The notes below the pieces were generated by a model. That model had not been told where the DNA came from. It searched no databases and saw only the letters and a program-made list of their open reading frames with translations. Of a stretch of DNA of 64,000 bases, positions 1 to 64,000 are shown piece after piece. The translations under genes were made by a program, and so were the position numbers. Within the stretch, counting starts at the first letter, position 1. Each line of letters begins with the position of its first letter. The DNA is from Escherichia coli. Its GTDB lineage: Bacteria; Pseudomonadota; Gammaproteobacteria; Enterobacterales; Enterobacteriaceae. The stretch lies in assembly GCF_050920415.1 (NCBI RefSeq), contig NZ_CP169309.1. One strand, written 5' to 3'.

Positions 1-230
1 GAATCGCTTTCAGAAAGGGTTTTTAAATAAATGTCCTGCACTACCCAGGTGGCAGGATAAGCAATGATCGCTGCGGTAATAAATACCCAAATTCCCTTCA
101 AGCCAATTTGTACTGGCATCAGCACGGTTCCGGCACCAATCGCCATGCCTATGCATAATAAAACCCAGCCGAAGTCGTAGCGTGTAAACGGCATTTTCTG
201 ATCGTGTTTCGGTAGTGTGTTGTGCTGCAT
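1..230 (-). CDS. yhjV: Putative transporter YhjV, N-terminal part only (runs off the window start)
   Basis: Minus-strand ATG at 228-230 opens a frame reading [41 protein letters not shown]..., hydrophobic and transporter-like. Position next to ldr/bcsG matches K-12 order. The listed ORF 10-387 (-) is in a different frame. Confidence 0.6.
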
Positions 231-588
231 AAAGTCCTGTCCAGAAAGAAGTCGGCCTCGCAAAAATGAATAAACCCAGTTTCTCTTGCGCAACAGGTGG
301 AGAAGTCGAATACGCAGTATGTAAAAAATGAGGCAATAGATTCACTGGGGAGGTCGCGAGGAGGCGCAATTCTACAAAATTGCGCATTTCACTACCAGTC
401 TGGAGTCAGCCCGGATATGAACTGCAACTATTGCAAATAAAGAAATTAAGCTGGAAGGCATCACGCAATGAGGAAGATTGCCGGGTGCTGACGGTAAAAA
501 GCAATCGTAAAATCAGCGGCAAGCCGGAAAGGTTCCGGTGAGGCGCAATGTTGCGGGGGCTTAATCCCTGGTGGCATTGGTTGCTGGA

Positions 589-657
589 GAGAGAAAACCC
601 CCGCACGTTGCAGATATTCACCTGACAACATCACGGGGGCTAATCTTGAACCTAGAC
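589..657 (-). ncRNA. rdlD: Rdl antisense RNA, antitoxin of ldr (unit 1)
   Basis: Reverse complement gtctaggttcaagattagcccccgtgatgttgtcagg...gcgggggttttctctc matches my recollection of RdlD and ends in a GC stem plus U-tract. Ends are approximate. Confidence 0.45.
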
Positions 658-705
658 CACTCAAGAATAGCCGCGAAACGTTGTCATTACAACACAGGCG
701 GCTAT

Positions 706-813
706 ATGACGCTCGCAGAACTGGGCATGGCCTTCTGGCATGATTTAGCGGCTCCGGTCATTGCTGGCATTCTTGCCAGTCTGATCGTGAACTGGCTGAA
801 CAAGCGGAAGTAA
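706..813 (+). CDS. ldrD: Ldr-family type I toxin, 35 aa (unit 1)
   Basis: ATG at 706; MTLAELGMAFWHDLAAPVIAGILASLIVNWLNKRK. Small hydrophobic peptide with basic C-terminus, matching LdrD. Confidence 0.85.
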   Translation: MTLAELGMAFWHDLAAPVIAGILASLIVNWLNKRK

Positions 814-863
814 CGTGTCAGACGGGCGTCAGGCTGCCGTAATGGCAATTTGCGCCCGGACCA

Positions 864-895
864 GGCCGCAGGGATAAAACTCTGCGGCCTTTTTC
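864..895 (+). terminator. Rho-independent terminator of ldr unit 1
   Basis: Stem ggccgcag...ctgcggcc followed by tttttc. Confidence 0.6.
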
Positions 896-1071
896 GTAAG
901 AAAAATGCAACGGTTGCAAGCGGATAATATTCTGCGGAATGCGCAGCACAGAGTGAAGAAGTGATGGATTCTGGAACAGAAAAACAGTCGTAGAATCAGC
1001 GGCAAGCCGGAAGGGTTCCGGTGAGGCGCAATGTTGCGGGGGCTTTATCCCTGGTGGCATTGGTTGCTGGA

Positions 1072-1140
1072 GAGAGAAAACCCCCGCACGTTGCAGGTAT
1101 GCACCTGACAACATCACGGGGGCCATTCTTGCATCCAAAC
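1072..1140 (-). ncRNA. rdlD: Rdl antisense RNA (unit 2)
   Basis: Same position in the repeat as unit 1. The 5' part differs (ccattcttgcatccaaac variant). Confidence 0.4.
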
Positions 1141-1188
1141 AATACAAGAATAGCCGCGAAACGTTGTCATTACAACAGAGGCGGCTAT

Positions 1189-1296
1189 ATGACGCTCGCA
1201 GAACTGGGCATGGCCTTCTGGCATGATTTAGCGGCTCCGGTCATTGCTGGCATTCTTGCCAGTCTGATCGTGAACTGGCTGAACAAGCGGAAGTAA
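1189..1296 (+). CDS. ldrD: Ldr-family type I toxin, 35 aa (unit 2)
   Basis: ATG at 1189; peptide identical to unit 1. Confidence 0.85.
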   Translation: MTLAELGMAFWHDLAAPVIAGILASLIVNWLNKRK

Positions 1297-1346
1297 CGTG
1301 TCAGACGGGCGTCAGGCTGCCGTAATGGCAATTTGCGCCCGGACCA

Positions 1347-1378
1347 GGCCGCAGGGATAAAACTCTGCGGCCTTTTTC
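1347..1378 (+). terminator. Rho-independent terminator of ldr unit 2
   Basis: Same hairpin plus T-run as unit 1. Confidence 0.6.
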
Positions 1379-1555
1379 GTAAGAAAAATGCAACGGTTGC
1401 AAGCGGATAATATTCTGCGGAATGCGCAGCACAGAGTGAAGAAGTGATGGATTTCGACGAACAAAAATGGCCGTAGAATCAGCGGCAAGCCGGAAGGGTT
1501 CCGGTGAGGCGCAATGTTGCGGGGGGCTTTATCCCTGGTGGCATTGGTTGCTGGA

Positions 1556-1624
1556 GAGAGAAAACCCCCGCACGTTGCAGGTATGCACCTGACAACACCA
1601 CGGGGGCCATTCTTGCATCTAGAC
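1556..1624 (-). ncRNA. rdlD: Rdl antisense RNA (unit 3)
   Basis: Same position in the repeat; approximate ends. Confidence 0.4.
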
Positions 1625-1672
1625 CATTCAAGAATAGCCGCGAAACGTTGTCATTACAACAGAGGCGGCTAT

Positions 1673-1780
1673 ATGACGCTCGCAGAGCTGGGCATGGCCT
1701 TCTGGCATGATTTAGCGGCTCCGGTCATTGCTGGCATTCTTGCCAGCATGATCGTGAACTGGCTGAACAAGCGGAAGTAA
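1673..1780 (+). CDS. ldrD: Ldr-family type I toxin, 35 aa (unit 3)
   Basis: ATG at 1673; MTLAELGMAFWHDLAAPVIAGILASMIVNWLNKRK (L to M variant). Confidence 0.85.
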   Translation: MTLAELGMAFWHDLAAPVIAGILASMIVNWLNKRK

Positions 1781-1830
1781 CGTGTCAGACGGGCGTCAGG
1801 CTGCCGTAATGGCAATTTGCGCCCGGATCA

Positions 1831-1862
1831 GGCCGCAGGGATAAAACTCTGCGGCCTTTTTC
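1831..1862 (+). terminator. Rho-independent terminator of ldr unit 3
   Basis: Same hairpin plus T-run. Confidence 0.6.
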
Positions 1863-2038
1863 GTAAGAAAAATGCAACGGTTGCAAGCGGATAATATTCT
1901 GCGGAATGCGCAGCACAGAGTGAAGAAGTGACGGATTCCGGAACAGAAAAACAGTCGTAGAATTAGCGGCAAGCCGGAAGGGTTCCGGTGAGGCGCAATG
2001 TTGCGGGGGCTTTATCCCTGGTGGCATTGGTTGCTGGA

Positions 2039-2107
2039 GAGAGAAAACCCCCGCACGTTGCAGGTATGCACCTGACAACATCACGGGGGCTAATCTTGAA
2101 CCCAAAC
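2039..2107 (-). ncRNA. rdlD: Rdl antisense RNA (unit 4)
   Basis: Same position in the repeat; approximate ends. Confidence 0.4.
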
Positions 2108-2155
2108 AACTCAAGAATAGCCGCGAAACGTTGTCATTACAACAGAGGCGGCTAT

Positions 2156-2263
2156 ATGACGCTCGCAGAACTGGGCATGGCCTTCTGGCATGATTTAGCG
2201 GCTCCGGTCATTGCTGGCATTCTTGCCAGTCTGATCGTGAACTCGCTGAATAAGTGGAAGTAA
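2156..2263 (+). CDS. ldrD: Ldr-family type I toxin, 35 aa (unit 4, C-terminal variant)
   Basis: ATG at 2156; MTLAELGMAFWHDLAAPVIAGILASLIVNSLNKWK. C-terminus differs from the other copies (W to S, R to W). Confidence 0.75.
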   Translation: MTLAELGMAFWHDLAAPVIAGILASLIVNSLNKWK

Positions 2264-2313
2264 CGTGTCATGCGGGCGTCAGGCTGCCGTAATGGCAATT
2301 TGCGCCCGGATCA

Positions 2314-2345
2314 GGCCGCAGGGGTGAAACTCTGCGGCCTTTTTC
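2314..2345 (+). terminator. Terminator of ldr unit 4, placed convergent with the bcsG 3' end
   Basis: Hairpin ggccgcaggggtgaaactctgcggcc plus T-run, immediately before the bcsG stop at 2350. Confidence 0.55.
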
Positions 2346-2349
2346 GTTC

Positions 2350-4029
2350 TTATTGCGGGTAAGGCACCCAGTCGCCGCCGTTCAGGCGAACGTACGGTTT
2401 ATCCTGGTATTGAATAACTACTGCATTTGAGTTCTCGGAGACCGGTGCTGTTTGTGGCAACCCACTGGTGAGTTTTTTCCAGTCAACATTGTCTTCGGTG
2501 AAAATCTTACCATCAAGAACGCGAACCACCAGATCGGAGATAGCCAGGAAGCTGCTCGGTTGGTTGATGACAATCGGTGCCCCCTGATGTGGTGCCTTCA
2601 TGCCGAAGAATTTCACCCCAACGGGGACGTCTGTGATAGACGGGCTAGGGATATCACGTAGGCCAGATACCTGCATTCTGTCGCCCTTCAGCGCGCCACC
2701 GTGTTCCGGCACCACTACCACCATCACTTTACGACCCGATTTCTCCAGTTCAGTAAAGAAGGCGTCCAGCTCATCAAAGAATTTCTGCGCTCGCGCTTTG
2801 TAATCCGCTGTTTTGCTGACGCCCGGATAATGGTTGCCGTCATGCAGTGGAAGCGTGTTGTAGAACGTGGCACTACGGCTGTTTTTATCTTTTTCGGTAA
2901 CGTCCAGCCAGCGGTTAAGCACGGCGGTATCGTCATAAACCGGCGAACCATCAAAGCCCAACAAAATAACCGGCAGATTTGTTTGATCCATCAATTCGGT
3001 CTGCATGCCGCCATTTTCGCGAACTTCTTTCAAAAAACCGCCGAACTGGCCGTTATGTCCCATCATCAGGTGCTGGGTAAAGCCCAGTTTCGACAGGTTA
3101 TCAAACAGATAGCAGTCGTTATTTGCCGGTTGATACAGATTAGTGTGCGAAGTCTGCCCGCAGCTGGCGCGCAGTAAACGGATCGCCGCCGGGCCACTGT
3201 AGGAGGTGGCGGAGTTAAAGTTCTTGAACTCAATATCGAAATGCGACCACAGCGGATGCGACATCAACCCGGCGGCTTCAATATCCGACCAGGAAAGCGA
3301 ACAGATATTAATCACCAGTAGTTCAAATGGCTGAGCATCAGCGGGCAGCGAAGACGGGAAGGTCGATTTACGTTTCGCCTCCGCGTTATAGAAATTATTC
3401 AGCCAGGCGTTAAGGTTCGCCGTTGTTGGCGGTGCAGTTTGTGCGGGCATATCACCCACTACCGGTGCGCCACCCGTCGCCGCAACGGTTGCCGCTGCGT
3501 TACCACCCGTCGTTGTTACAGTGGTCGTCGGTTGACCGGCAGGCCACAAGGAGAAACTTGGTCCCGCCAGGGTAAGTACGTTCAGCCATAGCAGAATGGC
3601 AACCACAAAAACGGTAATGCGAATCCATTGTGACAGGAATAACCAGGCCACTAATAAAACAAAAATGGCCCCAATCATCTGCCAGTTAATAAAGCGTGTG
3701 ACAAGGTCGATTAAATAATCGGTACTGAACCCCGCCACCTGCGAACCCTGGCTCATTATGCTTTCCGGGCCAGGCAACCAGGTGTCATGCCAGAACAAAG
3801 CAAAGCCGATCGGCAGGGCAATCCAGTGGCGTAAGCGATGCAGGCTGTAGCGCGGAATGGGCATCAGCAGAAACGCGGCAAACACCAGATTGAGGAGCGG
3901 ATGGAAGTTAAGATATCCCGCCCACAACAGGCCGAACTTAACCAGAAAATAGAAGTTCCAGCCGGAAAGGCCGCGCCAGTATTGCCAGAGGGAAGAAGGC
4001 ATGGCGGTATTTTGCGTAAATTGAGTCAT
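2350..4029 (-). CDS. bcsG: Cellulose phosphoethanolamine transferase BcsG (YhjU)
   Basis: 559-aa ORF with N-terminal membrane segments and a C-terminal sulfatase-like domain; length and position match BcsG. Confidence 0.9.
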
Positions 4030-4217
4030 TTTTTGGTTGCCCTGGCTTTTTCCGTGCGGCGTAACGTCCCGGCCGGTTTAACATAACGAGGTTTAGCAAA
4101 GAACAAACGTAAGGTGTCGCGAATGCGTCGCAAAGAGTGCCGCGCCAGATAGCCCAGCGGGAAAAATATCAGTGCGCAAACGACAATAATTTCAATGATA
4201 TCGCTGATGGTCATCAT
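4026..4217 (-). CDS. bcsF: Cellulose biosynthesis protein BcsF (YhjT), small membrane protein
   Basis: 63 aa, [27 protein letters not shown]...; overlaps bcsG by 4 nt. Confidence 0.88.
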
Positions 4218-5785
4218 GATGAGCGCTCCACAGCATCATCTAACAGTCGCATTGGTTCTGGTATTCTTCGCCAGTGGCGACCATCGTGCTCGGCATTGAT
4301 GACCGGTTTAGAACTTTGCGTTAAAGGCAGCGGCATGCCCCATTGTTCTGGGGCAAGCAGGCGCATCTGCACCAGCTCGGCACTGATTTGATCATCTTCA
4401 AACCAGACCATACGGTTTGAGAAAATGTCGCCAGTCGGCAATGGGAAAATATGATTCAACGCGGTATCCAGATCGTTAATCCGACAGAATGAGAGAAACA
4501 GCACCAGCCGATTACCGCCAATGGTCATGATATCGCCGGTACGGTTAGGGCGACACAGCGTCAGGGCTTGCTCAACGCGGATACCCGGTACCGGACGTAG
4601 GGCAACCAGAACGCCTTTACCATGTGCAGGCAAGAGAGGGTTATTCATCATGTTGTTAACGGCATTACAGAACACATCCCACTTCTGGAAACCACGCAGT
4701 TTGAGCGGCTGGGTCATTGACAGCAAGGTAGTGATATCTTCCGGCACATAGCGACTAAACTTCTGCCCTTGCACGCTTTCGATCATCGTCAGACAGCGGG
4801 AGAGTGGCGCATTCCACGGGATAACCATATTTGCACCGCAGGCCAATAATAAACGTTCATCGGTGGCGCGCAGGCTTGCAGTATTTTCCCGTACGAGGAT
4901 TTTCATCGCACTACCGCGCTGGCGACGCAGAGTATGAATGCTGCGGGCCAGTGGCTCGATTTGCGCATTTTGCTGTAAAGAAAAGACCACCGTCGCCGCC
5001 TGAGCTGTACGGGCTTCATTGAACAGAACTTCGTTATTGTTGAACAGTTGCCAGTGTTCCGATAGGGGCGGTGCACCTTCCAGTACAGCAACATTACTCA
5101 GAATGCGTTTTTCGTCGCTGCGTGGTTGGATCTCCGCCTCTTCGCTTTGAACTAATGTCCAGATACCATTTTGTTGCTGAACGCTAAGCTGCTGACGGGC
5201 GCTGACCCCTTTTTCGTTGCACCAGAAGGCAATATCCAGCAAATGTTGGTCGCCCTGAAAACGCAAACTGGCAAGACCAAAAAGTGAACGGTATTCCTCA
5301 AGCAACAATGAAAATTGTTTATCGTTATTATTTCCGGGATTAATTACCAAAAGCGAACAATGGTTTAACCTGCTCCATTTATTCATTTTATCCAACCATG
5401 AGCGAAGCCGCTCGGCAGGAATGTTTTGCCATGCGTTATTTGCGCAAACAAGAATAAAAAGGTAATTATTGGGATCAATAGAACACTGCAAATCACGGGC
5501 CAAATAGTATAGACCTTTTTCATGATTTAGCATTGAAAATAATTTTATTTTTTCCGGCCCTTGAGAATCATCTAATTGAAAGATTTTCGCCGGATCGCTG
5601 TCCATGCTAATGACCGCGACGTGTGCGGTTTCAGCCTGGGATGCAATTGTTTGATTCGCCAGACTGATAGCATCTTCATGGCGATCGACGTTAAACCACC
5701 AGACGCCGCCTGCTGGCATATGTCGCAGCTCATCCCATAATGATGAGATACCGATAGAGAATACAGGGTCCACAATGTCCCTCAT
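4214..5785 (-). CDS. bcsE: Cellulose biosynthesis protein BcsE (YhjS), c-di-GMP-binding
   Basis: 523 aa; overlaps the bcsF start by 4 nt; divergent from bcsR. Confidence 0.9.
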
Positions 5786-6056
5786 GTCATCATTTTGTCT
5801 GATTATCAGTTTACTAGCGAAAGCTAAGAAATAAACCTACCATTGAAATTAAAACTTATCAGATTTAGCATGTGAATCAATTTAGCAGGTCACAAGACGT
5901 GTGATTTTAGTCTTTTCGTTTTTAACTTTTTTTGTTGCGTAACGGAAAGTCAAAAAGTGAGCAAATTCCCGTCTCGCCGTAAACAATAAACCGGCGAAAT
6001 GCTCACGGTTAGAATTGTCTCATGAACGGTGCGGTTATTTCATAGGGATCAAGCAA
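5786..6056. promoter_or_regulatory. Divergent promoter region between bcsEFG and bcsRQABZC
   Basis: 271-bp AT-rich intergenic region between divergent operon starts. Confidence 0.5.
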
Positions 6057-6245
6057 ATGAATAACAATGAACCAGATACTCTGCCTGATCCCGCGATAGG
6101 CTATATCTTCCAGAATGATATTTTGGCGTTAAAGCAGGCATTTTCACTGCCTGATATTGATTATGCCGATATTTCCCAACGCGAACAGTTGGCCGCGGCA
6201 TTAAAACGCTGGCCGTTGCTGGCAGAGTTTGCGCAACAAAAGTAG
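6057..6245 (+). CDS. bcsR: Cellulose biosynthesis regulator BcsR (YhjR)
   Basis: 62 aa from ATG 6057, MNNNEPDTLPDPAIGYIFQNDILALKQAF...; the listed ORF 6015-6245 is an upstream extension. Confidence 0.85.
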   Translation: MNNNEPDTLPDPAIGYIFQNDILALKQAFSLPDIDYADISQREQLAAALKRWPLLAEFAQQK

Positions 6246-6256
6246 GGGATTGGTGA

Positions 6257-7009
6257 ATGGCCGTACTGGGATTGCAGGGGGTGCGGGGAGGCGTGGGGAC
6301 AACAACCATCACTGCCGCATTAGCCTGGTCATTACAAATGTTGGGAGAAAATGTCCTGGTGGTCGATGCCTGCCCGGACAATTTGTTGCGCCTGTCATTT
6401 AACGTTGATTTTACCCACCGTCAGGGCTGGGCCAGAGCCATGCTGGACGGTCAGGACTGGCGTGACGCCGGGTTGCGCTATACCTCGCAGCTCGATTTGC
6501 TGCCTTTTGGTCAGTTATCCATTGAAGAACAAGAAAATCCTCAGCACTGGCAAACCCGGTTGAGCGATATTTGCTCCGGCTTACAGCAACTCAAAGCTAG
6601 CGGGCGTTACCAGTGGATTTTGATCGACTTACCGCGTGATGCCTCACAGATAACCCACCAGTTGCTGAGTTTGTGCGATCACTCGCTGGCAATCGTCAAT
6701 GTGGATGCCAACTGCCATATCCGGCTGCATCAGCAGGCGCTGCCGGATGGCGCGCATATTTTGATTAATGACTTCCGTATCGGCAGTCAGGTTCAGGACG
6801 ATATTTACCAGCTTTGGTTGCAAAGCCAGCGCCGATTACTGCCAATGCTCATTCATCGTGATGAAGCGATGGCTCAATGCCTGGCGGCTAAGCAACCAGT
6901 CGGTGAATACCGCAGTGATGCGCTGGCGGCTGAAGAGATACTGACGCTGGCTAACTGGTGCCTGTTGAACTATTCCGGGCTGAAAACGCCAGTCGGGAGT
7001 GCATCATGA
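6257..7009 (+). CDS. bcsQ: Cellulose synthase-associated ATPase BcsQ (ParA/MinD-like), intact
   Basis: 250 aa; P-loop-like GVRGGVGTTT. Codon 6 is TTG (Leu); K-12 lab strains carry a stop here as I recall. Confidence 0.9.
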   Translation: MAVLGLQGVRGGVGTTTITAALAWSLQMLGENVLVVDACPDNLLRLSFNVDFTHRQGWARAMLDGQDWRDAGLRYTSQLDLLPFGQLSIEEQENPQHWQTRLSDICSGLQQLKASGRYQWILIDLPRDASQITHQLLSLCDHSLAIVNVDANCHIRLHQQALPDGAHILINDFRIGSQVQDDIYQLWLQSQRRLLPMLIHRDEAMAQCLAAKQPVGEYRSDALAAEEILTLANWCLLNYSGLKTPVGSAS

Positions 7010-9624
7010 GTATCCTGACCCGGTGGTTGCTTATCCCGCCGGTCAACGCGCGGCTTATCGGGCGTTATCGCGATTATCGTCGTCACGGCGCGTCGGCTTT
7101 CAGCGCGACGCTCGGCTGTTTTTGGTTGATCCTGGCCTGGATTTTTATTCCGCTGGAGCACCCGCGCTGGCAGCGTATTCGCGCAGAACATAAAAACCTG
7201 TATCCGCATATCAACGCCTCGCGTCCGCGTCCGCTGGACCCGGTCCGTTATCTCATTCAAACATGCTGGTTACTGATCGGTACATCGCGCAAAGAAACGC
7301 CGAAACCGCGCAGGCGGGCAATTTCAGGTCTGCAGAATATTCGTGGCCGTTACCATCAATGGATGGACGAGTTGCCTGAGCGCGTTAGCCATAAAACACA
7401 GCATCTTGATGAGAAAAAAGAACTCGGTCATTTGAGCGCCGGGGCGCGGCGGTTGATCCTCGGTATCATCGTCACCTTCTCACTGATTTTGGCATTAATC
7501 TGCGTTACCCAGCCGTTTAACCCGCTGGCGCAGTTTATCTTCCTGATGCTGCTGTGGGGTGTAGCACTGATCGTACGACGAATGCCGGGACGCTTCTCGG
7601 CGCTGATGTTGATTGTGCTGTCGCTGACTGTTTCTTGCCGTTATATCTGGTGGCGCTACACCTCTACGCTGAACTGGGACGATCCGGTAAGTCTGGTGTG
7701 CGGGCTTATACTGCTGTTCGCTGAAACGTACGCGTGGATTGTGCTGGTGCTCGGCTACTTCCAGGTGGTATGGCCGCTGAATCGTCAGCCGGTGCCATTG
7801 CCGAAAGATATGTCGCTGTGGCCGTCGGTGGATATCTTTGTCCCGACTTACAACGAAGATCTCAACGTGGTGAAAAATACGATTTACGCCTCGCTGGGTA
7901 TCGACTGGCCGAAAGACAAGCTGAACATCTGGATCCTAGATGACGGCGGCAGGGAAGAGTTTCGCCAGTTTGCACAAAACGTGGGGGTGAAATATATCGC
8001 CCGTACCACTCATGAACATGCGAAAGCAGGCAACATCAACAATGCGCTGAAATATGCCAAAGGCGAGTTCGTGTCGATTTTCGACTGCGACCACGTACCA
8101 ACGCGATCGTTCCTGCAAATGACCATGGGCTGGTTCCTGAAAGAAAAACAGTTGGCGATGATGCAGACGCCGCACCACTTCTTCTCACCGGACCCGTTTG
8201 AACGCAACCTCGGGCGTTTTCGTAAAACGCCAAACGAAGGCACGCTGTTTTATGGTCTGGTGCAGGACGGCAATGATATGTGGGATGCCACTTTCTTCTG
8301 CGGTTCCTGTGCGGTGATTCGCCGTAAGCCGCTGGATGAGATTGGCGGTATTGCCGTCGAAACGGTAACCGAAGATGCGCATACTTCTCTGCGTCTGCAC
8401 CGTCGTGGCTACACTTCAGCGTATATGCGTATTCCACAGGCGGCGGGGCTGGCGACCGAAAGTCTGTCGGCGCATATCGGCCAACGTATTCGCTGGGCGC
8501 GTGGGATGGTGCAAATCTTCCGTCTTGATAACCCGCTCACCGGAAAAGGACTGAAGTTTGCTCAGCGGCTGTGCTACGTCAACGCCATGTTCCATTTCTT
8601 GTCGGGCATTCCACGACTGATCTTTCTGACTGCGCCGCTGGCGTTCCTGCTGCTGCATGCCTACATCATCTACGCGCCAGCGTTAATGATTGCTCTGTTT
8701 GTGCTGCCGCATATGATTCACGCCAGCCTGACCAACTCGAAGATTCAGGGTAAATATCGCCACTCTTTCTGGAGCGAAATCTACGAAACGGTACTGGCGT
8801 GGTATATCGCACCACCGACGCTGGTGGCGCTGATTAACCCGCACAAAGGCAAATTTAACGTCACCGCCAAAGGTGGACTGGTGGAAGAAGAGTACGTCGA
8901 CTGGGTGATCTCACGGCCCTACATTTTCCTGGTATTGCTCAACCTGGTCGGTATTGCGGTCGGTATCTGGCGTTACTTCTACGGCCCGCCAACCGAGATG
9001 CTCACTGTCATCGTCAGTATGGTGTGGGTGTTCTACAACCTGATTATTCTCGGTGGTGCGGTAGCGGTATCGGTAGAAAGCAAACAGGTTCGCCGATCGC
9101 ACCGCGTGGAGATGACGATGCCCGCGGCAATTGCCCGCGAAGATGGTCACCTCTTCTCGTGTACCGTTCAGGATTTCTCCGACGGTGGTTTGGGGATCAA
9201 GATCAACGGTCAGGCACAGATTCTGGAAGGGCAGAAAGTGAATCTGTTGCTTAAACGCGGTCAGCAAGAATACGTCTTCCCGGCCCAGGTGGCGCGCGTG
9301 ATGGGTAATGAAGTTGGGCTGAAATTAATGCCGCTCACCACCCAGCAACATATCGATTTTGTGCAGTGTACGTTTGCCCGTGCGGATACATGGGCGCTCT
9401 GGCAGGACAGCTATCCGGAAGATAAGCCGCTGGAAAGTCTGCTGGATATTCTGAAGCTCGGCTTCCGTGGCTACCGCCATCTGGCGGAGTTTGCGCCTTC
9501 TTCGGTGAAGGGCATATTCCGTGTGCTGACTTCTCTGGTTTCCTGGGTTGTATCGTTTATTCCGCGCCGCCCGGAGCGGAGCGAAACGGCACAACCATCG
9601 GATCAGGCTTTGGCTCAACAATGA
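7006..9624 (+). CDS. bcsA: Cellulose synthase catalytic subunit BcsA (GT2 plus PilZ)
   Basis: 872 aa from ATG 7006 (MSILTRWLL...); start overlaps the bcsQ stop (ATGA); glycosyltransferase motifs. Confidence 0.92.
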   Translation: MSILTRWLLIPPVNARLIGRYRDYRRHGASAFSATLGCFWLILAWIFIPLEHPRWQRIRAEHKNLYPHINASRPRPLDPVRYLIQTCWLLIGTSRKETPKPRRRAISGLQNIRGRYHQWMDELPERVSHKTQHLDEKKELGHLSAGARRLILGIIVTFSLILALICVTQPFNPLAQFIFLMLLWGVALIVRRMPGRFSALMLIVLSLTVSCRYIWWRYTSTLNWDDPVSLVCGLILLFAETYAWIVLVLGYFQVVWPLNRQPVPLPKDMSLWPSVDIFVPTYNEDLNVVKNTIYASLGIDWPKDKLNIWILDDGGREEFRQFAQNVGVKYIARTTHEHAKAGNINNALKYAKGEFVSIFDCDHVPTRSFLQMTMGWFLKEKQLAMMQTPHHFFSPDPFERNLGRFRKTPNEGTLFYGLVQDGNDMWDATFFCGSCAVIRRKPLDEIGGIAVETVTEDAHTSLRLHRRGYTSAYMRIPQAAGLATESLSAHIGQRIRWARGMVQIFRLDNPLTGKGLKFAQRLCYVNAMFHFLSGIPRLIFLTAPLAFLLLHAYIIYAPALMIALFVLPHMIHASLTNSKIQGKYRHSFWSEIYETVLAWYIAPPTLVALINPHKGKFNVTAKGGLVEEEYVDWVISRPYIFLVLLNLVGIAVGIWRYFYGPPTEMLTVIVSMVWVFYNLIILGGAVAVSVESKQVRRSHRVEMTMPAAIAREDGHLFSCTVQDFSDGGLGIKINGQAQILEGQKVNLLLKRGQQEYVFPAQVARVMGNEVGLKLMPLTTQQHIDFVQCTFARADTWALWQDSYPEDKPLESLLDILKLGFRGYRHLAEFAPSSVKGIFRVLTSLVSWVVSFIPRRPERSETAQPSDQALAQQ

Positions 9625-9634
9625 TGATAACGCG

Positions 9635-11974
9635 ATGAAAAGAAAACTATTCTGGATTTGTGCAGTGGCTATGGGGATGAGTGCGTTCCCCTCTTTCATG
9701 ACGCAGGCGACGCCAGCAACGCAACCACTGATCAATGCTGAGCCAGCTGTAGCCGCCCAGACGGAACAAAATCCGCAGGTGGGGCAAGTGATGCCGGGCG
9801 TGCAGGGCGCTGATGCCCCCATCGTGGCGCAGAACGGTCCTTCGCGTGATGTGAAGCTGACCTTTGCGCAAATTGCGCCACCGCCGGGCAGCATGGTGCT
9901 ACGTGGCATTAACCCGAACGGCAGCATTGAGTTTGGTATGCGCAGCGATGAAGTGGTGACGAAGGCGATGCTCAACCTCGAATACACGCCATCGCCATCG
10001 TTACTGCCTGTCCAGTCGCAGTTAAAGGTTTATCTCAATGATGAACTGATGGGCGTGCTGCCAGTGACCAAAGAACAGTTGGGTAAAAAAACGCTGGCAC
10101 AAATGCCAATTAACCCACTGTTTATTACCGACTTCAACCGTGTGCGGCTGGAGTTTGTCGGTCATTATCAGGACGTGTGCGAAAACCCGGCCAGCACCAC
10201 GCTTTGGCTGGATGTTGGGCGGAGCAGTGGACTGGATCTGACCTATCAGACCCTGAATGTGAAGAATGATCTGTCACACTTCCCGGTACCATTCTTTGAC
10301 CCGCGTGATAACCGCACCAACACCTTGCCGATGGTCTTTGCGGGTGCGCCGGATGTTGGGCTGCAACAAGCATCTGCCATTGTCGCCTCGTGGTTTGGTT
10401 CGCGTTCTGGCTGGCGTGGGCAGAACTTCCCGGTGCTCTATAACCAACTGCCGGATCGCAATGCCATCGTTTTTGCCACTAATGACAAACGCCCGGACTT
10501 CCTGCGCGATCATCCGGCGGTAAAAGCCCCGGTGATTGAGATGATCAACCATCCACAGAATCCTTACGTCAAACTGCTGGTGGTCTTTGGTCGTGACGAC
10601 AAAGACCTGTTGCAGGCAGCGAAAGGTATCGCTCAGGGTAACATTCTGTTCCGTGGTGAAAGCGTGGTAGTGAATGAAGTGAAACCGCTGCTACCGCGTA
10701 AGCCGTACGATGCGCCGAACTGGGTGCGTACCGATCGTCCGGTCACCTTTGGTGAACTGAAAACCTATGAAGAACAGTTACAATCCAGCGGTCTTGAGCC
10801 AGCAGCGATTAACGTTTCGCTAAACCTGCCGCCGGATCTCTACCTGATGCGCAGTACCGGCATTGATATGGATATCAACTATCGCTACACCATGCCGCCG
10901 GTGAAAGACAGTTCGCGGATGGATATCAGCCTGAATAACCAGTTCCTGCAATCCTTCAACCTGAGCAGTAAACAGGAGGCGAACCGCCTGCTGCTGCGTA
11001 TTCCGGTATTACAAGGTTTGCTGGATGGCAAAACGGATGTCTCTATTCCGGCGCTGAAACTGGGCGCGACCAACCAGTTGCGGTTCGACTTTGAGTATAT
11101 GAACCCGATGCCGGGCGGTTCGGTGGATAACTGTATTACCTTCCAGCCGGTGCAGAATCATGTGGTGATTGGTGACGACTCCACCATCGACTTCTCGAAG
11201 TATTACCACTTCATCCCGATGCCGGATCTACGCGCCTTTGCTAACGCGGGCTTCCCGTTCAGCCGGATGGCGGATCTGTCACAAACCATCACCGTGATGC
11301 CGAAAGCGCCTAACGAAGCACAGATGGAAACCTTGCTGAATACCGTTGGCTTTATCGGTGCGCAGACGGGCTTCCCGGCGATTAACCTGACGGTGACCGA
11401 TGATGGCAGCACCATTCAGGGCAAAGATGCCGACATCATGATTATCGGTGGTATCCCGGACAAACTGAAAGACGACAAGCAGATCGACCTGTTGGTGCAG
11501 GCGACCGAAAGCTGGGTGAAAACGCCGATGCGCCAGACCCCGTTCCCCGGCATTGTGCCGGACGAGAGCGATCGCGCGGCAGAAACTCAATCAACGCTGA
11601 CCTCTTCCGGTGCGATGGCAGCGGTGATTGGCTTCCAGTCGCCGTATAACGACCAGCGTAGCGTGATTGCGCTGCTGGCAGATAGCCCACGCGGTTATGA
11701 AATGCTTAACGATGCGGTGAACGATAGCGGCAAACGCGCCACCATGTTCGGCTCGGTCGCGGTGATCCGCGAGTCCGGTATCAATAGCCTGCGTGTTGGC
11801 GACGTCTATTACGTTGGCCATCTGCCGTGGTTCGAACGCTTATGGTATGCGCTGGCAAACCATCCGATTCTGCTGGCGGTGCTGGCGGCAATCAGCGTCG
11901 TGCTGCTGGCCTGGGTACTGTGGCGTTTGCTGCGTATTATCAGCCGTCGTCGTCTTAACCCGGATAACGAGTAA
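9635..11974 (+). CDS. bcsB: Cellulose synthase periplasmic subunit BcsB
   Basis: 779 aa from ATG 9635 (MKRKLFWICAVAMGMSAF...); signal peptide and C-terminal membrane anchor. Confidence 0.92.
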   Translation: MKRKLFWICAVAMGMSAFPSFMTQATPATQPLINAEPAVAAQTEQNPQVGQVMPGVQGADAPIVAQNGPSRDVKLTFAQIAPPPGSMVLRGINPNGSIEFGMRSDEVVTKAMLNLEYTPSPSLLPVQSQLKVYLNDELMGVLPVTKEQLGKKTLAQMPINPLFITDFNRVRLEFVGHYQDVCENPASTTLWLDVGRSSGLDLTYQTLNVKNDLSHFPVPFFDPRDNRTNTLPMVFAGAPDVGLQQASAIVASWFGSRSGWRGQNFPVLYNQLPDRNAIVFATNDKRPDFLRDHPAVKAPVIEMINHPQNPYVKLLVVFGRDDKDLLQAAKGIAQGNILFRGESVVVNEVKPLLPRKPYDAPNWVRTDRPVTFGELKTYEEQLQSSGLEPAAINVSLNLPPDLYLMRSTGIDMDINYRYTMPPVKDSSRMDISLNNQFLQSFNLSSKQEANRLLLRIPVLQGLLDGKTDVSIPALKLGATNQLRFDFEYMNPMPGGSVDNCITFQPVQNHVVIGDDSTIDFSKYYHFIPMPDLRAFANAGFPFSRMADLSQTITVMPKAPNEAQMETLLNTVGFIGAQTGFPAINLTVTDDGSTIQGKDADIMIIGGIPDKLKDDKQIDLLVQATESWVKTPMRQTPFPGIVPDESDRAAETQSTLTSSGAMAAVIGFQSPYNDQRSVIALLADSPRGYEMLNDAVNDSGKRATMFGSVAVIRESGINSLRVGDVYYVGHLPWFERLWYALANHPILLAVLAAISVVLLAWVLWRLLRIISRRRLNPDNE

Positions 11975-11980
11975 TTGAAG

Positions 11981-13087
11981 ATGAATGTGTTGCGTAGTGG
12001 ACTCGTGACGATGCTGCTGCTGGCTGCCTTTAGTGTTCAGGCTGCCTGCAACTGGCCTGCCTGGGAGCAGTTCAAAAAGGATTACATCAGTCAGGAAGGG
12101 CGCGTCATCGACCCCAGCGACGCGCGCAAAATCACCACCTCCGAAGGGCAAAGTTACGGCATGTTCTTTGCCCTGGCGGCTAACGACCGTGCAGCTTTCG
12201 ATAATATTCTCGACTGGACGCAGAACAATCTCGCTCAGGGTTCTTTAAAAGAACATTTGCCCGCCTGGCTGTGGGGCAAGAAAGAGAACAGTAAGTGGGA
12301 AGTGCTGGACAGCAATTCGGCCTCTGATGGTGATGTCTGGATGGCCTGGTCGTTGCTGGAGGCGGGGCGTTTGTGGAAAGAGCAGCGTTATACCGACATC
12401 GGCAGCGCGTTGTTAAAACGTATTGCGCGGGAGGAAGTGGTGACGGTGCCTGGGCTGGGTTCCATGTTGTTGCCGGGCAAAGTGGGATTTGCAGAGGATA
12501 ACAGCTGGCGTTTTAACCCCAGCTACCTGCCGCCGACGCTGGCGCAGTATTTCACCCGCTTTGGCGCGCCGTGGACTACGCTGCGCGAAACCAATCAACG
12601 TTTATTGCTGGAAACCGCCCCGAAAGGCTTTTCGCCAGACTGGGTGCGCTATGAGAAAGACAAAGGCTGGCAGCTAAAAGCCGAAAAAACATTGATCAGC
12701 AGCTACGACGCTATCCGTGTTTACATGTGGGTAGGCATGATGCCTGACAGCGATCCGCAAAAAGCGCGGATGCTCAACCGGTTTAAACCGATGGCGACAT
12801 TCACCGAGAAAAACGGCTATCCGCCGGAAAAAGTCGATGTGGCTACGGGGAAAGCGCAGGGTAAAGGACCGGTCGGTTTTTCTGCCGCCATGCTGCCCTT
12901 TTTACAAAACCGCGATGCACAGGCCGTTCAGCGCCAGCGCGTGGCCGATAACTTTCCCGGCAGCGATGCCTATTACAACTATGTGCTGACCCTGTTTGGA
13001 CAAGGCTGGGATCAACACCGTTTCCGCTTCTCGACAAAAGGTGAGTTATTACCTGACTGGGGCCAGGAATGCGCAAATTCACACTAA
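11981..13087 (+). CDS. bcsZ: Endo-1,4-beta-glucanase BcsZ (GH8)
   Basis: 368 aa from ATG 11981 ([21 protein letters not shown]...); signal peptide. Confidence 0.9.
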
Positions 13088-16000
13088 ACATATTCACGCT
13101 TTCCCTCGGTCTGGCCGTCATGCCGATGGTCGAGGCAGCACCAACCGCTCAGCAACAGTTGCTGGAGCAAGTTCGGTTAGGCGAAGCGACCCATCGTGAA
13201 GATCTGGTGCAACAGTCGTTGTATCGGCTGGAACTTATTGATCCGAATAACCCGGACGTCGTTGCCGCCCGTTTCCGTTCTCTGTTACGTCAGGGCGATA
13301 TTGATGGCGCGCAAAAACAGCTCGATCGGCTGTCGCAGTTAGCGCCGAGTTCAAATGCGTATAAATCGTCGCGGACCACAATGTTACTTTCTACGCCGGA
13401 TGGTCGTCAGGCACTGCAACAGGCAAGATTGCAGGCGACTACCGGTCATGCAGAAGAAGCTGTGGCGAGTTACAACAAGCTGTTCAACGGTGCGCCGCCG
13501 GAAGGTGACATTGCCGTCGAGTACTGGAGTACGGTGGCGAAAATTCCGGCTCGCCGTGGCGAAGCGATTAATCAGCTAAAACGCATCAATGCGGATACGC
13601 CGGGCAATACGGGCCTGCAAAACAATCTGGCGCTATTGCTGTTTAGTAGCGATCGGCGTGATGAAGGTTTTGCTGTACTGGAGCAGATGGCGAAATCGAA
13701 CGCCGGGCGCGAGGGAGCCTCTAAAATCTGGTACGGGCAGATTAAAGACATGCCTGTCAGCGATGCCAGCGTGCAGGCGCTGAAAAAATATCTCTCTATC
13801 TTTAGTGATGGCGACAGCGTAGCTGCTGCGCAATCGCAACTGGCAGAACAGCAAAAACAGCTGGCCGACCCTGCTTTCCGCGCTCGTGCGCAAGGTTTAG
13901 CGGCAGTGGACTCTGGCATGGCGGGTAAAGCCATTCCCGAACTACAACAGGCAGTGCGGGCGAACCCGAAAGACAGTGAGGCACTGGGGGCGCTGGGCCA
14001 GGCGTATTCTCAGAAAGGCGATCGCGCCAATGCGGTGGCGAATCTGGAAAAAGCCCTCGCACTGGACCCGCACAGCAGCAACAACGACAAATGGAACAGT
14101 CTGCTGAAAGTAAACCGCTACTGGCTGGCGATCCAGCAGGGTGATGCCGCGCTGAAAGCCAATAATCCTGACCGGGCAGAACGCCTGTTCCAGCAGGCGC
14201 GCAGTGTCGATAACACCGACAGCTATGCGGTGTTGGGGCTGGGCGATGTGGCGATGGCGCGAAAAGATTATTCCGCCGCCGAACGCTATTACCAGCAGAC
14301 GCTGCGCATGGACAGCGGCAATACCAACGCCGTGCGCGGGCTAGCGAATATTTACCGCCAGCAATCGCCAGAAAAAGCCGAAGCGTTTATCGCCTCGCTC
14401 TCTGCCAGCCAGCGGCGCAGCATTGATGATATCGAACGTAGCCTGCAAAACGATCGTCTGGCACAGCAGGCAGAGGCACTGGAAAAACAGGGCAAATGGG
14501 CGCAGGCAGCAGCACTTCAGCGGCAACGACTGGCACTGGACCCCGGCAGTGTATGGATTACTTACCGACTTTCGCAGGATCTCTGGCAGGCCGGACAACG
14601 CAGCCAGGCCGATACGTTAATGCGCAATCTCGTGCAGCAGAAGCCGAACGACCCGGAGCAGGTTTACGCTTACGGGCTGTACCTTTCAGGTCACGACCAG
14701 GACAGAGCGGCACTGGCGCATATCAACAGCCTGCCGCGTGCCCAGTGGAACAGCAATATTCAGGAGCTGGTTAATCGGCTGCAAAGCGACCAGGTGCTGG
14801 AAACCGCTAATCGCCTGCGAGAAAACGGTAAAGAGGCAGAAGCAGCAGCGATGCTGCGCCAGCAACCGCCTTCCTCGCGTATTGATCTGACGCTGGCTGA
14901 CTGGGCGCAACAACGACGTGATTACGCTGCTGCCCGTGCTGCATATCAGAATGTCCTGACGCGGGAGCCAACTAACGCTGATGCCATTCTTGGCCTGACG
15001 GAAGTGGATATCGCTGCCGGTGACAAAGCGGCGGCACGTAGCCAACTGGCGAAACTGCCTGCCTCCGATAACGCCTCCCTGAACACACAGCGGCGCGTGG
15101 CGCTGGCGCAGGCGCAGCTTGGCGATACCGCAGCGGCGCAGCAGACGTTTAACAAGCTGATCCCGCAGGCAAAATCTCAGCCACCGTCGATGGAAAGCGC
15201 GATGGTACTGCGCGACGGTGCGAAGTTTGAAGCACAGGCGGGCGATCCAACGCAGGCGCTGGAAACCTACAAAGACGCGATGGTTGCATCCGGTGTGACC
15301 ACGACGCGTCCGCAGGATAACGACACCTTTACCCGGCTGACTCGTAACGACGAGAAAGATGACTGGCTGAAACGCGGCGTGCGCAGCGATGCGGCAGATC
15401 TCTACCGCCAGCAGGATCTTAACGTCACCCTCGAGCACGATTACTGGGGGTCGAGCGGCACCGGTGGTTACTCCGATCTGAAAGCGCACACTACCATGTT
15501 GCAGGTGGATGCGCCGTATTCTGACGGGCGGATGTTCTTTCGCAGTGATTTCGTCAATATGAACGTCGGCAGTTTCTCCACTAATGCCGATGGCAAATGG
15601 GATGACAACTGGGGCACCTGTACATTACAGGACTGTAGCGGCAACCGCAGCCAGTCGGATTCCGGTGCCAGCGTGGCGGTCGGCTGGCGAAATGACGTCT
15701 GGAGCTGGGATATCGGCACCACGCCGATGGGCTTCAACGTGGTGGATGTGGTCGGCGGCATCAGTTACAGCGATGATATCGGGCCGCTGGGTTACACAGT
15801 TAACGCCCATCGTCGGCCCATCTCCAGTTCTTTGCTGGCCTTTGGCGGGCAAAAAGACTCCCCAGGCAATACCGGGAAAAAATGGGGCGGCGTGCGTGCC
15901 GACGGCGTGGGGCTAAGCCTGAGCTACGATAAAGGTGAAGCAAACGGCGTCTGGGCATCGCTTAGCGGCGACCAGTTAACCGGTAAAAATGTTGAAGATA

Positions 16001-16542
16001 ACTGGCGCGTGCGCTGGATGACGGGCTATTACTATAAGGTCATCAACCAGAACAATCGCCGCGTGACAATCGGCCTGAACAACATGATCTGGCATTACGA
16101 CAAAGATCTGAGTGGGTACTCACTCGGTCAGGGCGGTTACTACAGCCCGCAGGAATACCTGTCGTTTGCCATTCCGGTGATGTGGCGTGAGCGGACAGAA
16201 AACTGGTCGTGGGAGCTGGGGGCGTCTGGTTCGTGGTCGCATTCGCGCACCAAAACCATGCCGCGGTATCCGCTGATGAATCTGATCCCGACTGACTGGC
16301 AGGAAGAAGCTGCGCGGCAATCCAACGATGGCGGCAGCAGTCAGGGCTTTGGCTATACGGCGCGGGCATTACTTGAGCGTCGCGTCACATCCAACTGGTT
16401 TGTCGGTACGGCAATTGATATCCAGCAGGCGAAAGATTACGCGCCCAGCCATTTCCTGCTCTACGTACGTTATTCCGCCGCCGGATGGCAGGGTGACATG
16501 GATTTACCGCCGCAGCCGCTGATACCTTACGCCGACTGGTAA
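13069..16542 (+). CDS. bcsC: Cellulose export outer-membrane protein BcsC (TPR repeats plus beta-barrel)
   Basis: 1157 aa; signal peptide; overlaps the bcsZ end by 19 nt. Confidence 0.92.
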
Positions 16543-16623
16543 GTTTTCAGATAGCGCCTCTCTTAATGCCGCTGCGATCGGGTATACTCGGGCGGCAATC
16601 TGGGATTTCCGGGGGGAGACAAT

Positions 16624-18612
16624 TTGCGCGTAAGTCGCTCGTTAACAATCAAGCAGATGGCAATGGTGGCAGCCGTTGTCCTGGTGTTCGTTTTTATTTT
16701 TTGCACCGTTTTGCTGTTCCATCTGGTCCAGCAGAATCGCTATAACACGGCTACGCAACTGGAAAGCATTGCTCGCTCTGTCCGCGAACCCTTATCTTCT
16801 GCCATTTTGAAAGGCGATATTCCCGAAGCGGAAGCTATTCTTGCCAGCATTAAACCGGCAGGCGTGGTCAGCCGTGCCGATGTGGTGCTGCCTAACCAGT
16901 TCCAGGCGCTGCGTAAAAGTTTTATTCCAGAGCGTCCGGTGCCGGTAATGGTTACTCGCATGTTTGAGCTACCGGTGCAAATCTCGCTGGGCGTTTACTC
17001 GCTGGAACGTCCGGCAAACCCGCAGCCAATTGCCTATCTGGTGCTACAGGCGGATTCCTTCCGCATGTATAAGTTCGTGATGAGCACCCTCTCAACGTTA
17101 GTGACCATTTACTTACTTTTGTCGTTAATATTGACGGTGGCGATTAGCTGGTGCATTAACCGCCTGATTTTGCATCCGTTACGCAATATTGCTCGTGAAC
17201 TTAACGCCATCCCAGCCCAGGAGCTTGTTGGTCACCAACTGGCATTACCACGTCTGCATCAGGACGATGAAATCGGTATGCTGGTGCGCAGTTACAACCT
17301 CAACCAGCAATTGCTGCAGCGCCATTATGAAGAACAGAACGAAAATGCGATGCGCTTCCCGGTGTCGGATTTGCCGAACAAAGCCTTGCTGATGGAGATG
17401 CTGGAGCAGGTTGTCGCGCGTAAACAAACCACCGCGCTGATGATTATCACCTGTGAAACCCTGCGTGATACTGCGGGCGTGCTGAAAGAGGCGCAACGAG
17501 AAATTCTGCTGCTGACGCTGGTGGAAAAACTCAAATCGGTACTGTCGCCACGTATGATCCTCGCGCAGATTAGTGGTTATGACTTTGCTGTCATTGCCAA
17601 CGGTGTACAGGAGCCGTGGCATGCTATTACTTTAGGTCAGCAAGTGCTCACTATCATGAGCGAGTGCCTGCCGATTGAACGTATTCAACTCCGTCCGCAC
17701 TGTAGCATTGGCGTGGCGATGTTCTACGGCGATCTCACCGCCGAACAGCTTTACAGTCGCGCTATTTCTGCGGCATTTACCGCTCGCCATAAAGGTAAGA
17801 ATCAGATTCAGTTCTTTGATCCGCAGCAGATGGAAGCCGCCCAACAGCGGTTGACGGAAGAGAGCGATATCCTTAATGCACTGGAAAATCATCAGTTTGC
17901 GATTTGGTTACAGCCACAGGTCGAGATGACCAGCGGTAAACTGGTCAGTGCGGAAGTGTTACTGCGTATCCAGCAACCGGATGGCAGTTGGGATCTGCCG
18001 GATGGCTTAATCGATCGCATTGAGTGCTGTGGGCTGATGGTTACCGTCGGTCACTGGGTGCTGGAAGAGTCCTGCCGACTGCTTGCTGCCTGGCAAGAGC
18101 GCGGCATTATGCTGCCCTTGTCGGTAAACCTCTCGGCGCTGCAACTGATGCACCCGAATATGGTGGCGGATATGCTGGAGCTGTTAACCCGCTATCGCAT
18201 TCAGCCGGGAACGCTGATTCTGGAAGTGACAGAAAGCCGACGTATTGACGACCCTCATGCAGCGGTGGCAATCCTCCGCCCGTTGCGTAATGCCGGCGTT
18301 CGGGTGGCGCTGGATGATTTCGGCATGGGCTACGCAGGGCTGCGTCAGCTGCAGCATATGAAATCGTTGCCAATCGACGTGTTAAAAATCGACAAAATGT
18401 TTGTTGAAGGCTTGCCGGAAGATAGCAGCATGATTGCTGCAATTATCATGTTGGCGCAAAGCCTGAACTTACAAATGATTGCCGAAGGCGTGGAGACTGA
18501 AGCACAACGCGACTGGCTGGCAAAAGCGGGCGTTGGTATTGCCCAGGGCTTCCTTTTTGCTCGCCCACTCCCTATTGAAATCTTCGAAGAGAGTTACCTG
18601 GGAGAAAAGTAG
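16624..18612 (+). CDS. pdeK: c-di-GMP phosphodiesterase PdeK (YhjK), membrane-anchored with EAL domain
   Basis: 662-aa ORF with TTG start at 16624 preceded by GGGGAG; N-terminal TM segment. Start codon is uncertain. Confidence 0.85.
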
Positions 18613-18758
18613 CTACCCCAAACTGATTACAAAACTTTAAAAAGTGCTGGTTTGTGCGAGCCAGCTCAAACTTTTTAACCTTTTTGTTTCAATTATGATC
18701 CAGGTACATTTCTGTGATGTTGTCTGGGTGTTATTTTAAGGCCGCAGGTACCCCATAA

Positions 18759-20081
<1,323 letters not shown>

Positions 20082-20092
20082 TCTCACCACTT

Positions 20093-20127
20093 ATGCCCGC
20101 ACTCCCTTCCCCGAGTGCGGGTGTTTG
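20093..20127 (+). terminator. Rho-independent terminator after dctA
   Basis: Hairpin gcccgcactcccttccccgagtgcgggt followed by gtttg. Confidence 0.5.
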
Positions 20128-20300
20128 CGCATAATTGACCCCTGTGCCTGAACTTACCACCTGGGTGAGTTCAGGTTTATTTCACTTCTTCCGTGACATT
20201 TTCATGTTCTTGCGGTCTAACACGAAGTGTTTTTAATGTCATTTAGACTGACCGACAACGGGCAGTTTTTTATTACCAGGATAGTTGATCAGGGGTTCAC

Positions 20301-21797
20301 ATGCAGGGCACAAAAATTCGACTTTTAGCGGGCGGTTTGCTGATGATGGCCACTGCTGGCTATGTGCAGGCAGATGCGCTCCAGCCTGATCCAGCATGGC
20401 AACAGGGGACGCTTTCCAACGGTTTACAGTGGCAAGTGCTGACCACGCCCCAGCGTCCCAGCGATCGCGTTGAAATTCGCCTGCTGGTTAATACCGGTTC
20501 GCTCGCCGAAAGTACACAACAGAGCGGTTACAGTCACGCCATCCCTCGTATTGCGTTAACGCAAAGCGGTGGCCTTGACGCAGCACAGGCGCGTTCATTG
20601 TGGCTGCAGGGGATCGACCCTAAACGCCCGATGCCGCCGGTAATTGTCTCTTATGACACCACGCTGTTTAATCTGAGTTTGCCCAATAACCGTAACGACT
20701 TGCTGAAAGAAGCGCTCTCTTATCTGGCAAATGCCACTGGCAAACTGACCATCACACCAGAAACCATCAACCACGCGCTGCAAAGTCAGGACATGGTGGC
20801 CACCTGGCCTGCCGATACTAAAGAGGGCTGGTGGCGCTATCGTCTGAAAGGATCAACCTTGTTAGGTCACGATCCTGCCGATCCGCTGAAACAACCCGTT
20901 GAAGCGGAAAAGATTAAAGATTTCTATCAGAAATGGTACACCCCGGATGCAATGACGCTGCTGGTGGTGGGAAACGTGGATGCGCGCTCGGTTGTCGACC
21001 AAATCAACAAAACGTTTGGCGAACTGAAAGGCAAACGTGAAACACCGGCTCCGGTGCCGACGCTTTCTCCGCTGCGTCCTGAAGCGGTGAGTATTATGAC
21101 CGATGCGGTACGTCAGGACCGGTTATCTATCATGTGGGATACGCCGTGGCAGCCAATTCGTGAATCAGCCGCACTGCTGCGCTACTGGCGTGCGGACCTG
21201 GCCCGTGAGGCGCTGTTCTGGCACGTTCAGCAAGCGTTAAGCACCAGTAACAGCAAAGACATCGGTCTTGGATTTGACTGCCGTGTGCTGTATCTGCGTG
21301 CGCAGTGTGCCATCAACATCGAGTCACCAAACGACAAGCTGAACAGCAACCTTAATTTGGTAGCGCGTGAGCTAGCGAAGGTTCGCGATAAAGGTCTGCC
21401 GGAAGAAGAGTTCAATGCGTTAGTGGCGCAAAAGAAACTGGAGCTGCAGAAACTGTTTGCCGCCTATGCGCGAGCTGATACCGATATTTTGATGGGGCAG
21501 CGGATGCGTTCGTTGCAAAATCAGGTCGTTGATATCGCGCCGGAGCAATATCAGAAACTGCGCCAAGATTTCCTTAATAGTCTGACGGTAGAGATGTTAA
21601 ATCAGGATCTGCGCCAGCAGTTGTCGAACGATATGGCGTTAATTCTTCTGCAGCCGAAAGGCGAGCCAGAATTTAACATGAAAGCGTTGCAGGCGGCCTG
21701 GGATCAAATCATGGCCCCATCTACTACTGCTGCCACAACCTCTGTTGCCACGGATGACGTACATCCTGAAGTGACGGATATTCCACCCGCACAGTAA
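20301..21797 (+). CDS. yhjJ: Putative periplasmic M16-family zinc peptidase-like protein YhjJ
   Basis: 498 aa with signal peptide; position between dctA and kdgK. Confidence 0.85.
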   Translation: MQGTKIRLLAGGLLMMATAGYVQADALQPDPAWQQGTLSNGLQWQVLTTPQRPSDRVEIRLLVNTGSLAESTQQSGYSHAIPRIALTQSGGLDAAQARSLWLQGIDPKRPMPPVIVSYDTTLFNLSLPNNRNDLLKEALSYLANATGKLTITPETINHALQSQDMVATWPADTKEGWWRYRLKGSTLLGHDPADPLKQPVEAEKIKDFYQKWYTPDAMTLLVVGNVDARSVVDQINKTFGELKGKRETPAPVPTLSPLRPEAVSIMTDAVRQDRLSIMWDTPWQPIRESAALLRYWRADLAREALFWHVQQALSTSNSKDIGLGFDCRVLYLRAQCAINIESPNDKLNSNLNLVARELAKVRDKGLPEEEFNALVAQKKLELQKLFAAYARADTDILMGQRMRSLQNQVVDIAPEQYQKLRQDFLNSLTVEMLNQDLRQQLSNDMALILLQPKGEPEFNMKALQAAWDQIMAPSTTAATTSVATDDVHPEVTDIPPAQ

Positions 21798-21892
21798 TGC
21801 CTGATGGTGATGAGTTAGCACAACCATCAGGTATTTATGGATGAGCTGGATAGAGGGGTAACACTTTATCCAGCCTTTTGCATATGCTGCTT

Positions 21893-22822
21893 TTACGCAG
21901 GCATCGCCTCACGCGGGATAATCGCGCCGCGATACTGAATAACGGTACTTGCGGTCAGGTGCCCGCGTTTCGCCGCATTTTCCGCACTGCCGCCCGTCAA
22001 ACGTACCGCCAGATAACCGGCACTGAAAGAGTCGCCAGCTGCGGTGGTATCGATCACTTTTTCTTTCGGCAGTTTCACCGCCGGAACATCCACTAACCCT
22101 TCGCCAGCAATGGACACCAGGCAAGAATCCGCCCCGCGTTTCACCACCACTTCTTTCACGCCCGCGTTATGGGTGCGCGCAATGACGTCTTCCACCGGCT
22201 GTTGACCCCACAGCGCGTCTTCATCGTCCAGCGTCAGGAAGGCGATATCCGTGCATTCCAGCATTTGCTGGTACACCTGCTGTGTCTCTTCTTTGCTGGC
22301 CCACAGGCGCGGACGATAGTTATTGTCGAAAATTACTTTTCCGCCGTTGGCGCGGCATCCGCGCAACAAAGAAAGCAGTTTCTCGCGGCTGGTCGGGCTT
22401 AAGATCGCCAGGCTAATCCCGCTCAGGTAGAGATAATCGAAATTCGCCAGCTCTTCGCAAATCGCCGCAGATTGCTCGCTCTCCAGCCAGAATTTGGCGG
22501 CGGCTTCGTTACGCCAGTAGTAGAACGTACGTTCGCCGGTGCTGTCGGTTTCAATGTAGTAAAGGCCCGGCAGACGGTTTTCCATCCGTTGGGTCAGGGA
22601 AGTATCAACGTTCTCGCCGTGCCAGGCGTCCAGCATTTGCTGGCTAAAACTGTCCGTTCCCAGCGCCGTTACGTAATGAACGGTTAATGCCGCAGGATCG
22701 ACCTGACGGGCGATATAGACGGAAGTGTTCAGGGTATCGCCGCCGAAACCGCGCTTAACGTCCGCGCCTTTCTCGGAAAGCTCAATCATGCATTCGCCAA
22801 TCACGGCAATCTTTTTGGACAT
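21893..22822 (-). CDS. kdgK: 2-dehydro-3-deoxygluconokinase KdgK
   Basis: 309 aa, PfkB sugar-kinase-like; MSKKIAVIGECMIELSEKG... Confidence 0.9.
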   Translation of the reverse strand: MSKKIAVIGECMIELSEKGADVKRGFGGDTLNTSVYIARQVDPAALTVHYVTALGTDSFSQQMLDAWHGENVDTSLTQRMENRLPGLYYIETDSTGERTFYYWRNEAAAKFWLESEQSAAICEELANFDYLYLSGISLAILSPTSREKLLSLLRGCRANGGKVIFDNNYRPRLWASKEETQQVYQQMLECTDIAFLTLDDEDALWGQQPVEDVIARTHNAGVKEVVVKRGADSCLVSIAGEGLVDVPAVKLPKEKVIDTTAAGDSFSAGYLAVRLTGGSAENAAKRGHLTASTVIQYRGAIIPREAMPA

Positions 22823-23052
22823 AGTCGTGAACCTGATCTGTAAAAATTAGCGTTAGTTTGCGCTGTGGTGGTTTGCTGGTCAACCATATTAAAACAGTGT
22901 TCCATTATTTTTTTGAGCCAGAACGTATTCCTGAAAGATTCCGTTGTGGAGTGGGGAAATTTAACCCGGCCAGGCGGTAAAGTTCTGCCCTTACGCGCCG
23001 ATAATCTTTGTCGAGTCCGGGCAGCATCACTTTTAAACACAGGACATCTTTG

Positions 23053-23820
23053 ATGATAAGGCAGGTTATCCAGCGAATAAGCAACCCTGAAGCAAGCATC
23101 GAGAGCTTGCAGGAACGGCGTTTTTGGTTGCAGTGTGAGCGTGCTTACACCTGGCAGCCGATCTATCAAACCTGCGGACGGTTAATGGCCGTGGAGCTAT
23201 TAACGGTGGTCACGCATCCCTCGAACCCTTTACAACGTCTGCCGCCGGATCGCTATTTTACTGAAATCACCGTCAGCCATCGGATGGAGGTTGTGAAAGA
23301 GCAGATTGATTTGCTGGCGCAAAATGCCGACTTCTTTGTCGAGCACGGCCTGCTGGCATCGGTCAATATTGATGGTCCTACGCTCATCGCCCTGCGTCAG
23401 CAACCAAAAATCCTGCGCCAGATTGAGCATCTTCCCTGGCTGCGTTTCGAACTGGTAGAACACATCCGCCTGCCAAAAGACTCAACCTTTGCCTCGATGT
23501 GTGAATTTGGTCCGCTGTGGCTGGATGATTTCGGCACTGGGATGGCGAATTTCTCTGCGCTAAGTGAAGTACGTTACGACTACATCAAAATCGCCCGTGA
23601 GCTGTTTGTGATGCTGCGTCAGTCACCGGAAGGACGCACGCTCTTTTCTCAGCTTTTACATCTCATGAATCGCTATTGTCGCGGGGTGATTGTCGAAGGT
23701 GTGGAAACGCAGGAAGAGTGGCGCGATGTACAAAATTCGCCTGCATTTGCTGCACAAGGCTGGTTTCTTTCACGCCCGGCACCGATAGAAACGCTGAATT
23801 CGGCAGTTCTGGCGCTATAA
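23053..23820 (+). CDS. pdeH: c-di-GMP phosphodiesterase PdeH (YhjH), EAL-only
   Basis: 255 aa from ATG 23053 (MIRQVIQRISNPEAS...); the listed ORF starts 45 nt upstream. Confidence 0.88.
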   Translation: MIRQVIQRISNPEASIESLQERRFWLQCERAYTWQPIYQTCGRLMAVELLTVVTHPSNPLQRLPPDRYFTEITVSHRMEVVKEQIDLLAQNADFFVEHGLLASVNIDGPTLIALRQQPKILRQIEHLPWLRFELVEHIRLPKDSTFASMCEFGPLWLDDFGTGMANFSALSEVRYDYIKIARELFVMLRQSPEGRTLFSQLLHLMNRYCRGVIVEGVETQEEWRDVQNSPAFAAQGWFLSRPAPIETLNSAVLAL

Positions 23821-23890
23821 GCTGCCTCATTTTCTGCCTGGCTGGACTATCTTTAGGACTGGCACAGGAAGAAATATGAGGAAGCGAATG

Positions 23891-25951
23891 ATGAGCAAGG
23901 CAGGCAAAATAACCGCTGCGATTTCAGGGACTTTCTTGTTGTTGATTGTCGTGGCGATCATTTTGATTGCAACATTTGACTGGAATCGACTCAAACCGAC
24001 CATCAACCAGAAAGTCTCTGCGGAGTTGAATCGTCCATTCGCTATCCGTGGCGATCTGGGCGTGGTGTGGGAGCGGCAAAAACAAGAAACCGGCTGGCGC
24101 AGCTGGGTGCCGTGGCCTCATGTGCATGCAGAAGACATCATTCTTGGCAATCCGCCGGATATTCCCGAAGTAACAATGGTGCATTTGCCGCGGGTAGAAG
24201 CGACGCTGGCCCCGCTGGCGTTGCTGACCAAAACGGTCTGGCTACCGTGGATAAAACTGGAGAAGCCCGACGCGCGTCTGATTCGTCTCTCTGAAAAGAA
24301 CAATAACTGGACCTTTAATCTCGCCAATGATGACAACAAAGACATGAATGCAAAGCCGTCTGCGTGGTCGTTTCGACTGGATAATATTCTGTTCGATCAA
24401 GGGCGGATCGCTATTGATGACAAAGTAAGCAAAGCGGATCTGGAAATTTTTGTCGATCCGTTAGGCAAGCCGCTGCCGTTCAGTGAAGTTACCGGATCGA
24501 AAGGTAAAGCGGACAAAGAAAAGGTGGGCGATTACGTTTTTGGTCTGAAGGCGCAGGGACGTTATAACGGTGAACCGCTCACGGGCAAAGGTAAAATCGG
24601 CGGTATGCTGGCACTACGCGGCGAAGGTACACCGTTTCCGGTACAGGCTGATTTCCGCTCCGGGAATACTCGCGTCGCTTTTGATGGCGTCGTGAATGAC
24701 CCAATGAAGATGGGCGGTGTCGATTTACGGCTTAAATTTTCTGGCGATTCGCTGGGTGATCTCTATGAACTGACGGGTGTTCTGCTGCCCGATACCCCGC
24801 CGTTTGAAACGGATGGTCGGCTGGTAGCGAAAATCGACACTGAAAAATCGTCGGTCTTTGATTATCGCGGTTTTAATGGGCGCATTGGCGATAGCGATAT
24901 CCACGGTTCTCTGGTCTACACCACCGGCAAGCCACGACCAAAACTGGAAGGTGATGTCGAATCGCGGCAATTGCGGCTGGCAGATTTAGGGCCATTGATT
25001 GGCGTTGATTCTGGAAAAGGTGCAGAAAAGTCGAAACGGTCTGAGCAGAAGAAAGGCGAAAAAAGCATTCAGCCTGCGGGCAAAGTGCTGCCTTATGACC
25101 GCTTCGAAACCGATAAATGGGACGTCATGGATGCCGATGTCCGCTTCAAAGGTCGGCGCATTGAACATGGTAGTAGCTTGCCGATTAGCGATCTCTCTAC
25201 CCATATCATTCTCAAAAATGCTGACCTGCGCCTGCAACCGCTGAAATTTGGCATGGCGGGAGGCAGCATTGCGGCGAATATTCATCTGGAAGGCGATAAA
25301 AAGCCGATGCAAGGGCGGGCTGATATTCAGGCCCGTCGGCTGAAACTGAAAGAACTGATGCCCGATGTAGAACTGATGCAGAAGACGCTGGGGGAAATGA
25401 ACGGTGACGCGGAACTACGCGGTAGCGGTAACTCGGTGGCGGCGCTTTTAGGCAACAGTAACGGCAACCTGAAACTGTTGATGAATGACGGGCTGGTGAG
25501 CCGCAACCTGATGGAGATTGTCGGCCTGAATGTCGGCAACTACATTGTCGGTGCGATATTTGGTGATGATGAGGTGCGGGTGAACTGCGCGGCGGCGAAT
25601 CTGGATATTGCCAACGGTGTGGCGCGTCCGCAGATTTTTGCTTTTGATACTGAGAATGCGTTGATCAATGTTACCGGCACGGCAAGTTTTGCTTCGGAGC
25701 AACTGGATTTGACTATCGATCCAGAAAGTAAAGGGATTCGGATTATCACACTGCGTTCGCCGCTGTATGTGCGTGGGACATTTAAAAATCCGCAGGCTGG
25801 GGTGAAAGCCGGACCGTTGGTTGCTCGCGGAGCCGTCGCGGCGGCACTGGCAACGCTGGTAACACCGGCGGCGGCGTTACTGGCGCTGATCTCACCTTCC
25901 GAAGGGGAGGCTAATCAGTGTCGGACGATTTTGTCGCAGATGAAGAAGTGA
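23891..25951 (+). CDS. yhjG: AsmA-family protein YhjG
   Basis: 686 aa from ATG 23891 (MSKAGKITAAISGTFLLLIVVAIIL...); N-terminal TM anchor. Confidence 0.85.
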   Translation: MSKAGKITAAISGTFLLLIVVAIILIATFDWNRLKPTINQKVSAELNRPFAIRGDLGVVWERQKQETGWRSWVPWPHVHAEDIILGNPPDIPEVTMVHLPRVEATLAPLALLTKTVWLPWIKLEKPDARLIRLSEKNNNWTFNLANDDNKDMNAKPSAWSFRLDNILFDQGRIAIDDKVSKADLEIFVDPLGKPLPFSEVTGSKGKADKEKVGDYVFGLKAQGRYNGEPLTGKGKIGGMLALRGEGTPFPVQADFRSGNTRVAFDGVVNDPMKMGGVDLRLKFSGDSLGDLYELTGVLLPDTPPFETDGRLVAKIDTEKSSVFDYRGFNGRIGDSDIHGSLVYTTGKPRPKLEGDVESRQLRLADLGPLIGVDSGKGAEKSKRSEQKKGEKSIQPAGKVLPYDRFETDKWDVMDADVRFKGRRIEHGSSLPISDLSTHIILKNADLRLQPLKFGMAGGSIAANIHLEGDKKPMQGRADIQARRLKLKELMPDVELMQKTLGEMNGDAELRGSGNSVAALLGNSNGNLKLLMNDGLVSRNLMEIVGLNVGNYIVGAIFGDDEVRVNCAAANLDIANGVARPQIFAFDTENALINVTGTASFASEQLDLTIDPESKGIRIITLRSPLYVRGTFKNPQAGVKAGPLVARGAVAAALATLVTPAAALLALISPSEGEANQCRTILSQMKK

Positions 25952-25958
25952 TGGAAAC

Positions 25959-26056
25959 TGCCGGATGCGGCGTGAACGCCTTATCCGGCCTACAAATCCT
26001 TGCGAATTCAATATATTTTATGGAAATTCAGGCCTGATAAGCGTAGCGCATCAGGC
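25959..26056. repeat. REP/BIME palindromic elements
   Basis: gccggatgcggcgtgaacgccttatccggcctac and aggcctgataagcgtagcgcatcaggc between the yhjG and yhjE 3' ends. Confidence 0.75.
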
Positions 26057-26068
26057 TTTTCACTCTTA

Positions 26069-27391
26069 TTACAACGATTGATGTCGCGTCTCATGGGTCA
26101 GCAGCAGGGCGATTAAGGTCAAGCCAGCCATCGCCGCCAGATATAACCCCACCGCACCTAACCCGTAGTTAGTCTGCAACCAGGCTGCGATATATGGTGC
26201 AACGGAAGCCCCGAGAATCGACGCTACGTTGTAAGAGAACGATGCTCCGGTGTAACGCACTTCTGTCGGGAACAGCTCTGGTAACAGCGCGCCCATCGGC
26301 CCGAAGGTCAGTCCCATCAGACTTAACCCCAGCAGCAGGAAGGCAAAAACCAGAATCGGGTTGCCAGAACCGAGCAGCGGGTTAAAGGCGAACAGCGCGA
26401 ACAGGATGATCAGCGTGGTGATGATTACCATGCTTTTACGGCGACCAAAGGCATCAGCCAGTAATCCGGCGACTGGCACCATCACGCCAAAACCAATCAC
26501 TGCCATCATCAGCATCCACAACACTTCGTTACGCGGCAGGCCAAGCCCAACTGGCGCGGCGGCGGTACTAAAGGTCATTGAGTAGACCGTCATGATGTAA
26601 AACAGCGTATAGGTTGCCAGCATAATGAACGTACCCAGTACGGTTACGCGAACATGTTTGGTCAGCAGCGTACCCAGCGGGATCTTCACCTGTTTTTTCG
26701 CTTTAGCGACTTTCTCAAACACCGGCGACTCATGCAGCGACACGCGAACATACAGGCCGATAATGACCAGCACCGCCGAGAAGATAAACGGCACGCGCCA
26801 ACCCCAGCTCATAAACTGCTCGTCGGTCAGTAGCCAGGAAAGCAGTAAGAAAGTGCCGTTGGCAAAGAAGAAGCCAATCGGTGCGCCCAGCTGCGGGAAG
26901 GAGCCGTACAGCGCGCGTTTACGCGGTGGGGCGTTTTCTGTCGCCAGTAGCGCCGCACCGCCCCATTCGCCGCCTAAACCCAGACCCTGACCAAATCGAG
27001 CCAGCGCCAGCAACAGCGGGGCGAAAATACCAATCGTGGCGTAACCCGGCAGCAGACCAATCACCACGGTCGAAATCCCCATCGTTAGCAACGAGGCGAC
27101 CAGCGTCGCTTTACGCCCAACGCGATCGCCAAAATGACCAAAGACGGCAGAGCCAATAGGGCGCGCGACGAAGGCGATGGCGAAGGTGGCAAGCGACTGT
27201 AGCGTTGCTGCCGTAGGATCGCCCTGCGGGAAGAAGATATGCGGAAACACAATAACGGCCGCAGTGGCGTAAATATAAAAGTCGAAGAACTCAATGGCCG
27301 TGCCAATGAGAGAGGCGACAAGGACTTTATTACGCGAGTTGATCGGCGTGTATTCTTGCTCGTGGTCGAGTGTTGTGGCTGTTGCTTGCAT
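26069..27391 (-). CDS. yhjE: MFS transporter YhjE (metabolite:H+ symporter family)
   Basis: 440 aa with 12-TM-like hydropathy. Confidence 0.88.
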   Translation of the reverse strand: MQATATTLDHEQEYTPINSRNKVLVASLIGTAIEFFDFYIYATAAVIVFPHIFFPQGDPTAATLQSLATFAIAFVARPIGSAVFGHFGDRVGRKATLVASLLTMGISTVVIGLLPGYATIGIFAPLLLALARFGQGLGLGGEWGGAALLATENAPPRKRALYGSFPQLGAPIGFFFANGTFLLLSWLLTDEQFMSWGWRVPFIFSAVLVIIGLYVRVSLHESPVFEKVAKAKKQVKIPLGTLLTKHVRVTVLGTFIMLATYTLFYIMTVYSMTFSTAAAPVGLGLPRNEVLWMLMMAVIGFGVMVPVAGLLADAFGRRKSMVIITTLIILFALFAFNPLLGSGNPILVFAFLLLGLSLMGLTFGPMGALLPELFPTEVRYTGASFSYNVASILGASVAPYIAAWLQTNYGLGAVGLYLAAMAGLTLIALLLTHETRHQSL

Positions 27392-27701
27392 AATCTTTTC
27401 TTATTTTTTGGCTAACGAATAGCCATATTACGCACAGCAAAAGTGATATTTCAATGTGTAACAAATCGCGGAGTTGGTCGAAAATCAGCCAAAAAGGGAA
27501 TAATGTTTAAGCTGGTGATTTTTCTTCTATGAAATGCTTCACATAATTTCATAAATGGTGGATAAAACTGGTTTTAGGTTAAATAAAAGTTACCAACTGG
27601 ATTTATATGCTGGAGTAATGAGTTGGAATGAAATTGTTTGCTCCTAAGAGATGACAGAAAAGGCTCTGGGGAAGAGTTTAAGTGGTTATGTGCGCATGAT
27701 A

Positions 27702-27793
27702 GCCGGATGCGATGCTGGCGCATTTTATCCGGCCTACGGGGAGCCAGGCCGAATAAATTCGTAGGCCGGATAAGGCGTTACGCTGCATCCGGC
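27702..27793. repeat. REP/BIME palindromic elements
   Basis: gccggatgcgatgctggcgcattttatccggcctac and gtaggccggataaggcgttacgctgcatccggc, just downstream of yhjD. Confidence 0.75.
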
Positions 27794-27798
27794 ATATT

Positions 27799-28812
27799 TT
27801 AAGACTGCGTTTTCCCCGGCATTCTCGGGTCGTCTTTGTATTCGGCGGTGGCAATCCACGCCGCGCAAAACAGCGTCAGACGAGCGAAGAAGTAGAAAAA
27901 CGCCATCAGTCCCAGCACGGAGCCAAATGCTGCGCCAGACGGAGATTTCATCAGCGATGGCAGTGTGTAGGTCATCACGATTTTAATCACTTCAAAACCT
28001 ATAGCAGCAAGAAATGTTCCGCGAATTAGCGCTTTTTTGCGCGGACGGTGGCGCGGCAATCGCCAAAAGATCCAGAAGAAAAGCAGATAGTTGGCGAAGA
28101 TGGAAATCGCAAGACCAATCAACCGCCACGTTGGTTTCAGCCACTCAATGCTGTTCAGGTGCAGGGCGCTAATAATCATTTGCTGCGCCGAACCGGCAAC
28201 CGAGGTGATCGAAAGCGTCACAATGAGCGCAATCAACAAACCAATCAGCGAAATAAAATCACGCAGATATTTAACCCAAAATTTTTCCTGATCCTGTGGC
28301 GAACGTTCCCAGACATCGCGCGATTGAGCGCGAATCGCTTCACGCAGGTTACCCATCCAGTTGATGCCGGAATAAAGCGCCACCGCCAGGCCGACAAGCC
28401 CTACCGTCGTACGCTGTTGAACGGCGGTATTGATGGTGTTTTTCAATGTAGCTGCCAGCGTCGGATCGCTAATATTTTGCAGAATTTTGTCGAAGATATC
28501 CTGCAGCAGCATCGGATGGGAGGCCAGAACGAAACCAGCGGCGGCAAACGACACCATCAAAATCGGAATCATCGACAAAAATGAGAAATAGGTGATAGCC
28601 GCACCAAACTGATTACCCAGCCGATCGTTAAAGCGTTCAGTCGCGCGAATCAGGTGCGCAATAATCGGTTGGCGTTGGACTTTTTCGGCAGTAGTGGTGA
28701 CGGTTTCCAGCGCCTGGCTAACTTTGCCGCCTTTCTCGCTATTATCCAACTGCTTAATCGGCTCGTGCTCCAGATCCTGGGTGGGACGTTTGATCTCGTT
28801 TTCCTGCGTCAT
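27799..28812 (-). CDS. yhjD: Inner-membrane protein YhjD (YihY/BrkB family)
   Basis: 337 aa, multi-TM. Confidence 0.88.
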   Translation of the reverse strand: MTQENEIKRPTQDLEHEPIKQLDNSEKGGKVSQALETVTTTAEKVQRQPIIAHLIRATERFNDRLGNQFGAAITYFSFLSMIPILMVSFAAAGFVLASHPMLLQDIFDKILQNISDPTLAATLKNTINTAVQQRTTVGLVGLAVALYSGINWMGNLREAIRAQSRDVWERSPQDQEKFWVKYLRDFISLIGLLIALIVTLSITSVAGSAQQMIISALHLNSIEWLKPTWRLIGLAISIFANYLLFFWIFWRLPRHRPRKKALIRGTFLAAIGFEVIKIVMTYTLPSLMKSPSGAAFGSVLGLMAFFYFFARLTLFCAAWIATAEYKDDPRMPGKTQS

Positions 28813-28860
28813 CCGCTCTTTTGTCCTTCTGTCGTGGTCATTCTTAAAAAGTATAGTCGG

Positions 28861-29760
28861 TCAGTCCAGGTACTCTTTCATTACGCCAGCCAGCCACTGC
28901 ATAAACAGGTTTACACGCCGGGAAAGCTCCCGACGCTGCGGATAAACCAGCGAAAGGGAGAGCGGCTCGGCACGGTAGCCAGGTAATACTTCAATAAGCC
29001 GCCCGGCACGCAGGGCTTCGCGCACGGCAATGCGCGGGATCTGAATAATCCCCAGACCGGCAAAACCGGCGGCGAGATAGTTTTCGCTACTGTTTACCGT
29101 CAACATGCCGCCAGACTTAAACCACTGGACGCCATTAACGCTGGCAACCTCAAAACCTAACGGATGTACACTCAGGTGGGGTGTGTAACGCACTATTGCG
29201 TGTGAAGTCAGATCGTCGGGGCTTTGTGGATAACCAAAGCGTGTCAGATAGTGTGGACTGGCACAGTTGACCATGGTTAGTTTGCCGAGGGGACAGGCGA
29301 TAACACCATCTTCCGATAACGCGCCAGTGCGTATCACGCAATCAAAACCATCATGAAGAATATCTACCGGACGGTTATGGCTACTCAGTTCCAGCTCAAT
29401 TCCCGGATGCTGATAGAGAAATTCCGACAGGCGCGGCAGTAACAGGCTTTTCGCGATTCCTGGTGGGATGTCGATGCGTAATTTACCGCTGATACTGGTG
29501 GCATCCTGTTGAAACAGACCGTCCAGTTCGTTGAGATTACTCAACACATCTTTTGCCCGTTGATAATAGGTCATGCCTTCTGGCGTGAGTTTGACCCGTC
29601 GCGTGGTGCGCTGGAGAAGCTGGGTGCCAAGTTGATGTTCCAGTGCCTGTATCTGGCGCGAAACACTTCCTTTTGGCAAAGCAAAGAAATCCGCTGCGCG
29701 GGAAAAACTTTCCAGCTCCGCGACTTTGATGAACAACTGCATTGCGTGAATTTTATCCAT
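28861..29760 (-). CDS. yhjC: LysR-family transcriptional regulator YhjC
   Basis: 299 aa from the minus-strand ATG at 29760 (MDKIHAMQLFIKVAELESFSRAA... HTH); the listed ORF extends 24 codons upstream. Confidence 0.85.
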   Translation of the reverse strand: MDKIHAMQLFIKVAELESFSRAADFFALPKGSVSRQIQALEHQLGTQLLQRTTRRVKLTPEGMTYYQRAKDVLSNLNELDGLFQQDATSISGKLRIDIPPGIAKSLLLPRLSEFLYQHPGIELELSSHNRPVDILHDGFDCVIRTGALSEDGVIACPLGKLTMVNCASPHYLTRFGYPQSPDDLTSHAIVRYTPHLSVHPLGFEVASVNGVQWFKSGGMLTVNSSENYLAAGFAGLGIIQIPRIAVREALRAGRLIEVLPGYRAEPLSLSLVYPQRRELSRRVNLFMQWLAGVMKEYLD

Positions 29761-30279
29761 TTCTTTGACCGATTGTTGTTCACATCGAAACAGTAACGCG
29801 CATATCGCATTGTTTATTGTTTTTTCTAACATCTAATGCCGGGTTTCACAATGTTGTCATGACGAATGTGGCGATTTCTCAGTAGGAAAAGGGGAGAATA
29901 GCTTTATGAGAAAGGTGAATCCCCTTAAACAGAGCGTATTTTTCAGCGATTCCCTTTAAAGTGAATAGAGGACGTATTGGCTATTTGTGCTTATTTTTGT
30001 CTCATTGCCGTTTGTTATTTTGGCTTGTGGTCGCGGAATTTCATTTTTAATTGCATGCGTACTAGCCATCAATATAAGGAAATCCTCAAAATTGTTTTAA
30101 ATAGTGCCCTCGACATGTAATTTCAGGCGTTTAGCTGTAACTATTTATATCGGTAACTATTTTCTACGCGTCATCTCTGTAGAATGGCCACCGCCAAATG
30201 GCGAATTCTTATTTTTTCTCGCGGGTAATACCCTTCCACTACTTAAGTCTTTTTAACGTATTCAGGTGGAGATTCAGTT

Positions 30280-30882
30280 ATGCAAATAGTCATGTTTGAC
30301 AGGCAGTCAATATTTATTCATGGAATGAAAATCAGTTTACAGCATCGTATTCCAGGAGTGAGTATTCAGGGGGCCAGTCAGGCAGACGAGTTATGGCAAA
30401 AGCTGGAAAGTTACCCTGAAGCCTTAGTGATGCTCGATGGCGATCAGGATGGTGAGTTTTGCTACTGGTTGCTGCAAAAAACCGTGGTGCAATTTCCTGA
30501 GGTTAAGGTGTTAATTACGGCGACGGATTGCAACAAACGGTGGTTACAGGAAGTTATTCATTTTAATGTGCTGGCCATTGTGCCTCGTGATTCAACCGTC
30601 GAGACATTTGCGTTGGCGGTCAATAGTGCGGCGATGGGGATGATGTTTCTGCCTGGAGACTGGCGAACGACGCCGGAAAAGGACATTAAAGATCTCAAAT
30701 CGTTAAGCGCCCGCCAGCGGGAGATTTTAACCATGTTAGCGGCGGGCGAATCAAATAAAGAGATCGGCAGGGCGCTGAATATCAGTACCGGAACGGTGAA
30801 AGCGCATCTGGAATCACTGTATCGCCGTCTGGAAGTCAAAAATCGCACCCAGGCGGCAATGATGTTAAATATCTCCTCCTGA
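30280..30882 (+). CDS. yhjB: LuxR/FixJ-type regulator YhjB
   Basis: 200 aa; C-terminal LuxR HTH (LSARQREILTMLAAGESNKEIGRALNISTGTVKAHL). Confidence 0.88.
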   Translation: MQIVMFDRQSIFIHGMKISLQHRIPGVSIQGASQADELWQKLESYPEALVMLDGDQDGEFCYWLLQKTVVQFPEVKVLITATDCNKRWLQEVIHFNVLAIVPRDSTVETFALAVNSAAMGMMFLPGDWRTTPEKDIKDLKSLSARQREILTMLAAGESNKEIGRALNISTGTVKAHLESLYRRLEVKNRTQAAMMLNISS

Positions 30883-30932
30883 AGAGGATAATTTTACAGC
30901 CAGCAGGAAGTTAGCGGCTGGCTGTAAAAATA

Positions 30933-32612
<1,680 letters not shown>

Positions 32613-32986
32613 TTATCGGGCTTTTCTTTAAGGGTAGTCATTCGCTCCGCCTGGTGGGCGACAAAGCGTGCGGTGGATCACGTTTATTAACTTGTCAAAA
32701 AATATAACGCACTAATATCAATAGAATTTATAAAAATACGGATTCCTTGTTGTTTTTCATTTTCAGAACATTCAATCCTGCTCTCGCCGCAATCATGATA
32801 TGCCATTCCTGCTCTGTATAATAGGCGCAGGCTATCTTATTGATAGTTTATATTCATGTAATTGATTGATTCCTATCAAAAAGCGTATTTCCCTGTTTTT
32901 TATGATGGCTTTGTCTCGCAGAGACGTTTGCAGCATTCTGGAAAATTTTCTGGGTCACAATAACTCACCACCGTGAGGGAAGAATA

Positions 32987-34384
32987 ATGAAAATGGTCTC
33001 ACGTATTACCGCGATCGGCCTGGCTGGCGTCGCGATTTGCTATTTAGGGTTATCTGGTTATGTGTGGTACCACGATAATAAACGCAGTAAACAGGCCGAT
33101 GTTCAGGCATCTGCTGTCAGTGAAAATAATCAGGTTTTAGGTTTTCTTCGCGAAAAAGGATGCGACTATTGTCATACGCCTTCGGCAGAATTACCCGCCT
33201 ATTATTATATTCCTGGCGCGAAACAGTTGATGGATTACGACATTAAGCTTGGATATAAATCTTTTAACCTCGAGGCCGTGCGTGCGGCTCTGTTGGCAGA
33301 TAAACCCGTTTCGCAAAGCGATCTGAATAAGATTGAATGGGTGATGCAGTATGAAACTATGCCGCCAACGCGTTACACCGCGCTACACTGGGCGGGTAAG
33401 GTGAGTGATGAAGAGCGGGCGGAAATACTTGCCTGGATTGCAAAACAGCGCGCGGAATATTACGCCAGTAATGATACTGCTCCGGAGCATCGCAATGAAC
33501 CGGTGCAGCCTATTCCGCAAAAACTACCTACCGATGCGCAAAAAGTGGCGTTGGGTTTTGCGCTGTATCATGATCCCCGTTTATCGGCTGATAGCACCAT
33601 TTCATGTGCACATTGCCATGCGTTAAATGCGGGTGGCGTTGATGGCAGAAAAACGTCGATTGGTGTTGGTGGTGCCGTTGGACCGATTAACGCACCGACG
33701 GTATTTAACTCAGTATTTAACGTTGAGCAGTTCTGGGATGGTCGTGCGGCAACATTGCAGGATCAGGCGGGTGGACCGCCGTTGAACCCGATTGAAATGG
33801 CGTCGAAATCCTGGGACGAAATTATTGCTAAGCTGGAAAAAGATCCGCAGCTTAAAGCGCAGTTCCTCGAAGTCTATCCGCAAGGTTTCAGTGGCGAAAA
33901 TATTACTGATGCTATTGCTGAATTTGAGAAAACATTAATTACGCCGGATTCCCCATTTGATAAATGGTTGCGTGGAGATGAGAATGCGCTGACGGTGCAA
34001 CAGAAAAAAGGCTATCAATTATTTAAAGATAATAAATGTGCAACTTGTCATGGTGGTATTATTCTCGGCGGACGTTCTTTCGAGCCGTTGGGGCTGAAAA
34101 AAGACTTTAACTTTGGGGAAATTACGGCGGCGGATATTGGTCGTATGAATGTTACTAAAGAAGAGCGTGATAAATTGCGTCAGAAAGTACCCGGTTTACG
34201 TAACGTTGCTTTAACGGCACCGTACTTCCATCGCGGTGACGTGCCGACGCTGGACGGGGCGGTAAAACTGATGCTGCGCTATCAGGTAGGCAAAGAGCTG
34301 CCGCAGGAGGATGTGGATGATATCGTAGCTTTCCTGCACAGTCTGAACGGGGTATACACGCCGTATATGCGGGATAAACAATAA
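32987..34384 (+). CDS. ccp: Cytochrome c peroxidase Ccp (YhjA)
   Basis: 465 aa; several CxxCH haem-binding motifs (CDYCH, CAHCH, CATCH). Confidence 0.9.
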   Translation: MKMVSRITAIGLAGVAICYLGLSGYVWYHDNKRSKQADVQASAVSENNQVLGFLREKGCDYCHTPSAELPAYYYIPGAKQLMDYDIKLGYKSFNLEAVRAALLADKPVSQSDLNKIEWVMQYETMPPTRYTALHWAGKVSDEERAEILAWIAKQRAEYYASNDTAPEHRNEPVQPIPQKLPTDAQKVALGFALYHDPRLSADSTISCAHCHALNAGGVDGRKTSIGVGGAVGPINAPTVFNSVFNVEQFWDGRAATLQDQAGGPPLNPIEMASKSWDEIIAKLEKDPQLKAQFLEVYPQGFSGENITDAIAEFEKTLITPDSPFDKWLRGDENALTVQQKKGYQLFKDNKCATCHGGIILGGRSFEPLGLKKDFNFGEITAADIGRMNVTKEERDKLRQKVPGLRNVALTAPYFHRGDVPTLDGAVKLMLRYQVGKELPQEDVDDIVAFLHSLNGVYTPYMRDKQ

Positions 34385-34495
34385 TTAATTTGATCGCCCG
34401 AACAGGAATGTTTGGGCGATTTTTATTACGACAATAAAGTCTGTTTTTAATATTATCATGTTAAATGTTTATATTATAAAAAGTCGTTTTTCTGC

Positions 34496-34515
34496 TTAGG
34501 ATTTTGTTATTTAAA
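34496..34515 (+). promoter_or_regulatory. GAD box (GadE/RcsB binding site) upstream of gadA
   Basis: ttaggattttgttatttaaa, about 80 bp upstream of the gadA ATG; matches the 20-bp gad box consensus as I recall it. Confidence 0.7.
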
Positions 34516-34594
34516 TTAAGCCTGTAATGCCTTGCTTCCATTGCGGATAAATCCTACTTTTTTATTGCCTTCAAATAAATTTAAGGAGTTCGAA

Positions 34595-35995
34595 ATGGAC
34601 CAGAAGCTGTTAACGGATTTCCGCTCAGAACTACTCGATTCACGTTTTGGCGCAAAGGCCATTTCTACTATCGCGGAGTCAAAACGATTTCCGCTGCACG
34701 AAATGCGCGATGATGTCGCATTCCAGATTATCAATGACGAATTATATCTTGATGGCAACGCTCGTCAGAACCTGGCCACTTTCTGCCAGACCTGGGACGA
34801 CGAAAACGTCCATAAATTGATGGATTTGTCGATCAACAAAAACTGGATCGACAAAGAAGAATATCCGCAATCTGCAGCTATCGACCTGCGTTGCGTAAAT
34901 ATGGTTGCTGACTTGTGGCATGCGCCTGCGCCGAAAAATGGTCAGGCCGTTGGCACCAACACCATTGGCTCTTCCGAGGCCTGTATGCTCGGCGGGATGG
35001 CGATGAAATGGCGTTGGCGCAAGCGTATGGAAGCCGCAGGCAAGCCAACGGATAAACCTAATCTGGTGTGCGGCCCGGTACAAATCTGCTGGCATAAATT
35101 CGCCCGTTACTGGGATGTGGAGCTGCGTGAAATCCCTATGCGTCCCGGTCAGTTGTTTATGGATCCGAAACGCATGATTGAAGCCTGCGACGAAAACACC
35201 ATCGGCGTGGTGCCGACTTTCGGTGTGACCTACACCGGTAACTATGAATTCCCGCAACCGCTGCACGATGCACTGGATAAATTCCAGGCCGACACCGGTA
35301 TCGACATCGACATGCACATCGACGCCGCCAGCGGTGGCTTCCTGGCACCGTTCGTCGCCCCGGATATCGTCTGGGACTTCCGCCTGCCTCGTGTGAAATC
35401 GATCAGTGCTTCAGGCCATAAATTCGGTCTGGCTCCGCTGGGCTGCGGCTGGGTTATCTGGCGTGATGAAGAAGCGCTGCCGCAGGAACTGGTGTTCAAC
35501 GTTGACTACCTCGGTGGTCAGATTGGGACTTTCGCCATCAACTTCTCCCGTCCGGCGGGCCAGGTGATTGCACAATACTATGAGTTTCTGCGCCTCGGTC
35601 GTGAAGGCTATACCAAAGTACAGAACGCTTCCTACCAGGTTGCCGCTTATCTGGCGGATGAAATCGCCAAACTGGGGCCGTATGAGTTCATCTGTACCGG
35701 TCGCCCGGACGAAGGCATCCCGGCGGTTTGCTTCAAACTGAAAGATGGTGAAGACCCGGGATACACCCTCTACGACCTCTCTGAACGTCTGCGCCTGCGC
35801 GGCTGGCAGGTTCCGGCCTTCACCCTCGGCGGTGAAGCGACCGATATCGTGGTGATGCGCATTATGTGCCGTCGCGGCTTCGAAATGGACTTTGCTGAAC
35901 TGTTACTGGAAGACTACAAAGCCTCCCTGAAATACCTCAGCGATCACCCGAAACTGCAGGGTATAGCCCAGCAGAACAGCTTTAAACATACCTAA
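34595..35995 (+). CDS. gadA: Glutamate decarboxylase alpha GadA
   Basis: 466 aa from ATG 34595 ([24 protein letters not shown]...); AAGGAG SD at 34583-34588; adjacent to gadX, hence gadA rather than gadB. Confidence 0.93.
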
Positions 35996-36363
35996 TAACA
36001 TAATGTTGTAAAAACCGAATGCCCCGACCTTCAAAAACAGGTGGGGCATTCGGTTACTTATTAATGCAATAATATATTGGCTGTTTATTCATCGTGTTGA
36101 TAAGATATATGTTATATGAATGTTATTAAGGGTGGCGAGACCGTTTAATATCACAATAAGGGATTATTTGCTTACTAATAATTCCTCTGCGTTTTAAACG
36201 TCTTTTTTTGTATTATAAATCCAGTTATCCAGCCCGACTATCATCACACATCATCATCCTGTTTTCCCGCTTCGTTTAAATTTATTTATCAATCAATTTG
36301 ACTTAAGAGGGCGGCGTGCTACATTAATAAACAGTAATATGTTTATGTAATATTAAGCCGACT

Positions 36364-37188
36364 ATGCAATCACTACATGGTAATTGTCTAATTGCGTACG
36401 CAAGACATAAATATATTCTCACCATGGTTAATGGTGAATATCGCTATTTTAATGGCGGTGAACTGGTTTTTGCGGATGCAAGTCAAATTCAAGTGGATAA
36501 GTGTGTCGAGAATTTTGTATTAGTTTCAAGGGACACGCTTTCATTATTTCTCCCGATGCTCAAGGAGGAGGCATTAAATCTTCATGCACATAAAAAAGTT
36601 CCTTCGTTACTCGTTCATCACTGTACCAGAGATATTCCTGTTTTTCAGGAGGTTGCGCAACTATCGCAGAATAAGAATCTGCGCTATGCAGAAATGCTCC
36701 GTAAAAGAGCATTAATCTTTGCGTTGTTATCTGTTTTCCTGGAGGACGAGCAGTTTATACCGCTGCTTCTGAACGTTTTGCAACCGAACATGCGAACACG
36801 AGTTTGTACGGTCATCAATAATAATATCGCCCATGAGTGGACATTAGCCCAAATCGCCAGCGAGCTGTTGATGAGTTCAAGCCTGTTAAAGAAAAAATTG
36901 CGCGAAGAAGGTACGTCATATTCACAGTTGCTTACTGAGTGTAGAATGCAACGTGCTTTGCAACTTATTGTTATACATGGTTTTTCAATTAAGCGAGTTG
37001 CAGTGTCCTGTGGTTATCACAGCGTGTCGTATTTCATTTACGTTTTTCGAAATTATTATGGGATGACGCCCACAGAGTATCAGGAGCGATCAGCACAAGA
37101 ATTGCCGAACCGTGACTCGGTGGCAAGTATTGTTGCGCAAGGGAATTTTTACGGTACTAACTATTCTGCGGAAGAAATAAGATTATAG
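36364..37188 (+). CDS. gadX: AraC-family acid-resistance regulator GadX
   Basis: 274 aa with C-terminal AraC HTH. Confidence 0.92.
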   Translation: MQSLHGNCLIAYARHKYILTMVNGEYRYFNGGELVFADASQIQVDKCVENFVLVSRDTLSLFLPMLKEEALNLHAHKKVPSLLVHHCTRDIPVFQEVAQLSQNKNLRYAEMLRKRALIFALLSVFLEDEQFIPLLLNVLQPNMRTRVCTVINNNIAHEWTLAQIASELLMSSSLLKKKLREEGTSYSQLLTECRMQRALQLIVIHGFSIKRVAVSCGYHSVSYFIYVFRNYYGMTPTEYQERSAQELPNRDSVASIVAQGNFYGTNYSAEEIRL

Positions 37189-37203
37189 TTTTTACCCAGA
37201 CAT

Positions 37204-37309
37204 AAAAAAAACCCGGCATAGGGGACCGGGAAGAGGATAGTCTGCCGTCTCCAGACTAATAAACCGTTATAACACTCCCTGTTGGCACGGGAAACTTTGT
37301 GCTCTCAGT
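37204..37309 (-). ncRNA. gadY: GadY small RNA, antisense to the gadX 3' end
   Basis: Reverse complement begins actgagagcacaaagtttcccgtgcc and ends in a poly-U terminator (A-run 37204-37211 on plus). Ends are approximate. Confidence 0.6.
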
Positions 37310-37555
37310 AAGTTAAATATAACTTTTACTGGAGATAAGATCAGCCATTTTTTTATAAACATAAGCTATGCGCTGTGTGAAAATATATTCTTCTTGCATT
37401 TTCTTATTATCAATTAACTGTTATGTCAAACTACTTTTTGGATAACTTTTGGTCCTACCAAATATGGCAGTTTATGCACGAAGAAGCGGTCTGGCATCAT
37501 TTCATTAGTATACTGAAATTGAAATAATCGCAGTAATGAAATATAAGGGATAGTC

Positions 37556-38284
37556 ATGACTCATGTCTGCTCGGTGATCCTCGTTCGTCGTTCATTGGAT
37601 ATTCATCATGAACAGCAAAAAATATCGTTGCACAACGAAAGTATTCTACTGCTGGATAAAAATTTGGCAGACGATTTTGCGTTTTGTTCACCGGATACAC
37701 GACGACTGGATATCGATGAGCTGACAGTTTGCCATTACTTACAAAATATTCGTCAGTTACCGCGCAATTTAGGGTTACATAGCAAAGACCGTTTGTTAAT
37801 TAACCAGTCCCCGCCCATGCCTCTGGTGACGGCGATTTTTGATAGTTTCAATGAATCCGGAGTAAATTCGCCGATACTGAGCAATATGCTCTACCTTTCC
37901 TGTTTATCTATGTTTTCTCATAAGAAAGAACTAATCCCCTTACTTTTCAATAGTATCAGCACTGTTTCAGGAAAAGTTGAACGCCTTATTAGCTTTGATA
38001 TCGCTAAACGTTGGTATCTACGCGATATCGCGGAAAGAATGTATACCAGCGAGAGTCTCATCAAAAAAAAGTTGCAGGACGAAAATACCTGTTTCAGTAA
38101 AATATTACTCGCTTCCAGGATGTCGATGGCCAGACGATTACTCGAGTTACGTCAAATTCCTCTACATACTATTGCGGAAAAATGTGGGTATAGCAGTACG
38201 TCGTACTTTATAAACACATTTCGACAATATTATGGTGTAACGCCACATCAGTTTGCGCAACATTCGCCAGGTACCTTTTCCTGA
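37556..38284 (+). CDS. gadW: AraC-family acid-resistance regulator GadW
   Basis: 242 aa with AraC HTH. Confidence 0.92.
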   Translation: MTHVCSVILVRRSLDIHHEQQKISLHNESILLLDKNLADDFAFCSPDTRRLDIDELTVCHYLQNIRQLPRNLGLHSKDRLLINQSPPMPLVTAIFDSFNESGVNSPILSNMLYLSCLSMFSHKKELIPLLFNSISTVSGKVERLISFDIAKRWYLRDIAERMYTSESLIKKKLQDENTCFSKILLASRMSMARRLLELRQIPLHTIAEKCGYSSTSYFINTFRQYYGVTPHQFAQHSPGTFS

Positions 38285-38646
38285 CATATTTCGCATTTGA
38301 ATATTGGTCAGGATCTCACACGTGCTTCATGTGAAACTCTTCCCTGATGATTTCTGCCGGGCTACCGGCTAGTTCTCTTTCGCAGTATGCCAGGCGGTAT
38401 AGGTATTTTCAGGAGGAAAAGACTCGGCATGTTTGGGATTATTAAGCTGACAATTCATACGATTACGGGAATGTGGGTCAGTATTGTGCTGTTCAAATTG
38501 ATGACGAATGGCTGGAGTGGTTTTTACTTTCAGTGCTGTGTACTAAGCCTGGTATTCCTGACGGTTAGCTGGTTGTTGAGTGGTGAATGGTTAGCAGGAA
38601 AGAGTAAGGCTGAACCCTCACGTTCAACCTTACTCTCATTTACACG

Positions 38647-41600
38647 TTACGCTTTTTTAAAGCGGGCAAAGAGATGTTCCACTACAACGAAAAAGACTGG
38701 AACGAAGTAAATGGCCAGCACTGTTGCGGCAAACATCCCGCCCATCACGCCGGTACCTACCGCGTTTTGCGCGCCGGAACCGGCACCGTGGCTGATTACC
38801 AGCGGCAACACGCCGAGAATAAAGGCCAGAGAGGTCATCAGGATTGGGCGTAAACGCATCCGCGCCGCTTCGATGATTGCCTCTATCGGCGTTTTCCCTT
38901 CTTTCTGCATCATCTCAACGGCAAATTCGACGATCAGGATGGCGTTCTTGGCGGAAAGCCCGATGGTAGTCAGCAAACCAACCTGGAAGTAGACGTCATT
39001 ACTTAAGCCGCGCAGATCGGTGGCCAGTAATGCGCCAACGACACCTAACGGTACAACCAACATCACCGAGAACGGAATTGACCAGCTCTCATAAAGTGCG
39101 GCAAGGGCGAGGAACACCACGACCAGTGAAATGGCATACAGCGCGGGAGCCTGGTTTGAGGATAACGCTTCCTGATACGACAGTCCGGTCCACGAGTAGC
39201 CGACGCCTGCCGGAAGTTTAGCGACCAGGTCTGCCATAAATTTCATAGCGTCACCGGTACTTTTCCCGGCCGCCGCTTCACCTAAAATCTCCATTGACGG
39301 GATGCCGTTGTAGCGTTCCAGTCGCGGTGAACCATAGGTCCATTCGGTAGACGAATAGGCCGAAAGCGGTGCCATCGTGCCAGAGGCGTTGCGTACATAC
39401 CACTGGTTGATGTTATCCGGCAACATACGGAACGGCGTGCCTGCCTGGACATACACTTTTTTCACCCGCCCCTGGTTGAGGAAGTCGTTCACGTAGCTGC
39501 TGCCGAAGGCGGTGGAAATTGTCTGGTTGATATCAGACAGCGCCACACCCATTGCCTCGGCTTTCGCGGCGTTGACGTTCACTTTGAACATCGGCGTATC
39601 TTCCAGTCCGTTCGGGCGTACCCCGGTGACCTGATTCGGTGATTGCGCTGCCAGTGATAATAGCTCGTTTCGCGCCTGGGTCAGTTTTTCGTGCCCCAGG
39701 TTACCGTTGTCCAGCAGTTCCATATCAAAACCTGACGCGGTACCCAGTTCAGCCACCGCGGGTAAGTTGAACGGGAAGACGACGGCTTTATTGATACTGC
39801 TTAACGCAATCATTGCCCGCTGAATGATCGCGGTAACCGAGTTTTCCTCACCGACACGTTCAGACCACGGTTTGAGGCTGATAAACGCCAGACCGTTGTT
39901 TTGCCCCTGGCCACTGAAGCCAAAGCCGCCAACGGTAAACACCGACTGAACATTATCTTTCTCTTTTGTCAGATAATAATCAGTCACCTGTTGCAGCACT
40001 TTCTTGGTGTTAACCATGGTTGCACCGGAAGGTAACTGCGCGGTGGTCATAAATACCCCCTGATCCTCTTCTGGTAAGAAAGAGGTCGGCGTACGCAGGA
40101 ACAGCACCGCCATCCCGGCGCAAATCAGCAGGTAGACCACCATGTAGCGACCGGTACAACGCAACAGCGAGCGGGTGCTGTCGGTATAGTGATGAGTCGA
40201 TTTTTCAAACAGCGTGTTGAAGCGTGCGAACAGGGCGTTAGGTTTGTGACCGCCTTCCGGCGCGGCTTTCAGAATGGTGGCGCACAGGGCAGGGGTCAGG
40301 CTCATTGCCACAAATACTGAAAGCAGCATCGAGGAGATCAGCGTGATGGAGAACTGTCGGTAGATCTCCCCGGTTGCACCGCTCATAAAGGCCATCGGCA
40401 TAAACACTGCGGAAAGAACAACGGCAATCCCGACCAGCGCACGTTGGATCTGCCCCATCGATTTATGCGTCGCTTCCTTCGGCGGTAGTTTATCTTCCGC
40501 AATGACACGCTCGACGTTCTCCACCACCACGATGGCGTCATCCACCAGTAACCCTATCGCCAGCACCATCCCGAACATAGTTAACGTGTTGATGGTGAAA
40601 CCGACCGCCGACAAGATCGCAAACGTCCCGAGAATAACCACCGGTACGGCAATCGTCGGGATGATTGTGGCGCGGAAATTCTGCAAAAACAGATACATGA
40701 CCAGGAAGACGAGGATGATAGCCTCAACCAGCGTTTTGAAAACTTCCTGAATAGAAATTTTGATAAACGGTGTGGTGTCGTAAGGATAAACCGTCTTCAG
40801 GCTTGCGGGGAAATAAGCCGATAAACGGTTCAGCTCCTCTTTCACCGCTCGCGAGGTATCCAGGGCGTTTGCTCCGGTAGCCAGTTTGATGGCGATCCCG
40901 GCAGCAGGTTTGCCGTTATAGCGCGCCACGGTGGAATAATCTTCCGCCCCAAGTTCGACGCGGGCGACATCACGCAGCAGTACTTGCGAACCATCTTGCT
41001 GAACTTTCAACAGGATTTTGCCAAATTCTTCCGGCGTTTGCAGACGCGTCTGCACAATGATCGAGGCGTTCAGTTGCTGGTCTGCCGCCTGTGGCATGCC
41101 ACCCAGTTGACCACCAGAAATCTGGTTGTTTTGCACCTTAATCTGGGAAATAACATCGGAAGGTACCAGGTTGTATTTATTGAGTTTTTGCGGGTCCAGC
41201 CAGATACGCATGGCATACTCGGAACCAAAGAGTTGTACGCTACCAACGCCCGCGGTACGGCTTAGCGGGTCTTTGATATTAGACGCTACATAGTCCGCGA
41301 TATCGTACTGGTTGAGACTGCCGTTATCAGAAATAAACGCCGCTACCATCAGGATATTACTGCTCGACTTATCGACGCTAATACCCTGCTGCTGCACCGC
41401 TTCAGGTAATGAAGGCATAGCGAGTTGCAGTTTATTTTGCACCTGAACCTGCGCGATATCAGGCGATGTCCCCGTCTCGAAGGTCAGAGTGATGGAGGCA
41501 TTACCCGCCGCATCGCTGGTTGAAGACATGTACATCAGGCCATCAAGCCCATTCATATTTTGCTCAATCACCTGAGTGACCGAGTCTTCTACCGTTTGCG

Positions 41601-41760
41601 CATCGGCACCCGGATAGGTTGCGCTGACGGTAATGGTTGGTGGCGCAATCTGCGGATATTGCGCAACCGGTAAGTTCATGATCGCCAGACCACCTGCAAG
41701 CATCATAATAATGGCAAGTACCCAGGCAAAAACCGGGCGATCAATAAAATAGTTAGCCAT
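38647..41760 (-). CDS. mdtF: RND multidrug efflux pump MdtF
   Basis: 1037 aa, AcrB-like. Confidence 0.93.
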
Positions 41761-41784
41761 GAAAGTCCCCTTAAGCCTGCAACG

Positions 41785-42942
41785 TTATTGTTTCGATTCG
41801 GTGCTGGCGTTTTCCTGGCTGGAGGAAATTGCACGTGCTTTGATACCCGGATGAATACGTTGCAAACCGGAAACGATCACCCGATCGCCAGCCTGCAAGC
41901 CAGAGGTGACAACCCACTGGTCACCGATGGCTTTGCTGGCTTCGATTTCGCGTAGCTGCACGACATCGTCTTTATCCAGAATGAGTGCCGTTGCTTTACC
42001 CTGGGCGTTGTGGGTGACGCCTTCCTGCGGCACCAGTAATACATTCTGGCGGCTACCTTCATCCACTAATGCCGTGACATACATACCTGGCAGCAAATCA
42101 CCATTGGGATTGGGGAAAATTGCCCGTAAGGTCACGGACCCCGTGGTTTCATCCACCGTCGGGTCGGAGAATTTCAGCGTGCCGGTCTGGCTGTAACGTT
42201 TACCATTTTCCAGATTGAGCTGTACTGGCGTACTGCCCTGAACCTGTTTGATTTGTCCACTGGCGACCTCTTCTTTCATGCGCAAAAAATCCTGCACCGA
42301 CTGCGTGAGATCGACATAAATCGGGTCCAGACGTTGCACGGTAACCAGTGAATCGGCTTGATTAGCGGTAACGAGTGCGCCGACGGTCACCGATGATTTT
42401 CCGCTGACGCCCGTAATCGGCGAGGTGACATTCGCGTATTGCAGGTTGATAGTCGCCTGTTCAACAGCCGCTTTGGCGACGGTGACATTGGCTTCTGCTT
42501 CATTCAGCTGGGTGCGTGCGGTGTCGTAATCCTGACGGCTAACGTAGTTGGTCTTCAGCAATGATGCCTGGCGGTTAAAGGTGATGCGGGCATTGCTGGC
42601 GGTTGAGAGTGCTTTCGCCAACGAGCCTTTGGCGGAGTTTAGATCGGCCTGTAAAGGCGCAGGATCAATCTGATACAGCGAATCGCCCTGGTTCACTTTA
42701 TCGCCTTCGATAAAGTTGCGTTTAATGATAATACCGCCCACCTGGGGGCGTATCTCGGCAACTTCATAAGGAACGGTTCTACCGGGCAATTCGCTCAACA
42801 CATTGACCGAACCGGGGGAGAGTGTGACGACACCGACCTCAGGCGTCATGGCGGCGGCGTTTTCCGTCGATTTGTCATCGCAGGCGGTGAGCATCGCGCC
42901 GCAGAATAACAACGGTATTAACAGTTTTCTTCTTCTGTTCAT
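41785..42942 (-). CDS. mdtE: RND efflux membrane fusion protein MdtE (lipoprotein)
   Basis: 385 aa; lipobox LTAC. Confidence 0.92.
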   Translation of the reverse strand: MNRRRKLLIPLLFCGAMLTACDDKSTENAAAMTPEVGVVTLSPGSVNVLSELPGRTVPYEVAEIRPQVGGIIIKRNFIEGDKVNQGDSLYQIDPAPLQADLNSAKGSLAKALSTASNARITFNRQASLLKTNYVSRQDYDTARTQLNEAEANVTVAKAAVEQATINLQYANVTSPITGVSGKSSVTVGALVTANQADSLVTVQRLDPIYVDLTQSVQDFLRMKEEVASGQIKQVQGSTPVQLNLENGKRYSQTGTLKFSDPTVDETTGSVTLRAIFPNPNGDLLPGMYVTALVDEGSRQNVLLVPQEGVTHNAQGKATALILDKDDVVQLREIEASKAIGDQWVVTSGLQAGDRVIVSGLQRIHPGIKARAISSSQENASTESKQ

Positions 42943-43280
42943 TTTAGTCCCTGAAAATTCTTGAGATATAACGGTTCTTTAAATTGCGCGCGAGGAGAGG
43001 TATGAGGGATTTACAGACCAGCGGCATAGTGGGGTTGTCAGCCAGTAAGATGGGATGCAAGCACAGTGATCGACATGGTGAGGTCAACGACAAAAAAAAT
43101 GTTGCCGTTCTGCCAACAGTTCCTGCCAGCATTCGGGCAACGAAGGGTTCTACTGGTGGATACACATACCAGGGGAATAAAGTCGTTTTCGCCTCTCCTT
43201 TAGTCATCACCGGGGATAATGAAATCAGCATCTGCATCCCTCTTCATGCCTGCCATCATTTTCAGTTAATTATGTCCTGA

Positions 43281-43808
43281 CTAAAAATAAGATGTGATAC
43301 CCAGGGTGACGATGTCGCTCATACGTCTTAGTTTCAGCTTGTACATAATGTTGAATTTCTGAATCTTTAATGTTTGTTGCGAAATATTGAGCGTTGACGT
43401 GATATTGCTTTCGTTTTTGTTTTTCAGAATTAGCTGCATAATTTTGAACTGATTATGTGAAAAACATAATTGTGAATTCTTATGAGGCAAGTGTTTACCA
43501 TAAGTAATCTCAAGAAGATTTTTGATACTTTCTTTGCGGCTGACAAAATAAATAGGCGCTTTAGCTTTTAGTTTACTGATGTGATAAGGTGCCAAAACAA
43601 TAATTCTCTCGGCGTCTAATTTCTCCAGAAATTTAATCGCTTCTTCATCAAGGATATGGTTGTGATAGGTATCAATGATAACCTTGAAGGGTTTATTACC
43701 TACTTTTTTGATCTCTGACAGGGAATTGATTTTTATCATTTCGTGATTATCTTTCAACTGCCAAAAGCCCTGTAAAAGAAAAGAATCTTTCGTCATGAGA
43801 AAAATCAT
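43281..43808 (-). CDS. gadE: LuxR-family acid-resistance activator GadE
   Basis: 175 aa, MIFLMTKDSFLLQGFWQLKDNHEM... Confidence 0.92.
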   Translation of the reverse strand: MIFLMTKDSFLLQGFWQLKDNHEMIKINSLSEIKKVGNKPFKVIIDTYHNHILDEEAIKFLEKLDAERIIVLAPYHISKLKAKAPIYFVSRKESIKNLLEITYGKHLPHKNSQLCFSHNQFKIMQLILKNKNESNITSTLNISQQTLKIQKFNIMYKLKLRRMSDIVTLGITSYF

Positions 43809-44606
43809 AACTTACTCCTTAGCCGTTATCGTTTCGAACATGTCATCCTTTTCATTATTTACATCCCTGTCCGAATCGTTGTTCAATATAGTAAACGCCT
43901 ATAAGAACCTTGCCCTTCGTGAACTAATACGTCTATTAACACTAATCAATACTTCAGATTTATCCATCACGCACTCCATATATTGATCCTAAGTAAAATT
44001 CCTGGTTGTTATCAGATTGTAAGCTGCAAACAAAAAATTAACGTTTGCGGATTACTGCCCAAGAATAAGTTATCAATAACCAGTTTGTGATCTCTGAAGA
44101 ATATTACTAAAGTTAAAATGTAATCCGATTTAAATATCGAGTCTCCTTGTTTCGACTTAAGCTGGCAATTGGATTGCCAGCTTTCTTTTAACGCATTGAA
44201 ATTACCTGAGTAAATAACTCATTCATGTCTTCAGGTTTTTATATAGCGTCTGGAGACACGGATATTTATGCAATGTAATCAACGCCAGTTGCAAAAAAAT
44301 GAACCCGGATTACTTATTTAACCGCCCATAGCATCAACGTTTACGGAACTCTTTGTTCACTTTCCCACAGCACTTTTAAAACATTAAACCTGACTACGGA
44401 AAATATCAGCCATGATAATGTTTGAAATGGCTAATTTGCCATGCAATGAAAAAAATCAGATAAAATTCAGTAGGTTGAAATACTCATCAGCAGGTAATTA
44501 TTTCAATGATAGCGCGCAATTGATCTAAAATGCTGTGTAGCGGAGAGAGTATTAATTGGATCATAGTCACATCAAGTGACTATGATCCAGGTGGCAATAG
44601 GGATAA
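43809..44606. promoter_or_regulatory. Extended AT-rich gadE upstream regulatory region
   Basis: Roughly 800 bp of AT-rich non-coding DNA upstream of gadE; known in E. coli as a multi-promoter sensory region. Confidence 0.6.
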
Positions 44607-45179
44607 TTATTGCTTTTTAACAAACAAACTGGCGAAGCTGAACAGGCTAGCGGCGCTAAATATCAGTTCAATTCCCACTAGTGTGGAAACCAGCGTTACA
44701 GAAACCATCGGCGTTGCACCAAGGAATATCCAGGCAATGACGATATCCAGCACACCAATAACGAGCTGTAGCCAACTGCCTTTCATTGAACGCTGACGAT
44801 ACCAACTCATCAGACGAATAACTCCTGCCACACAGAACAAACCGGCAATAAATGCCGCAATGGCAAAAATGCCCAGCTCCGGTGCGCGGATGAAGAAATA
44901 GCCGATCAATAAATAGGCGACTGCGACGAGGAAACCGGATAATACCGGCCAGAAATTATGACTGCGGTTGCTGAATAGCCCGACAATAAGCGCAATGCCC
45001 GAGCAGATTAATAATGCACCCACTACTGTGCTTAAAATGTCGCCAGAGACGAACGGAAAACTGATACACAGCAACCCGACGATAAACAGCAGCACGGCAA
45101 TAAACTGGATTGCTCTGCGATGTTTTTTAAGCATCTCCAGATCAAACTTCAAAATTGTTGCCTTATCTATATATAACAT
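44607..45179 (-). CDS. hdeD: Acid-resistance membrane protein HdeD
   Basis: 190 aa, multi-TM. Confidence 0.9.
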   Translation of the reverse strand: MLYIDKATILKFDLEMLKKHRRAIQFIAVLLFIVGLLCISFPFVSGDILSTVVGALLICSGIALIVGLFSNRSHNFWPVLSGFLVAVAYLLIGYFFIRAPELGIFAIAAFIAGLFCVAGVIRLMSWYRQRSMKGSWLQLVIGVLDIVIAWIFLGATPMVSVTLVSTLVGIELIFSAASLFSFASLFVKKQ

Positions 45180-45433
45180 AGAACCACCCTATAAAATTAA
45201 GAAGAAAATCCCCTGCTATCAATCTATGCCAAAAACGCGTCTAAGAATGCAGTCGATTTAATAAAAATTTCCTAATTACAGTATCTGATGCATCTGTAAC
45301 TTATTGTATTGAAATAAAAATATCTGATTTTGATATTTTCCATCAACATGACATATACAGAAAACCAGGTTATAACCTCAGTGTCGAAATTGATTCGTGA
45401 CGGCTCTTTCACTTTATAGTTGAGGATATTACG

Positions 45434-45766
45434 ATGAAAAAAGTATTAGGCGTTATTCTTGGTGGTCTGCTTCTTCTGCCAGTTGTGAGCAATGCAGCGG
45501 ATGCGCAAAAAGCAGCTGATAACAAAAAACCGGTCAACACCTGGACCTGTGAAGATTTTCTGGCTGTGGACGAATCCTTCCAGCCAACTGCAGTTGGTTT
45601 TGCTGAAGCACTGAACAATAAAGATAAACCAGAAGATGCGGTTTTAGATGTTCAGGGTATTGCAACCGTAACCCCAGCGATCGTTCAGGCTTGTACTCAG
45701 GATAAACAAGCCAACTTTAAAGATAAAGTTAAAAGCGAATGGGACAAAGTTAAGAAAGATATGTAA
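45434..45766 (+). CDS. hdeA: Periplasmic acid-stress chaperone HdeA
   Basis: 110 aa with signal peptide. Confidence 0.93.
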   Translation: MKKVLGVILGGLLLLPVVSNAADAQKAADNKKPVNTWTCEDFLAVDESFQPTAVGFAEALNNKDKPEDAVLDVQGIATVTPAIVQACTQDKQANFKDKVKSEWDKVKKDM

Positions 45767-45881
45767 TTCCGGGAATACGTTACATCGTACTTCCTTGCAT
45801 ATTGAACAGGTAGGAATACCTTCTTCAAAAGCAGCTATTCCTTCTGTTCATATTTAATCTCTATATTGAATGGGTTACAAA

Positions 45882-46208
45882 ATGAATATTTCATCTCTCC
45901 GTAAAGCGTTTATTTTTATGGGCGCTGTAGCGGCTTTGTCACTGGTGAACGCACAATCTGCGCTGGCAGCCAATGAATCCGCTAAGGATATGACTTGCCA
46001 GGAATTTATTGATCTGAATCCAAAAGCAATGACACCGGTTGCGTGGTGGATGCTGCATGAAGAAACAGTTTATAAAGGTGGTGATACTGTTACTTTAAAT
46101 GAAACCGATCTTACTCAAATTCCTAAAGTGATCGAATACTGCAAAAAAAATCCGCAGAAAAATTTGTATACTTTCAAAAATCAAGCATCTAATGACTTGC
46201 CGAATTAA
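45882..46208 (+). CDS. hdeB: Periplasmic acid-stress chaperone HdeB
   Basis: 108 aa from ATG 45882 (MNISSLRKAFIFMGAVAALSLVNAQSALA...). Confidence 0.9.
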   Translation: MNISSLRKAFIFMGAVAALSLVNAQSALAANESAKDMTCQEFIDLNPKAMTPVAWWMLHEETVYKGGDTVTLNETDLTQIPKVIEYCKKNPQKNLYTFKNQASNDLPN

Positions 46209-46271
46209 TGGGGCACAAGTAAAAAGGAGTAGCAAGTTGAGCCATCTTGCTGCTCCTTTTTGCATTTTTAT

Positions 46272-46919
46272 ATGACAGCAGAATTTATTATACGTCTTAT
46301 ACTCGCGGCAATTGCCTGTGGCGCTATTGGCATGGAAAGGCAAATGCGCGGCAAAGGAGCAGGGTTACGCACACATGTATTAATTGGCATGGGAAGCGCC
46401 CTGTTTATGATTGTTTCGAAATATGGTTTTGCTGACGTGCTGTCTTTAGATCACGTCGGACTGGACCCCAGCCGTATTGCTGCTCAGGTAGTGACGGGTG
46501 TTGGGTTTATCGGTGCGGGTAACATTCTTGTTCGTAACCAAAATATTGTGGGTCTGACGACGGCAGCCGATATCTGGGTGACTGCCGCCATTGGTATGGT
46601 TATTGGTAGCGGTATGTACGAACTGGGTATTTATGGTTCAGTGATGACCTTGCTGGTGCTGGAAGTCTTTCATCAATTAACCTTCCGCCTGATGAATAAA
46701 AATTACCATTTACAGCTGACATTAGTGAACGGTAATACGGTATCAATGCTCGACTGGTTTAAGCAGCAAAAAATAAAAACGGATTTAGTTTCGTTGCAGG
46801 AAAATGAAGATCATGAAGTGGTCGCCATTGATATCCAGCTTCATGCCACGACGTCGATAGAAGATCTGTTGCGATTATTAAAAGGTATGGCAGGGGTGAA
46901 AGGCGTTTCAATTAGCTAA
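46272..46919 (+). CDS. yhiD: MgtC-family inner-membrane protein YhiD
   Basis: 215 aa from ATG 46272 (MTAEFIIRLILAAIACGAIGMERQ...). Confidence 0.88.
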   Translation: MTAEFIIRLILAAIACGAIGMERQMRGKGAGLRTHVLIGMGSALFMIVSKYGFADVLSLDHVGLDPSRIAAQVVTGVGFIGAGNILVRNQNIVGLTTAADIWVTAAIGMVIGSGMYELGIYGSVMTLLVLEVFHQLTFRLMNKNYHLQLTLVNGNTVSMLDWFKQQKIKTDLVSLQENEDHEVVAIDIQLHATTSIEDLLRLLKGMAGVKGVSIS

Positions 46920-46961
46920 TCTGTGTGGTAGCGAAATCACACTCGCCACCCTACTGGAAAT

Positions 46962-47492
46962 TCACACCAGATAATCAATATGCTGATGGCGTACCAACTC
47001 ATTGATCCGCTTAAGATTGAGGATCATCATGATATTGTGTTTATGGCAGTAGAACGTTTTTAGCGATATTTTCAGTTTCTCCAGAATATCTTCCGTTGTC
47101 ATTTGATTCGCAATGCAGCTTAGAACCTGATGCTGCTTGCGCGAAAGGGACACATCCGCTTCAGGCACAGAGCAGTAACTGCCATTGATGAGTGCGACAA
47201 AGTCGATGATGGTGATAGTTCGCGGAACAAAGGTCACCGGTACTTTCCCCAGGCAGCGTTTAATATTAAAGGGAGAGAAAATAATCACATGGACAGGTTT
47301 TAATCGTTCAATCTGAGTGAGCAAATTAGAATGAAATACATTATTCATTAATGTATCAATAATGACGAAGGCATGCTGATGCAACATTACGTCGATCTCT
47401 TCTTCGTTCTGTATATGAACGACATTACCTTTGCTCAGAATGTTTTTCATCGCAGTGAAGAACATCGTATCCCTGGTAATTATAAGAAACAT
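46962..47492 (-). CDS. dctR: LuxR-family regulator DctR (YhiF)
   Basis: 176 aa. Confidence 0.88.
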   Translation of the reverse strand: MFLIITRDTMFFTAMKNILSKGNVVHIQNEEEIDVMLHQHAFVIIDTLMNNVFHSNLLTQIERLKPVHVIIFSPFNIKRCLGKVPVTFVPRTITIIDFVALINGSYCSVPEADVSLSRKQHQVLSCIANQMTTEDILEKLKISLKTFYCHKHNIMMILNLKRINELVRHQHIDYLV

Positions 47493-47647
47493 AACCGACT
47501 CCTGGTGCGGACATTAACTTTATAATCAGTTTGCCAAAGGTAATTAACAGGACAGGGCTTATAATAATAATAGTTAGCTGGCTGTGTATTAATTTAATGT
47601 AATGCATGATGCAGATGCTGAGAAAGCATCTGCATCTCTCGGTGGTG

Positions 47648-48214
47648 TTATTTGACCAGCTCAGGTGTTACTTGACTCACCGCATTGGTGTAGTAAGGCG
47701 CGCCCCAGCCCGGTTCCGGCCAGAATGCACCATAGCCGTAATCCCACAGGTTATAGGTGGTATTAACCACTTCTCTCAAATGCCACACCTGGATTCCCTG
47801 CATATTCACTTCCAGGAAGTTATACGGGACTTTATTGATAAAGCCAGGTTGTTCACCCTGAATGGTACCGAGGATGGTAACAAAGTGATTACGATAGTTC
47901 ACTGGATCAAGGAAGCCGCTTTGTCTGGCGAGCAGTCGGCCCTGATAGTTGGCTTCAATATCAGGCTTCGCATAGCTATCCAACGGTAATACAGCGATTT
48001 CTAACAACGTATCCGTTTTGCCATTGATAACGTTGATAACCTTCCCGCCAAAGCGCGCTTGTTGACCAACATATAACCCCGGCTGGTTATGAACAGCAAC
48101 AAAACTTTTTTGAATATCAGGTTGGTTATTGCCTTTGATATTTTGCGGAATTGAACTACATGCGGCAAGCAAAAATGAAAGGCTGAGGATGAGTGCACCT
48201 TTTGTCATGTTCAT
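47648..48214 (-). CDS. slp: Starvation-inducible outer-membrane lipoprotein Slp
   Basis: 188 aa from the minus-strand ATG at 48214 (MNMTKGALILSLSFLLAACSS, lipobox LAAC); the listed ORF extends 73 codons upstream. Confidence 0.88.
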   Translation of the reverse strand: MNMTKGALILSLSFLLAACSSIPQNIKGNNQPDIQKSFVAVHNQPGLYVGQQARFGGKVINVINGKTDTLLEIAVLPLDSYAKPDIEANYQGRLLARQSGFLDPVNYRNHFVTILGTIQGEQPGFINKVPYNFLEVNMQGIQVWHLREVVNTTYNLWDYGYGAFWPEPGWGAPYYTNAVSQVTPELVK

Positions 48215-48459
48215 GTTACTATCCTTATCAACAAATATTAAAACCATAATAGATATTTCTTTATAGTTTTCATCTGATTCTGAGGCGATATGCCTGATAG
48301 TAACGTAAACCTGTCTGATGTTTATATCCCTTCTGTTTAGTTTTATTCTGTTAATTTTGGGGCGTGACATGAGTATCCATCGCCCCATAAAATAGCCTTT
48401 TTTTAAAGGTACATAAAATCTATTTTTATTCAATACTTATAAAGCGCTAATGTTCAATA

Positions 48460-49683
48460 TTATGGGGTTATATTCTGGTAATGATTTGATAAGCGAATTC
48501 TTTTGCCAGTTGGTATTTCTATTTCCACCCCATAATTTATAGTTTTTTCATCAGGTAGCGATCTCTTTAAATAAGGTGCGTATGACATTTTTTTAGGATG
48601 AAACGTATCGTGTTGAAATATTTCGAATTGATATTCAGACATTTCTGCCCATGTTTGAATTTTATTGTATCGGGAGAGTGTCGTAAAGGCTTTAACTTGC
48701 TTATAACATTGTTTTTGGAATTCTTGCTGATATTTTATTATGTCGTTGTATGAAAGATTATTTACCCTGGTTTCTAATAATTCTATTATTGTCGAAGCAA
48801 TTTCCGCTTTTGCTCTTAAAGAGTTGTCATTAATGGTTAATAATGTTGAAAATAAACCATTGATTTGTTTGTCAACATATTGTTCATCTTTATGTAATTT
48901 TGTGATAGGGTTTTCCTTATGTGAAAAAATAGTATCAAATAAATTTGCGTCAGTGAAGTTTACATTAAGTAGATCTTCGAAATAAAACCTTGACAAGGTT
49001 AGAACGAACCCGGACAGGTCCTGTCCTGTCATATTGAAATCAATAAAGTTGGTTCCAGCAAAGACTTTCATCCTGTTTTCATTTTTACTGTGCTCAATAT
49101 ACAACCTTGTCATTTTTTGGTACAAGCGTTGAATATCTTTTATATCAGTTGGTAGATCAGTTCGTTGCCCAGAAAAATTTTTATTTTCGGAAGAAACGGT
49201 TTGGACACTGAATCTTACTGGTATTCCCTCTTCTACGAGAATTTTAGTTATGATTGGCTTATTGGGCTTAGGATTAAAGACAACAATGATTTTAGATTCA
49301 GAGTTTTTATTCTTTTCGTATCTAATGTTATTAATCTGATTAAGTATTGATTGTGTCTGTTGCGTAAGTGGTGTCGAACTTATCGTTTCAATGTTATTAA
49401 TAAGTTTTACAAGTTGAGCCACAACTTTTGAGTAGTCTGCATTTGTATATGTGGTGTTCGTGTGGCACGCATTAATTTGTTGGAGTTGTTGTTTCGCTAA
49501 ATCAAATTGTTCAGCGTTATATCCTTCTTCAGACAATGAAAAATTAACGGGTTGCTGTTCTTCCTGATTATCACAAGGCCACATCGGTGTGTTTGGTGTT
49601 TTAACATTGTCGGTATCTGTTGTGCGGTTATAAATATCGCCGTGATATGTGTTTATCATACCTGGGGTAAAGTCAATTGACAT
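48460..49683 (-). CDS. AT-rich hypothetical protein, 407 aa, possibly an uninterrupted yhiS ortholog
   Basis: Low-GC ORF rich in N, K and Q; segment [41 protein letters not shown] resembles pentapeptide-type repeats. Sits between slp and the ars region, where K-12 has an IS5-disrupted yhiS. Confidence 0.6.
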
Positions 49684-50263
49684 AACATTCCTTATTGTTC
49701 ATCTATTTCGCTAAATTTTTGCAAATCGGAGAATTAGAACAGGAATGGATTTTCTTCTACGCGGAAATAAACACAATGCGTCATATCTTCCTGATATAAT
49801 TACCTTTAACTTCCCTTTCATTTCCACCCGGTAATATTTGTGTATAAAAAAAGGGCAGTGATAGTATCGTAAAGGAAAACATTAACAACTATCAAAAAGC
49901 GCTCATTTTAAAAAGTTATGATGTTCTCCGATAGTGTGTGAAGTGATATTTTTGTGATGTTTTAGATGTGTAATAATGAACCAGGTTGAAGTGTATTTAA
50001 AAATGTGTTGTATTGGCGACTGAAATCTGCCCTTTAAAAGGGGGGATAGCACTGAGACAAAGAGGCATTGCTTCTCCGATAAAATGTCAGAGAAGCATGA
50101 TTGCGTGGTGATTGTCGATTGATGACTTACTGACGGATCCGTCATCATTCTCAAAGCATTAGTTAAGTTATTTGTGATTTTTAAGGATTATCCTATCTAT
50201 GATTTTCTACTCAGAAGGATAAGACACTCACAATGCTCCTTATAGTTTACTGCTGGCATCTAT

Positions 50264-51277
50264 TTAAAATAGCATTTGAGTCAAATAGCCCATCAAGATA
50301 GCCATACCTAAGATAACCGTCAGGAATGCAACTATCATCGGTATTCTGAACATTGATTTAAGTAATATCACTTCCGTCAGGCTTGCTCCGGCACTGCCGA
50401 TGATTAATGCCATTAATGCTCCCGGACCCATTCCTTTTGTCATCAGAACAGATGCCAGAGGGATAACCGCCTCTGCCCGGATATACAGCGGGATTCCGAC
50501 AACGGCGCTCAATGGGATGGCGAAGGGATTATCTGCCCCTGCATGAGCGGCAATCCACTCTGAGGGAATAAAGCCATAAATAAAAGAGCCTATTAATACC
50601 CCTAACAAAAGATATGGCAGTACATCTTTAAACTGTTGCAACGCATCTTTGGTGGCTAGTTTTATGGGATTAATACTTACCACAGCTTTGGTACTGCAAC
50701 AGTTTACTACAGGTTTCTCAATGGCTTTAGCCGCTGGACTACAGCAACTCACTTTTATTGGCGTATAAGTCGTCCCCGGCGAAGTTTTGGCTGGAGAGCA
50801 ACAATTTGCTGATGAGCTTTTACTGGCAATGATATGACGTTCAAATCTCAGAGAATCCAGGATAATACTGGCAAGTACGGAGACGCCGGCGGCGATAATC
50901 GCGTACAACAAGGTAACTTTCCAACCAAAGGTCACCCACATTAACCCGACGATAATGGGATTAAGTAACGGTGAAACAAATAAAAAAGTGAGAGTCGGAC
51001 CAAACCCGGCTTTCGCTGACAACAATCCACGTAGCATGGGTATTGTCGAGCAACTACAGAACGGGGTAACGGCTCCCAACAGAGCAGCCAGGAGATAGCC
51101 TCTCCCTTTTCTGGCCCCCATCATCTGCTGGATTTTATGGTCTGGCACCTTTTGTCTTATCAGGCTGACACCGGCACTAATCACTATAAACAGCAAAGAA
51201 AGCTCGACGGCGAGAAACACAAACATCTCTGCGGCATCTTGCAGCATCGCAAGCCAACTACTCATAAGTAACCTCAT
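50264..51277 (-). CDS. Cysteine-rich polytopic permease of the DUF318/ArsP-like type (putative metalloid or organoarsenical efflux permease)
   Basis: 337 aa with multiple TM segments; TPFCSCSTIP motif; central hydrophilic loop with three vicinal Cys pairs (NCCS, SCCS, NCCS). Divergent from an ArsR-family regulator. Confidence 0.7.
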   Translation of the reverse strand: MRLLMSSWLAMLQDAAEMFVFLAVELSLLFIVISAGVSLIRQKVPDHKIQQMMGARKGRGYLLAALLGAVTPFCSCSTIPMLRGLLSAKAGFGPTLTFLFVSPLLNPIIVGLMWVTFGWKVTLLYAIIAAGVSVLASIILDSLRFERHIIASKSSSANCCSPAKTSPGTTYTPIKVSCCSPAAKAIEKPVVNCCSTKAVVSINPIKLATKDALQQFKDVLPYLLLGVLIGSFIYGFIPSEWIAAHAGADNPFAIPLSAVVGIPLYIRAEAVIPLASVLMTKGMGPGALMALIIGSAGASLTEVILLKSMFRIPMIVAFLTVILGMAILMGYLTQMLF

Positions 51278-51289
51278 TGAATAAAACTA

Positions 51290-51311
51290 TATTTCCAGAA
51301 TAATCGAAATA
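51290..51311. promoter_or_regulatory. Candidate operator, palindrome 1, in the permease/regulator divergent intergenic region
   Basis: TATTTC-N10-GAAATA dyad (tatttccagaataatcgaaata). Confidence 0.4.
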
Positions 51312-51324
51312 AAGTTCAGATCAA

Positions 51325-51350
51325 GATATTTCTGGTATTATCGAAATATC
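51325..51350. promoter_or_regulatory. Candidate operator, palindrome 2
   Basis: GATATTTC-N10-GAAATATC with perfect 8-bp inverted arms, 37 bp centre-to-centre from palindrome 1 and about 25 bp upstream of the regulator ATG. Confidence 0.45.
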
Positions 51351-51372
51351 AACCAGACAGAGGGGGTGACAC

Positions 51373-51693
51373 ATGCAATTGGAAGAGGTCGCTAAGGCAC
51401 TGAAAGAGTTAGGTCATCCGACCCGTTTGTTCATATTTAAGCATCTGGTCAAAGCGGGGGAACAAGGTTTGCCGGTCGGTGAGTTGCAAAAGCAGCTTGG
51501 GATACCCGGCTCTACACTCAGTCACCATATTTCAGCACTGGTATCGGTAGGGTTGGTCAAACAAAACCGTGAGAGTCGGACGCTGATGTGTGTTTCGCAA
51601 TACGCAATGCTGGAAGCGATAATTGAATTCTTACGTGAGGAGTGCTGCGTAAACAGCAAAACAGATAGCGAAGGAGCCACGAAGAACAAATAA
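51373..51693 (+). CDS. ArsR/SmtB-family winged-helix transcriptional regulator (accessory, second ArsR-type gene)
   Basis: 106 aa; LGHPTRLFIFKHL...PGSTLSHHISALVSVGLV is a typical ArsR HTH; C-terminal cysteines (LMCVSQ...EECCVN) rather than the helix-3 CVC site; AGGGGG SD before the ATG. Confidence 0.75.
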   Translation: MQLEEVAKALKELGHPTRLFIFKHLVKAGEQGLPVGELQKQLGIPGSTLSHHISALVSVGLVKQNRESRTLMCVSQYAMLEAIIEFLREECCVNSKTDSEGATKNK

Positions 51694-51708
51694 GGGGGCA
51701 TATCCCCC
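51694..51708. terminator. Compact bidirectional terminator between the accessory regulator and arsC (convergent)
   Basis: gggggcatatccccc hairpin flanked by T-rich sequence on both strands in a 20-bp convergent gap. Confidence 0.45.
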
Positions 51709-51713
51709 TATAG

Positions 51714-52139
51714 TTATTTCAGGCGTTTACCCGCTTCATCAACCACTTTCTCGCCATCTTCCTTGGTGAACGCGCCTTGTTGCGCATCTGGCAGAATTTC
51801 CAGCACGACTTCTGAAGGGCGGCACAGGCGAGTTCCCAGCGGCGTCACCACAATCGGGCGATTAATCAGAATCGGGTGCTGAAGCATAAAGTCGATTAAC
51901 CGATCGTCAGTAAATTTATCTTCTGCAAGGCCCAGTTCCTCATACGGCTCGACGTTTTTACGCAACAGCGCGCGTACGGAAATCCCCATATCGGCAATGA
52001 GTTTGACCAGCTCATCGCGCGTTGGCGGTGTTTCCAGATAATAGATAATGGTCGGTTCTGTACCGCTGTTGCGGATCATCTCCAGCGTATTACGCGACGT
52101 GCCGCAGGCCGGGTTGTGATAAATAGTAATGTTGCTCAT
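51714..52139 (-). CDS. arsC: Arsenate reductase ArsC (glutaredoxin-type)
   Basis: 141 aa, MSNITIYHNPACGTSRNTLEMIR... Confidence 0.93.
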   Translation of the reverse strand: MSNITIYHNPACGTSRNTLEMIRNSGTEPTIIYYLETPPTRDELVKLIADMGISVRALLRKNVEPYEELGLAEDKFTDDRLIDFMLQHPILINRPIVVTPLGTRLCRPSEVVLEILPDAQQGAFTKEDGEKVVDEAGKRLK

Positions 52140-52151
52140 ATCAGTATCTCA

Positions 52152-53441
52152 TTACGATGTGAAAGAGAGACGAAGCGCCAGCGCGGTAAGCGTCACAAAC
52201 AGCACCGGCAGGGTCATGATAATCCCTGTACGGAAGTAATATCCCCAGCTGATAGTCATATTCTTCTGCGAAAGTACGTGCAGCCATAGTAGCGTTGCCA
52301 GGCTACCAATCGGTGTAATTTTCGGCCCCAAATCGCAGCCAATCACGTTGGCATAAACCATCGCTTCTTTGATGACACCAGATGCCGTGCTGCCATCAAT
52401 GGACAACGCGCCAACCAGTACCGTCGGCATATTGTTCATAATAGAAGAGAGGAAGGCGGTGAGGAATCCGGTGCCGAGTGTCGCCGCCCACAGGCCGTGA
52501 TCCGCCAGCACGTTGAGTACTCCAGAAAGATATTCCGTTAGTCCGGCATTGCGCAGGCCATAAACCACCAGATACATGCCGAGCGAGAAGATGACAATCT
52601 GCCAGGGGGCACCGCGCAGCACTTTACCCGTATTAATCGCATGACCGCGTTTAGCGACGGCAAATAATATCAGCGCGCCCACTGCCGCAATGGCGCTTAC
52701 CGGAATGCCGAGCGGTTCCAGGACGAAAAATCCCACCAGCAGAAGCAGTAAAACAACCCAGCCAGTTTTGAAGGTGGCAGGATCTTTAACCGCTTCTACG
52801 GGAGATTTAAGCAGCGCCATGTCGTAGTTCTGCGGAATATCTTTGCGGAAATAGAGATGCAACATCACCAGGGTAGCCAGTATTGCAGCGATATCCACCG
52901 GCACCATCACCGAGGCGTATTCGCGAAAGCCGAGGCTAAAGAAATCTGCCGAAACGATATTCACCAGATTGGAGACAATAAGCGGCAGGCTGGCGGTATC
53001 GGCAATGAATCCGGCCGCCATAACAAACGCCAGCGTAGTGCCTTTGCTGAACCCTAAAGCCAGCAGCATGGCGATGACAATCGGCGTCAAAATAAGCGCC
53101 GCGCCATCATTGGCAAACAGGGCCGCAACGGTAGCACCGAGCAGGACAATCCAGGTAAACAGCAAGCGACCGCGCCCATTGCCCCAGCGTGAGACGTGCA
53201 GCGCCGCCCATTCAAAAAAGCCGGACTCATCCAGCAGCAGGCTGATGATAATGACGGCAATAAACGCAGCCGTCGCGTTCCAGACGATATTCCACACCAC
53301 CGGAATATCGCCCGGATGGACCACGCCAGTAACTAACGCCAGTACGGCGCCCAGTGTCGCACTCCAGCCGATGCCTAAACCTTTCGGCTGCCAGATAACC
53401 AATACGATGGTCAGGACAAAGATAGCGCCCGCCAGTAACAT
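52152..53441 (-). CDS. arsB: Arsenite/antimonite efflux pump ArsB
   Basis: 429 aa from the minus-strand ATG at 53441 ([17 protein letters not shown]...); the listed ORF is 7 codons longer. Confidence 0.92.
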
Positions 53442-53495
53442 CATGCCTCCTGGATAAAACACATTCGAATATTCATATGTGTTTAGATAAATTTT

Positions 53496-53849
53496 TTAAC
53501 TACAAATATTCTTACTGTCTGCGGAACAATTTTGTCTGGCGAGGTTACGGACAATCACCTGAACCTTTTCCTGTTCGCATCGCCAGGCCTGCTCAATAAT
53601 TTTCGCCGCCCATGCTGGAATATGCGGCGATAAACGGTAATGAACCCACTTTCCTTGCTTGCGGTCCAGCAATAGCCCACTTTCACGCAGTAATGCCAGA
53701 TGGCGGGAGATCTTGGGCTGCGACTGATCGAGGGCAGTGCACAGATCGCAGACGCATAACTCTCCCAGTTCGCTGAGCAGTAAAACGATGCCCAGACGGG
53801 TTTCATCGGCAAGAATTTTGAAGAGTTGGATGGGTAACAGAAATGACAT
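53496..53849 (-). CDS. arsR: Arsenical resistance operon repressor ArsR
   Basis: 117 aa with HTH and ELCVCDLC metalloid-binding motif. Confidence 0.93.
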   Translation of the reverse strand: MSFLLPIQLFKILADETRLGIVLLLSELGELCVCDLCTALDQSQPKISRHLALLRESGLLLDRKQGKWVHYRLSPHIPAWAAKIIEQAWRCEQEKVQVIVRNLARQNCSADSKNICS

Positions 53850-54000
53850 ATTGCGCTCCTGATTGTTGCACTTAGTGTCTCTCTTCGAAGCGGATAAGTC
53901 AAAAACATATATGTTTTAACGAATGCATAAGTGCAAAAGTAAGTAATAGGTGTGAATTTTGAGTTGGGTATTCATTTGAAAGGAAGGCTGAATCAGGATG

Positions 54001-54083
54001 TAAAAAAACCGACTTTGCGTCGGTTTTTTACTCTTCAGCCAGAGTTGGTGGCTCTGGCTGGAGTGAGAATGCCCACATCTAAC
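54001..54083 (-). ncRNA. agrB: AgrB small RNA (antisense regulator of dinQ)
   Basis: Repeat unit with terminator hairpin aaaaaaaccgactttgcgtcggtttttt at 54002-54030; segment complementary to the dinQ 5' region; spacing to arsR matches K-12 as I recall. Ends are approximate. Confidence 0.5.
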
Positions 54084-54234
54084 GGTTCAATACTATTAGC
54101 CAGTGGCTAACATTGCAAGCGTTAGCGATTTCTTCAGCTGGCGAAGGGACAGTTTGCTATACATGGTGGTGAAAGAGGATTGATATACTTTCATCGGGTC
54201 GCTGCCGTACCAAGCCTTGTCCGAATCCGGACGT

Positions 54235-54319
54235 AAAAAAACCGACTTACGTCGGTTTTTTTACTCTTCAGCCCTGAGTTGGTGGCCCTGGCTGGAGTGA
54301 GATAGCCATCATCTAACAC
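54235..54319 (-). ncRNA. agrA: AgrA small RNA (paralog of agrB)
   Basis: Second copy of the same unit, with hairpin at 54234-54262. Ends are approximate. Confidence 0.5.
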
Positions 54320-54379
54320 ATCAATGCTAATACCATACTGAAACTATTGCAAGGACATGCTGGTTTTATAACCCGCAAG

Positions 54380-54399
54380 TACTGTATGATTATCCAGTT
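54380..54399 (+). promoter_or_regulatory. LexA (SOS) box in the dinQ promoter region
   Basis: tactgtatgattatccagtt = CTGT-N8-CCAG, one mismatch from the CTGT-N8-ACAG consensus. Confidence 0.5.
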
Positions 54400-54590
54400 G
54401 GCTCTGAGGCATTTTCACTCTGGCAATGCGCATAAACGCTTTCAAAGTCCTGATCAGTGGTACGGGTGGTGCCGTTAACTGATGCTCTGGCCGGAGTGAG
54501 ATAGTCGTCATCTAACAATGAGGCATGCGCCGTGACAGGCAGTGGATGAGTAAGCGGATGCATTCTCACTCCATCGCATGGAGAAAACGG

Positions 54591-54674
54591 GTGATTGATA
54601 AAGCAATCATCGTTCTTGGGGCGTTAATTGCGCTGCTGGAACTGATCCGCTTCCTGCTTCAGCTTCTGAACTGA
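54591..54674 (+). CDS. dinQ: DinQ type I toxin, 27-aa membrane peptide (GTG start)
   Basis: GTG at 54591; translation (M)IDKAIIVLGALIALLELIRFLLQLLN; single TM helix; below the ORF-track length threshold. Confidence 0.65.
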   Translation: MIDKAIIVLGALIALLELIRFLLQLLN

Positions 54675-54727
54675 TAGCGGAAACGTAACTAAGGGCAAAG
54701 AGCACACCACTCTTTGCCCTTTAACAT

Positions 54728-56080
54728 TTAACGCATGGTAACGAACTCTTCTGCCGCCGTTGGGTGAATGGCGACGGTATTGTCGAAGTCTTTTTTGGTT
54801 GCGCCCATCTTCAGCGCCACTGCGAAGCCCTGCAACATTTCATCCATACCAAAGCCAATGCCATGAATACCGACAATCTTCTCTTCCGGTCCAACGCACA
54901 CCAGCTTCATGCGGCACGGCTGGCGGTGAGTGGTGACGGCGGTATACATCGCGGTGAAAGAGGATTTATACACTTTCACCTGATCGTCGCCGTATTGCTC
55001 GCGCGCCTGCGGTTCCGTTAAACCAACAGTCCCAATCGGCGGATGGCTGAAGACCACGGTCGGAATATTGCTGTAATCCAGATGCTCATCCGGCTTGTTA
55101 TTAAACAGGCGTTCAGAGAGGCGGCGGCCTGCTGCAACTGCCACCGGTGTCAGTTCCACTGCGCCCGTGTTATCGCCCACCGCGTAAATACCTTCAACGC
55201 TGGTATTTTGATATTTATCGACGACGATATAGCCTTTTTCGTTGGTTTTTACGCCAGCGGCTTCGAGGTTAATGTTGTCATTGGCAGGCTCGCGACCAAT
55301 CGCCCAAATCAGGCAATCCACCGTTTCACTGCGACCATCTTCCAGCTCCAGCGTCAGGCTGCCATCGGCATTTTTCACTACCGCTTTCGGGATGGCGTTG
55401 GTGTGCAACTGCGGACCTTCGGCGTTCATCACTTCGACCAGCGTTTCAGAGATCATCGGGTCGAAGCTGCGCAGCGGCGCATGTTTACGAACAAACAGAT
55501 GCGTTTTCGCGCCGAGGCCGTTAATCACGCCCGCCAGTTCAACGGCGATGTAACCCGCGCCAACAACCGCTACACGCTCTGGCAAAGCAGGAAGGGCGAA
55601 GAAGCCATCGGAATCAATACCGTATTCCACGCCCGGAATATCCGGGTGGCTCGGGCGACCGCCGGTGGCGATCAGGATATGATCGGCCGTGATGGTTTCG
55701 CCGTTTACTTCAATTGTTTTGGCATCAACGAAGCGGGCAAAGCCTTTGATTACATCAACGTTATTTTTACCGAGCACGTTTTCATAGGAGGTATGAATAC
55801 GGTCGATATAGGCGGTACGGCTGGCGATCAACGTTTCCCAGTTGAACTTATTGATGGTGGTATCGAAACCATAATCCGGGCCGTACATGTGGATCGCTTC
55901 ACGGATTTGCGCCGCGTGCCACATCACTTTTTTCGGCACGCAGCCAACATTCACGCAGGTGCCGCCCAGTTCTTTGGCTTCAATCAGCGCGCATTTCTGA
56001 CCGTACATAGCCGCGCGGTTGATGGAGGCGATACCGCCGCTGCCGCCGCCGATGGCGATGTAATCATAGTGTTTAGTCAT
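54728..56080 (-). CDS. gor: Glutathione reductase Gor
   Basis: 450 aa; FAD motif GGGSGG; redox-active CVNVGC. Confidence 0.95.
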
Positions 56081-56151
56081 GACATATTGTCCTTATCGTT
56101 GATTACCGCGATTGTAGCGCGAGACGTAATAGGTGCCAGCGATGGCTGCAA

Positions 56152-56994
56152 TTACTCTGGCACGATCCAGCTTACGGTGGCATGCCCGGTGCCAGCCGGA
56201 ACCAGTTTGCTGTGCAACCACGGCAACACGTTATTCATCTGCTGTTCCAGTTTCCACGGCGGGTTAATCACAATCATGCCGGAAGCGGTCATGCCACGGC
56301 GATCGCTGTCTGGCAGTACCGCCAGTTCAATTTGCATAATCTTGCGAATACCGGTCGCTTCCAGCTCGTGGATCATGCGCTTGATTTGCTGACGCAGCAC
56401 CACTGGATACCACAGCGCGTAGACGCCTGTGGCAAAACGTTTATATCCCTCGTTAATGCCGCTGACCACCGCCTGATAGTCGGTTTTCATTTCATACGGC
56501 GGGTCGATAAGGATTAAACCACGGCGAGAAACCGGCGGCAGCTTGGCTTTAAGCTGCTGGAAACCGTCGGCTTTTTCCACACGCGCACGGCTGTCTTTCT
56601 GAAATTCAGCACGCAGCAACGGGTAATCGCTCGGGTGCAGCTCGGTCAGTTGCAGACTGTCCTGCTCGCGCAGTAGCTGGCGAGCAATCAACGGCGAACC
56701 TGGGTAGTAACGTAACTGCCCGCTACGGTTAAAATGTTCCACCACGCTGATGTACGGTTCCAGCTCCGCAGGCAGATCGTCCTGCTGCCAGATACGGGCG
56801 ATACCTTCGAGATATTCGCCGGTACGCTCGGCATGTTCACTGCCTAACTGATAACGCCCCGCACCCGCGTGGGTATCCAGATAGAGAAACGGTTTATCTT
56901 TCTCTTTCAGTGACTCGATGATCAGGCTCTGAACGGTATGTTTAAGGACGTCGGCGTGGTTGCCAGCGTGAAAGCTGTGGCGATAACTGAGCAT
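56152..56994 (-). CDS. rlmJ: 23S rRNA m6A2030 methyltransferase RlmJ (YhiR)
   Basis: 280 aa from the minus-strand ATG at 56994 (MLSYRHSFHAGNHADVLKH...). Confidence 0.88.
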   Translation of the reverse strand: MLSYRHSFHAGNHADVLKHTVQSLIIESLKEKDKPFLYLDTHAGAGRYQLGSEHAERTGEYLEGIARIWQQDDLPAELEPYISVVEHFNRSGQLRYYPGSPLIARQLLREQDSLQLTELHPSDYPLLRAEFQKDSRARVEKADGFQQLKAKLPPVSRRGLILIDPPYEMKTDYQAVVSGINEGYKRFATGVYALWYPVVLRQQIKRMIHELEATGIRKIMQIELAVLPDSDRRGMTASGMIVINPPWKLEQQMNNVLPWLHSKLVPAGTGHATVSWIVPE

Positions 56995-57196
56995 GGGTAA
57001 AGGTGTTCCGGTAAGTAAAAATCGGCCCGTATTCGGGGCGCACAAAAGCCTATCAGGACAGTATACCGAAAAGAGGCCGTCGCCGCGAAAGCGTAACGTT
57101 TCTCATTGAAATTCACTACACTTAACCCCATGCTACACACATTATGTAAAGCGCCTGTTGAGCGCTTCCTTAACCTCTTTAACCAGGACTGCGCTA

Positions 57197-59239
57197 ATGA
57201 CGAATCCGTTACTGACTCCCTTTGAATTGCCTCCGTTTTCTAAAATTCTCCCGGAACATGTCGTTCCAGCCGTGACGAAGGCATTGAATGACTGCCGCGA
57301 AAATGTGGAGCGCGTAGTAGCGCAAGGGGCACCGTACACCTGGGAAAATCTCTGCCAGCCGCTGGCGGAAGTAGACGATGTGCTGGGGCGTATCTTCTCC
57401 CCGGTCAGCCACCTGAACTCGGTGAAAAATAGCCCGGAACTGCGTGAAGCCTACGAACAAACCCTGCCACTGCTGTCGGAATATAGCACCTGGGTAGGGC
57501 AACATGAGGGGCTGTATAAAGCGTACCGCGACCTGCGCGATGGTGATCATTACGCCACGCTGAATACGGCGCAGAAGAAAGCGGTTGATAACGCCCTGCG
57601 TGATTTTGAACTCTCTGGCATCGGTCTGCCGAAAGAGAAACAGCAACGCTACGGCGAAATTGCTACCCGTCTTTCCGAGCTGGGCAACCAGTACAGCAAC
57701 AACGTCCTTGATGCGACGATGGGCTGGACCAAACTCGTTACCGACGAAGCGGAACTGGCGGGTATGCCAGAAAGCGCGCTGGCGGCGGCAAAAGCCCAGG
57801 CCGAAGCGAAAGAACTGGAGGGCTACTTGCTGACGCTGGATATCCCAAGCTATTTGCCGGTAATGACCTACTGCGACAACCAGGCCTTGCGTGAAGAGAT
57901 GTATCGCGCTTACAGCACTCGCGCTTCCGATCAAGGCCCGAACGCCGGTAAGTGGGATAACAGCAAGGTGATGGAAGAGATCCTCGCGCTGCGTCACGAA
58001 CTGGCGCAACTGCTGGGCTTTGAAAACTACGCCTTTAAATCCCTTGCCACTAAAATGGCAGAAAACCCGCAGCAGGTGCTTGATTTCTTAACCGATCTGG
58101 CAAAACGCGCCCGTCCGCAGGGTGAAAAAGAGCTGGCACAGCTGCGCACCTTCGCCAAAGCCGAATTTGGCGTCAATGAGTTGCAGCCGTGGGATATCGC
58201 TTACTACAGCGAAAAACAAAAACAGCACCTCTACAGCATCAGCGACGAACAGCTGCGTCCGTACTTCCCGGAAAACAAAGCGGTTAACGGCTTGTTTGAA
58301 GTGGTGAAACGTATTTACGGCATCACCGCCAAAGAGCGCAAAGATGTTGATGTCTGGCATCCGGATGTCCGTTTCTTCGAACTGTATGACGAGAACAACG
58401 AACTGCGCGGCAGCTTCTACCTCGACCTGTATGCCCGTGAAAACAAGCGTGGCGGGGCGTGGATGGATGACTGCGTAGGCCAGATGCGTAAAGCCGACGG
58501 TTCGCTGCAAAAACCGGTCGCGTACCTGACATGTAACTTCAACCGCCCGGTGAATGGTAAACCAGCGCTGTTTACCCATGACGAAGTAATCACGCTGTTC
58601 CACGAGTTCGGTCATGGTCTGCATCATATGCTGACCCGCATTGAAACCGCCGGTGTATCCGGGATCAGCGGGGTACCGTGGGATGCGGTCGAACTGCCGA
58701 GCCAGTTTATGGAAAACTGGTGCTGGGAGCCGGAGGCGCTGGCGTTTATCTCCGGTCACTATGAGACTGGCGAACCGCTGCCGAAAGAACTGTTGGATAA
58801 AATGCTGGCGGCGAAGAACTACCAGGCGGCGCTGTTTATTCTGCGTCAGCTGGAGTTCGGCCTGTTCGATTTCCGTCTACATGCAGAATTCCGTCCGGAT
58901 CAGGGGGCGAAAATCCTCGAAACTCTGGCAGAAATCAAGAAACTGGTTGCCGTGGTACCGTCTCCGTCCTGGGGCCGCTTCCCACATGCATTTAGCCACA
59001 TCTTTGCTGGTGGTTATGCGGCAGGTTACTACAGCTACCTGTGGGCCGATGTGCTGGCGGCAGATGCCTTCTCGCGTTTTGAGGAAGAGGGCATTTTCAA
59101 CCGTGAAACCGGACAGTCGTTCCTCGACAACATTCTGAGCCGTGGTGGTTCAGAAGAGCCGATGGATCTGTTCAAACGCTTCCGTGGTCGTGAACCACAA
59201 CTGGATGCGATGCTGGAGCACTACGGCATTAAGGGCTGA
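57197..59239 (+). CDS. prlC: Oligopeptidase A PrlC (M3 family)
   Basis: 680 aa from ATG 57197 ([17 protein letters not shown]...); zinc motif HEFGH. Confidence 0.93.
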
Positions 59240-59246
59240 TCATTCA

Positions 59247-59999
59247 GTGAAAATCTGCTTAATTGATGAAACAGGCACCGGAGACGGTGCCTTATCTGTT
59301 CTGGCGGCTCGCTGGGGGCTGGAACATGATGAAGACAACCTGATGGCGCTGGTGTTAACACCGGAGCATCTGGAACTGCGCAAGCGTGATGAGCCAAAAC
59401 TTGGCGGCATCTTTGTTGATTTTGTTGGCGGAACGATGGCGCACCGTCGCAAATTTGGCGGTGGACGCGGTGAGGCGGTGGCGAAAGCGGTGGGCATTAA
59501 AGGCGATTATTTGCCGGACGTAGTAGACGCTACCGCAGGACTGGGGCGCGATGCCTTTGTGCTGGCTTCGGTCGGCTGTCGTGTGCGGATGCTGGAGCGT
59601 AATCCAGTCGTTGCCGCGCTGCTCGACGACGGCCTGGCGCGTGGTTATGCGGATGCGGAAATCGGCGGCTGGTTGCAGGAGCGTTTGCAATTAATTCACG
59701 CCTCCAGCCTGACGGCGCTGACTGATATTACCCCACGCCCGCAGGTGGTCTATCTCGACCCGATGTTCCCGCATAAGCAGAAAAGCGCGCTGGTGAAAAA
59801 AGAGATGCGCGTGTTCCAGTCGCTGGTGGGGCCGGATCTCGACGCTGATGGATTGCTGGAGCCTGCACGCTTGCTGGCGACCAAACGCGTGGTGGTAAAG
59901 CGCCCGGACTACGCGCCGCCGCTGGCGAATGTCGCCACGCCAAACGCGGTTGTCACCAAAGGGCATCGCTTTGATATTTATGCAGGTACGCCGGTGTGA
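59247..59999 (+). CDS. rsmJ: 16S rRNA m2G1516 methyltransferase RsmJ (YhiQ)
   Basis: 250 aa from GTG 59247 ((M)[23 protein letters not shown]...). Confidence 0.8.
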
Positions 60000-60047
60000 A
60001 AGTAAAGCAGGGTAGTGTTATTGCTACCCTGTGTTCTGCAAGAATAA

Positions 60048-61517
60048 TTAATGGCTTTCCGGCGTCTCAATCATGCGTTTCAGCCACGGCACCATCAACA
60101 GCATCACTACTGCAACGCCTAGCGTGACCAGACCAATCTTACCAAACACGTTGGTATAGACAGGCAACGTCTCAAGCGGATCGGTAATGTTGTCTGGTAC
60201 TGCGGTAAATGTTGCCACATAGCCGCCCAGCAAGAACGCGGCAGCTTGCGTCAGGAACCACATCCCGAGAATAAAGCCCATCAAATGCTGCGGCACCAGG
60301 GCAGCAATCATCGCCAGGCCAAGGGCACTAATAAACAGTTCACCTAAACTCTGGAATAAGTAAACCAGCACGATAAACCATGGCGATGTCAGCCCTTGTG
60401 CATCAGCAAACCACATTCCCGCAGCGGCGGCTGTAAGAAAGCCCAGCGAGCACATAAACATGCCGAGAGTAAATTTCATCGGCATCGAGAGGTCTTTGCC
60501 TTTGTTACCCAGATGCGTGTAAATGCCTGCCAGTATTGGGCTGGCGAGTACCACCCAGAACGGGTTAAGCGCCTGGAAGCTGACCGGGTTGATGGAAAAG
60601 CCGAGAATTTCATGATGCACGTTGTTGATGGCAAAGAAGTTCAGCGACGTTGGCATCTGGGCGTAGAGAATGTAAAACACCACCGCTTCGAGCATCAGAA
60701 CAAAGGCGACAAACATTTTATTACGCCCGGTTTTATCCAGCTTGAATGCCTGACGAAAGAAGATGATGGTGACGACGATGGAGAGAACAATCAGCACCAG
60801 ATTGGCGACTTCTACGTTGTGCATCAGCCATGCACAGACGAAGATCATCACCACGCTGCCAAGTAACACGTACAACAGTTTGCTGAAGCTCATCGGGCGG
60901 AAGTCGGGTTCAGAACCAATGTCTTTCACCATTCCACGACAGGCGATGTAAACCAGTAGCGCGATAATTAACCCCGCACCGCACAGGTTGTAGGTGACTG
61001 AATAGCCGAATCTATCAGCGATCACAGGGGCCAACGATAACGCTATCAACGAGCCGATATTGATCGACATATAGAACAGGGTGAATGCGCCATCAAGCCG
61101 CGGATCTTTCGGTGGATAGCACTTCGAAAGCAAGCTGGCAGGGTTAGCTTTAAACAGGCCGTTACCGACAGCGATAGTCCCCAGGGCGATGAAAATCAGG
61201 TCAGGCTTAAGTAGCGACATGCCGGTCATGAAGTAGCCAATCGCCAGCACAAGTGCTCCGAGAACAATGGTGCGTTTGGTCCCCAGCAGGTGGTCGCCGA
61301 CATAGCCGCCAATGGAAATGAGGCCATAGACCAGCGCAGCAAACGCACCAAAAGTGACAAAAGCCTGCTCTTGCGAGAATCCAAGCTGTTTAACGAAGAA
61401 AACCGCCAGTACGCCCTGCACGCCGTAGTAGCCGAATCGCTCCCATAACTCGACAAAAAAGATCATGAAAAATGGGCGAGGTTGCTGCAGCATCCCCATG
61501 GGTGTTGTTGTATTCAT
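60048..61517 (-). CDS. dtpB: Di/tripeptide:H+ symporter DtpB (YhiP)
   Basis: 489 aa, POT family, multi-TM. Confidence 0.92.
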
Positions 61518-61733
61518 ATTTATTAACCTTCCAATACCATCCTGAAAAGTATGAACGCGTAAGGGATAACGCGCGAAAAAGTTTACATCTGTCAGAGATT
61601 CTTAATATTGATGCGGTGAATAGATTAATACACTATTACAACAGAAAATAACCAGCTGATCACACTAATGATGGAAAATATGATGGTGTTAAATGTTGTA
61701 TTGGCTGGGGATTTTGATTGCGTACGCAGATCG

Positions 61734-61766
61734 TAGGCCAGATAAGGCGTATACGCTGCATCAGGT
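61734..61766. repeat. REP palindromic element
   Basis: gtaggccagataaggcgtatacgctgcatcagg. Confidence 0.7.
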
Positions 61767-61774
61767 AACAAGGC

Positions 61775-61812
61775 GCGCCAAAAAGCAAAACGCCCGCATA
61801 TGCGGGCGTTCA
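61775..61812 (-). terminator. Rho-independent terminator of uspA
   Basis: Hairpin acgcccgcatatgcgggcgt followed on the minus strand by a T-run. Confidence 0.6.
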
Positions 61813-61834
61813 GGCACACGTCGTGGAGGGAAGA

Positions 61835-62269
61835 TTATTCTTCTTCGTCGCGCAGCGGAACAATCAGCATATCAACGTGAACGGTGTTGATCAGCTGACG
61901 TGCGGAAGACATCAGTTTGCTCCAGAAGTCCTGGTGGTGACCACAAACCACCAGATCCATATCGTATTTCTTGATTGCATCGACCAGAACCTGGCCCAGA
62001 TCGCCGCTGCCGCTCAGGGTTTCAGTGATTGGGTAGCCTGCATTAGTGGAAAGCTCGGTCAGCGCATGATGTGTCTCTTCAGAGATGCGTTTCTGCATAT
62101 CACCCAGATTCACATCAATAAGCCCGGTGTATAGGTCAGAGTAGTTTACATCTACGTGGATCAGAGAAACTTTCGCATTGTAGGGGCGAGCCATAGAGAC
62201 TGCTTTCTCTACCAGAACTTTGCTTTCCGGGGAGAGATCGACCGCGATGAGAATGTGTTTATAAGCCAT
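61835..62269 (-). CDS. uspA: Universal stress protein UspA
   Basis: 144 aa, [24 protein letters not shown]... Confidence 0.95.
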
Positions 62270-62659
62270 AGTGTTACTCCTTCCATAAAGTTGTCGATGA
62301 CTGGCCAGCTAGCGTTTCTTGTGCCGTTACGTCACCCGCGTCCTGCGAACTACGTGCGCGGGGCTAACCCAGCCGTAAAGATTCAGTGTTAAGACCATCC
62401 TTACCTTATAGCGACCCGGATGATCCGTCAATCCGCCTTGCTTACCCGTTAGATAAACAAATTTTCGGCATGAATATATTGATAGTGGTTAACCTTCTGG
62501 AAAAAAAACAACCTGATCTCCTACACTATCTATAGAGCCGCTCGGATGTTGGTCACCACAAAAGCGGTTTCTCCAGGACCTGGTGTTAACTGATTGGCAG
62601 CGTATCGGGAGCGGTAGCCCCGGGGTGGAACTCCGCGGGCAGGTCGCCGGGGAGGAGGT
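62270..62659. promoter_or_regulatory. Divergent uspA/uspB promoter and leader region
   Basis: 390-bp intergenic region between divergent genes. Confidence 0.5.
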
Positions 62660-62995
62660 ATGATAAGCACCGTCGCATTATTTTGGGCTTTATGTGTCGT
62701 TTGCATTGTTAACATGGCGCGCTATTTCTCATCACTACGCGCGTTGTTAGTGGTACTGCGTAACTGCGATCCATTGCTCTATCAATATGTTGATGGAGGG
62801 GGCTTTTTTACCTCACATGGCCAACCCAACAAACAGGTGCGTCTCGTTTGGTATATCTATGCCCAACGTTATCGCGATCATCACGATGATGAGTTTATTC
62901 GCCGCTGTGAGCGGGTGCGTCGGCAGTTTATTCTGACCAGCGCATTGTGTGGTCTGGTGGTGGTCAGCCTGATTGCATTGATGATTTGGCATTAA
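62660..62995 (+). CDS. uspB: Universal stress protein UspB (small membrane protein)
   Basis: 111 aa, two TM segments. Confidence 0.92.
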
Positions 62996-63023
62996 GCACT
63001 TCAGCAAAAATAACGCATAAAAA

Positions 63024-63049
63024 AAGCGGGCCAGCAAACTGACCCGCTC
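63024..63049 (-). terminator. Terminator-like hairpin with minus-strand T-run
   Basis: agcgggccagcaaactgacccgct preceded on plus by an A-run; would terminate a minus-strand gene arriving from the right (pitA in K-12 order). Confidence 0.4.
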
Positions 63050-63073
63050 GAGACTGATTACAAACGCAAAATT

Positions 63074-64000
<927 letters not shown>

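Follow-up and report, generated by a model that had tools for sequence, protein, structure and literature searches.

A four-unit tandem array of LDR-D-type ldr/rdl cassettes between yhjV and bcsG in Escherichia coli

The stretch of DNA analysed here (the window: 64,000 nucleotides of Escherichia coli contig NZ_CP169309.1) carries four LDR-D-type ldr/rdl type I cassettes at the intergenic site between yhjV and bcsG. We have little doubt that they form a natural tandem set, one state of a copy-number polymorphism that is common in E. coli and runs from one unit to at least five. Tandem Repeats Finder reported a single array, its units of 483 bp each arranged head-to-tail, and ORFs, Rfam matches and a terminator scan together place a 35-aa Ldr ORF, a minus-strand Rdl and a terminator in every unit. 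In these respects, and in setting the array beside bcsG, the preliminary description was correct.

1–230, − strand: 5′ end of the transporter gene yhjV, left flank (as annotated by RefSeq in the near-identical record N96)
497–2347: tandem array; Tandem Repeats Finder period 483, 3.8 copies, 95% matches, no indels, score 3341
497–979, + strand: unit 1, 483 bp, with its spacer at 896–979
980–1462, + strand: unit 2, 483 bp
1463–1946, + strand: unit 3, 484 bp, with one additional G in a G-run near 1520
1947–2347, + strand: unit 4, which stops at its own terminator and has no trailing spacer
863–890, 1346–1373, 1830–1857 and 2313–2340, + strand: terminators of units 1–4, 11 pairs then TTTTT
2350–4029, − strand: bcsG (cellulose phosphoethanolamine transferase), right flank (ORF list and N96 annotation)

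The scan found eight terminator-like sites, against 2.3±1.5 in shuffled sequence. That of unit 4 lies 9 nt from the stop codon of bcsG, with which it is convergent.

The four toxin reading frames are as follows.

706–813, + strand: ldr-1 ORF, 35 aa, MTLAELGMAFWHDLAAPVIAGILASLIVNWLNKRK; Shine-Dalgarno AGGCGG at 696–701
1189–1296, + strand: ldr-2 ORF, peptide identical to that of unit 1
1673–1780, + strand: ldr-3 ORF, L26M; 34 of 35 residues identical to K-12 LdrD
2156–2263, + strand: ldr-4 ORF, W29S and R34W; the most divergent peptide

Their Ldr-type identity, claimed beforehand, is secure: each of the three distinct peptides exactly matches public proteins named Ldr family, and even that of unit 4 matches Pfam Ldr_toxin (PF13940) over residues 1–35 of 35 (E=9.7e-22). 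NCBIfam models returned no match for the Ldr peptides, nor for a 25-aa leader candidate described below. Comparison with the K-12 LDR references assigns the units to the LDR-D subgroup rather than to LDR-A/B/C: the peptides are identical to LdrD at 32–34 of 35 residues and to LdrA at ∼21 of 35, and the yhjV–bcsG location is that of LDR-D. The Met26 form carried by unit 3 is the commonest Ldr peptide. The W29S/R34W form of unit 4 is a minor allele, found on 82 contigs as against 831 and at least 1000 for the two common variants, and it has lost the Trp characteristic of the Fst/Ldr superfamily; not every unit need therefore be active. Purifying selection on the peptides is indicated by a within-array difference of 0.014 per site at codon positions 1 and 2, compared with 0.050 at synonymous third positions.

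Opposite each ldr 5′ UTR lies an Rdl antisense RNA, its putative promoter read from conserved hexamers.

592–657, − strand: Rdl-1, 66 nt; Rfam rdlD (RF01813), 85.5 bits
1075–1140, − strand: Rdl-2; RF01813, 82.9 bits
1559–1624, − strand: Rdl-3; RF01813, 81.8 bits
2042–2107, − strand: Rdl-4; RF01813, 90.4 bits
664–692, − strand: putative Rdl-1 promoter; −35 TTGTAA (692–687), 17-nt spacer, −10 TATTCT (669–664), start at 657
508–513, + strand: putative ldr −10 of unit 1, TAAAAT
991–996, + strand: putative ldr −10 of unit 2, TAGAAT

All four Rdl matches are full-length (E≤1e-16) and well above the RF01813 gathering threshold of 50 bits, which establishes the antisense RNAs as Rdl; the G+C stem and U-tract (UUUUCU) said to close them on the minus strand are likewise present. 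Every stem pair is standard in all four RNAs, and minimum-energy folds range from −29 to −32 kcal/mol. In Rdl-1, nt 1–16 form a single-stranded 5′ tail (nt 1–11 are unpaired in the minimum-energy fold) and nt 17–62 the stem-loop and terminator. The Rdl 5′ ends (657, 1140, 1624 and 2107) precede the ldr start codons (ATG at 706, 1189, 1673 and 2156) with a gap of 48 nt in every unit. The putative Rdl promoter recurs at +483, +967 and +1450 in units 2–4 and is nearly invariant across E. coli units. A strict sigma-70 consensus scan found no promoter in positions 1–2600, and for this reason promoters are assigned from their hexamers. An ldrD mRNA of ∼370 nt was reportedly described by Kawano in 2002; this length, taken with the sequence, would place the ldr transcription start of unit 1 near 520.

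Taking the sequence together with what is published on ldrD/rdlD of K-12, we propose that a unit works as follows. Transcription from near the TAAAAT/TAGAAT −10 element to the G+C hairpin terminator would yield an ldr mRNA of ∼375 nt encoding the 35-aa membrane toxin, and the promoter within the ldr 5′ UTR (TTGTAA, 17 nt, TATTCT) would produce the 66-nt Rdl from the opposite strand. Rdl would block toxin synthesis by pairing with its own mRNA at nt ∼73–138, a stretch that precedes the ribosome-binding site; the full-length mRNA is predicted to hold the ribosome-binding site in a 5′–3′ fold-back, like that of hok mRNA. In published work RdlD represses the toxicity of LdrD by a proposed mechanism that resembles hok/sok (PMC4147584), and in vivo RNase III cleaves the double-stranded RNA that ldrD and rdlD form (PMC7373196). 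Minimum-energy folds of the mRNA, and reading frames within its 5′ UTR, gave the following elements.

636–674, + strand: ldr 5′ UTR hairpin of unit 1; stem arms 644–649 and 661–666, hypervariable loop 650–660
1119–1157, 1603–1641 and 2086–2124, + strand: equivalent hairpins of units 2–4
680–689 with 840–849 (3′ UTR), + strand: predicted long-range helix, found in the folds of all four units
542–547 with 851–856, + strand: second predicted long-range helix
548–625, + strand: candidate 25-aa leader ORF (GAGG, 4 nt, ATG), terminating inside the Rdl target
1031–1108 and 1998–2075, + strand: the same candidate in units 2 and 4

Both the loop and the 5′ arm of the 5′ UTR hairpin are complementary to the Rdl 5′ end. 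Covariation among 35 units from several enterobacterial genera supports this hairpin, with six UA-to-CG changes at pair 143/159 and four changes of GC to UA or AU at pair 144/158. The two long-range helices are suggestive of a hok-mRNA-like fold-back, which would enclose the Shine-Dalgarno sequence and start codon. In the consensus fold of the 35 units, 98.6% of the cells of helix 9 are paired, five of its pairs varying on one side and two on both, and helix 1 is invariant; over the whole consensus structure 11 pairs change on both sides, compared with 5.0±1.6 in shuffles.

The likeness to hok/sok (plasmid R1 and chromosomal) includes this predicted long-range fold-back and, as proposed (PMC4147584), a short antisense RNA that engages the 5′ UTR, upstream of the toxin's ribosome-binding site, through a single-stranded 5′ tail. 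The toxin family is a different one, however, and a mok-like leader ORF is not conserved across genera in Ldr units: the candidate is frameshifted in unit 3 by the additional G, its ATG is missing from three of the 35 units in other genera, and its reading frame is not conserved. A second in-frame ATG lies inside the Rdl target at 1099, 1583 and 2066 (units 2–4), is ATT in unit 1 (616–618) and is absent from ldrA/B/C. Neither candidate being conserved across genera, we dropped the idea of naming one of them as the published ‘ldrX’. Membership of the Rfam sok family was also rejected: plus-strand matches over the ldr 5′ UTRs reach 27–30 bits, the gathering score being 59.

Some of these departures could mean that the array is partly decayed, with certain units still working pairs and others drifting relics carried by the repeat structure. 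The lost superfamily Trp and the R34W change in unit 4, the ATT and an altered Rdl loop in unit 1, the additional G in the otherwise nearly invariant 5′ UTR of unit 3, and a stop codon in the unit 3 ldr ORF of strain GMM060 would all fit. We nonetheless consider partial decay unlikely: the four ORFs are intact, as are the stems of the four Rdl RNAs; conservation extends to the Shine-Dalgarno sequences, the terminators and the hexamers of the Rdl promoter; the codon-position rates given above indicate purifying selection; and the unit 4 peptide, a full-length Pfam match, recurs among other contigs.

Differences among the four natural cassettes are concentrated at the Rdl 5′ end.

641–661: hypervariable mosaic segment of unit 1; equivalents in units 2–4 at 1124–1144, 1608–1628 and 2091–2111
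Unit 1 tail sub-blocks: ctaatcttgaac + ctagacc
Unit 2 tail sub-blocks: ccattcttgcat + ccaaaca
Unit 3 tail sub-blocks: ccattcttgcat + ctagacc
Unit 4 tail sub-blocks: ctaatcttgaac + ccaaaca

The four units vary at 34 columns; 10 of these, and eight of the nine sites that split 2:2, fall within this segment, which includes Rdl nt 3–17. Nucleotide diversity in the segment is 0.18, against 0.035 elsewhere. The preliminary description had seen a mosaic at this position, with two variants alternating from unit to unit. The variable segment is indeed there, but the alternation is not: the two sub-blocks assort independently, so that all four combinations occur and the four units all differ. Recombination between copies, which it had also suggested, gains support from the informative sites, which fall into three incompatible 2:2 groupings within the 20 nt of 641–660 and at 861. 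Nine Rdl-tail alleles recur in differing orders and numbers among strains (a-b-c-d in the window and in GMM060, a-c-d in SCU-316, a-d in SSGw1, d alone in ATCC 8739), just as unequal crossing-over predicts. In our reading, unequal homologous recombination between the 483-bp repeats shifts copy number, and short-tract exchange shuffles the sub-blocks of the tail.

Repeated point mutation at a few sites, whether through a hot spot or through convergent selection, might have generated the same mosaic with no exchange between copies. The incompatible blocks are just 3–6 nt long (653–658 against 641–651 and 660), shorter than typical conversion tracts, and the segment is far more variable than its surroundings in every genus, which makes parallel changes plausible. 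Yet the blocks CUAG/UUGG, GUU/AUG/AGU and UUAG/AUGG recur whole and in many combinations across strains; each swap would demand two to four simultaneous identical substitutions, more easily explained by exchange; and the third grouping comes from site 861, distant from the tail. Point mutation accordingly strikes us as an unlikely source of the mosaic, and we prefer recombination between copies.

The tail diverges faster than synonymous sites. These sites served as the yardstick, in preference to asking whether co-resident tails differ more often than expected by chance, because old paralogues differ in any case and the strains are phylogenetically related: within arrays, the ∼22 nt around the Rdl 5′ end differ at 0.237 per site and synonymous positions at 0.050, a difference of ∼5-fold, and the tail rate is the higher in 20 of 20 arrays, including those of Klebsiella, Kluyvera and both Escherichia loci. 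Fisher P values for such comparisons were discounted, since they count non-independent pairs as though independent. The island of divergence is sharp and recurs in arrays of several genera. We tentatively suggest, holding it somewhat less probable than its opposite, that the region of Rdl nt 1–18 may act as a target-recognition barcode and that selection may keep co-resident units different, making the array a set of partly orthogonal pairs. Predicted tail–target duplexes range from −27 to −30 kcal/mol for cognate and from −6 to −27 kcal/mol for non-cognate combinations. Discrimination is predicted to be asymmetric, since UUGG tails can wobble-pair with CUAG-type targets; Rdl-2 would repress ldr-3, but Rdl-3 would not repress ldr-2. 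Literature searches found no paper testing Rdl specificity. Were the tail to encode cognate specificity, this would explain the persistence of near-identical cassettes in tandem and would supply natural orthogonal antisense/target pairs; the tail would then play, for Ldr/Rdl, the part that target-recognition domains play in Sib. The ibs/sib systems are likewise a multi-copy type I family of near-identical paralogues, and there too sequence variation is focused on the region through which the antisense RNA recognises its target (PMC2943612). The sequences are unrelated, however, and Sib spans the whole ibs ORF; discrimination between cognate and non-cognate targets is experimental for Sib (PMC2943612) and for Rdl is a prediction from sequence.

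The number of units at yhjV–bcsG was surveyed in 5,426 complete E. coli genomes by means of flank-only queries, in which the joining distance separates the copy-number classes. One copy is present in 38.6% of genomes, two in 9.8%, three in 33.6% (∼1,821) and four in 15.2% (∼827), where the classes derive from the spacing of the flanks and not from per-genome unit counts, such that an IS insertion, as in H51, is mis-binned. The cumulative counts behind these figures are 2096 genomes with at most one copy, 2626 with at most two, 4447 with at most three and 5274 with at most four. An independent, evenly spaced sample of 60 records contained 22, 6, 21 and 9 with one, two, three and four copies, and strain 2D has five. 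Query coverage was rejected as a measure of copy number: one unit suffices to match all four units of the query, and coverage is 92% even in one-copy genomes.

The preliminary description implied that four copies at this locus are rare, which the survey contradicts. The state is shared by roughly one in seven complete E. coli genomes, is annotated in RefSeq (strain N96, the closest record, lists ‘Ldr family protein (x4)’) and belongs to a locus for which multi-copy arrays are published (PMC5435950). The four-copy array is thus already known, an ordinary annotated copy-number variant of a known family at a known locus, and being so widely shared it is a finding that matters little. It does carry a caution: with a single unit in just ∼39% of complete genomes, K-12 is not representative for type I copy number.

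The same records bear on the assembly. Short reads resolve tandem 483-bp repeats of 95% identity poorly and N96 is labelled ‘whole genome shotgun’, so one might suspect that a single unit or a shorter array had been expanded to four by repeat mis-assembly. Repeating one unit could not have produced these four, however, for any two of them differ at 13–24 of their first 400 positions, and no two share an Rdl tail. Exactly four-unit spacing is found, moreover, in the ∼827 independent complete genomes counted above; 12 listed records have four annotated Ldr genes and 98.1–98.2% identity over the whole array; and GMM060 repeats the tail-allele order of the window. We regard an artefact as extremely improbable and retain the natural four-unit set.

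As the preliminary description stated of K-12, a lone ldrD/rdlD unit occupies the bcsG–yhjV interval of MG1655, and the interval from kdsA to chaA holds ldrA/B/C together with rdlA/B/C. LDR-D of K-12 resembles the window's units in locus and orientation, in the position of Rdl opposite the 5′ UTR 49 nt upstream of the ATG, in a nearly identical Rdl stem-loop and in the peptide identities already given. It differs in being one unit rather than four, in its Rdl tail allele (GUCUAGAGUCAAGAUUAG, which is not among the four of the window) and in LdrD Phe3, where all units of the window have Leu3. LDR-A/B/C of K-12 also form a tandem array of the same family, with a conserved 5′ UTR core and Rdl terminator stem, but at another locus, with a period of 535 bp, a different Rdl loop and a distinct peptide subgroup. 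BL21(DE3) and C43(DE3) have a tandem LDR-D-type array with 483-bp spacing at the yhjV–bcsG site; theirs consists of three units with tails d-b-e as against a-b-c-d in the window, two tail alleles being common to both. For BL21(DE3), the three ldrD/rdlD pairs between bcsG and yhjV appear in a figure of transcriptome sRNAs, their RdlD antisense RNAs placed from transcriptome data (PMC5435950).

Ldr loci have been described as evolving by lineage-specific duplication (PMC2887945). Beyond Escherichia, Ldr/Rdl units lie next to bcsG and/or yhjV in Citrobacter, Salmonella arizonae and diarizonae, Klebsiella, Kluyvera and Pseudocitrobacter, and tblastn likewise places yhjV beside Ldr units in other genera. 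Judged by this distribution, the Ldr/Rdl locus at bcsG and/or yhjV appears ancient; in Klebsiella and Kluyvera it holds arrays of two or three units.

The window holds a sole tandem array across its 64 kb, at 497-2347, with a period of 483, 3.8 copies, 95% matches and no indels (Tandem Repeats Finder). Aligned, its four units (units 1-4: 497-979, 980-1462, 1463-1946 and 1947-2347) show a mean column identity of 93%. Homology begins ~10 nt 5′ of a TAAAAT/TAGAAT element and extends through the terminator and an 84-nt spacer, except that the last unit (unit 4) stops at its own terminator. The components are as follows:

1-230, minus strand: 5′ end of yhjV, left flank of the array
706-813, 1189-1296, 1673-1780, 2156-2263, plus strand: 35-aa Ldr toxin ORFs, one per unit (Ldr-1 to Ldr-4)
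592-657, 1075-1140, 1559-1624, 2042-2107, minus strand: Rdl antisense RNAs (Rdl-1 to Rdl-4), full-length Rfam rdlD matches, 81.8-90.4 bits (threshold 50 bits)
863-890, 1346-1373, 1830-1857, 2313-2340, plus strand: strong terminators, one per unit
2350-4029, minus strand: bcsG, right flank of the array

The preliminary description had claimed four Ldr/Rdl units beside bcsG, and repeat scan, ORFs, the four rdlD matches, terminators and the yhjV and bcsG flanks all bear this out. The family assignment was also right: the stem pairs of the Rdl matches are standard in all four units, Pfam Ldr_toxin covers the full length of the unit 4 peptide, which diverges most (E=1e-21), and the three distinct peptides occur verbatim in public collections as ‘type I toxin-antitoxin system toxin Ldr family protein’. 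As had been said of K-12, MG1655 carries a single ldrD/rdlD unit in the bcsG-yhjV interval, and three more units lie between kdsA and chaA. Because the window peptides are identical to LdrD at 32-34 of 35 positions, and to LdrA at about 21 of 35, the array is an expansion of the ldrD/rdlD (LDR-D) type; the same comparison rules out a transposed copy of the kdsA-chaA (LDR-A/B/C) array.

Ldr-4 (2156-2263, plus strand) carries W29S and R34W. Trp has been described as a signature of the Fst/Ldr superfamily (PMC7472228), and W29S leaves Ldr-4 without it. The exact Ldr-4 peptide is found on 82 contigs, the two common variants on 831 and at least 1000; in strain 2D the unit nearest bcsG encodes a related variant, also with W29S.

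Copy number at this locus is variable. A sample of 60 records, evenly spaced among 5,438 matching E. coli records, gave 22 one-copy, 6 two-copy, 21 three-copy and 9 four-copy loci, with five copies in one further record. A wider census used queries made of the two flanks only; two matching pieces were joined only at a distance of at most half the query length plus 500 nt, so that the longest array bridged depends on the length of the query.

Flank census of the yhjV-bcsG locus: query length, cut-off, genomes joined
600 nt, 800 nt, 2,096 of 5,426
1,200 nt, 1,100 nt, 2,626 of 5,426
2,200 nt, 1,600 nt, 4,447 of 5,426
3,200 nt, 2,100 nt, 5,274 of 5,426

Copy-number classes at the locus (classes are flank spacings, so that a rare IS insertion is mis-binned, and RefSeq sampling is biased)
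1 copy: 2,096 genomes (38.6% of 5,426)
2 copies: 530 genomes (9.8%)
3 copies: 1,821 genomes (33.6%)
4 copies: 827 genomes (15.2%)
Longer, interrupted or flank missing: 152 genomes (2.8%)

Spans of the listed census rows (1,001, 2,084, 3,567 and 5,050-5,051 nt) agree with 1, 2, 3 and 4 annotated Ldr genes. Four copies are thus not unusual. Ldr loci have been described as evolving by lineage-specific duplication (Fozo et al., PMC2887945), and copy-number polymorphism here is already on record in the literature: both the system and its locus were known before, and its copy-number state is common and has been annotated. Adjacent units with identical Rdl RNAs occur in E. coli 2015-01-2097 and in strain 2D (units 2-3); these look like recent duplications, which implies that copy number is still changing today.

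That the four units are an artefact of assembly is very unlikely. Any two units are unlike at 13-24 of the first 400 positions, and each has its own unique Rdl tail (the 5′ end of the 66-nt Rdl RNA); moreover, four-unit spacing is common to hundreds of independent assemblies, and strain GMM060 carries its tail alleles in the same order as the window. Within the four-copy GMM060 array the unit 3 ldr ORF stops at codon 5 (locus positions 1772-1879; RefSeq annotates a shortened ORF), so single units can be knocked out while the array persists.

The closest genome is that of E. coli N96, from a Tibetan pig, with a single base difference within the first 3,000: at position 754 the window has C (Pro17 of Ldr-1, inside the PxxxG motif) and N96 has T (Ser17). 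The window thus derives either from a very near relative of N96 or from a corrected form of the N96 record. The four Ldr genes of N96 are already in its RefSeq annotation. Only N96 reaches at least 99% identity to the window array, the next four-copy arrays standing at 98.2%; the particular sequence combination is rare, the architecture common.

The sole lead past what is known is a recurrent island of divergence at the Rdl tail. Over Rdl nt 1-16, nucleotide diversity among 54 E. coli units reaches 0.182; the remainder of the unit has 0.035, and third codon positions have 0.044. Differences within arrays are similarly concentrated; pairs and strains in this comparison are not independent, and P values are for that reason not quoted.

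Within-array differences by site class: differences/sites, rate
22 nt 3′ of the Rdl stem: 349/1,474, 0.237
Synonymous third positions: 114/2,280, 0.050
Codon positions 1 and 2: 67/4,690, 0.014

In every one of 20 arrays the tail rate lies above the synonymous rate; three of these arrays are from Klebsiella, one is from Kluyvera, and both Escherichia loci are represented. In a second computation, which also took in Atlantibacter and Pluralibacter arrays, the tail rate exceeds the rest-of-unit rate in 13 of 15, the two exceptions being near-identical recent duplicates.

Of 400 columns in the alignment of the window units, 34 are variable. The units divide 2:2 at nine sites, eight of them within 641-660 (unit 1 coordinates), and these define three mutually incompatible groupings: units 1+4 against 2+3 (641, 643, 649, 651, 660), 1+3 against 2+4 (653, 655, 658) and 1+2 against 3+4 (861). 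The segment had been described as a mosaic alternating between two variants; the mosaic stands, but the alternation does not, as two sub-blocks are distributed independently of each other, with all four of their combinations represented. Nineteen E. coli loci yield nine tail alleles, built in order from CUAG/UUGG/UCAG/UAAG, GUU/AUG/AGU, a constant CAAGA, and UUAG/AUGG; their order and number vary from strain to strain. This pattern fits unequal crossing-over together with short-tract exchange, recurrent mutation being the weaker alternative.

In the Sib RNAs, the target-recognition domains coincide with the stretches of highest variability and determine cognate specificity (PMC2943612). By this analogy the Rdl tail may be a specificity determinant; a literature search found no paper testing Rdl tail specificity. 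Duplexes predicted between Rdl nt 1-18 and the four targets have energies of -27 to -30 kcal/mol when the pair is cognate; non-cognate pairs, with 2-6 mismatches, range from -6 to -27 kcal/mol. Discrimination would be partial and asymmetric (Rdl-2 on ldr-3, -27.0 kcal/mol; Rdl-3 on ldr-2, -20.8 kcal/mol), because UUGG tails can wobble-pair with CUAG-type targets.

Rdl is predicted to fold as an unpaired 5′ tail and a long stem-loop. On the ldr mRNA the complement of the tail forms the loop and 5′ arm of a predicted hairpin (636-674 in unit 1), whose loop is the hypervariable part and whose stem carries compensatory changes in an alignment of 35 units, drawn from several genera of enterobacteria (six from UA to CG, four from GC to UA/AU). 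The consensus fold of these units has two long-range helices. One pairs the stretch immediately 5′ of the ribosome-binding site with part of the 3′ UTR (in unit 1, 680-689 with 840-849; 98.6% paired, with one-sided variation at five pairs and two-sided variation at two), while the second (542-547 with 851-856) is invariant. For the whole structure 98.8% of cells pair, versus 37-52% with partners slid, and 11 pairs change on both sides, versus 5.0 ± 1.6 in shuffles. The fold lends suggestive support to a model in which full-length ldr mRNA would be kept inert by 5′-3′ fold-back, like hok mRNA. Rfam sok matches over the ldr 5′ UTR in all four units (plus strand, 555-708, 1038-1191, 1522-1675 and 2005-2158), weak at 27-30 bits and below the threshold of 59, are in line with the proposed hok/sok-like organization. 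In the literature Rdl is regarded as acting like Sok (PMC4147584); ldrD and rdlD form double-stranded RNA in vivo, which RNase III cleaves (PMC7373196).

Reading the sequence suggests an Rdl promoter of TTGTAA, a 17-nt spacer and TATTCT, with a start 7 nt downstream. The putative ldr promoter element, TAAAAT or TAGAAT, would give an RNA of ~375 nt, close to the ~370 nt that Kawano in 2002 reportedly found for ldrD mRNA. A candidate 25-aa leader ORF with a good ribosome-binding site lies at 548-625, with copies in the other units; its ATG is lost in three units from other genera. Unit 3 has one extra G in a G-run at 1516-1524, in a 5′ UTR otherwise nearly invariant, which frameshifts the candidate leader ORF and places its ATG in frame with ldr, making an 88-aa ORF (1514-1780). 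Neither unit 1 nor ldrA/B/C has the in-frame ATG that lies within the Rdl target in units 2-4. Two changes found only in unit 1, at 614-618 in the Rdl loop and its complement (GGUGAAUAUC in place of GGUGCAUACC), turn this ATG into ATT on the plus strand.

The 19-nt core of the Rdl terminator was searched for in bacterial genomes, one for each species, which gave 51 loci; tblastn was used to look for bcsG and yhjV beside them. Ldr/Rdl units adjoin one or both genes in many Citrobacter species, Salmonella enterica subsp. arizonae and diarizonae, the Klebsiella oxytoca group, Kluyvera, Pseudocitrobacter and other Escherichia species. Beside bcsG the cassette is repeated in tandem in K. michiganensis (3 units), K. 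spallanzanii (3), K. oxytoca (2) and Kluyvera sichuanensis (3). The site is thus old and amplification there recurrent.

At three Atlantibacter loci an Rdl-like core and 5′ UTR recur in tandem, with a unit length of 475-520 bp; the downstream ORF encodes not an Ldr peptide but a conserved 30-aa hydrophobic one (MTFKQAFWLAVLTSIIGPIVVALIRYFFSF) with no significant Pfam match. Here the toxin may have been exchanged while the RNA scaffold stayed conserved. The E. coli-type rdl (tail allele d, that of unit 4) on a 503-nt contig labelled Bacillus sp. EB106-08-02-XG196 (coverage 0.66) is almost certainly contamination of that assembly.

Elsewhere in the window, Rfam AgrB matches on the minus strand at 54000-54082 and 54233-54316 (90 and 84 bits, threshold 40) mark the dinQ/agrA/agrB locus, a further type I toxin-antitoxin system, whose antisense RNA is duplicated. 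The whole-window Rfam scan also returned the sRNAs GadY (37199-37312, minus strand, 150 bits) and ES205 (43092-43163, minus strand, 105 bits).

Follow-up and report, generated by a model that had tools for sequence, protein, structure and literature searches.

The LdrD/RdlD (LDR-D) locus of Escherichia coli K-12 was reportedly described by Kawano et al. in 2002. Growth arrest or killing by the overexpressed peptide, countered by Rdl, has been documented for K-12 LdrD and LdrA only (PMC8309996, PMC8406316, PMC12643268), and a 2021 review states that no mutagenesis of LdrD had been published (PMC8309996). Ldr is documented to differ between strains in sequence and also in copy number, the latter in PMC2887945. 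A regulatory logic like that of hok/sok has been proposed for ldr/rdl in the literature, as has a leader ORF (PMC4147584, PMC8594479). In published descriptions of the Ldr/Fst superfamily, the tryptophan at position 30 of the Ldr peptide is its signature Trp (PMC2887945, PMC7472228); Fst of plasmid pAD1 carries Val at this position and is still toxic, so that the signature is not essential (PMC7472228).

A four-unit LDR-D array between yhjV and bcsG

The window, by which the whole stretch of 64,000 nucleotides is meant, has in its first 2.35 kb a tandem array that is bounded by the start of yhjV (− strand) on one side and the end of bcsG (− strand) on the other. Tandem Repeats Finder returned a period of 483, 3.8 copies and 95% matches, and the unit alignment gave 95% mean column identity across the array units. 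The region is syntenic with annotated yhjV-ldr-bcsG in many E. coli genomes, and a 20-kb stretch of the window is 100% identical to the genome of MFDS1022581, in which five units are present at this site. The array and its flank are made up as follows.

497–2347, + strand: four-unit tandem array of the LDR-D type between yhjV and bcsG, about 483 bp per unit
About 430–912, 913–1395, 1396–1879 and 1880–2362: array units 1, 2, 3 and 4
706–813, + strand: Ldr ORF copy 1 (L26, W30, R34; WP_000170738.1 type), with its rdlD at 592–657 (− strand)
1189–1296, + strand: Ldr ORF copy 2 (peptide as in copy 1), with its rdlD at 1075–1140 (− strand)
1673–1780, + strand: Ldr ORF copy 3 (M26; WP_001295224.1 type), with its rdlD at 1559–1624 (− strand)
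2350–4029, − strand: bcsG (cellulose phosphoethanolamine transferase), the unique right flank, from the ORF list and the MFDS1022581 annotation of the identical region

Each unit contains one 35-codon Ldr ORF on the + strand, and all four peptides gave full-length matches to the Pfam family PF13940 (Ldr_toxin). Full-length matches to Rfam rdlD were likewise found opposite the 5' UTR in all four units, with scores of 82–90 bits against a gathering score of 50, and the terminator scan placed an intrinsic terminator at the close of every unit. Because the repeat array, the Ldr_toxin and rdlD matches and the terminators occur together, the locus is identified as LDR-D, the ldrD/rdlD type I toxin-antitoxin locus of E. 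coli, here in an amplified form with four units. An NCBIfam scan of the four Ldr peptides matched no family. Unit 4, which adjoins bcsG and is the subject of what follows, contains these parts.

1958–1963, + strand: TAGAAT, putative −10 box of the ldr mRNA promoter; the same in units 2–4, TAAAAT in unit 1
1998–2075, + strand: 25-codon upstream ORF, MLRGLYPWWHWLLERENPRTLQVCT, in the 5' UTR, with rdlD overlapping it; a candidate for a leader ORF like ldrX
2042–2107, − strand: rdlD antisense antitoxin RNA, opposite the ldr 5' UTR (Rfam RF01813, 90.4 bits, positions 1–66, E 4.6e-19)
2145–2148, + strand: Shine-Dalgarno sequence GAGG, 7 nt before the ATG; identical in units 2–4
2156–2263, + strand: Ldr toxin ORF copy 4, 35 amino acids, MTLAELGMAFWHDLAAPVIAGILASLIVNSLNKWK; RefSeq WP_000170737.1 as annotated in MFDS1022581 and N96
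2313–2345, + strand: intrinsic terminator of the unit-4 ldr mRNA, from the terminator scan, 5 nt from the bcsG stop codon

Unit 4 thus carries both the LDR repeat and the cis-antisense Rdl of an ldr/rdl module, and its rdlD has the highest Rfam score among the four units, with a terminator-like stem at 2064–2050 on the − strand. The upstream ORF is found in the ORF list for units 1 and 2 as well. A simple promoter scan gave no full match to the sigma-70 consensus, and the promoter assignment is therefore a putative one. The Shine-Dalgarno sequence of unit 1 is CAGG, with C at column 267 of the unit alignment.

Nucleotide and peptide changes in the fourth copy

Copies 1 and 2 encode the same peptide, MTLAELGMAFWHDLAAPVIAGILASLIVNWLNKRK, which ends in ...ASLIVNWLNKRK, and the C-terminus is ...ASMIVNWLNKRK in copy 3 and ...ASLIVNSLNKWK in copy 4. 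The translations bear out the C-terminal variant that an earlier, sequence-only reading of this DNA had reported for copy 4, and positions 2156–2263 are exactly those of the copy-4 ORF. In the unit alignment, copy 4 shows G>C at 2244, which changes codon 30 from TGG to TCG (W30S), C>T at 2251, which is silent (codon 32, AAC>AAT), and C>T at 2255, which changes codon 34 from CGG to TGG (R34W). The loss of the Trp that closes the membrane helix in favour of Ser and the exchange of Arg for Trp in the basic tail, both pointed out in that reading, are thereby traced to single codon changes.

Copy 3 differs at codon 26 (CTG>ATG, L to M) and also, silently, at codons 25 and 5. The sequence-only reading had described the codon 26 difference as a change from L to M; the difference itself is present, but its direction is not clear, because K-12 LdrD has M26 as well and M26 is no rarer than L26 (at least 1000 contigs, as against 831 for L26).

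Distribution and age of the allele

An exact peptide look-up identified the copy-4 peptide, with S30 and W34, as WP_000170737.1, which is found on 82 contigs. Among 5426 complete E. coli genomes, the exact 45-mer carrying both changes was present in 2, MFDS1022581 and N96, and in these two independent genomes the 541-base unit including its flank is identical to that of the window. Wherever the S30 and W34 combination was seen, the window included, it stood in the bcsG-proximal, terminal unit of the array.

Tandem repeats of 483 bp are a classic source of assembly errors, and it could accordingly be asked whether the variant is an artefact of sequencing or of repeat collapse, the former of which had been named by the sequence-only reading as a way for its observation to fail. 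Such an artefact deserves practically no credence. The same sequence occurs in the two complete genomes and in many draft assemblies, the variant unit is anchored to the unique bcsG flank, and the peptide has a RefSeq accession of its own, so that a sequencing error is excluded. The comparison with Ldr alleles of other strains that had been proposed as a check likewise came out in favour of the variant, with both the S30 and the S30 plus W34 forms catalogued elsewhere. The copy-4 allele is a real, inherited and already known natural allele.

The two amino acid changes differ greatly in frequency. W30S alone, WP_000170736.1, is found on at least 1000 contigs, and the exact S30 45-mer occurs in at least 316 of the 5426 complete E. 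coli genomes (about 6%). S30 stands in the terminal unit in IAI39, 042, ECCNB12-2, MS6198 and ST648, the last of which has no other ldrD copy. W34 on a W30 background was found on only 3 contigs. Because S30 alone is common and S30 with W34 is rare, R34W is placed later than W30S, and on this distribution it is a rare, recent addition to an older S30 allele. The sequence-only reading had taken both changes as one event; they are better described as two, of very different age and frequency.

Haplotype of the terminal unit

Unit 4 carries nine private substitutions relative to units 1–3. Five of the nine fall within 29 nt (2244–2272), where 0.56 would be expected (P about 0.005, corrected for the number of scanning windows). 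One further feature is needed here.

2271–2272, + strand: TG, where units 1–3 have GA; marker of the terminal-unit haplotype, common to K-12 ldrD and the terminal units of other strains

The terminator loop of unit 4 also departs from those of units 1–3, at 2324 and 2326. The silent 2251T, the TG at 2271–2272 and the G residues at 2324 and 2326 recur in terminal units that have kept W30, among them the single ldrD of K-12 and the terminal units of S88 and K_EC180. Because W30 terminal units in other strains have these positions in common, an old haplotype, which the interior units lack, is recognised in the 3' part of the last unit. The order of events would have been the terminal-unit haplotype, then W30S on that haplotype, then R34W within a small clade that includes the strain of the window.

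Gene conversion from ldrA, ldrB or ldrC was considered as the source of the cluster of changes and was rejected, since codon 30 is TGG in these genes and the codons around it are very different. Within the lineage of the window, the number of units is four to five and the interior units are mosaics. The terminal unit adjoins unique sequence and would largely stay out of the unequal exchange and conversion by which the interior units are shuffled. On this general model, which we infer to apply here, the position at the edge of the array likely explains why the changes are confined to the last unit.

Predicted structure of the mRNA

The mRNA of an ldr unit was predicted to fold back on itself, and all the variant sites of copy 4 lie within the 3' arm of the resulting structure.

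2130–2299, + strand: long mRNA hairpin, in which the 5' arm (2130–2213) pairs with the 3' arm (2230–2299)

From the end of the 5' UTR, the 5' arm runs through the Shine-Dalgarno sequence and the AUG into the ORF, of which it takes in the first half; the second half and the 3' UTR make up the 3' arm. One long hairpin that buries the Shine-Dalgarno sequence and the AUG was predicted, in minimum free energy folds and in pairing probabilities alike, for all four units and for K-12 ldrA, ldrB and ldrC. The predicted folds therefore show the long-range structure over the Shine-Dalgarno sequence and start codon that marks a hok/sok-like arrangement. Across 35 sequences from six genera (Escherichia, Citrobacter, Klebsiella, Kluyvera, Salmonella and Pseudocitrobacter), the hairpin pairing held in 88.3% of cells, as against 32–49% with slid partners, for a tested structure drawn from one of the aligned sequences. 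In the same 35 sequences, 26 pairs of the hairpin were changed on both sides, and none of 500 shuffles reached the observed values. This outcome agrees with the published hok/sok-like model of ldr/rdl regulation, leader ORF included (PMC4147584, PMC8594479). RNAalifold, applied to the alignment truncated to −60 to the terminator, favoured local hairpins over the long one; one of these local hairpins also sequesters the Shine-Dalgarno sequence.

The effects of the individual changes on the predicted fold are small and of opposite sign. With G>C at 2244, a G that was bulged gives way to a G-C pair (about −2.2 kcal/mol), the change at 2255, C>U in the mRNA, turns a G-C pair into a G-U pair (about +2.4 kcal/mol), and the silent change at 2251 is neutral. 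The predicted energies of the mRNA are −179.4 to −179.6 for the ancestral G/C state, −181.6 to −181.8 with S30 only and −179.2 with S30 and W34, so that the net energy of the double change is about zero and each single effect amounts to about 1% of the energy of the whole fold. On these predicted pairings and energies, disruption of the mRNA structure by the substitutions was rejected, and in the modelled folds both substitutions are compatible with the regulatory structure.

Integrity of the unit and conservation of the peptide

By homology to K-12 LDR-D, each unit would produce a stable mRNA that is translated into a 35-residue, single-helix toxin of the inner membrane. The fold-back hairpin, by burying the Shine-Dalgarno sequence and the AUG, would hold off translation of the toxin, and the cis-antisense RdlD would pair with the 5' UTR, probably blocking the leader ORF in the way that Sok does for mok/hok. 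Because the RNA architecture is undisturbed by either change, expression and repression of unit 4 are expected to be like those of its neighbours.

The suggestion in the sequence-only reading that the copy might be decaying found no support. The ORF, Shine-Dalgarno sequence, rdlD, terminator and mRNA hairpin are all intact, and the Shine-Dalgarno sequence, start and stop match those of units 2 and 3. No stop, frameshift or lost start was seen in the eleven S30-bearing terminal units examined. The sole unit of ST648, which is 97.5% identical to unit 4 from the −10 box to the terminator, has S30 in an open ORF. S30 is an old allele, retained with its ORF open in at least 316 complete genomes. 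A decayed Ldr does occur elsewhere, in Pseudocitrobacter vendiensis, where a stop stands at codon 31. Copy 4 itself shows no sign of decay.

The peptide was compared with its family in the same way. Copy 4 matches Pfam Ldr_toxin over its full length (residues 1–35 on profile positions 1–35) with 77.3 bits against a cut-off of 27, whereas copies 1–3 score 90.7 and 93.2 bits. W30S by itself takes 7.3 bits off the 90.7, leaving 83.4, and R34W takes off a further 6.1, down to 77.3 bits; both positions carry heavy weight in the Ldr_toxin profile. In place of the superfamily signature Trp, copy 4 has Ser at position 30, with a Trp at position 34 instead; the loss of W30 is mildly notable because it is this signature residue. 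W30 is nearly invariant across the sampled genera, the exceptions being Kluyvera (H30 or R30, with W31), Klebsiella michiganensis and K. spallanzanii, and R34 is almost invariant, replaced by G once and by Q once. The P/D/S/T-xxx-G helix motif is retained as P17-V-I-A-G21, which is invariant in the peptide alignment.

These figures bear on a reading in which copy 4 is an attenuated or dead toxin under relaxed selection, tolerated beside three canonical copies, whose intact look would be owed to no more than occasional conversion of its 5' part from adjacent units. The signature Trp is gone, the tail NKWK retains two basic residues rather than three, and reviews describe cationic residues at the C-terminus as indispensable to the toxicity of the related toxins AapA1 and Lpt (PMC8309996, PMC7472228). 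Both the 13-bit fall in Pfam score and the replacement of the near-invariant W30 and R34 would also be expected under relaxed constraint; in a set of 34 distinct E. coli units, polymorphism within the ORF peaks in its last ten codons, and the P. vendiensis stop shows that loss of an Ldr ORF does happen. Against this stand the uninterrupted ORFs of all 11 S30-bearing terminal units, among them the only ldrD copy of ST648, the best-scoring rdlD of the array in unit 4, the conserved mRNA hairpin that both substitutions leave in place, and the natural occurrence of Val or Arg at the Trp position in relatives that are toxic or conserved. Attenuation is on balance unlikely.

We consider it probable instead that copy 4 is an inherited allele within an intact, normally regulated unit at the edge of the array, and that its peptide is probably inserted into the membrane and probably toxic. 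The copy-4 peptide is expected to insert as a transmembrane helix and to be at least partially toxic. An LdrA whose cytoplasmic tail was exchanged for that of TisB is still toxic, and LdrA with a C-terminal FLAG tag is fully toxic (PMC12643268). As to the altered toxicity or topology that the sequence-only reading had also raised, the chimera and the Val of Fst-pAD1 speak indirectly against a complete loss of toxicity. Should the changes have a phenotypic effect, it would be expected to concern how the cytoplasmic tail behaves and not to amount to a loss of function.

Possible functions of the altered tail

Two further readings give the second change a function of its own. In the AlphaFold2 model of copy 4, obtained from a 26-sequence alignment, the peptide forms one helix from residue 3 to residue 34 (pLDDT 89), and because this helix runs unbroken through 34, residues 30 and 34 would lie one turn apart on the same face. 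R34W might then compensate for W30S by restoring an interfacial Trp at i+4 and by cancelling the extra stability that W30S gives to the hairpin. Replacement of W by S carries a cost of about 2 kcal/mol on the Wimley-White interfacial scale and that of R by W a gain of about 2.7 kcal/mol, and the predicted mRNA energy of the double mutant is back near the ancestral value. The contig counts (82 for W34 with S30, only 3 for W34 with W30) point the same way, but they probably reflect one clonal event and so carry no statistical weight. S30 without W34 is moreover far commoner and older (at least 1000 contigs and at least 316 genomes), which leaves no evident need for compensation; the energies differ by about 1% of the total, and for a peptide of 35 residues a predicted helix counts for little. 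Compensation is therefore regarded as improbable.

The changes might otherwise affect recognition of a partner and not toxicity, in which case the variant peptide would differ in its susceptibility to neutralisation. The candidate partner is YajC, whose overexpression neutralises LdrA and LdrD in a manner that needs the cytoplasmic tail of Ldr (PMC12643268). Neutralisation is lost when the cytoplasmic domain of LdrA is replaced, although the chimera is still toxic (PMC12643268), and the junction of helix and tail, together with the tail itself, is where copy 4 is altered. The domain mapping was carried out on LdrA rather than LdrD and by swaps of whole domains, however, and residues 30 and 34 as points of contact are conjecture; altered partner recognition is likewise doubtful, and no better placed than compensation. 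Taken together, the claim that R34W is a functional adjustment to the loss of the Trp, be it through a reset of Trp and hairpin or through YajC recognition, and that the terminal copy is functionally distinct, would be a long shot. The inherited allele in an intact and normally regulated edge unit remains the preferred reading.

Comparison with known systems

The closest described system is LDR-D of K-12, with which the locus has in common the yhjV-bcsG site, the peptide family, the antisense RNA opposite the 5' UTR, the 3' TG marker and the terminator stem. The terminator loop of K-12 is similar but not identical to that of the window (GGGGGGAAAC in K-12, GGGGTGAAAC here), and K-12 has one unit where the window has four. 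K-12 LdrD (PDB 5LBJ) differs from copy 4 at 4 of 35 residues, F3/L3, M26/L26, W30/S30 and R34/W34 (K-12 first). Nearer still to copy 4 is the S30 allele WP_000170736.1 (...IVNSLNKRK), which has the same W30S change, the silent AAT codon, the terminal position and the flanking haplotype but keeps R34; it represents the immediate ancestor state of copy 4.

With hok/sok, the ldr unit has in common a long 5' UTR, an antisense RNA placed away from the Shine-Dalgarno sequence of the toxin, a small upstream ORF and a structure that buries the Shine-Dalgarno sequence and AUG. The toxin families are unrelated, and ldr is not known to undergo 3' processing or translational coupling. Matches to Rfam sok (RF01794) on the + strand reached 27–30 bits, below its gathering score of 59, so that the locus is not a member of that family.

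Fst of pAD1 resembles copy 4 as a single-helix membrane toxin that has the PxxxG motif and lacks the signature Trp. Unlike copy 4, it is encoded on a Gram-positive plasmid; its tail is acidic and not basic, its antisense RNA lies at the 3' end, and similarity at the DNA level is not detectable. The Ldr peptides of Klebsiella michiganensis and K. spallanzanii (...IVSRMDNRK) are also without Trp at position 30 or 31, in loci that are otherwise conserved; here, in another genus, the replacement is Arg (TGG>CGG) and the tail is different.

The system is thus well known, both alleles have RefSeq accessions, and nothing at the locus lies outside known kinds. What it does offer is a natural allelic series at the two most conserved positions of the tail: W30/R34, S30/R34, S30/W34 and the very rare W30/W34. 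This four-allele series could inform the roles of the signature Trp and the basic tail in toxicity, membrane anchoring and neutralisation by YajC.

Array copy number and neighboring loci among strains

Comparison of strains at the yhjV–bcsG site (window 430-2362) showed that the number of ldr units differs inside one close lineage. Five units were found in MFDS1022581 (L001/L012) and four in the window, in N96 and in a draft assembly (loci L010 and L011), with the substitution P17S present in unit 1 of both N96 and the draft assembly. Elsewhere in the species, ST648 and K-12 each carry one unit, S88 three and 042 five.

Differences between strains were also seen in the surrounding DNA. The bcsG gene beside the array is broken by an IS4 insertion in IAI39 (L002, 3131-6079), a deletion fuses it to bcsC in K_EC180 (L009, 3631-7079), and it is intact in the window. 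The 20 kb at window 30000-50000 align unbroken to MFDS1022581 and WL297. Of the other close matches listed, with 98.8-99.0% identity, most align in two to three pieces, the splitting DNA being an additional ~9-11 kb annotated with the heme receptor gene chuA. The strain of the window thus lacks the chu segment at that position.

Ldr peptides in other genera

Peptides from Klebsiella michiganensis and K. spallanzanii (L028 and L031) end in IVSRMDNRK and are without Trp at or near position 30, the site of the superfamily signature Trp. Those from Kluyvera (L034 and L035) carry Trp at position 31 and not at position 30; their endings are IVSHWRSRK and IVSRWRNRK. Downstream of the ldr copy of Klebsiella grimontii (L026) lies sequence similar to the 3′ end of bcsG, a flank that hints at possible ldr–bcsG synteny in Klebsiella. 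The ORF of Pseudocitrobacter vendiensis (L037, 1501-1605) has a TGG-to-TAG change giving a premature stop at codon 31, and this is a genuinely decayed copy; the intact ending GWWRNRK is seen in L041, a metagenome-assembled genome related to it.

Upstream ORFs and structure of the ldr transcript

A G-run in the 5′ UTR (~1521-1527 in unit 3) comprises six G residues in unit 3 versus five elsewhere, the extra G occupying column 126 of the alignment of the four units (A1). With this additional G, the upstream ATG at 1514 shares the reading frame of ldr, so that an 88-codon ORF results. The ORFs that open upstream of ldr are as follows.

548-625, + strand, 25-codon upstream ORF of unit 1
1031-1108, + strand, 25-codon upstream ORF of unit 2
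1514-1780, + strand, 88-codon ORF of unit 3, in frame with ldr
1998-2075, + strand, 25-codon upstream ORF of unit 4

Unit 3 would carry either a changed leader or a fused product if the 25-codon ORF corresponds to ldrX, the leader that has been proposed.

A long hairpin in the ldr mRNA (window 2130-2299 in unit 4) is kept in six enterobacterial genera with compensatory changes (alignment A3), as in the pair CATTAC/GTAATG of E. coli versus CATGAC/GTCATG of Pseudocitrobacter. The SD, the AUG and the 5′ half of the ORF form one arm; the 3′ half of the ORF forms the other together with the 3′ UTR. The SD region likewise falls within an alternative local hairpin, ATAGCCGC / GCGGCTAT, which is invariant. 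The 5′ UTRs of all four units matched the Rfam family sok antitoxin (CssrC) at 27-30 bits, which is below the gathering score of 59 and does not constitute membership; these weak matches may reflect structural likeness or chance.

555-708, + strand, sub-threshold sok match, unit 1
1038-1191, + strand, sub-threshold sok match, unit 2
1522-1675, + strand, sub-threshold sok match, unit 3
2005-2158, + strand, sub-threshold sok match, unit 4

Polymorphism of the RdlD 5′ tail

Across 34 distinct E. coli ldrD-type units, variability peaks in the RdlD 5′ tail and the bases just upstream of the RdlD start, where 11 columns in 30 nt are commonly variable, and the remaining 5′ UTR is mostly invariant.

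638-667, most polymorphic stretch, unit 1
1121-1150, most polymorphic stretch, unit 2
1605-1634, most polymorphic stretch, unit 3
2088-2117, most polymorphic stretch, unit 4

Within this stretch, each unit of the window is distinct from the other three. By analogy with the Sib/Ibs systems, the variable tail may set the specificity of cognate pairing, each RdlD acting with its own mRNA.

Follow-up and report, generated by a model that had tools for sequence, protein, structure and literature searches.

An ordinary wild-type bcsQ allele in a natural Escherichia coli chromosome that is not K-12

Results and Discussion

Main finding

The gene at positions 6257..7009 (plus strand) of the analyzed window, a stretch of 64,000 nt of an E. 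coli chromosome, is best explained as an ordinary wild-type bcsQ allele in a natural chromosome outside the K-12 lineage. The probability that the allele call, the identity of the gene, and the non-K-12 origin are all correct is estimated to be about 95%. The value of the result is one of bookkeeping only: it places the source among natural E. coli isolates, outside the K-12 laboratory strains, and it describes a cellulose locus that is free of the premature stops and frameshifts often seen in K-12 and several pathogenic lineages. Both the bcsQ stop codon of K-12 and its repair have been in the literature since 2013, and most E. coli genomes carry the wild-type allele. No open question is advanced by the finding of an intact bcsQ.

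The bcsQ allele and the identity of the gene

The reading frame comprises 753 nt and 250 codons, begins with ATG, is uninterrupted, and encodes the MinD/ParA-like ATPase of the cellulose secretion system. From position 6257 onward the sequence reads ATG GCC GTA CTG GGA TTG CAG, and codon 6 (6272..6274, plus strand) is TTG for leucine. The diagnostic base is the T at position 6273, where K-12 has an A and thus a TAG stop codon. At the other end of the gene, the bcsQ stop codon TGA (7007-7009) overlaps the bcsA start codon ATG (7006-7008) in an ATGA junction (7006..7009, plus strand), a type of junction that is associated with translational coupling. The 4-nt overlap is likewise present in the K-12 annotation. 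An earlier note on this DNA had described the TTG at codon 6, the read-through to 250 amino acids, and the overlap with bcsA, and all three agree exactly with the sequence and with the list of open reading frames.

The identity of the gene was analyzed with family models, and a full-length match to the BcsQ family above the curated cut-offs was found. The protein matched the BcsQ equivalog model NCBIfam NF007460 from end to end with 540.8 bits (cut-off 399), TIGR03371 with 294 bits (cut-off 158), and Pfam PF06564 with 379.8 bits. The N-terminal region, which covers the nucleotide-binding loop, also gave weak matches to MinD, ParA, and ArsA. The loop itself, GVRGGVGTTT at residues 8-17, is of the SIMIBI/MinD type; it lies just past codon 6 and is in frame and intact. 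The gene occupies the place of bcsQ in the bcsRQABZC operon, with the stop codon of bcsR 11 nt upstream and the start codon of bcsA overlapping by 4 nt.

The closest known protein is the BcsQ (YhjQ) of cellulose-positive strains, e.g., the commensal strain 1094, for which the structures 6YBU, 6YAR, and 6YB3 of BcsRQ and BcsRQ-BcsE complexes are available. The crystallized E. coli BcsQ (6YBU) has the same length of 250 amino acids and is identical to the window protein at 247 positions, among them the whole N-terminal region including the nucleotide-binding loop, and its gene has the same operon position between bcsR and bcsA. The three differences are D172 for N, Q207 for E, and A249 for K in the window. 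The reading frame of the K-12 gene has D172 and A249 in common with the window, and only Q207 sets the window protein apart from it. A BcsQ protein that is 99% identical to that of the window was reportedly found by Le Quere and Ghigo in 2009 to bind ATP, to localize to the cell pole, and to be required for cellulose secretion.

Comparison with the K-12 pseudogene

The bcsQ gene of MG1655 (b3534, NC_000913.3 3695233..3695985) is annotated as a pseudogene in RefSeq. The K-12 pseudogene, which is found in MG1655, W3110, and their derivatives, has the same locus, the same length of 753 nt, the same ATGA junction, and the same flanking genes as the window. A base-by-base comparison revealed 26 differences in 753 nt, i.e., 96.5% nucleotide identity: TTG in the window versus TAG in MG1655 at codon 6, and 25 further differences. 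In addition to the nonsense/sense change at codon 6, 24 of the differences are synonymous and one is a missense change (E207Q). Such an excess of synonymous changes is the pattern that would be expected from purifying selection on a functional gene.

The earlier note had stated that K-12 strains carry a stop at codon 6 and had proposed the alignment to MG1655 as a check. The statement is correct, as the TAG in MG1655, the pseudogene annotation, and the literature all agree, and the alignment showed neither a stop codon at codon 6 of the window nor a TTG in K-12. K-12 derivatives are cellulose-negative through the bcsQ mutation 17T>A (TTG to TAG), restoration of TAG to TTG in W3110 (strain AR3110) brings cellulose back, and the defect has been explained either by a missing BcsQ or by polar effects on neighboring genes such as bcsA (PMC5944007, PMC7397504, PMC5014196). 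AR3110, a de-domesticated W3110 (Serra et al. 2013, as cited in PMC7397504, PMC5014196), has the same TTG at codon 6 as the window and is the experimental proof that TTG at this position in a K-12-like set of bcs genes is enough for cellulose production. Otherwise, AR3110 is K-12, whereas the window belongs to another lineage that is 3-5% diverged and has a different content of insertion sequences and ldr genes.

Distribution of the two alleles in the species

The frequency of the two alleles was quantified with a pair of 55-mers, identical except at the SNP, that were matched to 5,426 complete E. coli genomes. The SNP was placed at position 28 of the 55-mer, so that any 28-base megablast seed must span it. 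The 55-mer with T (TTG) matched 4,898 of the 5,426 genomes, or about 90%, and the 55-mer with A (TAG) matched 349. Sixty evenly spaced carriers of TAG were inspected among these 349, and all 60 look like K-12 laboratory derivatives by name, by source label, or by a genome size of 4.52-4.70 Mb; they include MG1655, W3110-type strains, DH5alpha, BW25113, J53, HB101, and MC4100. TTG is thus the norm in the species, and an intact codon 6 marks a strain as non-K-12 but no more precisely than that.

Truncations of bcsQ are also described outside the laboratory strains. According to supplementary data 3 of PMC10881479, the clones ST167, ST617, and ST744 of the ST10 complex share truncations of bcsQ and bcsZ. 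The sample of 60 TAG carriers suggests that the bcsQ truncation in these three clones may lie at a codon other than codon 6 of K-12.

Origin of the window

The window is collinear, in reverse orientation, with MG1655 3,700,792-3,639,280, and the identity in the long collinear blocks is 95.3-96.8%. The features by which a K-12 chromosome would be recognized, namely TAG at codon 6 of bcsQ, about 99.9% identity to MG1655, an IS5 element in yhiS, and a single ldrD gene, are all absent. Four structural differences from K-12 were found: four ldr/rdlD modules, a yhiS gene without IS5, an additional ArsP/ArsR segment, and an IS621 element. Judged from its sequence, the window is not from K-12, and several independent lines agree on this. 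As the DNA is 3-5% diverged, the non-K-12 status would be obvious even without the SNP at codon 6. The earlier note had arrived at a non-K-12 background as well, which is upheld by the identity values and the structural differences. Its description of a "K-12-like backbone" holds for the gene order, but this order is found species-wide, and in view of the divergence of the DNA the resemblance was overstated.

The nearest genome is that of strain MFDS1022581 (NZ_CP169399.1), which was isolated from animal-source food in South Korea and is 99.96-99.98% identical over the shared DNA. Over the 17.8-kb bcs block, the relative and the window are 100.0% identical, and bcsQ is annotated between bcsR and bcsA there too. 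Of the 5,426 complete genomes, only 10 records reach at least 99% identity over this block, and the next group follows at about 98%. By this measure, the window represents a rarely sequenced E. coli lineage. Like the window, MFDS1022581 carries the ArsP/ArsR segment and an IS621 behind uspB; it differs in having five ldr modules versus four and in an ArsP permease gene that is split by an IS2 element, whereas that of the window is intact.

Two other explanations of the intact codon 6 were considered. The window could be derived from a K-12 strain in which bcsQ had been repaired, as in AR3110, or in which the wild-type allele had been swapped in by P1 transduction. Strains with a repaired codon 6 do exist (PMC7397504, PMC5014196), but this explanation predicts about 100% identity to MG1655 save for one base, whereas the window differs from MG1655 by about 3-5% over the whole 64 kb and not just around bcsQ, and yhiS without IS5, four ldr copies, the extra ArsP/ArsR segment of 1.7 kb, and IS621 would all have to be accounted for in addition. 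A repaired K-12 of the AR3110 type is ruled out by the divergence and the four structural differences, and for K-12 ancestry in any of these forms only a very slight chance is left. Even less probable, to the point of being negligible, is that the T at codon 6 arose from faulty sequencing or assembly, or that the 250-codon frame is a chance reading frame. No support for an error or a chance frame was found, and both are ruled out by the results described above: the identical 55-mer with T is present in thousands of independent complete genomes, the bcs block of MFDS1022581 is the same base for base, and the protein fits the curated BcsQ models from end to end and matches the BcsQ of known structure.

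The bcs locus

All genes of the locus were compared with their K-12 counterparts. On the plus strand, bcsR (yhjR; 6057..6245) encodes 62 amino acids, matches NCBIfam NF040717 and Pfam PF10945, and differs from K-12 at one amino acid. Downstream of bcsQ follow bcsA (7006..9624) for the cellulose synthase catalytic subunit of 872 amino acids with a C-terminal PilZ domain (8 differences, no gaps; 1792 bits with NF008558), bcsB (9635..11974) for 779 amino acids (7 differences, equal length, no internal stop), bcsZ (11981..13087) for 368 amino acids (4 differences), and bcsC (13069..16542) for 1157 amino acids (15 differences, no gaps). The minus strand carries bcsE (4214..5785; 523 amino acids, 2 differences), bcsF (4026..4217; 63 amino acids, 100% nucleotide identity to K-12), and bcsG (2350..4029) for the phosphoethanolamine transferase of 559 amino acids (3 differences). 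The operon is adjoined by pdeK (yhjK / hmsP; 16624..18612, plus strand), which encodes a c-di-GMP phosphodiesterase of 662 amino acids and is intact, in agreement with the annotation of MFDS1022581. Apart from bcsQ, which is treated above, the other eight bcs genes are intact as well. Each of the ten genes has the length of its K-12 counterpart and 0-15 amino acid substitutions, and the Bcs proteins of the window have 42 substitutions in total versus the K-12 proteins, including E207Q in BcsQ, 8 in BcsA, and 15 in BcsC.

Pfam identified a GT2 and a PilZ domain in BcsA. The glycosyltransferase motifs of the pattern D,D,D,QxxRW are intact (DCD360, TED455, QRIRW493), as is FFCGS430, and so are the motifs for c-di-GMP in the PilZ domain, RRSHR696 (RxxxR) and DFSDGG723 (DxSxxG). 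A comparison of the nine bcs genes and pdeK with K-12 for hidden defects, i.e., indels, internal stops, lost BcsA motifs, or a degraded promoter region, revealed none. In gene content and reading frames, the locus has the complete structure of a type II (E. coli-type) cellulose locus, in which bcsRQABZC is divergent from bcsEFG and is followed by pdeK.

The divergent control region between bcsE and bcsR (5786..6056) has 4 substitutions in 271 nt versus MG1655. This intergenic region is thus 99% identical to K-12, versus 96-98% for the flanking genes, which suggests that the regulatory DNA between bcsE and bcsR may be under constraint.

Competence for cellulose formation

Published studies describe BcsQ as an ATPase of the MinD/ParA type without which no cellulose is synthesized, and they trace the lack of cellulose in K-12 to the TAG at codon 6. 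With a sense codon at this position, ribosomes would translate bcsQ to its end and could reinitiate at the overlap, and translation would thereby couple into bcsA. In K-12, ribosomes would terminate about 735 nt upstream, which would remove BcsQ and probably lower the level of BcsA. If signalling via RpoS, CsgD, and DgcC is functional, the source strain should make phosphoethanolamine-cellulose.

The earlier note had called the locus cellulose-proficient. This holds in the sense of an intact locus with nine full-length bcs genes; what the sequence supports is genetic competence for cellulose. For the phenotype, RpoS, CsgD, and DgcC are required as well, and these are encoded outside the window. 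They were read in the 99.97% identical genome NZ_CP169399.1 as a proxy for the source strain; relative to the window, that genome has an additional ldr unit and an IS2 insertion. Its annotation shows rpoS (993 nt), csgD (651 nt), and adrA/dgcC (1116 nt) as intact coding sequences. On balance, it seems fairly probable that the source strain actually produces cellulose.

The competing explanation is that the locus is intact but the strain is cellulose-negative, or positive only under certain conditions, due to its regulation (rpoS, csgD, dgcC, or a high activity of PdeH/PdeK) or due to a missense substitution in a Bcs protein. There are precedents, as BL21 and H10407 lack nonsense mutations in bcs genes and yet are calcofluor-negative (PMC5944007), and the loss of cellulose is reported to be frequent, recurrent, and convergent in many E. 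coli sequence types (PMC10881479). The 42 substitutions in the Bcs proteins and the location of the regulator genes outside the window also leave room for such a defect. However, the substitutions avoid the catalytic and PilZ motifs of BcsA, the changes in bcsQ are mostly synonymous, the control region between bcsE and bcsR is conserved, and the three regulator genes are annotated at full length in the nearest relative. A strain that is negative in spite of its intact locus is therefore regarded as the unlikelier outcome, albeit one with a tangible chance, and cellulose production remains the preferred expectation.

An additional observation was made in the nearest relative. A gene with a GGDEF domain next to pgaA, at the position of dgcT/ycdT (NZ_CP169399.1 3091025..3092391), is annotated as frameshifted. 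This is not the cellulose-specific cyclase, and the frameshift represents a difference in the c-di-GMP network of the lineage.

Further features of the window

Beside bcsG, four ldr/rdlD modules of the type I toxin-antitoxin class lie in tandem (555..2304, plus strand) with a spacing of 483-484 nt. They comprise four Ldr frames of 35 amino acids that end at 813, 1296, 1780, and 2263 (plus strand) and four Rfam hits for rdlD at 592-657, 1075-1140, 1559-1624, and 2042-2107 (minus strand). The earlier note had described this array as expanded, and indeed K-12 has only one copy at this locus (ldrD), whereas the window has four and MFDS1022581 five. Counts of four and five in genomes that are 99.97% identical show that the copy number changes between very close relatives. 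It is very doubtful that features of the lineage such as Q207 of BcsQ, the 15 substitutions in BcsC, or the variable ldr/rdlD array alter the behavior of cellulose formation or of the toxin-antitoxin modules. If they did, the copy number of the ldr array beside bcsG might, for example, evolve quickly and influence fitness, but no observation requires it.

The uninterrupted frame of 407 amino acids beside slp, which had been pointed out before, turned out to be yhiS (48460..49683, minus strand) without the IS5 element (IS5/insH11) that splits this gene in K-12. The alignment to MG1655 jumps across the IS5 site at window positions 48937/48940. The encoded protein had no match in Pfam or NCBIfam. 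The far side of yhiS beyond the IS5 site of K-12, together with the intergenic region (48940-49980), is 88.8% identical to K-12, versus about 96% in the surroundings.

This region is followed by a segment of 1.7 kb without a counterpart in K-12 (49980-51694), which adjoins arsRBC. It contains an intact gene for an ArsP_1-family permease (Pfam PF03773; 50264..51277, minus strand) and a gene for an ArsR/SmtB regulator (about 51374..51694, plus strand).

At the end of the window (about 63100-64000), the homology to K-12 stops just past uspB. At the same position, MFDS1022581 has an IS621 of the IS110 family between uspB and pitA. The IS621 transposase gene would start near window position 63294, and the window ends within it. 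A repeat of about 100 nt between yhjG and yhjE (25959-26056) matches K-12 3639208-3639306 beside uspB with 87% identity, and this uspB-side match lies in the neighborhood of IS621 in the lineage of the window. The repeat is possibly a REP-type element.

Small RNAs were identified at the Rfam gathering score, all on the minus strand and all at the positions expected from K-12. Two AgrB-family sRNAs lie opposite dinQ (54000-54082 and 54233-54316), and GadY and ES205, the latter downstream of gadE, were found at 37199-37312 and 43092-43163, respectively.

Follow-up and report, generated by a model that had tools for sequence, protein, structure and literature searches.

A complete K-12-type acid fitness island with patchwork base composition in an Escherichia coli chromosome

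The DNA between positions 34496 and 48214 of the 64-kb stretch of Escherichia coli chromosome analysed here (the window) is very probably the canonical acid fitness island (AFI) of this species in its chu-less form, complete, which by analogy with K-12 would serve and regulate glutamate-dependent acid resistance. Comparison with related loci supports the view that the AFI is an acquired, lineage-specific insertion, apparently specific to E. coli and close relatives within Escherichia. Its base composition, on the other hand, is a patchwork; the original prediction correctly recognised a contiguous island from gadA to slp but took it for one compositionally distinct block, which it is not.

According to the annotation, the island comprises gadA, encoding glutamate decarboxylase (34595–35995, +), the genes of the AraC-family activator GadX (36364–37188, +) and the AraC-family regulator GadW (37556–38284, +), mdtF and mdtE, which specify an RND efflux permease (38647–41760, −) and a membrane fusion protein (41785–42942, −), gadE, whose LuxR-family product is the master activator and binds to the GAD box (43281–43808, −), and hdeD, for an acid-resistance membrane protein (44607–45179, −). 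These are followed by hdeA (45434–45766, +) and hdeB (45882–46208, +), for periplasmic acid-activated chaperones, yhiD, for a MgtC/SapB-family membrane protein (46272–46919, +), dctR (yhiF), for a LuxR-type regulator (46962–47492, −), and slp, for a starvation outer-membrane lipoprotein (47648–48214, −). With gadY placed between gadX and gadW, this is the K-12 order, and content, order and orientation agree with the PGAP/K-12 annotation, transferred from three RefSeq genomes and K-12, each coding sequence being placed exactly in the window. All 12 proteins have the K-12 length, an intact reading frame and 94.5–100% amino acid identity to their K-12 counterparts; GadE and GadA are 100% identical, and the gadA gene is 96.4% identical at the nucleotide level. 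The island occupies the expected chromosomal site of about 13.6 kb between ccp (yhjA)/treF and ars/gor, and from the start of gadA to the start of slp (34595–48214) it measures 13,620 bp, exactly the span tabulated for MG1655 in PMC9144400. For the AFI of K-12 MG1655 (slp to gadA), PMC5799925 and PMC9144400 refer to Hommais 2004, Mates 2007 and Tramonti 2008; the AFI definition is taken from PMC5799925.

The regulatory elements known from K-12 are also present. Upstream of gadA lies a 20-bp GAD box, the GadE binding site (34496–34515, +), which reads TTAGGATTTTGTTATTTAAA and is unique in the window even with three mismatches allowed, shuffles giving an expectation of none. It is an exact copy of the GadE site given in PMC4918353, so that the box is indeed intact, as had been proposed. 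A GadX/GadW-box-like sequence upstream of gadA (34437–34456, +) has three mismatches to the motif AtGtcTGATtTttatattat, taken from PMC4918353, and a second such motif match, listed with hdeAB, is found at 45320–45339, giving two in the window against none expected. A scan of 34300–34700 yielded no convincing gadA promoter, with three weak sites against 1.5 expected. The small RNA gadY (37199–37312, −; Rfam RF00122), antisense to the 3′ end of gadX, scores 150 bits, the gathering score being 45, and K-12 gadY aligns to 37204–37309 with 100% identity; gadF/ES205 (43092–43182, −; Rfam RF02754, 105 bits) lies in the gadE–mdtE spacer, where K-12 gadF maps, again with 100% identity. A third regulatory RNA, arrS (44120–44189, +), antisense to the gadE leader and 100% identical to K-12 arrS, is found inside the 798-bp gadE upstream control region (43809–44606), a 750-bp ‘sensory integration region’ being cited in the reference list of PMC4918353.

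From the K-12 literature it may be proposed how these parts would work together. Glutamate decarboxylation by GadA would use up a cytoplasmic proton, and gadA would be switched on by GadE together with GadX and GadW, acting through the GAD box and the adjacent GadX/W sites; hdeAB, hdeD, slp–dctR and gadE–mdtEF would be targets of the same three regulators, and the gadX–gadW transcript a target of GadY. HdeA and HdeB would shield periplasmic proteins at low pH. H-NS, bound to the AT-rich parts, would be expected to silence the AFI until inputs from EvgA–YdeO, RpoS or GadX/W relieve the repression; H-NS binding across the AFI is reported from genome-wide ChIP data cited in bioRxiv 10.64898/2026.02.10.705075.

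Overall, the segment 34496–48214 has 45.7% GC against 52–53% in its flanks. In nine of the 12 genes GC3 lies below that of nearly all flank genes (Mann–Whitney p = 6e-6). Both figures, together with the absence of the AFI from other genera, are what one would expect had a foreign AT-rich block, from gadA to slp and possibly with the 407-aa open reading frame beyond it, arrived in one event. The remaining three genes speak against this: gadA (GC 0.540, GC3 0.625), mdtF (0.531, 0.620) and mdtE (0.534, 0.596), which make up 5673 of the 13,719 bp (41%), are core-like, deviating by no more than 0.6 SD from the mean GC and GC3 of the flank genes and falling inside the GC3 range of the 28 flank genes (0.50–0.655; treF, for example, at 0.609 and gor at 0.621). 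The AT-rich parts, at about 39–40% GC, are gadX–gadW and gadE–slp only (gadX 0.410, gadW 0.407, gadE 0.333; GC3 of hdeA and hdeB 0.34–0.35). Likelihood-ratio segmentation likewise returned three domains, AT-rich at 35981–38712 and 43255–51453 with a core-like one at 38713–43254 between them, and set no boundary at either 34496 or 48214; the second AT-rich tract runs 3.2 kb beyond slp, to about 51450, through yhiS and a permease/ArsR pair. GC3 and the codon adaptation index (CAI) were relied upon for codon usage because chi-square per codon is inflated in short genes (yhjB, arsR, uspB). Uniformly atypical GC or codon usage bounded by change points at the island ends is thus not what the sequence contains, and a single arrival, which also sits poorly with the report in PMC5799925 of an E. 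fergusonii AFI without gadA, is improbable.

The composition of the island is a mosaic, in which two AT-rich regulatory and chaperone segments alternate with core-like gadA and mdtEF. We infer that the AFI was put together from parts of different origin, or that its parts were ameliorated unequally, and that it is not one uniform import; as regards stepwise assembly, this draws on composition and the one published E. fergusonii observation. Alternatively, gadA and mdtEF may look core-like through amelioration, through selection acting on highly expressed genes (gadA has a CAI of 0.58) or through gene conversion with gadB. Since 41% of the island is core-like and AT-richness extends past slp, GC content fails to delimit the AFI. 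Composition-based island callers would therefore misplace the borders here, and the methodological point is that GC content is a poor delimiter of this island.

The non-coding DNA deserves separate consideration, as it had initially been called AT-rich by setting it against the coding sequences of treF and gor, which is a comparison of unlike things. In the proper test, intergenic against intergenic, the difference persists but is smaller, with 36.9% GC in the island and 43.4% in the flanks (Mann–Whitney p = 0.008). The lowest-GC stretches are promoter and control regions, namely that upstream of gadA (29.0%), the 798 bp upstream of gadE (35.6%) and hdeD–hdeA (32.3%), and the ccp–gadA spacer is identical to K-12 at 208 of 210 positions (99.0%), above gadA itself at nucleotide level. 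Together with the wide H-NS binding reported over the AFI, such features would fit AT-richness being kept mainly for regulation, as H-NS platforms and long AT-rich control regions, and so telling little about acquisition. As a principal explanation we consider this unlikely, though it is the likeliest of the alternatives: GC3 of 0.30–0.45 in gadX, gadW, hdeA, hdeB, yhiD and yhiS concerns synonymous coding positions, and the lineage-specific nature of the DNA follows independently from its absence in the loci compared. Regulatory AT-richness and foreign origin are not mutually exclusive.

The evidence for acquisition is comparative. The AFI sits within a 20.3-kb block (34388–54727) that was inserted where gor and ccp meet by their 3′ ends. 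In Citrobacter this junction is clean, gor and ccp being only 42–73 bp apart, and in two Citrobacter loci (L010 and L011) the breakpoints fall at 34387/34377 on the left and 54728/54720 on the right. The left junction of the lineage-specific DNA (34385–34421, +) follows directly after the ccp stop (34384), and a terminator scan places a ccp terminator-like hairpin at 34392–34421. The right junction of the AFI proper lies in the slp upstream region (48215–48574), where homology starts at 48327 in E. albertii (L009), 48329 in E. coli E69 (L016) and 48574 in Escherichia sp. (L008), all three of which fuse the gor or ars side straight to this region. The block is thereby shown to be modular, with three pieces of differing phylogenetic spread: the AFI proper (34388 to about 48330), yhiS with the ArsP-like permease/ArsR pair, and arsRBC with agrAB and dinQ.

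Among 80 gor loci compared, in which Salmonella is represented by one genome (S. enterica subsp. arizonae) and E. fergusonii is not included, 77 are from non-Escherichia Enterobacteriaceae, and none of these carries an AFI gene beside gor. Within 10 kb downstream of gor, treF is found in 51 of the 77 and ccp in nine, almost all of the latter named Citrobacter. The arizonae locus has gor followed by treF, with no AFI, ccp or ars, in keeping with the expectation that Salmonella lacks the island. An AFI ancestral to the Enterobacteriaceae and repeatedly lost outside Escherichia is highly implausible, as it would require very many independent and precise deletions to empty all 77 sites and to leave the clean junction in Citrobacter; nothing was found in favour of it. 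The distribution of ccp is itself patchy, the gene being absent beside gor in Salmonella and Klebsiella. As for the usual marks of a mobile island (tRNA/att site, integrase, flanking direct repeats), the 64-kb window contains no tRNA gene, none of the genes annotated from ccp to gor is an integrase, and no direct repeats were found at the island boundaries. The only repeats seen are the paralogous agrA/agrB/dinQ units at 53990–54517.

Beyond slp, the 407-aa open reading frame is yhiS (48460–49683, −), an AT-rich orphan adjoining the AFI whose low GC (33.3%; GC3 0.30) bears out the original prediction. Further on lie genes for an ArsP_1-family permease (50264–51277, −) and an ArsR/SmtB regulator (51373–51693, +), which form a variable module absent from K-12. 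Because three other Escherichia lineages that have slp–dctR lack yhiS and the permease pair between gor/ars and slp, these genes fall outside the AFI unit; they are modules of their own, and more variable ones. No significant family match to YhiS was obtained in Pfam, NCBIfam or PADLOC; searching the PDB by sequence yielded no more than a weak pentapeptide-repeat match (E = 0.0037), one generic pentapeptide-repeat protein was the sole relative among 1.84 billion representative proteins, and an AlphaFold2 model built on a 20-sequence alignment was unusable (mean pLDDT 40.3). The gene evolves fast and is the sole mildly notable item of the region: its alleles share 63–96% protein identity, the full 1224-nt frame is kept in all four intact alleles compared, and dN/dS is 0.38–0.65 as against 0.24 or less in all neighbours. 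One might speculate, with little confidence, that YhiS is a functional and rapidly diversifying Escherichia-only protein, possibly surface-exposed or secreted and containing a short pentapeptide-repeat β-helix, with deep alleles maintained next to the acid-resistance genes by balancing or diversifying selection.

The AFI, its regulators, the GAD box, the chu polymorphism and the restriction to Escherichia have all been published before, and the finding is an ordinary one, since the AFI is a well-known lineage-specific insertion with patchwork composition. The strain is confirmed as a carrier of a complete K-12-type AFI; otherwise the result is of little consequence. Compared with tRNA-linked genomic and pathogenicity islands, such as LEE at selC, the AFI is similarly lineage-specific, has low-GC parts and is H-NS-silenced, but here has no associated tRNA, annotated integrase or flanking direct repeats. 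According to PMC5799925, E. fergusonii has a non-syntenic AFI with nearly the full gene set, which reportedly lacks gadA and the haem genes and is located elsewhere in the genome.

The closest likeness is to K-12 MG1655, with which the present island shares the 12 protein genes, gadY, gadF and arrS, their order and orientation, the span, the GAD box and both flanks. The two differ by 3–4% at the nucleotide level (the slp–yhjB region is 96.5% identical and gor–ars 94.6%), yhiS is split by IS5 in K-12 but intact here, and K-12 is without the 1.4-kb permease/ArsR module. The second form of the AFI, found in E. coli O157:H7, E. albertii and many B2/D/E strains, has the same acid-resistance genes and flanks, but with about 9 kb of the chu/shu haem transport locus between yhiD and dctR, as in L006, and in EDL933 it reaches 22.7 kb (PMC9144400). 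About 41% of complete E. coli genomes have yhiD and dctR split by the chu haem locus, and of the 5420 complete genomes matching the junction 3173 have it unbroken; the strain described here belongs with the latter, the chu (haem uptake) site between its convergent yhiD and dctR genes being unoccupied, an unbroken spacer of 42 bp (46920–46961).

Genes were placed by exact sequence matching of the annotation of three RefSeq records and of K-12 MG1655 onto the window. After treF (30933-32582, -) and ccp/yhjA (32987-34384, +), the acid fitness island (AFI) runs contiguously through gadA (34595-35995, +), gadX (36364-37188, +), gadW (37556-38284, +), mdtF (38647-41760, -), mdtE (41785-42942, -), gadE (43281-43808, -), hdeD (44607-45179, -), hdeA (45434-45766, +), hdeB (45882-46208, +), yhiD (46272-46919, +), dctR (46962-47492, -) and slp (47648-48214, -); beyond it lie yhiS (48460-49683, -), a permease of the ArsP_1 family (PF03773; 50264-51277, -), an ArsR/SmtB-family regulator (51373-51693, +), then arsC, arsB, arsR and agrAB with dinQ, and finally gor (54728-56080, -). 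Rfam identified GadY at 37199-37312 (-, 150 bits), where K-12 gadY maps to 37204-37309 at 100% identity, and K-12 gadF (ES205; 43092-43182, -, with an Rfam ES205 match at 43092-43163) and arrS (44120-44189) are likewise present at 100% identity. Each of the 12 island genes is exactly as long as in K-12, with amino-acid identities of 94.5-100%, and the distance from the start of gadA to that of slp is 13,620 bp, the span tabulated for the MG1655 island (PMC9144400). PGAP also annotates a 92-aa ‘hypothetical protein’ (WP_001205315.1; 43002-43280, +) between gadE and mdtE, antisense to gadF/ES205; it matches no Pfam family and is probably over-annotated.

A megablast search with window 34000-52500 matched 5,425 of 5,426 complete E. 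coli genomes, 5,378 of them with at least 80% query coverage. Some strains, Z0117EC0005 among them, carry ~9 kb of chu/shu haem uptake genes between yhiD and dctR. Here the spacer between these genes is 42 bp (46920-46961), and a 901-bp probe spanning the junction aligned without a break in 3,173 of 5,420 genomes and in separate pieces in the others, so that the window carries the majority, K-12-like form without chu. Across 30174-58379 the strain is unusually distant from K-12 (nucleotide identity of 94.6% from gor to arsC and 96.5% from slp to yhjB), and a single complete genome of the 5,426, MFDS1022581, reaches at least 99% identity over 34000-52500; this suggests that the lineage is rare or the segment recombinant.

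The acid resistance functions of these genes are known from the literature: GadA consumes one proton per glutamate decarboxylated, HdeA and HdeB are acid chaperones of the periplasm, GadE binds the GAD box, and GadX and GadW bind sites of which motif-like examples occur at 34437-34456 and 45320-45339. The ccp-gadA spacer is identical to that of K-12 at 208 of 210 bp, gadA itself being lower, at 96.4% nucleotide identity. The GAD box at 34496-34515, TTAGGATTTTGTTATTTAAA, is matched nowhere else in the 64 kb even when three mismatches are allowed, with shuffles predicting no match at all, and it is an exact copy of the GadE site quoted in PMC4918353; the original prediction was thus right about both its coordinates and its intactness.

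That prediction also described the island as one compositionally distinct block. GC content is not uniform across the window, which has a mean of 50.0%, with 45.7% in 34496-48214 versus 52-53% in the flanks, and intergenic DNA is likewise poorer in GC in the island (36.9%) than in the flanks (43.4%; p = 0.008). However, gadA (GC 0.540, GC3 0.625, CAI 0.58), mdtF (GC 0.531, GC3 0.620) and mdtE (GC 0.534, GC3 0.596) lie no more than 0.6 SD from the means of 28 flank genes in both GC and GC3 (flank GC3 mean 0.596, SD 0.046; treF 0.609, gor 0.621), and it is the remaining nine island genes that are AT-rich (GC 0.33-0.46, GC3 0.34-0.51; Mann-Whitney p = 6e-6 versus flank genes). CAI, with weights from 29 K-12 ribosomal-protein and translation-factor genes, is low in gadX and gadW (0.27-0.28) and high in hdeA (0.61). 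Likelihood-ratio segmentation (threshold 40; shuffle maximum 15) resolved two AT-rich domains, 35981-38712 (39.5% GC) and 43255-51453 (39.1%), parted by a core-like mdtFE domain at 38713-43254 (53.1%), and placed no change point at 34496 or 48214. With composition non-uniform within the span itself, neither a uniform GC nor a single distinct block describes this region. In bioRxiv 10.64898/2026.02.10.705075, H-NS is described as repressing the AFI and binding widely along it; the two AT-rich domains would be its expected platforms.

Comparison between species gives the borders of the island differently. Syntenic loci were fetched by gor protein from 80 species-representative genomes, and the window's proteins were mapped onto them. 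None of the 77 non-Escherichia loci has AFI genes beside gor, while treF occurs within 10 kb downstream of gor in 51 and ccp in nine. The expected absence of the island from Salmonella was borne out at the syntenic locus of Salmonella enterica subsp. arizonae, where gor is followed by ~5.5 kb of unrelated DNA and then treF, without AFI, ccp or ars. In Citrobacter sp. Awk 4 and C. amalonaticus, homology ends at 54728 and 54720, respectively (the gor stop), and restarts at 34387 and 34377 (the ccp stop), across gaps of 73 and 42 bp, and the 3' ends of ccp and gor are therefore separated by 20.3 kb of additional DNA in E. coli. The block is modular within Escherichia: the dinQ side (54562) is joined straight to 48574 in Escherichia sp. 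MOD1-EC7003, homology restarts at 48327 in E. albertii, and arsC (51704) is joined to 48329 in E. coli E69. These joins define an island proper from 34388 to ~48330, very near the limits first proposed (34496-48214), outside which yhiS, the permease/ArsR pair and the ars operon were added separately. As the window contains no tRNA genes, the inserted block no boundary repeats and the annotated genes between ccp and gor no integrase, the AFI is not a classical mobile island. The adjoining ccp has a GC3 of 0.451, 3.2 SD below the flank genes, and its nine outgroup loci are nearly all named Citrobacter, none of them belonging to Salmonella, Klebsiella or Enterobacter. This gene may have been acquired earlier at the same hotspot, with a patchy distribution.

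The first of the additions, yhiS, is an intact 407-aa ORF of 33% GC with no Pfam or NCBIfam family. A full HMMER scan against 1.84 billion representative proteins gave nothing beyond its own cluster, its fragments and one generic pentapeptide-repeat protein (residues 178-250); a pentapeptide-repeat protein was also matched among PDB sequences (E = 0.0037), residues 207-254 form a short pentapeptide-repeat-like stretch, and structure prediction gave no usable model (pLDDT 40). Named homologues come from E. coli or Shigella only, at 63-96% identity. DNA identity to this allele is just 80-90% in 4,615 of 5,416 genomes (85%), against 95-99% for the surrounding 18.5 kb in 5,418 genomes. The four intact alleles compared all keep the 1,224-nt frame, with dN of 0.01-0.13, dS of 0.02-0.31 and dN/dS of 0.38-0.65. 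Neighbouring genes give dN = 0 (slp) and dN/dS of at most 0.12 (dctR) and 0.06-0.24 (the permease). The gene is often a pseudogene: IS5 interrupts it in K-12, and frameshifts disrupt it in 55989 and WL297. As a whole, yhiS is a hypervariable orphan recorded from no taxa other than E. coli and Shigella.

Between yhiS and arsC, the divergently transcribed permease/ArsR pair (50264-51693) is present at no less than 80% coverage in 2,219 of 5,426 complete genomes and missing from K-12; plasmids hold related copies (364 places, 80-90% identity), and in the closest record the permease is interrupted by IS2. Nearer gor, paralogous agrA/agrB/dinQ repeat units (53990-54517) are spaced by ~234 bp at 82-88% identity, two AgrB-type Rfam matches adjoining dinQ, as in K-12. 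Towards the window ends, 555-2304 holds four ldr/rdl type I toxin-antitoxin units in tandem (period 483-484 bp, 96% identity), which include four Rfam rdlD matches and as many intact 35-aa Ldr ORFs; five copies are present in the closest RefSeq record, and in K-12 this locus holds just one ldrD/rdlD. An IS621-like (IS110 family) transposase gene (63293-64000, +) continues past the window end and differs from the closest record, NZ_CP169399.1, by a 1-bp indel that shifts the frame near 63697; the frameshift may be genuine or may stem from a sequencing difference.

Every element of the island is already known, and what is added here is only that its compositional and comparative borders disagree. 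The AFI was gained within Escherichia, holds the chu locus in O157:H7 and E. albertii, and has a non-syntenic copy without gadA in E. fergusonii (PMC5799925); this gadA-less copy is consistent with gadA, at the island edge, being core-like in composition.

Follow-up and report, generated by a model that had tools for sequence, protein, structure and literature searches.

The minus strand of positions 37204-37309 in the window (by which we mean the whole 64,000-nt stretch of Escherichia coli DNA that was analysed) is, judged by its sequence, the gadY gene itself and not a relative. GadY was described as early as 2004 and is expected at this place in any E. coli genome, which makes the finding, though right, an ordinary one. 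Overall, the best explanation of this region is almost certainly a cis-encoded antisense gadY gene, with a putative promoter of its own and an effect on gadX presumed to be of the K-12 type.

Identification of gadY

The RNA strand, 106 nt in length, runs from ACUGAGAGCACAAAG...CCCGGUCCCCUAUGCCGGGUUUUUUUU (in full, ACUGAGAGCACAAAGUUUCCCGUGCCAACAGGGAGUGUUAUAACGGUUUAUUAGUCUGGAGACGGCAGACUAUCCUCUUCCCGGUCCCCUAUGCCGGGUUUUUUUU). When the entire window was scanned against Rfam 15, the GadY family (RF00122) matched over its full length at 37312..37199 (-), covering model positions 1-114 of 114; the score was 150 bits, where the gathering score is 45 (E = 8.3e-32). The window sequence agrees with the family consensus at every position. 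When aligned with the K-12 MG1655 gene (b4452), annotated as the ncRNA gadY at 3664864..3664969, the window was identical at 106/106 nucleotides, with the K-12 interval mapping to 37309..37204. Neither match can be put down to chance. The initial annotation had placed an RNA of roughly 105 nt on the minus strand of the gadX 3′ flank and proposed that it was GadY, to be checked by alignment to the K-12 gene. Its coordinates equal those of the mapped gene exactly, and the name is borne out by the family score, the alignment and the expected gene order. The length of 106 nt is that annotated in K-12, versus a longest form of 105 nt in the literature, where three forms, 105, 90 and 59 nt long, are described (PMC4574537). 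A coding role for the RNA was set aside, as the longest ORF on this strand, assessed by eye, spans ~7 codons.

The entire window runs collinear with, and in reverse orientation to, K-12 3639280..3700792; the local order is as expected: gadA-gadX-[gadY antisense]-gadW-mdtF. The upstream neighbour, gadX (36364..37188, +), encodes an AraC-family acid-resistance activator of 274 aa, identified by NCBIfam NF007432 (590 bits versus a cut-off of 500) and by the RefSeq annotation of an identical locus. The same annotation identifies gadW (37556..38284, +), an AraC-family regulator of 242 aa, whose ORF gave AraC-family matches that were all below equivalog cut-offs. Between the two genes lies a spacer of 367 bp, and gadY sits inside it on the strand opposite to both, where the initial annotation had put it. 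GadY ends 15 nt beyond the gadX stop codon, and 246 nt separate its 5′ end from the gadW ATG.

This arrangement defines the target of GadY, namely the gadX 3′ UTR, or gadX-gadW intercistronic RNA, at 37204..37309 (+). Here, 106 nt of the gadX transcript, starting 16 nt after the stop codon, are perfectly complementary to GadY, because both RNAs are copied from the same DNA on opposite strands. Base-pairing of GadY with the gadX 3′ UTR, also part of the initial annotation, agrees with the literature (PMC10057817, PMC11300174).

Compared with the K-12 gene (RF00122, b4452; Opdyke, Kang & Storz 2004; Opdyke et al. 2011), the RNA sequence shows no difference at all, and the strand, the position between gadX and gadW, the three predicted stem-loops, the terminator and the putative -10 hexamer are likewise the same. 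The differences lie outside the RNA. Between the terminator and the gadX stop codon there are a 1-bp deletion and two substitutions relative to K-12; upstream of gadY there is one change, at -25 (37334); and the gadX/gadW allele is ~5% diverged.

Putative promoter, terminator and predicted fold

By inspection of the sequence, a putative -10 hexamer, TATATT, is found at 37316..37321 (-), which corresponds to -12..-7 relative to the 5′ end annotated in K-12. This hexamer is invariant in the eight E. coli alleles and six Escherichia sequences compared below, and it falls within a conserved promoter/upstream block at 37310..37369 (-), that is, -1 to -60. A candidate for the -35 element is the weakly matching CTGATC at 37344..37339 (-). 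We infer the promoter from these two elements. The gadY promoter escaped a generic sigma-70 scan, owing to the weakness of its -35 element. The putative promoter fits the published picture, in which transcription requires RpoS as well as activators and AppY binds over the -35 region. The gadY promoter was reportedly found to be RpoS-dependent by Opdyke in 2004. In K-12, regulation of gadY by AppY, GadX and GadW has been described (PMC10057817, PMC4574537), and an AppY motif overlies the -35 element (PMC10057817).

At the other end, an intrinsic terminator occupies 37204..37230 (-), with the hairpin CCCGGUCCCCUAUGCCGGG at 37230..37212 followed by U8 at 37211..37204. On the minus strand, the terminator scan describes a stem of 6 pairs, five of them G-C, with a 7-nt loop and a following T8; this matches the 3′-terminal hairpin and U-tract noted in the initial annotation. 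This hairpin is common to the minimum free energy (MFE) fold and the Rfam consensus, and 6/6 of its pairs are invariant in the five other Escherichia representatives aligned with the window. On the plus strand, a consensus terminator scan called no terminator in 36900-37700. Transcripts of gadX can consequently read through toward gadW, carrying the GadY target with them.

Upstream of the terminator, stem-loop 2 (UAGUCUG-GAGACGG-CAGACUA; 37238..37258, -) has the same form in the Rfam consensus structure and the MFE fold, and its pairs are invariant (7/7) across the Escherichia representatives. GadY carries a GGA motif at position 32 and another at position 58, where the stem of this hairpin meets its loop. 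The 5′ domain (37263..37309, -) consists of a long interrupted stem-loop 1, corresponding to Rfam helices 1-3, and is again seen both in Rfam and in the MFE fold, which thus reproduces the three-part Rfam structure. The gadY genes of E. whittamii and Escherichia sp. E1V33 carry just two substitutions; both lie in the 5′ domain, and each breaks a pair.

To gauge the weight of the fold, its stability was compared with that of shuffled sequences. No excess stability was seen (z = -0.46; 68/200 shuffles were as good), so the fold does not count as independent evidence. Nor was any covariation found among the six Escherichia sequences, in which 26/28 pairs never vary and the two varying pairs are broken. 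Since covariation is lacking and the fold is no stabler than shuffles, the identity of GadY rests on sequence and synteny; none of the results spoke against it.

Conservation of the gadY unit

To assess conservation within the species, we compared the gadY segment with its surroundings in complete E. coli genomes. The 114-nt segment (37199-37312) is at least 99% identical in 5412/5426 genomes. For the 2-kb gadX-gadW context (36300-38300), identity is at least 99% in 14 genomes, 95-99% in 2389 and 90-95% in 3015. We also assembled a panel of eight alleles, comprising the window, K-12, ST131 and five others, which fall into three deep classes ~5% apart (window type, K-12 type and ST131 type). 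In this panel, variable columns number 1/106 in gadY and 1/60 in the 60 bp upstream, versus 10.8% in gadX, 8.2% in gadW, 14% in the rest of the gadX-gadW spacer and 19.3% in the gadA-gadX spacer. The lone variable column in gadY comes from strain C11. The gadY gene thus stands out as an island of conservation with sharp edges, in a gadX-gadW region that otherwise diverges fast.

Several observations concern particular alleles. In strain C11 (L004), the last G of the terminator stem, at the position equivalent to 37212, is changed to U, which leaves a stem one pair shorter and a U-run of nine. The gadX-gadW allele of the strain studied here is rare, with at least 99% identity in 14/5418 genomes and 94-95% in nearly all others. 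The gadX-gadW region is also more diverged among the panel classes (~5%) than is the window, on average, from K-12 (96.4% identity). Old recombination or diversifying selection on GadX/GadW may lie behind this divergence.

Pairwise identity to K-12 was considered as proof of selection and found insufficient. A mismatch-free run of 137 bp (37197-37333) spans gadY; however, the window is 96.4% identical to K-12 overall and contains ~53 mismatch-free runs of that length or more, and the gadY run is improbable only when set against the local rate of 5.5% (P ~5e-4). Because runs of this length are commonplace in the window, the argument for selection leans instead on the local contrast and on the population and species panels.

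We then extended the comparison to other Escherichia. Species-representative genomes were scanned for an exact 19-mer, a pattern that cannot show absence (from E. albertii, E. fergusonii, E. marmotae or other genera); gadY turned up in five Escherichia representatives, all confirmed by Rfam (5/5). These are two genomes labelled E. coli, E. whittamii, Escherichia sp. E1V33 and Escherichia sp. MOD1-EC7003. Two further 19-mer matches, in a Eubacterium MAG and an unclassified MAG, were dismissed as chance, since Rfam found no GadY in either. Among the five representatives plus the window, 4/108 gadY columns show a difference, two by substitution and two by a 1-nt indel, and 102/106 GadY positions are fixed across the Escherichia representatives. 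Just past the U-tract, 23/35 columns vary in the same alignment, and beyond -62 all of them do (9/9). Conservation thus ends directly after the U-tract on one side and ~60 bp upstream of the RNA on the other, and on this ground we equate the conserved block with the minus-strand transcription unit and its promoter.

What keeps the sequence fixed

Conservation of a DNA segment cannot by itself tell which strand is selected, as the two strands are inseparable, and one might suppose that the block is kept mainly for the sense strand, where it would serve the processing or stability of the gadX-gadW mRNA, with GadY a by-product of antisense transcription. With no plus-strand terminator after gadX, the region does lie within the sense transcript. 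Against this, the conserved block covers ~60 bp upstream, including a well-placed -10 hexamer, and stops right after the U-tract; such limits are those of a minus-strand transcription unit and not of a gadX 3′ UTR. The terminator, moreover, is functional in form on the minus strand only, and published work reports phenotypes both when GadY is supplied in trans and when GadY is itself repressed at the RNA level (PMC10057817, PMC4574537, PMC10783499). Selection for the sense strand is therefore improbable in our estimation. We regard it as far less probable still that gadY in the window is a relic, unexpressed in this lineage. The rarity of the gadX-gadW allele (at least 99% identity in 14 genomes) and the change at -25 (37334) relative to K-12 could be taken to point that way, but K-12 has exactly the same RNA, -10 hexamer and terminator, and a relic should drift like its flanks, which differ by 5-12%.

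The near-invariance of GadY raises a different issue. A cis-antisense pair stays complementary after any mutation, and the degree of conservation hence points beyond pairing with gadX. GadY might act mainly in trans, as a protein-titrating or Hfq-dependent small RNA (a sponge for CsrA, a regulator of sdiA or of other targets), which would explain why so little of it varies. Pairing with gadX alone fails to explain 102/106 fixed positions, and the GGA motifs at GadY 32 and 58, one of them at the stem-loop 2 junction, are in keeping with such a role, as are the accounts of CsrA titration with an effect on pgaABCD and biofilm (PMC10057817) and of sdiA targeting (PMC11300174). Roles of this kind, however, add to the antisense role rather than exclude it, and the published trans functions rest largely on overproduction. 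We consider a mainly trans-acting GadY less likely than not. The same low probability attaches to the idea that a further sequence-specific constraint is the main selected function of GadY. Candidate constraints may include trans targets, binding sites for Hfq or CsrA, and the context for RNase III recognition. A cis-encoded antisense RNA that acts on gadX remains the reading we adopt for what follows.

Proposed mechanism and relation to published work

In the antisense mechanism, gadY would have a promoter of its own, with TATATT as the -10 and a weak -35, and would be transcribed divergently from gadW as far as the intrinsic terminator, which lies 15 nt away from the gadX stop codon. GadY would then pair with the gadX 3′ UTR in both gadX and gadX-gadW transcripts. 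Cleavage of the GadY-gadX double-stranded RNA by RNase III would separate the gadX and gadW messages and stabilise them, and more GadX would in turn yield more GadA, GadB and GadC and hence better acid resistance. Here we assume that the behaviour of GadY in K-12, including its expression, Hfq binding, RNase III cleavage and effect on gadX, carries over to this strain, because the GadY sequence is identical. GadY levels in K-12 rise in stationary phase and under mildly acidic conditions.

Each step has a published counterpart. Stabilisation of gadX mRNA through pairing with its 3′ UTR has been described (PMC10057817, PMC7373196), as have the location of GadY and its binding to Hfq (PMC11300174). 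Processing of gadXW is reported (PMC10783499), and passages in papers that cite Opdyke 2011 describe it as RNase III-dependent processing of the gadX-gadW co-transcript (PMC11300174, PMC10057817, PMC10783499). Double-stranded RNA fragments of the RNase III type have been captured at gadY (PMC7373196), and activation of gadA and gadBC by GadX is documented (PMC11300174, PMC4574537). Beyond gadX, sdiA mRNA is reported as a GadY target (PMC11300174), and a passage citing Parker 2017 links CsrA titration by GadY to pgaABCD-dependent biofilm formation (PMC10057817).

GadY can be compared with other antisense RNAs and with its neighbours in the acid fitness island. RyeA/SdsR, SraG (between rpsO and pnp) and AsflhD, like GadY, are encoded opposite their targets, form perfect duplexes and are processed by RNase III, and their double-stranded RNA is detectable by p19 capture (PMC7373196). 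Unlike these RNAs, GadY raises the level of its target and binds Hfq in the manner of a trans-acting small RNA. GadF/ES205, from the gadE 3′ UTR, and ArrS, antisense to the gadE leader, belong to the same island and regulatory circuit as GadY. Both are unrelated to it in sequence, and GadF derives from a sense-strand 3′ UTR and is not antisense.

Other features of the window

A match to ES205 was found at 43092-43163 (-), just downstream of gadE, with an Rfam score of 105 bits. By collinearity, it falls within the position of K-12 gadF, the small RNA derived from the gadE 3′ UTR, and it represents a second unannotated regulatory RNA of the island that holds gadY. ES205 was also found beside gadY in E. 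whittamii and in E. coli E69.

At 497-2347, four LDR units are arranged in tandem with a period of 483 bp and 95% matches. Each unit has a match to the rdlD antisense RNA on the minus strand (592-657, 1075-1140, 1559-1624 and 2042-2107) and an intact ORF for a 35-aa Ldr toxin (MTLAELGMAFWHDLAAPVIAGILASLIVNWLNKRK and variants), the ORFs ending at 813, 1296, 1780 and 2263. In K-12, this locus holds one ldrD/rdlD unit only.

Between arsC and yhiS lies a two-gene module (49950-51720) that is absent from K-12. It comprises a gene for an ArsP-type permease (50264-51277, -; Pfam PF03773, 180 bits) and one for an HTH regulator of the ArsR/SmtB type (51373-51693, +). The module is present at a coverage of at least 80% in 2225/5426 E. 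coli genomes, with some copies being plasmid-borne. The adjacent yhiS (48460-49683) is intact here, as a 407-aa ORF with no Pfam match, whereas it is split by IS5 in K-12. The stretch 48940-49999, which lies partly in yhiS, is 88% identical to K-12 and is the most diverged aligned part of the window. Two AgrB-family matches, at 54000-54082 and 54233-54316 (-; 90 and 84 bits), correspond to the K-12 agrA/agrB pair beside dinQ and are ordinary.

Annotation and implications

As the initial annotation had anticipated for an annotation confined to ORFs, gadY goes unrecorded in standard records. The RefSeq/PGAP record of a strain identical over 36300-38300 lists just gadX and gadW there, and no annotated feature covers the 37199-37312 match in any of the PGAP-annotated RefSeq E. 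coli genomes sampled (15/15). Among the records compared, gadY is annotated only in the curated K-12 record. A small RNA that is conserved and validated by experiment is thus systematically missed by annotation. Because standard RefSeq/PGAP annotation omits this functional gene from nearly all E. coli genomes, a reading of the acid fitness island based on ORFs alone misses a regulator.

The island of conservation that runs from promoter to terminator provides clean comparative support for strong purifying selection on the RNA unit. It also poses a question, of modest interest if the premise is true, as to what beyond antisense pairing fixes the sequence of GadY.

What the first reader, a model, noticed from the sequence alone, without database searches (positions are those of the whole stretch)
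38429..38710. Candidate small membrane-protein ORF in the convergent gadW-mdtF gap
Seen in sequence: an ATG at 38429, preceded by AGGAGG at 38411-38416, opens a 93-codon frame (MFGIIKLTIHTITGMWVSIVLFKLMTNGWSGFYFQCCVLSLVFLTVSWLL...) with two hydrophobic helix-like stretches. It lies in the 362-bp gap between the convergent gadW and mdtF and overlaps the mdtF 3' end by 64 nt on the opposite strand. I do not recall an annotated gene here. It could be an unannotated small protein or a chance ORF.
Basis: seen in the sequence. Interest (0 to 1): 0.35.

Follow-up and report, generated by a model that had tools for sequence, protein, structure and literature searches.

The report
Acid-induced small membrane protein gene sORF15
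The 93-codon frame between gadW and mdtF is a real, evolutionarily conserved gene for a small two-helix inner-membrane protein, already published in 2023 as the acid-induced candidate "sORF15" but still missing from genome annotations and of unknown function.

Summary
It is not new. Schumacher et al. 2023 (mSystems, PMC10746267) reported this ORF in E. coli K-12 as sORF15 (NC_000913.3:3663464-3663745, minus strand). It is 16-19-fold induced at pH 4.4 in RNA-seq and Ribo-seq, and a plasmid-borne FLAG fusion was detected. The window protein differs from it at one residue. RefSeq/PGAP and the curated K-12 record still annotate nothing there.

New here is evolutionary evidence that it is a selected coding gene. 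The frame is open in all nine Escherichia lineages compared. All gap indels fall upstream of it. dN/dS is 0.06-0.28, against 0.79-1.74 in four of the five control frames. Variable sites fall 23:14:42 by codon position. Permutation P ranges from under 5e-5 to 0.016. A 54-aa ortholog sits at the syntenic site in E. fergusonii (49% identity), keeps both helices and a GWSGF-x-F-x-CC motif, and lacks the basic tail.

The tail overlaps the mdtF terminator hairpin and mdtF's 3' end, so its importance is uncertain. No relatives exist outside Escherichia. The protein's partner and function remain inferred. Already known; modest interest.

The parts
38429..38710 (+). sORF15 coding sequence (93 codons plus TAA). 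It is 92/93 identical to the published K-12 sORF15 (R65 here, C65 in K-12).
   Evidence: for identity. for dN/dS, frame controls and the permutation test.
38405..38420 (+). Translation initiation region. ATTTTCAGGAGGAAAA is invariant in all nine Escherichia lineages and contains the AGGAGG Shine-Dalgarno at 38411-38416.
   Evidence: alignment of the gap. The surrounding gap is 44% variable.
38429..38590 (+). Conserved core, codons 1-54. It comprises TM helix 1, a short loop with invariant T-N-G-W-S-G-F (codons 26-32), an invariant Cys36-Cys37 pair, and TM helix 2. This is the only part shared with the E. fergusonii ortholog.
   Evidence: AF2 helices 2-26 and 31-58. Hydropathy. Invariant columns. 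BLASTP 49% identity over 41 aa to P0050. dN/dS 0.05-0.22 over codons 1-57.
38591..38707 (+). Basic C-terminal tail, codons 55-93 (11 K/R, 1 D/E), with a predicted third helix at residues 65-87. It is absent from E. fergusonii, altered in sporadic E. coli alleles, and confounded by overlapping constraints.
38600..38637 (-). Stem-loop 10 nt downstream of the mdtF stop. On the mdtF strand it is a 16-bp stem with a 6-nt loop (-27.3 kcal/mol, z = -5.5), followed by CUUUCCU. It is probably the mdtEF terminator or a 3' stabiliser, and it lies inside sORF15 codons 58-70.
   Evidence: fold; a G·U pair on the minus strand is a C·A mismatch on the plus strand. (98% of cells paired, one compensatory pair, variable loop; statistically modest)..
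38647..38710 (-). 3' end of mdtF (last 20 codons plus stop) overlapped antisense by sORF15 codons 73-93. The third codon positions of the two genes coincide.
   Evidence: Phase worked out from the coordinates. 6 variable sites of 66, falling 0:1:5 by sORF15 codon position.
37556..38284 (+). gadW, the upstream gene whose transcript carries sORF15 (published as the gadW 3' UTR). In E. fergusonii only 19 nt separate the two ORFs.
38356..38369 (+). GC hairpin (GCCGG-loop-CCGGC) followed by a T-rich run, lying between gadW and sORF15. The stem is kept and the loop varies across lineages. It may be a leaky gadW terminator or attenuator.
   Evidence: terminator-like pattern. (alignment). The fold is not exceptional (z = -0.55).

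Best explanation
Window 38429-38710 is a real protein-coding gene, the one published as sORF15. It encodes a 93-residue inner-membrane protein with two transmembrane helices. These are joined by a short, probably periplasmic loop (invariant NGWSGF, then an invariant Cys-Cys at the start of helix 2) and followed by a strongly basic, probably cytoplasmic tail. It has no promoter of its own. It is transcribed by read-through from gadW (the gadXW unit) and translated from its own conserved Shine-Dalgarno, so it is made when the acid-fitness island is switched on (pH 4.4). Shown here or in the paper: the ORF, its SD, its translation, its acid induction, purifying selection on the frame, synteny across Escherichia, and the conserved two-helix core. 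Inferred: the topology (positive-inside rule) and the function. My committed guess for function is a small accessory or regulatory subunit that binds a larger membrane protein of the same island. The most likely partner is the RND pump MdtF/MdtEF-TolC, with GadC as second choice, in the manner of AcrZ-AcrB or MgtS-MgtA. I favour MdtF because the conserved neighbourhood in both E. coli and E. fergusonii is gadE-mdtE-mdtF-sORF-gadW. The confidence given is for 'real, selected, membrane-protein gene co-expressed with gadW'. The MdtF-partner step alone I put at about 0.25.
For: Identity with published sORF15: the K-12 coordinates and the sequence match at 92/93 residues. Published data: Ribo-seq log2FC 4.21 (padj 1e-38) and RNA log2FC 4.03 at pH 4.4 versus 7.6; a FLAG-tagged product from pBAD24; two TM helices predicted. 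Selection: the frame is open in all nine lineages at GadW identities down to 79%. All four indel events in the gap lie at 38285-38378 and none lie in 38429-38646. dN/dS is 0.07-0.28 over codons 1-72, against gadW at 0.05-0.13. The frame control gives pN/pS 0.22 with no stops, against 0.79-1.74 with stops in four of the other five frames; the fifth, the antisense frame that shares its wobble positions, gives 0.29 but has 3 stops in every sequence. Variable sites by codon position are 23:14:42 (P = 2e-4), against 23:22:19 in the untranslated gap. The mutation-spectrum-preserving permutation test gives P from under 5e-5 to 0.016 for seven lineage pairs. A syntenic 54-aa ortholog exists in E. fergusonii: profile E = 2.3e-6, 49% identity, codon-position differences 23:11:38, and pN/pS 0.35 against 0.94 and 1.61 in the other frames. 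Population: 13/13 complete genomes, 32/39 metagenome contigs, and O157:H7 and B2 strains are intact. Co-transcription: no sigma-70-like promoter on the plus strand, and only a 19-nt gadW-sORF gap in E. fergusonii. Structure: AF2 helices 2-26, 31-58 and 65-87; the tail has 11 K/R and 1 D/E.
Against: No phenotype, partner or chromosomally expressed protein has been shown. The published western used an arabinose-induced plasmid carrying only 15 nt of native upstream sequence. The SD-to-ATG spacing of 12 nt is long. The ORF was not found in the held supplements of a neutral-pH start-site profiling study or an N-terminomics study, although it is expected to be silent at neutral pH. The AF2 model is only moderately confident (mean pLDDT 64). 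The tail's conservation cannot be separated from constraints on the mdtF hairpin and mdtF coding sequence, E. fergusonii lacks the tail, and sporadic alleles truncate it. Nothing tested here links the protein specifically to MdtF rather than GadC or any other partner. It has two helices and no sequence similarity to AcrZ.
Confidence: 0.85

Rival explanations
1. Only the roughly 54-residue two-helix core is the functional protein. The basic tail (codons 55-93) is an evolutionary by-product: the frame happens to stay open through the mdtF terminator hairpin and the antisense of mdtF's last codons, whose wobble positions coincide with its own. This refines the best explanation and does not exclude it.
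For: The E. fergusonii ortholog stops at codon 54, just before its own mdtF terminator. In E. fergusonii a single TAA separates the short form from an open continuation that reads ...RFLKRENRC, like the E. coli tail [10 protein letters not shown]. Frameshifted or truncated E. coli alleles nearly all keep residues 1-47 to 1-57 and change only the tail. The tail's low variability is explained by the hairpin and by mdtF coding (0:1:5 variable sites).
Against: The 93-codon length and stop position are kept in all nine E. coli-side lineages and in 13/13 complete genomes. Codons 58-72 still show a third-position excess (3:4:8). An in-frame 5-codon deletion allele keeps the tail in frame (L017). AF2 predicts an amphipathic-looking helix at 65-87.
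Confidence: 0.35
2. The sequence is conserved for RNA-level reasons: it is the gadW 3' UTR, or an antisense partner of the mdtF 3' end, or the mdtF terminator. Translation of the frame would then be incidental (pervasive translation), with no function for the peptide.
For: The locus has a precedent for antisense RNA control, with GadY at 37199-37312. A strong hairpin lies inside the ORF. Convergent transcripts must overlap by at least 64 nt. Many Ribo-seq-detected sORFs are not functional, and the neighbouring published candidate sORF14 is not conserved as a peptide.
Against: RNA-level constraint does not produce three-base periodicity of substitutions, a pN/pS of 0.22 in one open frame only, or an absence of indels over 218 nt next to an indel-rich gap. 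These signals hold for codons 1-57, upstream of the hairpin and of mdtF. At 54% nucleotide identity, E. fergusonii still keeps the frame and the GWSGF..CC motif.
Confidence: 0.06
3. It is a chance ORF with no selection at all, kept open only because E. coli genomes are so similar to each other.
For: Within E. coli the region is 95-100% identical, so openness within the species alone says little. No Pfam, NCBIfam or PDB relatives exist. No gene is annotated there.
Against: The frame is open and under purifying selection in lineages whose synonymous divergence reaches 0.8-1.3. The ortholog in E. fergusonii argues against it. An ORF this long arises in only 1.4% of shuffles.
Confidence: 0.03
4. 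The true product is the longer 107-aa form, which starts at the in-frame ATG at 38387.
For: the ORF listing reports the 38387-38710 ORF, and the extension contains no stop.
Against: ATG 38387 exists only in this window's strain and is TTG in every other lineage. The conserved SD at 38411-38416 lies inside that extension and is positioned for ATG 38429. The E. fergusonii N-terminus aligns with residue 1-2 of the 93-aa form. The published construct, with only 15 nt upstream of ATG 38429, produced protein.
Confidence: 0.03

Closest known systems
sORF15 of Schumacher et al. 2023 (mSystems 8:e01037-23; PMC10746267), E. coli K-12 NC_000913.3:3663464-3663745(-)
   Same: It is the same gene. It occupies the same position between gadW and mdtF, has the same SD and start, is 93 aa long, and matches at 92 of 93 residues.
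   Different: There is one substitution (R65 here, C65 in K-12). The paper reports >80% homologs in Vibrio, Klebsiella, Salmonella and Enterococcus. I find relatives only at this Escherichia locus plus E. fergusonii, so those reports probably reflect mislabelled or contaminated records. The paper did not test selection or note the short E. fergusonii form.
AcrZ (YbhT), the 49-aa inner-membrane protein that binds the RND pump AcrB
   Same: Both are small inner-membrane proteins co-regulated with a stress regulon. sORF15 is encoded next to mdtF, an AcrB paralog. AcrZ is the working model for how sORF15 could act.
   Different: AcrZ has one TM helix and sORF15 has two plus a basic tail. No sequence similarity was detected by Pfam or NCBIfam. 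sORF15 is convergent to mdtF and is transcribed with gadW, not with the pump. No binding data exist.
Other small regulatory membrane proteins of E. coli (MgtS-MgtA/PitA, MgrB-PhoQ, SgrT-PtsG, KdpF, CydX)
   Same: They are stress-induced, under 100 aa, hydrophobic and restricted to a lineage. They were missed by annotation and found by Ribo-seq or tagging, and they act by binding larger membrane proteins (general knowledge; review cited in the paper as ref. 92).
   Different: No homology to any of them. Most are single-pass and under 50 aa. The partner of sORF15 is unknown.
Type I toxin-like small hydrophobic ORFs with antisense overlap (Hok, Ldr, Ibs, TisB, ShoB)
   Same: It is a small hydrophobic ORF whose 3' part is complementary to a convergent transcript.
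   Different: The complementary RNA is the 3' end of a 3.1-kb pump mRNA, not a dedicated antitoxin sRNA. The protein has two helices and 93 aa. It could be overexpressed from pBAD for a western. No family match was found. Rejected as a member.

Membership tests
Published sORF15 (Schumacher et al. 2023) | Located in the gadW 3' region, convergent with and overlapping the 3' end of mdtF, at K-12 coordinates 3663464-3663745(-) | tested here: met
   The window region aligns to K-12 at 98% identity, with the ORF at the homologous coordinates. Table S7 gives the coordinates.
Published sORF15 (Schumacher et al. 2023) | Amino-acid sequence MFGIIKLTIHTITGMWV...KKTGTK (93 aa), ATG start, TAA stop, upstream AGGAAAAGACTCGGC | tested here: met
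   92/93 residues are identical (C65R), with the same 15-nt upstream sequence, start and stop.
Published sORF15 (Schumacher et al. 2023) | Induced at pH 4.4 at the RNA and ribosome-footprint level; tagged product detectable | not testable with these tools
   Taken from the paper only: RIBO log2FC 4.21, RNA log2FC 4.03, and a pBAD24-sORF15:3xFLAG western.
Bona fide protein-coding gene (selected reading frame) | Purifying selection specific to this frame, with the frame preserved across diverged relatives | tested here: met
   dN/dS 0.07-0.28; frame controls; codon-position bias; indel distribution; permutation test; E. fergusonii ortholog.
AcrZ-like RND pump accessory proteins | Sequence membership in the AcrZ family | tested here: not met
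   No Pfam or NCBIfam family matches at E <= 10.
AcrZ-like RND pump accessory proteins | Single transmembrane helix of about 49 aa | tested here: not met
   Two TM helices plus a tail, 93 aa in E. coli and 54 aa in E. fergusonii.
AcrZ-like RND pump accessory proteins | Physical binding to the RND permease and an effect on its substrate profile | not testable with these tools
   Needs co-purification, two-hybrid or cryo-EM with MdtF, plus efflux assays.
Type I toxin-antitoxin small hydrophobic toxins | A dedicated cis- or trans-encoded antisense sRNA repressing a toxic peptide of about 60 aa or less with one TM helix | tested here: not met
   No sRNA family other than GadY (which lies elsewhere) was found in 36000-39500 at E <= 1. 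The antisense partner is mdtF mRNA. The protein has two helices.

The most novel reading that the evidence does not exclude
sORF15 may be a dedicated, acid-induced two-helix accessory subunit of the MdtEF-TolC efflux pump (or of GadC). It would tune transport across the inner membrane at low pH through its invariant periplasmic NGWSGF/Cys-Cys face. Its basic tail would have arisen de novo by extending the reading frame through the convergent gene's terminator hairpin and the antisense of mdtF's last 20 codons. That would be a documented case of a C-terminal domain born from a terminator plus antisense coding sequence.
Probability: 0.15. Interest if true: 0.6.

Novelty: already known. Interest (0 to 1): 0.27.

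Why it matters
The acid-fitness island is one of the most studied stress loci in E. coli, yet its gene list is still incomplete in every public annotation. None of the 40 complete E. coli genomes listed, nor the curated K-12 record, annotates this gene. Showing that sORF15 is under purifying selection across the genus separates it from the many Ribo-seq sORF candidates that are translational noise; its published neighbour sORF14 fails the same test. That justifies annotating it and looking for a phenotype. The conserved two-helix core and the NGWSGF/CC motif tell experimenters which residues to mutate. The short E. fergusonii form tells them that the basic tail may be dispensable. If it does modulate MdtEF or GadC, it would add a new component to acid resistance and to acid-linked multidrug efflux.

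Tried and rejected
(1) Rfam scan of 36000-39500 at E <= 1 found only GadY (37199-37312) and a sub-threshold ES205 hit, so no known RNA lies in the ORF.
(2) Pfam, NCBIfam and PDB sequence searches found no family or solved relative. The PDB hits (E > 5, xylose symporter TM segments) are noise.
(3) The promoter scan found no sigma-70-like promoter on the plus strand in 37900-39000, so I dropped the idea of an independent promoter.
(4) P0028, a '72% identical' homolog, does not translate back from its contigs, and its substitutions look like C-to-T converted reads. I excluded it.
(5) L010 (Escherichia sp. E2593) has three single-base insertions in 2.6 kb, the one in the ORF lying in a T-run (two in gadW, one in the sORF15/mdtF overlap). 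I treated these as probable sequencing errors and not as a real 96-aa allele.
(6) The supplements of Stringer et al. 2021 (bioRxiv) and TRAINSPOTTER 2026 have no entry for this ORF. Weaver et al. 2019 is not held.
(7) A second search with the E. fergusonii peptide found only itself. Searching with its GadW-like regulator gave more E. fergusonii contigs whose sORF DNA is identical, so no extra variation was gained.
(8) My ungapped E. coli versus E. fergusonii mdtF comparison was misaligned, and I do not use it.
(9) I did not run a fold search. The AF2 model's mean pLDDT of 64 and a simple helical hairpin would give meaningless matches.
(10) Hairpin covariation is real but statistically weak (83 of 500 shuffles reach it), so I call the terminator assignment probable, not proven.
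The invariant block is 38405-38420.
Full report
**1. The observation**

- The ATG is at 38429, preceded by AGGAGG at 38411-38416 (12-nt spacer).
- The frame is open for 93 codons and ends with TAA at 38708-38710.
- It lies downstream of gadW (37556-38284, +) and converges on mdtF (38647-41760, -), overlapping mdtF's last 64 nt.

The window is the E. coli acid-fitness island in reverse orientation: gadX 36364-37188, GadY sRNA 37199-37312 (Rfam, 150 bits), then gadW and mdtF. An ATG-initiated ORF of at least 93 codons appears in 1.4% of dinucleotide-preserving shuffles of 38285-38710, and in 0.18% if an SD-like motif upstream is also required. So the ORF is unusual on its own but not decisive. 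A longer in-frame ATG at 38387 (107 aa) is peculiar to this strain; every other lineage has TTG there.

**2. It is already in the literature but not in annotations**

The region is present at 95-100% identity in 5414 of 5426 complete E. coli genomes. In every record listed, the only annotated features under it are gadW and mdtF. The curated K-12 record NC_000913.3 also has nothing between mdtF and gadW.

A full-text search led to Schumacher et al. 2023 (mSystems 8:e01037-23, PMC10746267). [quoted passage not shown]
- Table S7 gives NC_000913.3:3663464-3663745(-), the upstream sequence AGGAAAAGACTCGGC, an ATG start, a TAA stop and the protein sequence.
- The window protein matches it at 92 of 93 residues (R65 here, C65 in K-12).
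- At pH 4.4 versus 7.6, Ribo-seq log2FC is 4.21 (padj 1e-38) and RNA log2FC is 4.03, with translation efficiency unchanged.
- DeepTMHMM predicts two TM helices.
- A 3xFLAG fusion expressed from pBAD24 with 15 nt of native leader was detected by western.
- The authors speculate about a link to GadC or MdtF.

I found no follow-up paper. The held supplements of one start-site profiling study and one N-terminomics study do not list the ORF. That study used neutral-pH cultures and focused on ORFs under 51 codons.

**3. New evidence: the frame is under purifying selection**

To avoid ascertainment bias I anchored on GadW in one-genome-per-species contigs and added divergent forms found through the protein search. 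This gave eight lineages besides the window:
- K-12;
- two near-E. coli lineages;
- E. coli E69 (GadW 89% identical);
- Escherichia sp. E1V33 (79%);
- CP025979;
- Escherichia sp. E2593;
- one SRA assembly.

Overall DNA identity to the window over 2.6 kb runs from 97% down to 83%.

The results are as follows.

(a) The 93-codon frame is open in all nine sequences. The one exception is a T-run insertion at 38652 in E2593, an assembly with two further single-base insertions in gadW. I take it for sequencing error.

(b) All other indels in the gadW-mdtF gap (four events) lie at 38285-38378, upstream of the SD. None lies in the 218 nt of the ORF that do not overlap mdtF.

(c) Nei-Gojobori dN/dS for codons 1-72 is 0.07-0.28, with dS of 0.14-1.0. 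For codons 1-57, which lie upstream of both the hairpin and mdtF, it is 0.05-0.22. In the same sequences gadW gives 0.05-0.13 and mdtF 0.01-0.03.

(d) Frame control: the sORF15 frame has pN/pS 0.22 and no stops. Four other frames have 0.79-1.74 and 3-9 stops per sequence. The antisense frame that shares its wobble positions has 0.29, as expected for that geometry, but carries 3 stops in every sequence.

(e) Variable sites fall 23:14:42 by codon position (binomial P = 2e-4). That is the same pos2 < pos1 < pos3 order as gadW (70:43:175). The untranslated gap gives 23:22:19.

(f) A permutation test moves each lineage pair's observed substitutions to random sites with the same original base. As few amino-acid changes as observed arise with P from under 5e-5 to 0.016 in seven pairs.

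(g) A 16-nt block containing the SD (38405-38420) is invariant in all nine lineages, within a gap that is 44% variable.

**4. An ortholog in E. fergusonii defines the conserved core**

I ran an exhaustive profile search of 1.84 billion representative proteins with the ortholog alignment. It returned 19 proteins. Eighteen are fragments, frameshifted alleles or chimeric calls from this same locus.

The nineteenth, P0050, is 54 aa long: MIVGIIKLALLGITAISVCMVLLNLILHGWSGFFFHCCLICLGLLASCLVVNKN. It comes from E. fergusonii ATCC 35469 and lies at the syntenic position.
- The order is a GadW ortholog (63% identical), a 19-nt gap, the small ORF, then convergent mdtF, mdtE, a gadE-like gene and an hdeD-like gene.
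- It is 49% identical to sORF15 over 41 residues.
- At 54% nucleotide identity the differences fall 23:11:38 by codon position.
- pN/pS is 0.35, against gadW at 0.29 and the other two frames at 0.94 and 1.61.
- Two further E. fergusonii samples carry the identical ORF.

The shared part is the two-helix hairpin, with GIIKL near the N-terminus and G-W-S-G-F-(Y/F)-F-(Q/H)-C-C at the loop/helix-2 boundary. E. fergusonii stops right after helix 2, just before a canonical GC hairpin plus T-tract that terminates mdtF.

I found no relatives outside Escherichia and no match to Pfam, NCBIfam or PDB. The paper's report of >80% identical homologs in Vibrio, Klebsiella, Salmonella and Enterococcus is therefore most simply explained by mislabelled or contaminated records. 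This is an inference.

**5. Anatomy of the protein and of the overlapping signals**

AlphaFold2 on the alignment gives helices at 2-26, 31-58 and 65-87 (mean pLDDT 64; the first 50 residues score 68-80). Hydropathy peaks over residues 32-50. The tail (residues 55-93) has 11 K/R and 1 D/E, whereas the N-terminus and the loop each have a single K. By the positive-inside rule (established knowledge) this predicts N-in/C-in, with NGWSGF and Cys36-Cys37 at the periplasmic face.

Codons 58-70 coincide with a stem-loop at 38600-38637.
- On the mdtF strand it forms a perfect 16-bp stem (-27.3 kcal/mol, z = -5.5), followed by CUUUCCU.
- On the sORF15 strand the same stem has a C·A mismatch and is weaker (-18.7 kcal/mol).
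- Across 11 distinct sequences 98% of cells stay paired, one pair shows a U-A to C-G double change, five one-sided changes keep a standard pair, and the loop is the most variable part.
- The shuffle control is only modest, with 83 of 500 shuffles reaching the observed values.

I read this as the probable mdtEF terminator or 3' stabiliser. Codons 73-93 are antisense to mdtF's last 20 codons, with the two genes' third positions coinciding. The tail's conservation therefore cannot be attributed to sORF15 itself.

**6. Population picture**

A metagenome scan anchored on the 21-mer just upstream of the start returned 39 contigs.
- 32 carry an intact 93-aa ORF.
- 1 has an in-frame 5-codon deletion.
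- 2 are truncated, at 47 and 61 aa.
- 3 look like joins to unrelated sequence.

Thirteen complete genomes taken at even steps down the similarity ranking, including O157:H7, O145 and B2 strains, are all intact, with four protein variants that differ by single residues.

The disrupted alleles are sporadic. A 76-aa form comes from loss of one A in the A-run of GGAAAG and is seen mainly in raw-read assemblies. One O121 strain has an IS66 element inserted after about codon 13. Nearly all frameshifted forms keep the two-helix core and change only the tail.

**7. How it most likely works**

Shown, here or in the paper: the ORF is translated, is acid-induced together with gadW RNA, has a conserved SD, and encodes a selected two-helix hydrophobic protein.

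Inferred:
- It has no promoter of its own. None was predicted on the plus strand, and the gap is only 19 nt in E. fergusonii.
- It is therefore expressed by read-through from gadW, possibly past a conserved GC hairpin plus T-run at 38356-38369 that could act as a leaky terminator.
- As a small inner-membrane protein it most likely acts by binding a larger membrane protein, as AcrZ, MgtS, MgrB or SgrT do (general knowledge).

I commit to MdtF (MdtEF-TolC) as the likeliest partner, at about 0.25. The neighbourhood conserved between E. coli and E. fergusonii is gadE-mdtE-mdtF-sORF-gadW, whereas gadX and gadA are not adjacent in E. fergusonii. GadC is the second choice. None of this is tested.

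**8. Rivals**

- A chance ORF or pure RNA-level conservation is hard to reconcile with the codon periodicity, frame-specific dN/dS, indel distribution and the E. fergusonii ortholog.
- A live refinement is that only the 54-residue core matters and the tail is a by-product of a frame that stays open through the terminator and mdtF's antisense. In E. fergusonii a single TAA separates the short form from a continuation reading ...RFLKRENRC, much like the E. coli tail.
- The 107-aa start is rejected.

**9. Comparison with what is known, and verdict**

This is the published sORF15, so it counts as already known. It is not a member of the AcrZ family or of any type I toxin family: both feature tests failed. 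It may nevertheless work like AcrZ-type accessory proteins.

What this analysis adds:
- evidence of purifying selection on the frame;
- the genus-restricted distribution;
- the short E. fergusonii ortholog that defines the conserved core and motif;
- the finding that the tail overlaps the mdtF hairpin;
- the contrast with sORF14, which is not conserved as a peptide.

Interest is modest. A specialist would not be surprised that a Ribo-seq sORF in the acid-fitness island is real. The evidence does justify annotating the gene and gives a clear experimental path.

Noticed in passing
window 38331-38372 (+): The other published candidate in this gap, sORF14 (13 aa, GTG start), is not conserved as a peptide. 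Its start is GTA in two lineages, its TAG stop is AAG in six lineages and removed by the 11-nt deletion in a seventh, and indels at 38349, 38360 and 38368-38378 shift its frame. It is probably translational noise or at most a cis-acting element.
   Followed up: partly
window 38356-38369 (+): A GC hairpin (GCCGG-loop-CCGGC) followed by AGTTCTCTTT lies between gadW and the sORF15 SD. The stem is kept while the loop varies in eight of nine lineages; L002 has an 11-nt deletion that clips the 3' arm. It may be a leaky gadW terminator or attenuator controlling sORF15 read-through. The fold is not exceptional (z = -0.55).
   Followed up: partly
window 38387-38389: This strain has an in-frame ATG 42 nt upstream of the sORF15 start, giving a 107-aa ORF. 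All other lineages examined have TTG there.
   Followed up: yes
L062 6163-6260 (E. fergusonii ATCC 35469): After the TAA that ends the 54-aa ortholog, the same frame stays open across the mdtF terminator and into the antisense of mdtF. It reads ...GRFPGLAVTLLVINYVRFLKRENRC, which resembles the E. coli tail [11 protein letters not shown] single stop codon separates the short and long forms, and the direction of change (stop gain or stop loss) is unresolved.
   Followed up: partly
L074, L075 versus L062 (E. fergusonii): The GadW-like regulator of these samples is listed at 91% identity to that of ATCC 35469, yet the about 230 nt downstream, including the small ORF, are identical. This hints at a recombination boundary within or just after gadW.
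   Followed up: no
L055 2440-2560 (E. coli O121 strain 201805972, NZ_CP119441.1): An IS66-family element (tnpA, tnpB, tnpC) is inserted into sORF15 after about codon 13, separating it from gadW.
   Followed up: partly
L010 (Escherichia sp. E2593), window-equivalent 38033, 38064, 38652: This assembly has three single-base insertions in 2.6 kb, the one in the ORF lying in a T-run. They give an apparent 1043-aa MdtF and a 96-aa sORF15. They are probably assembly or sequencing errors and not real alleles.
   Followed up: partly
L012, L013 (protein P0028): A '72% identical' sORF15 homolog seen in 30 SRA-derived blocks does not translate back from its contigs, and its changes (T to I/M, A to V, S/P to F/L, R to C/W) look like C-to-T converted reads (bisulfite-type data) and not a divergent lineage.
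   Followed up: no
window 37199-37312 (-): The GadY sRNA is present and full length between gadX and gadW (Rfam RF00122, 150 bits, E = 4.5e-33). This confirms the locus identity and the precedent for antisense RNA control in this operon.
   Followed up: no
PMC10746267, main text and Fig. S9C: The paper reports sORF15 homologs with >80% identity in Vibrio, Klebsiella, Salmonella and Enterococcus. An exhaustive profile search of 1.84 billion representatives, and a GadW-anchored scan of 100,044 species genomes, found relatives only in Escherichia. Those database records are probably mislabelled or contaminated.
   Followed up: partly
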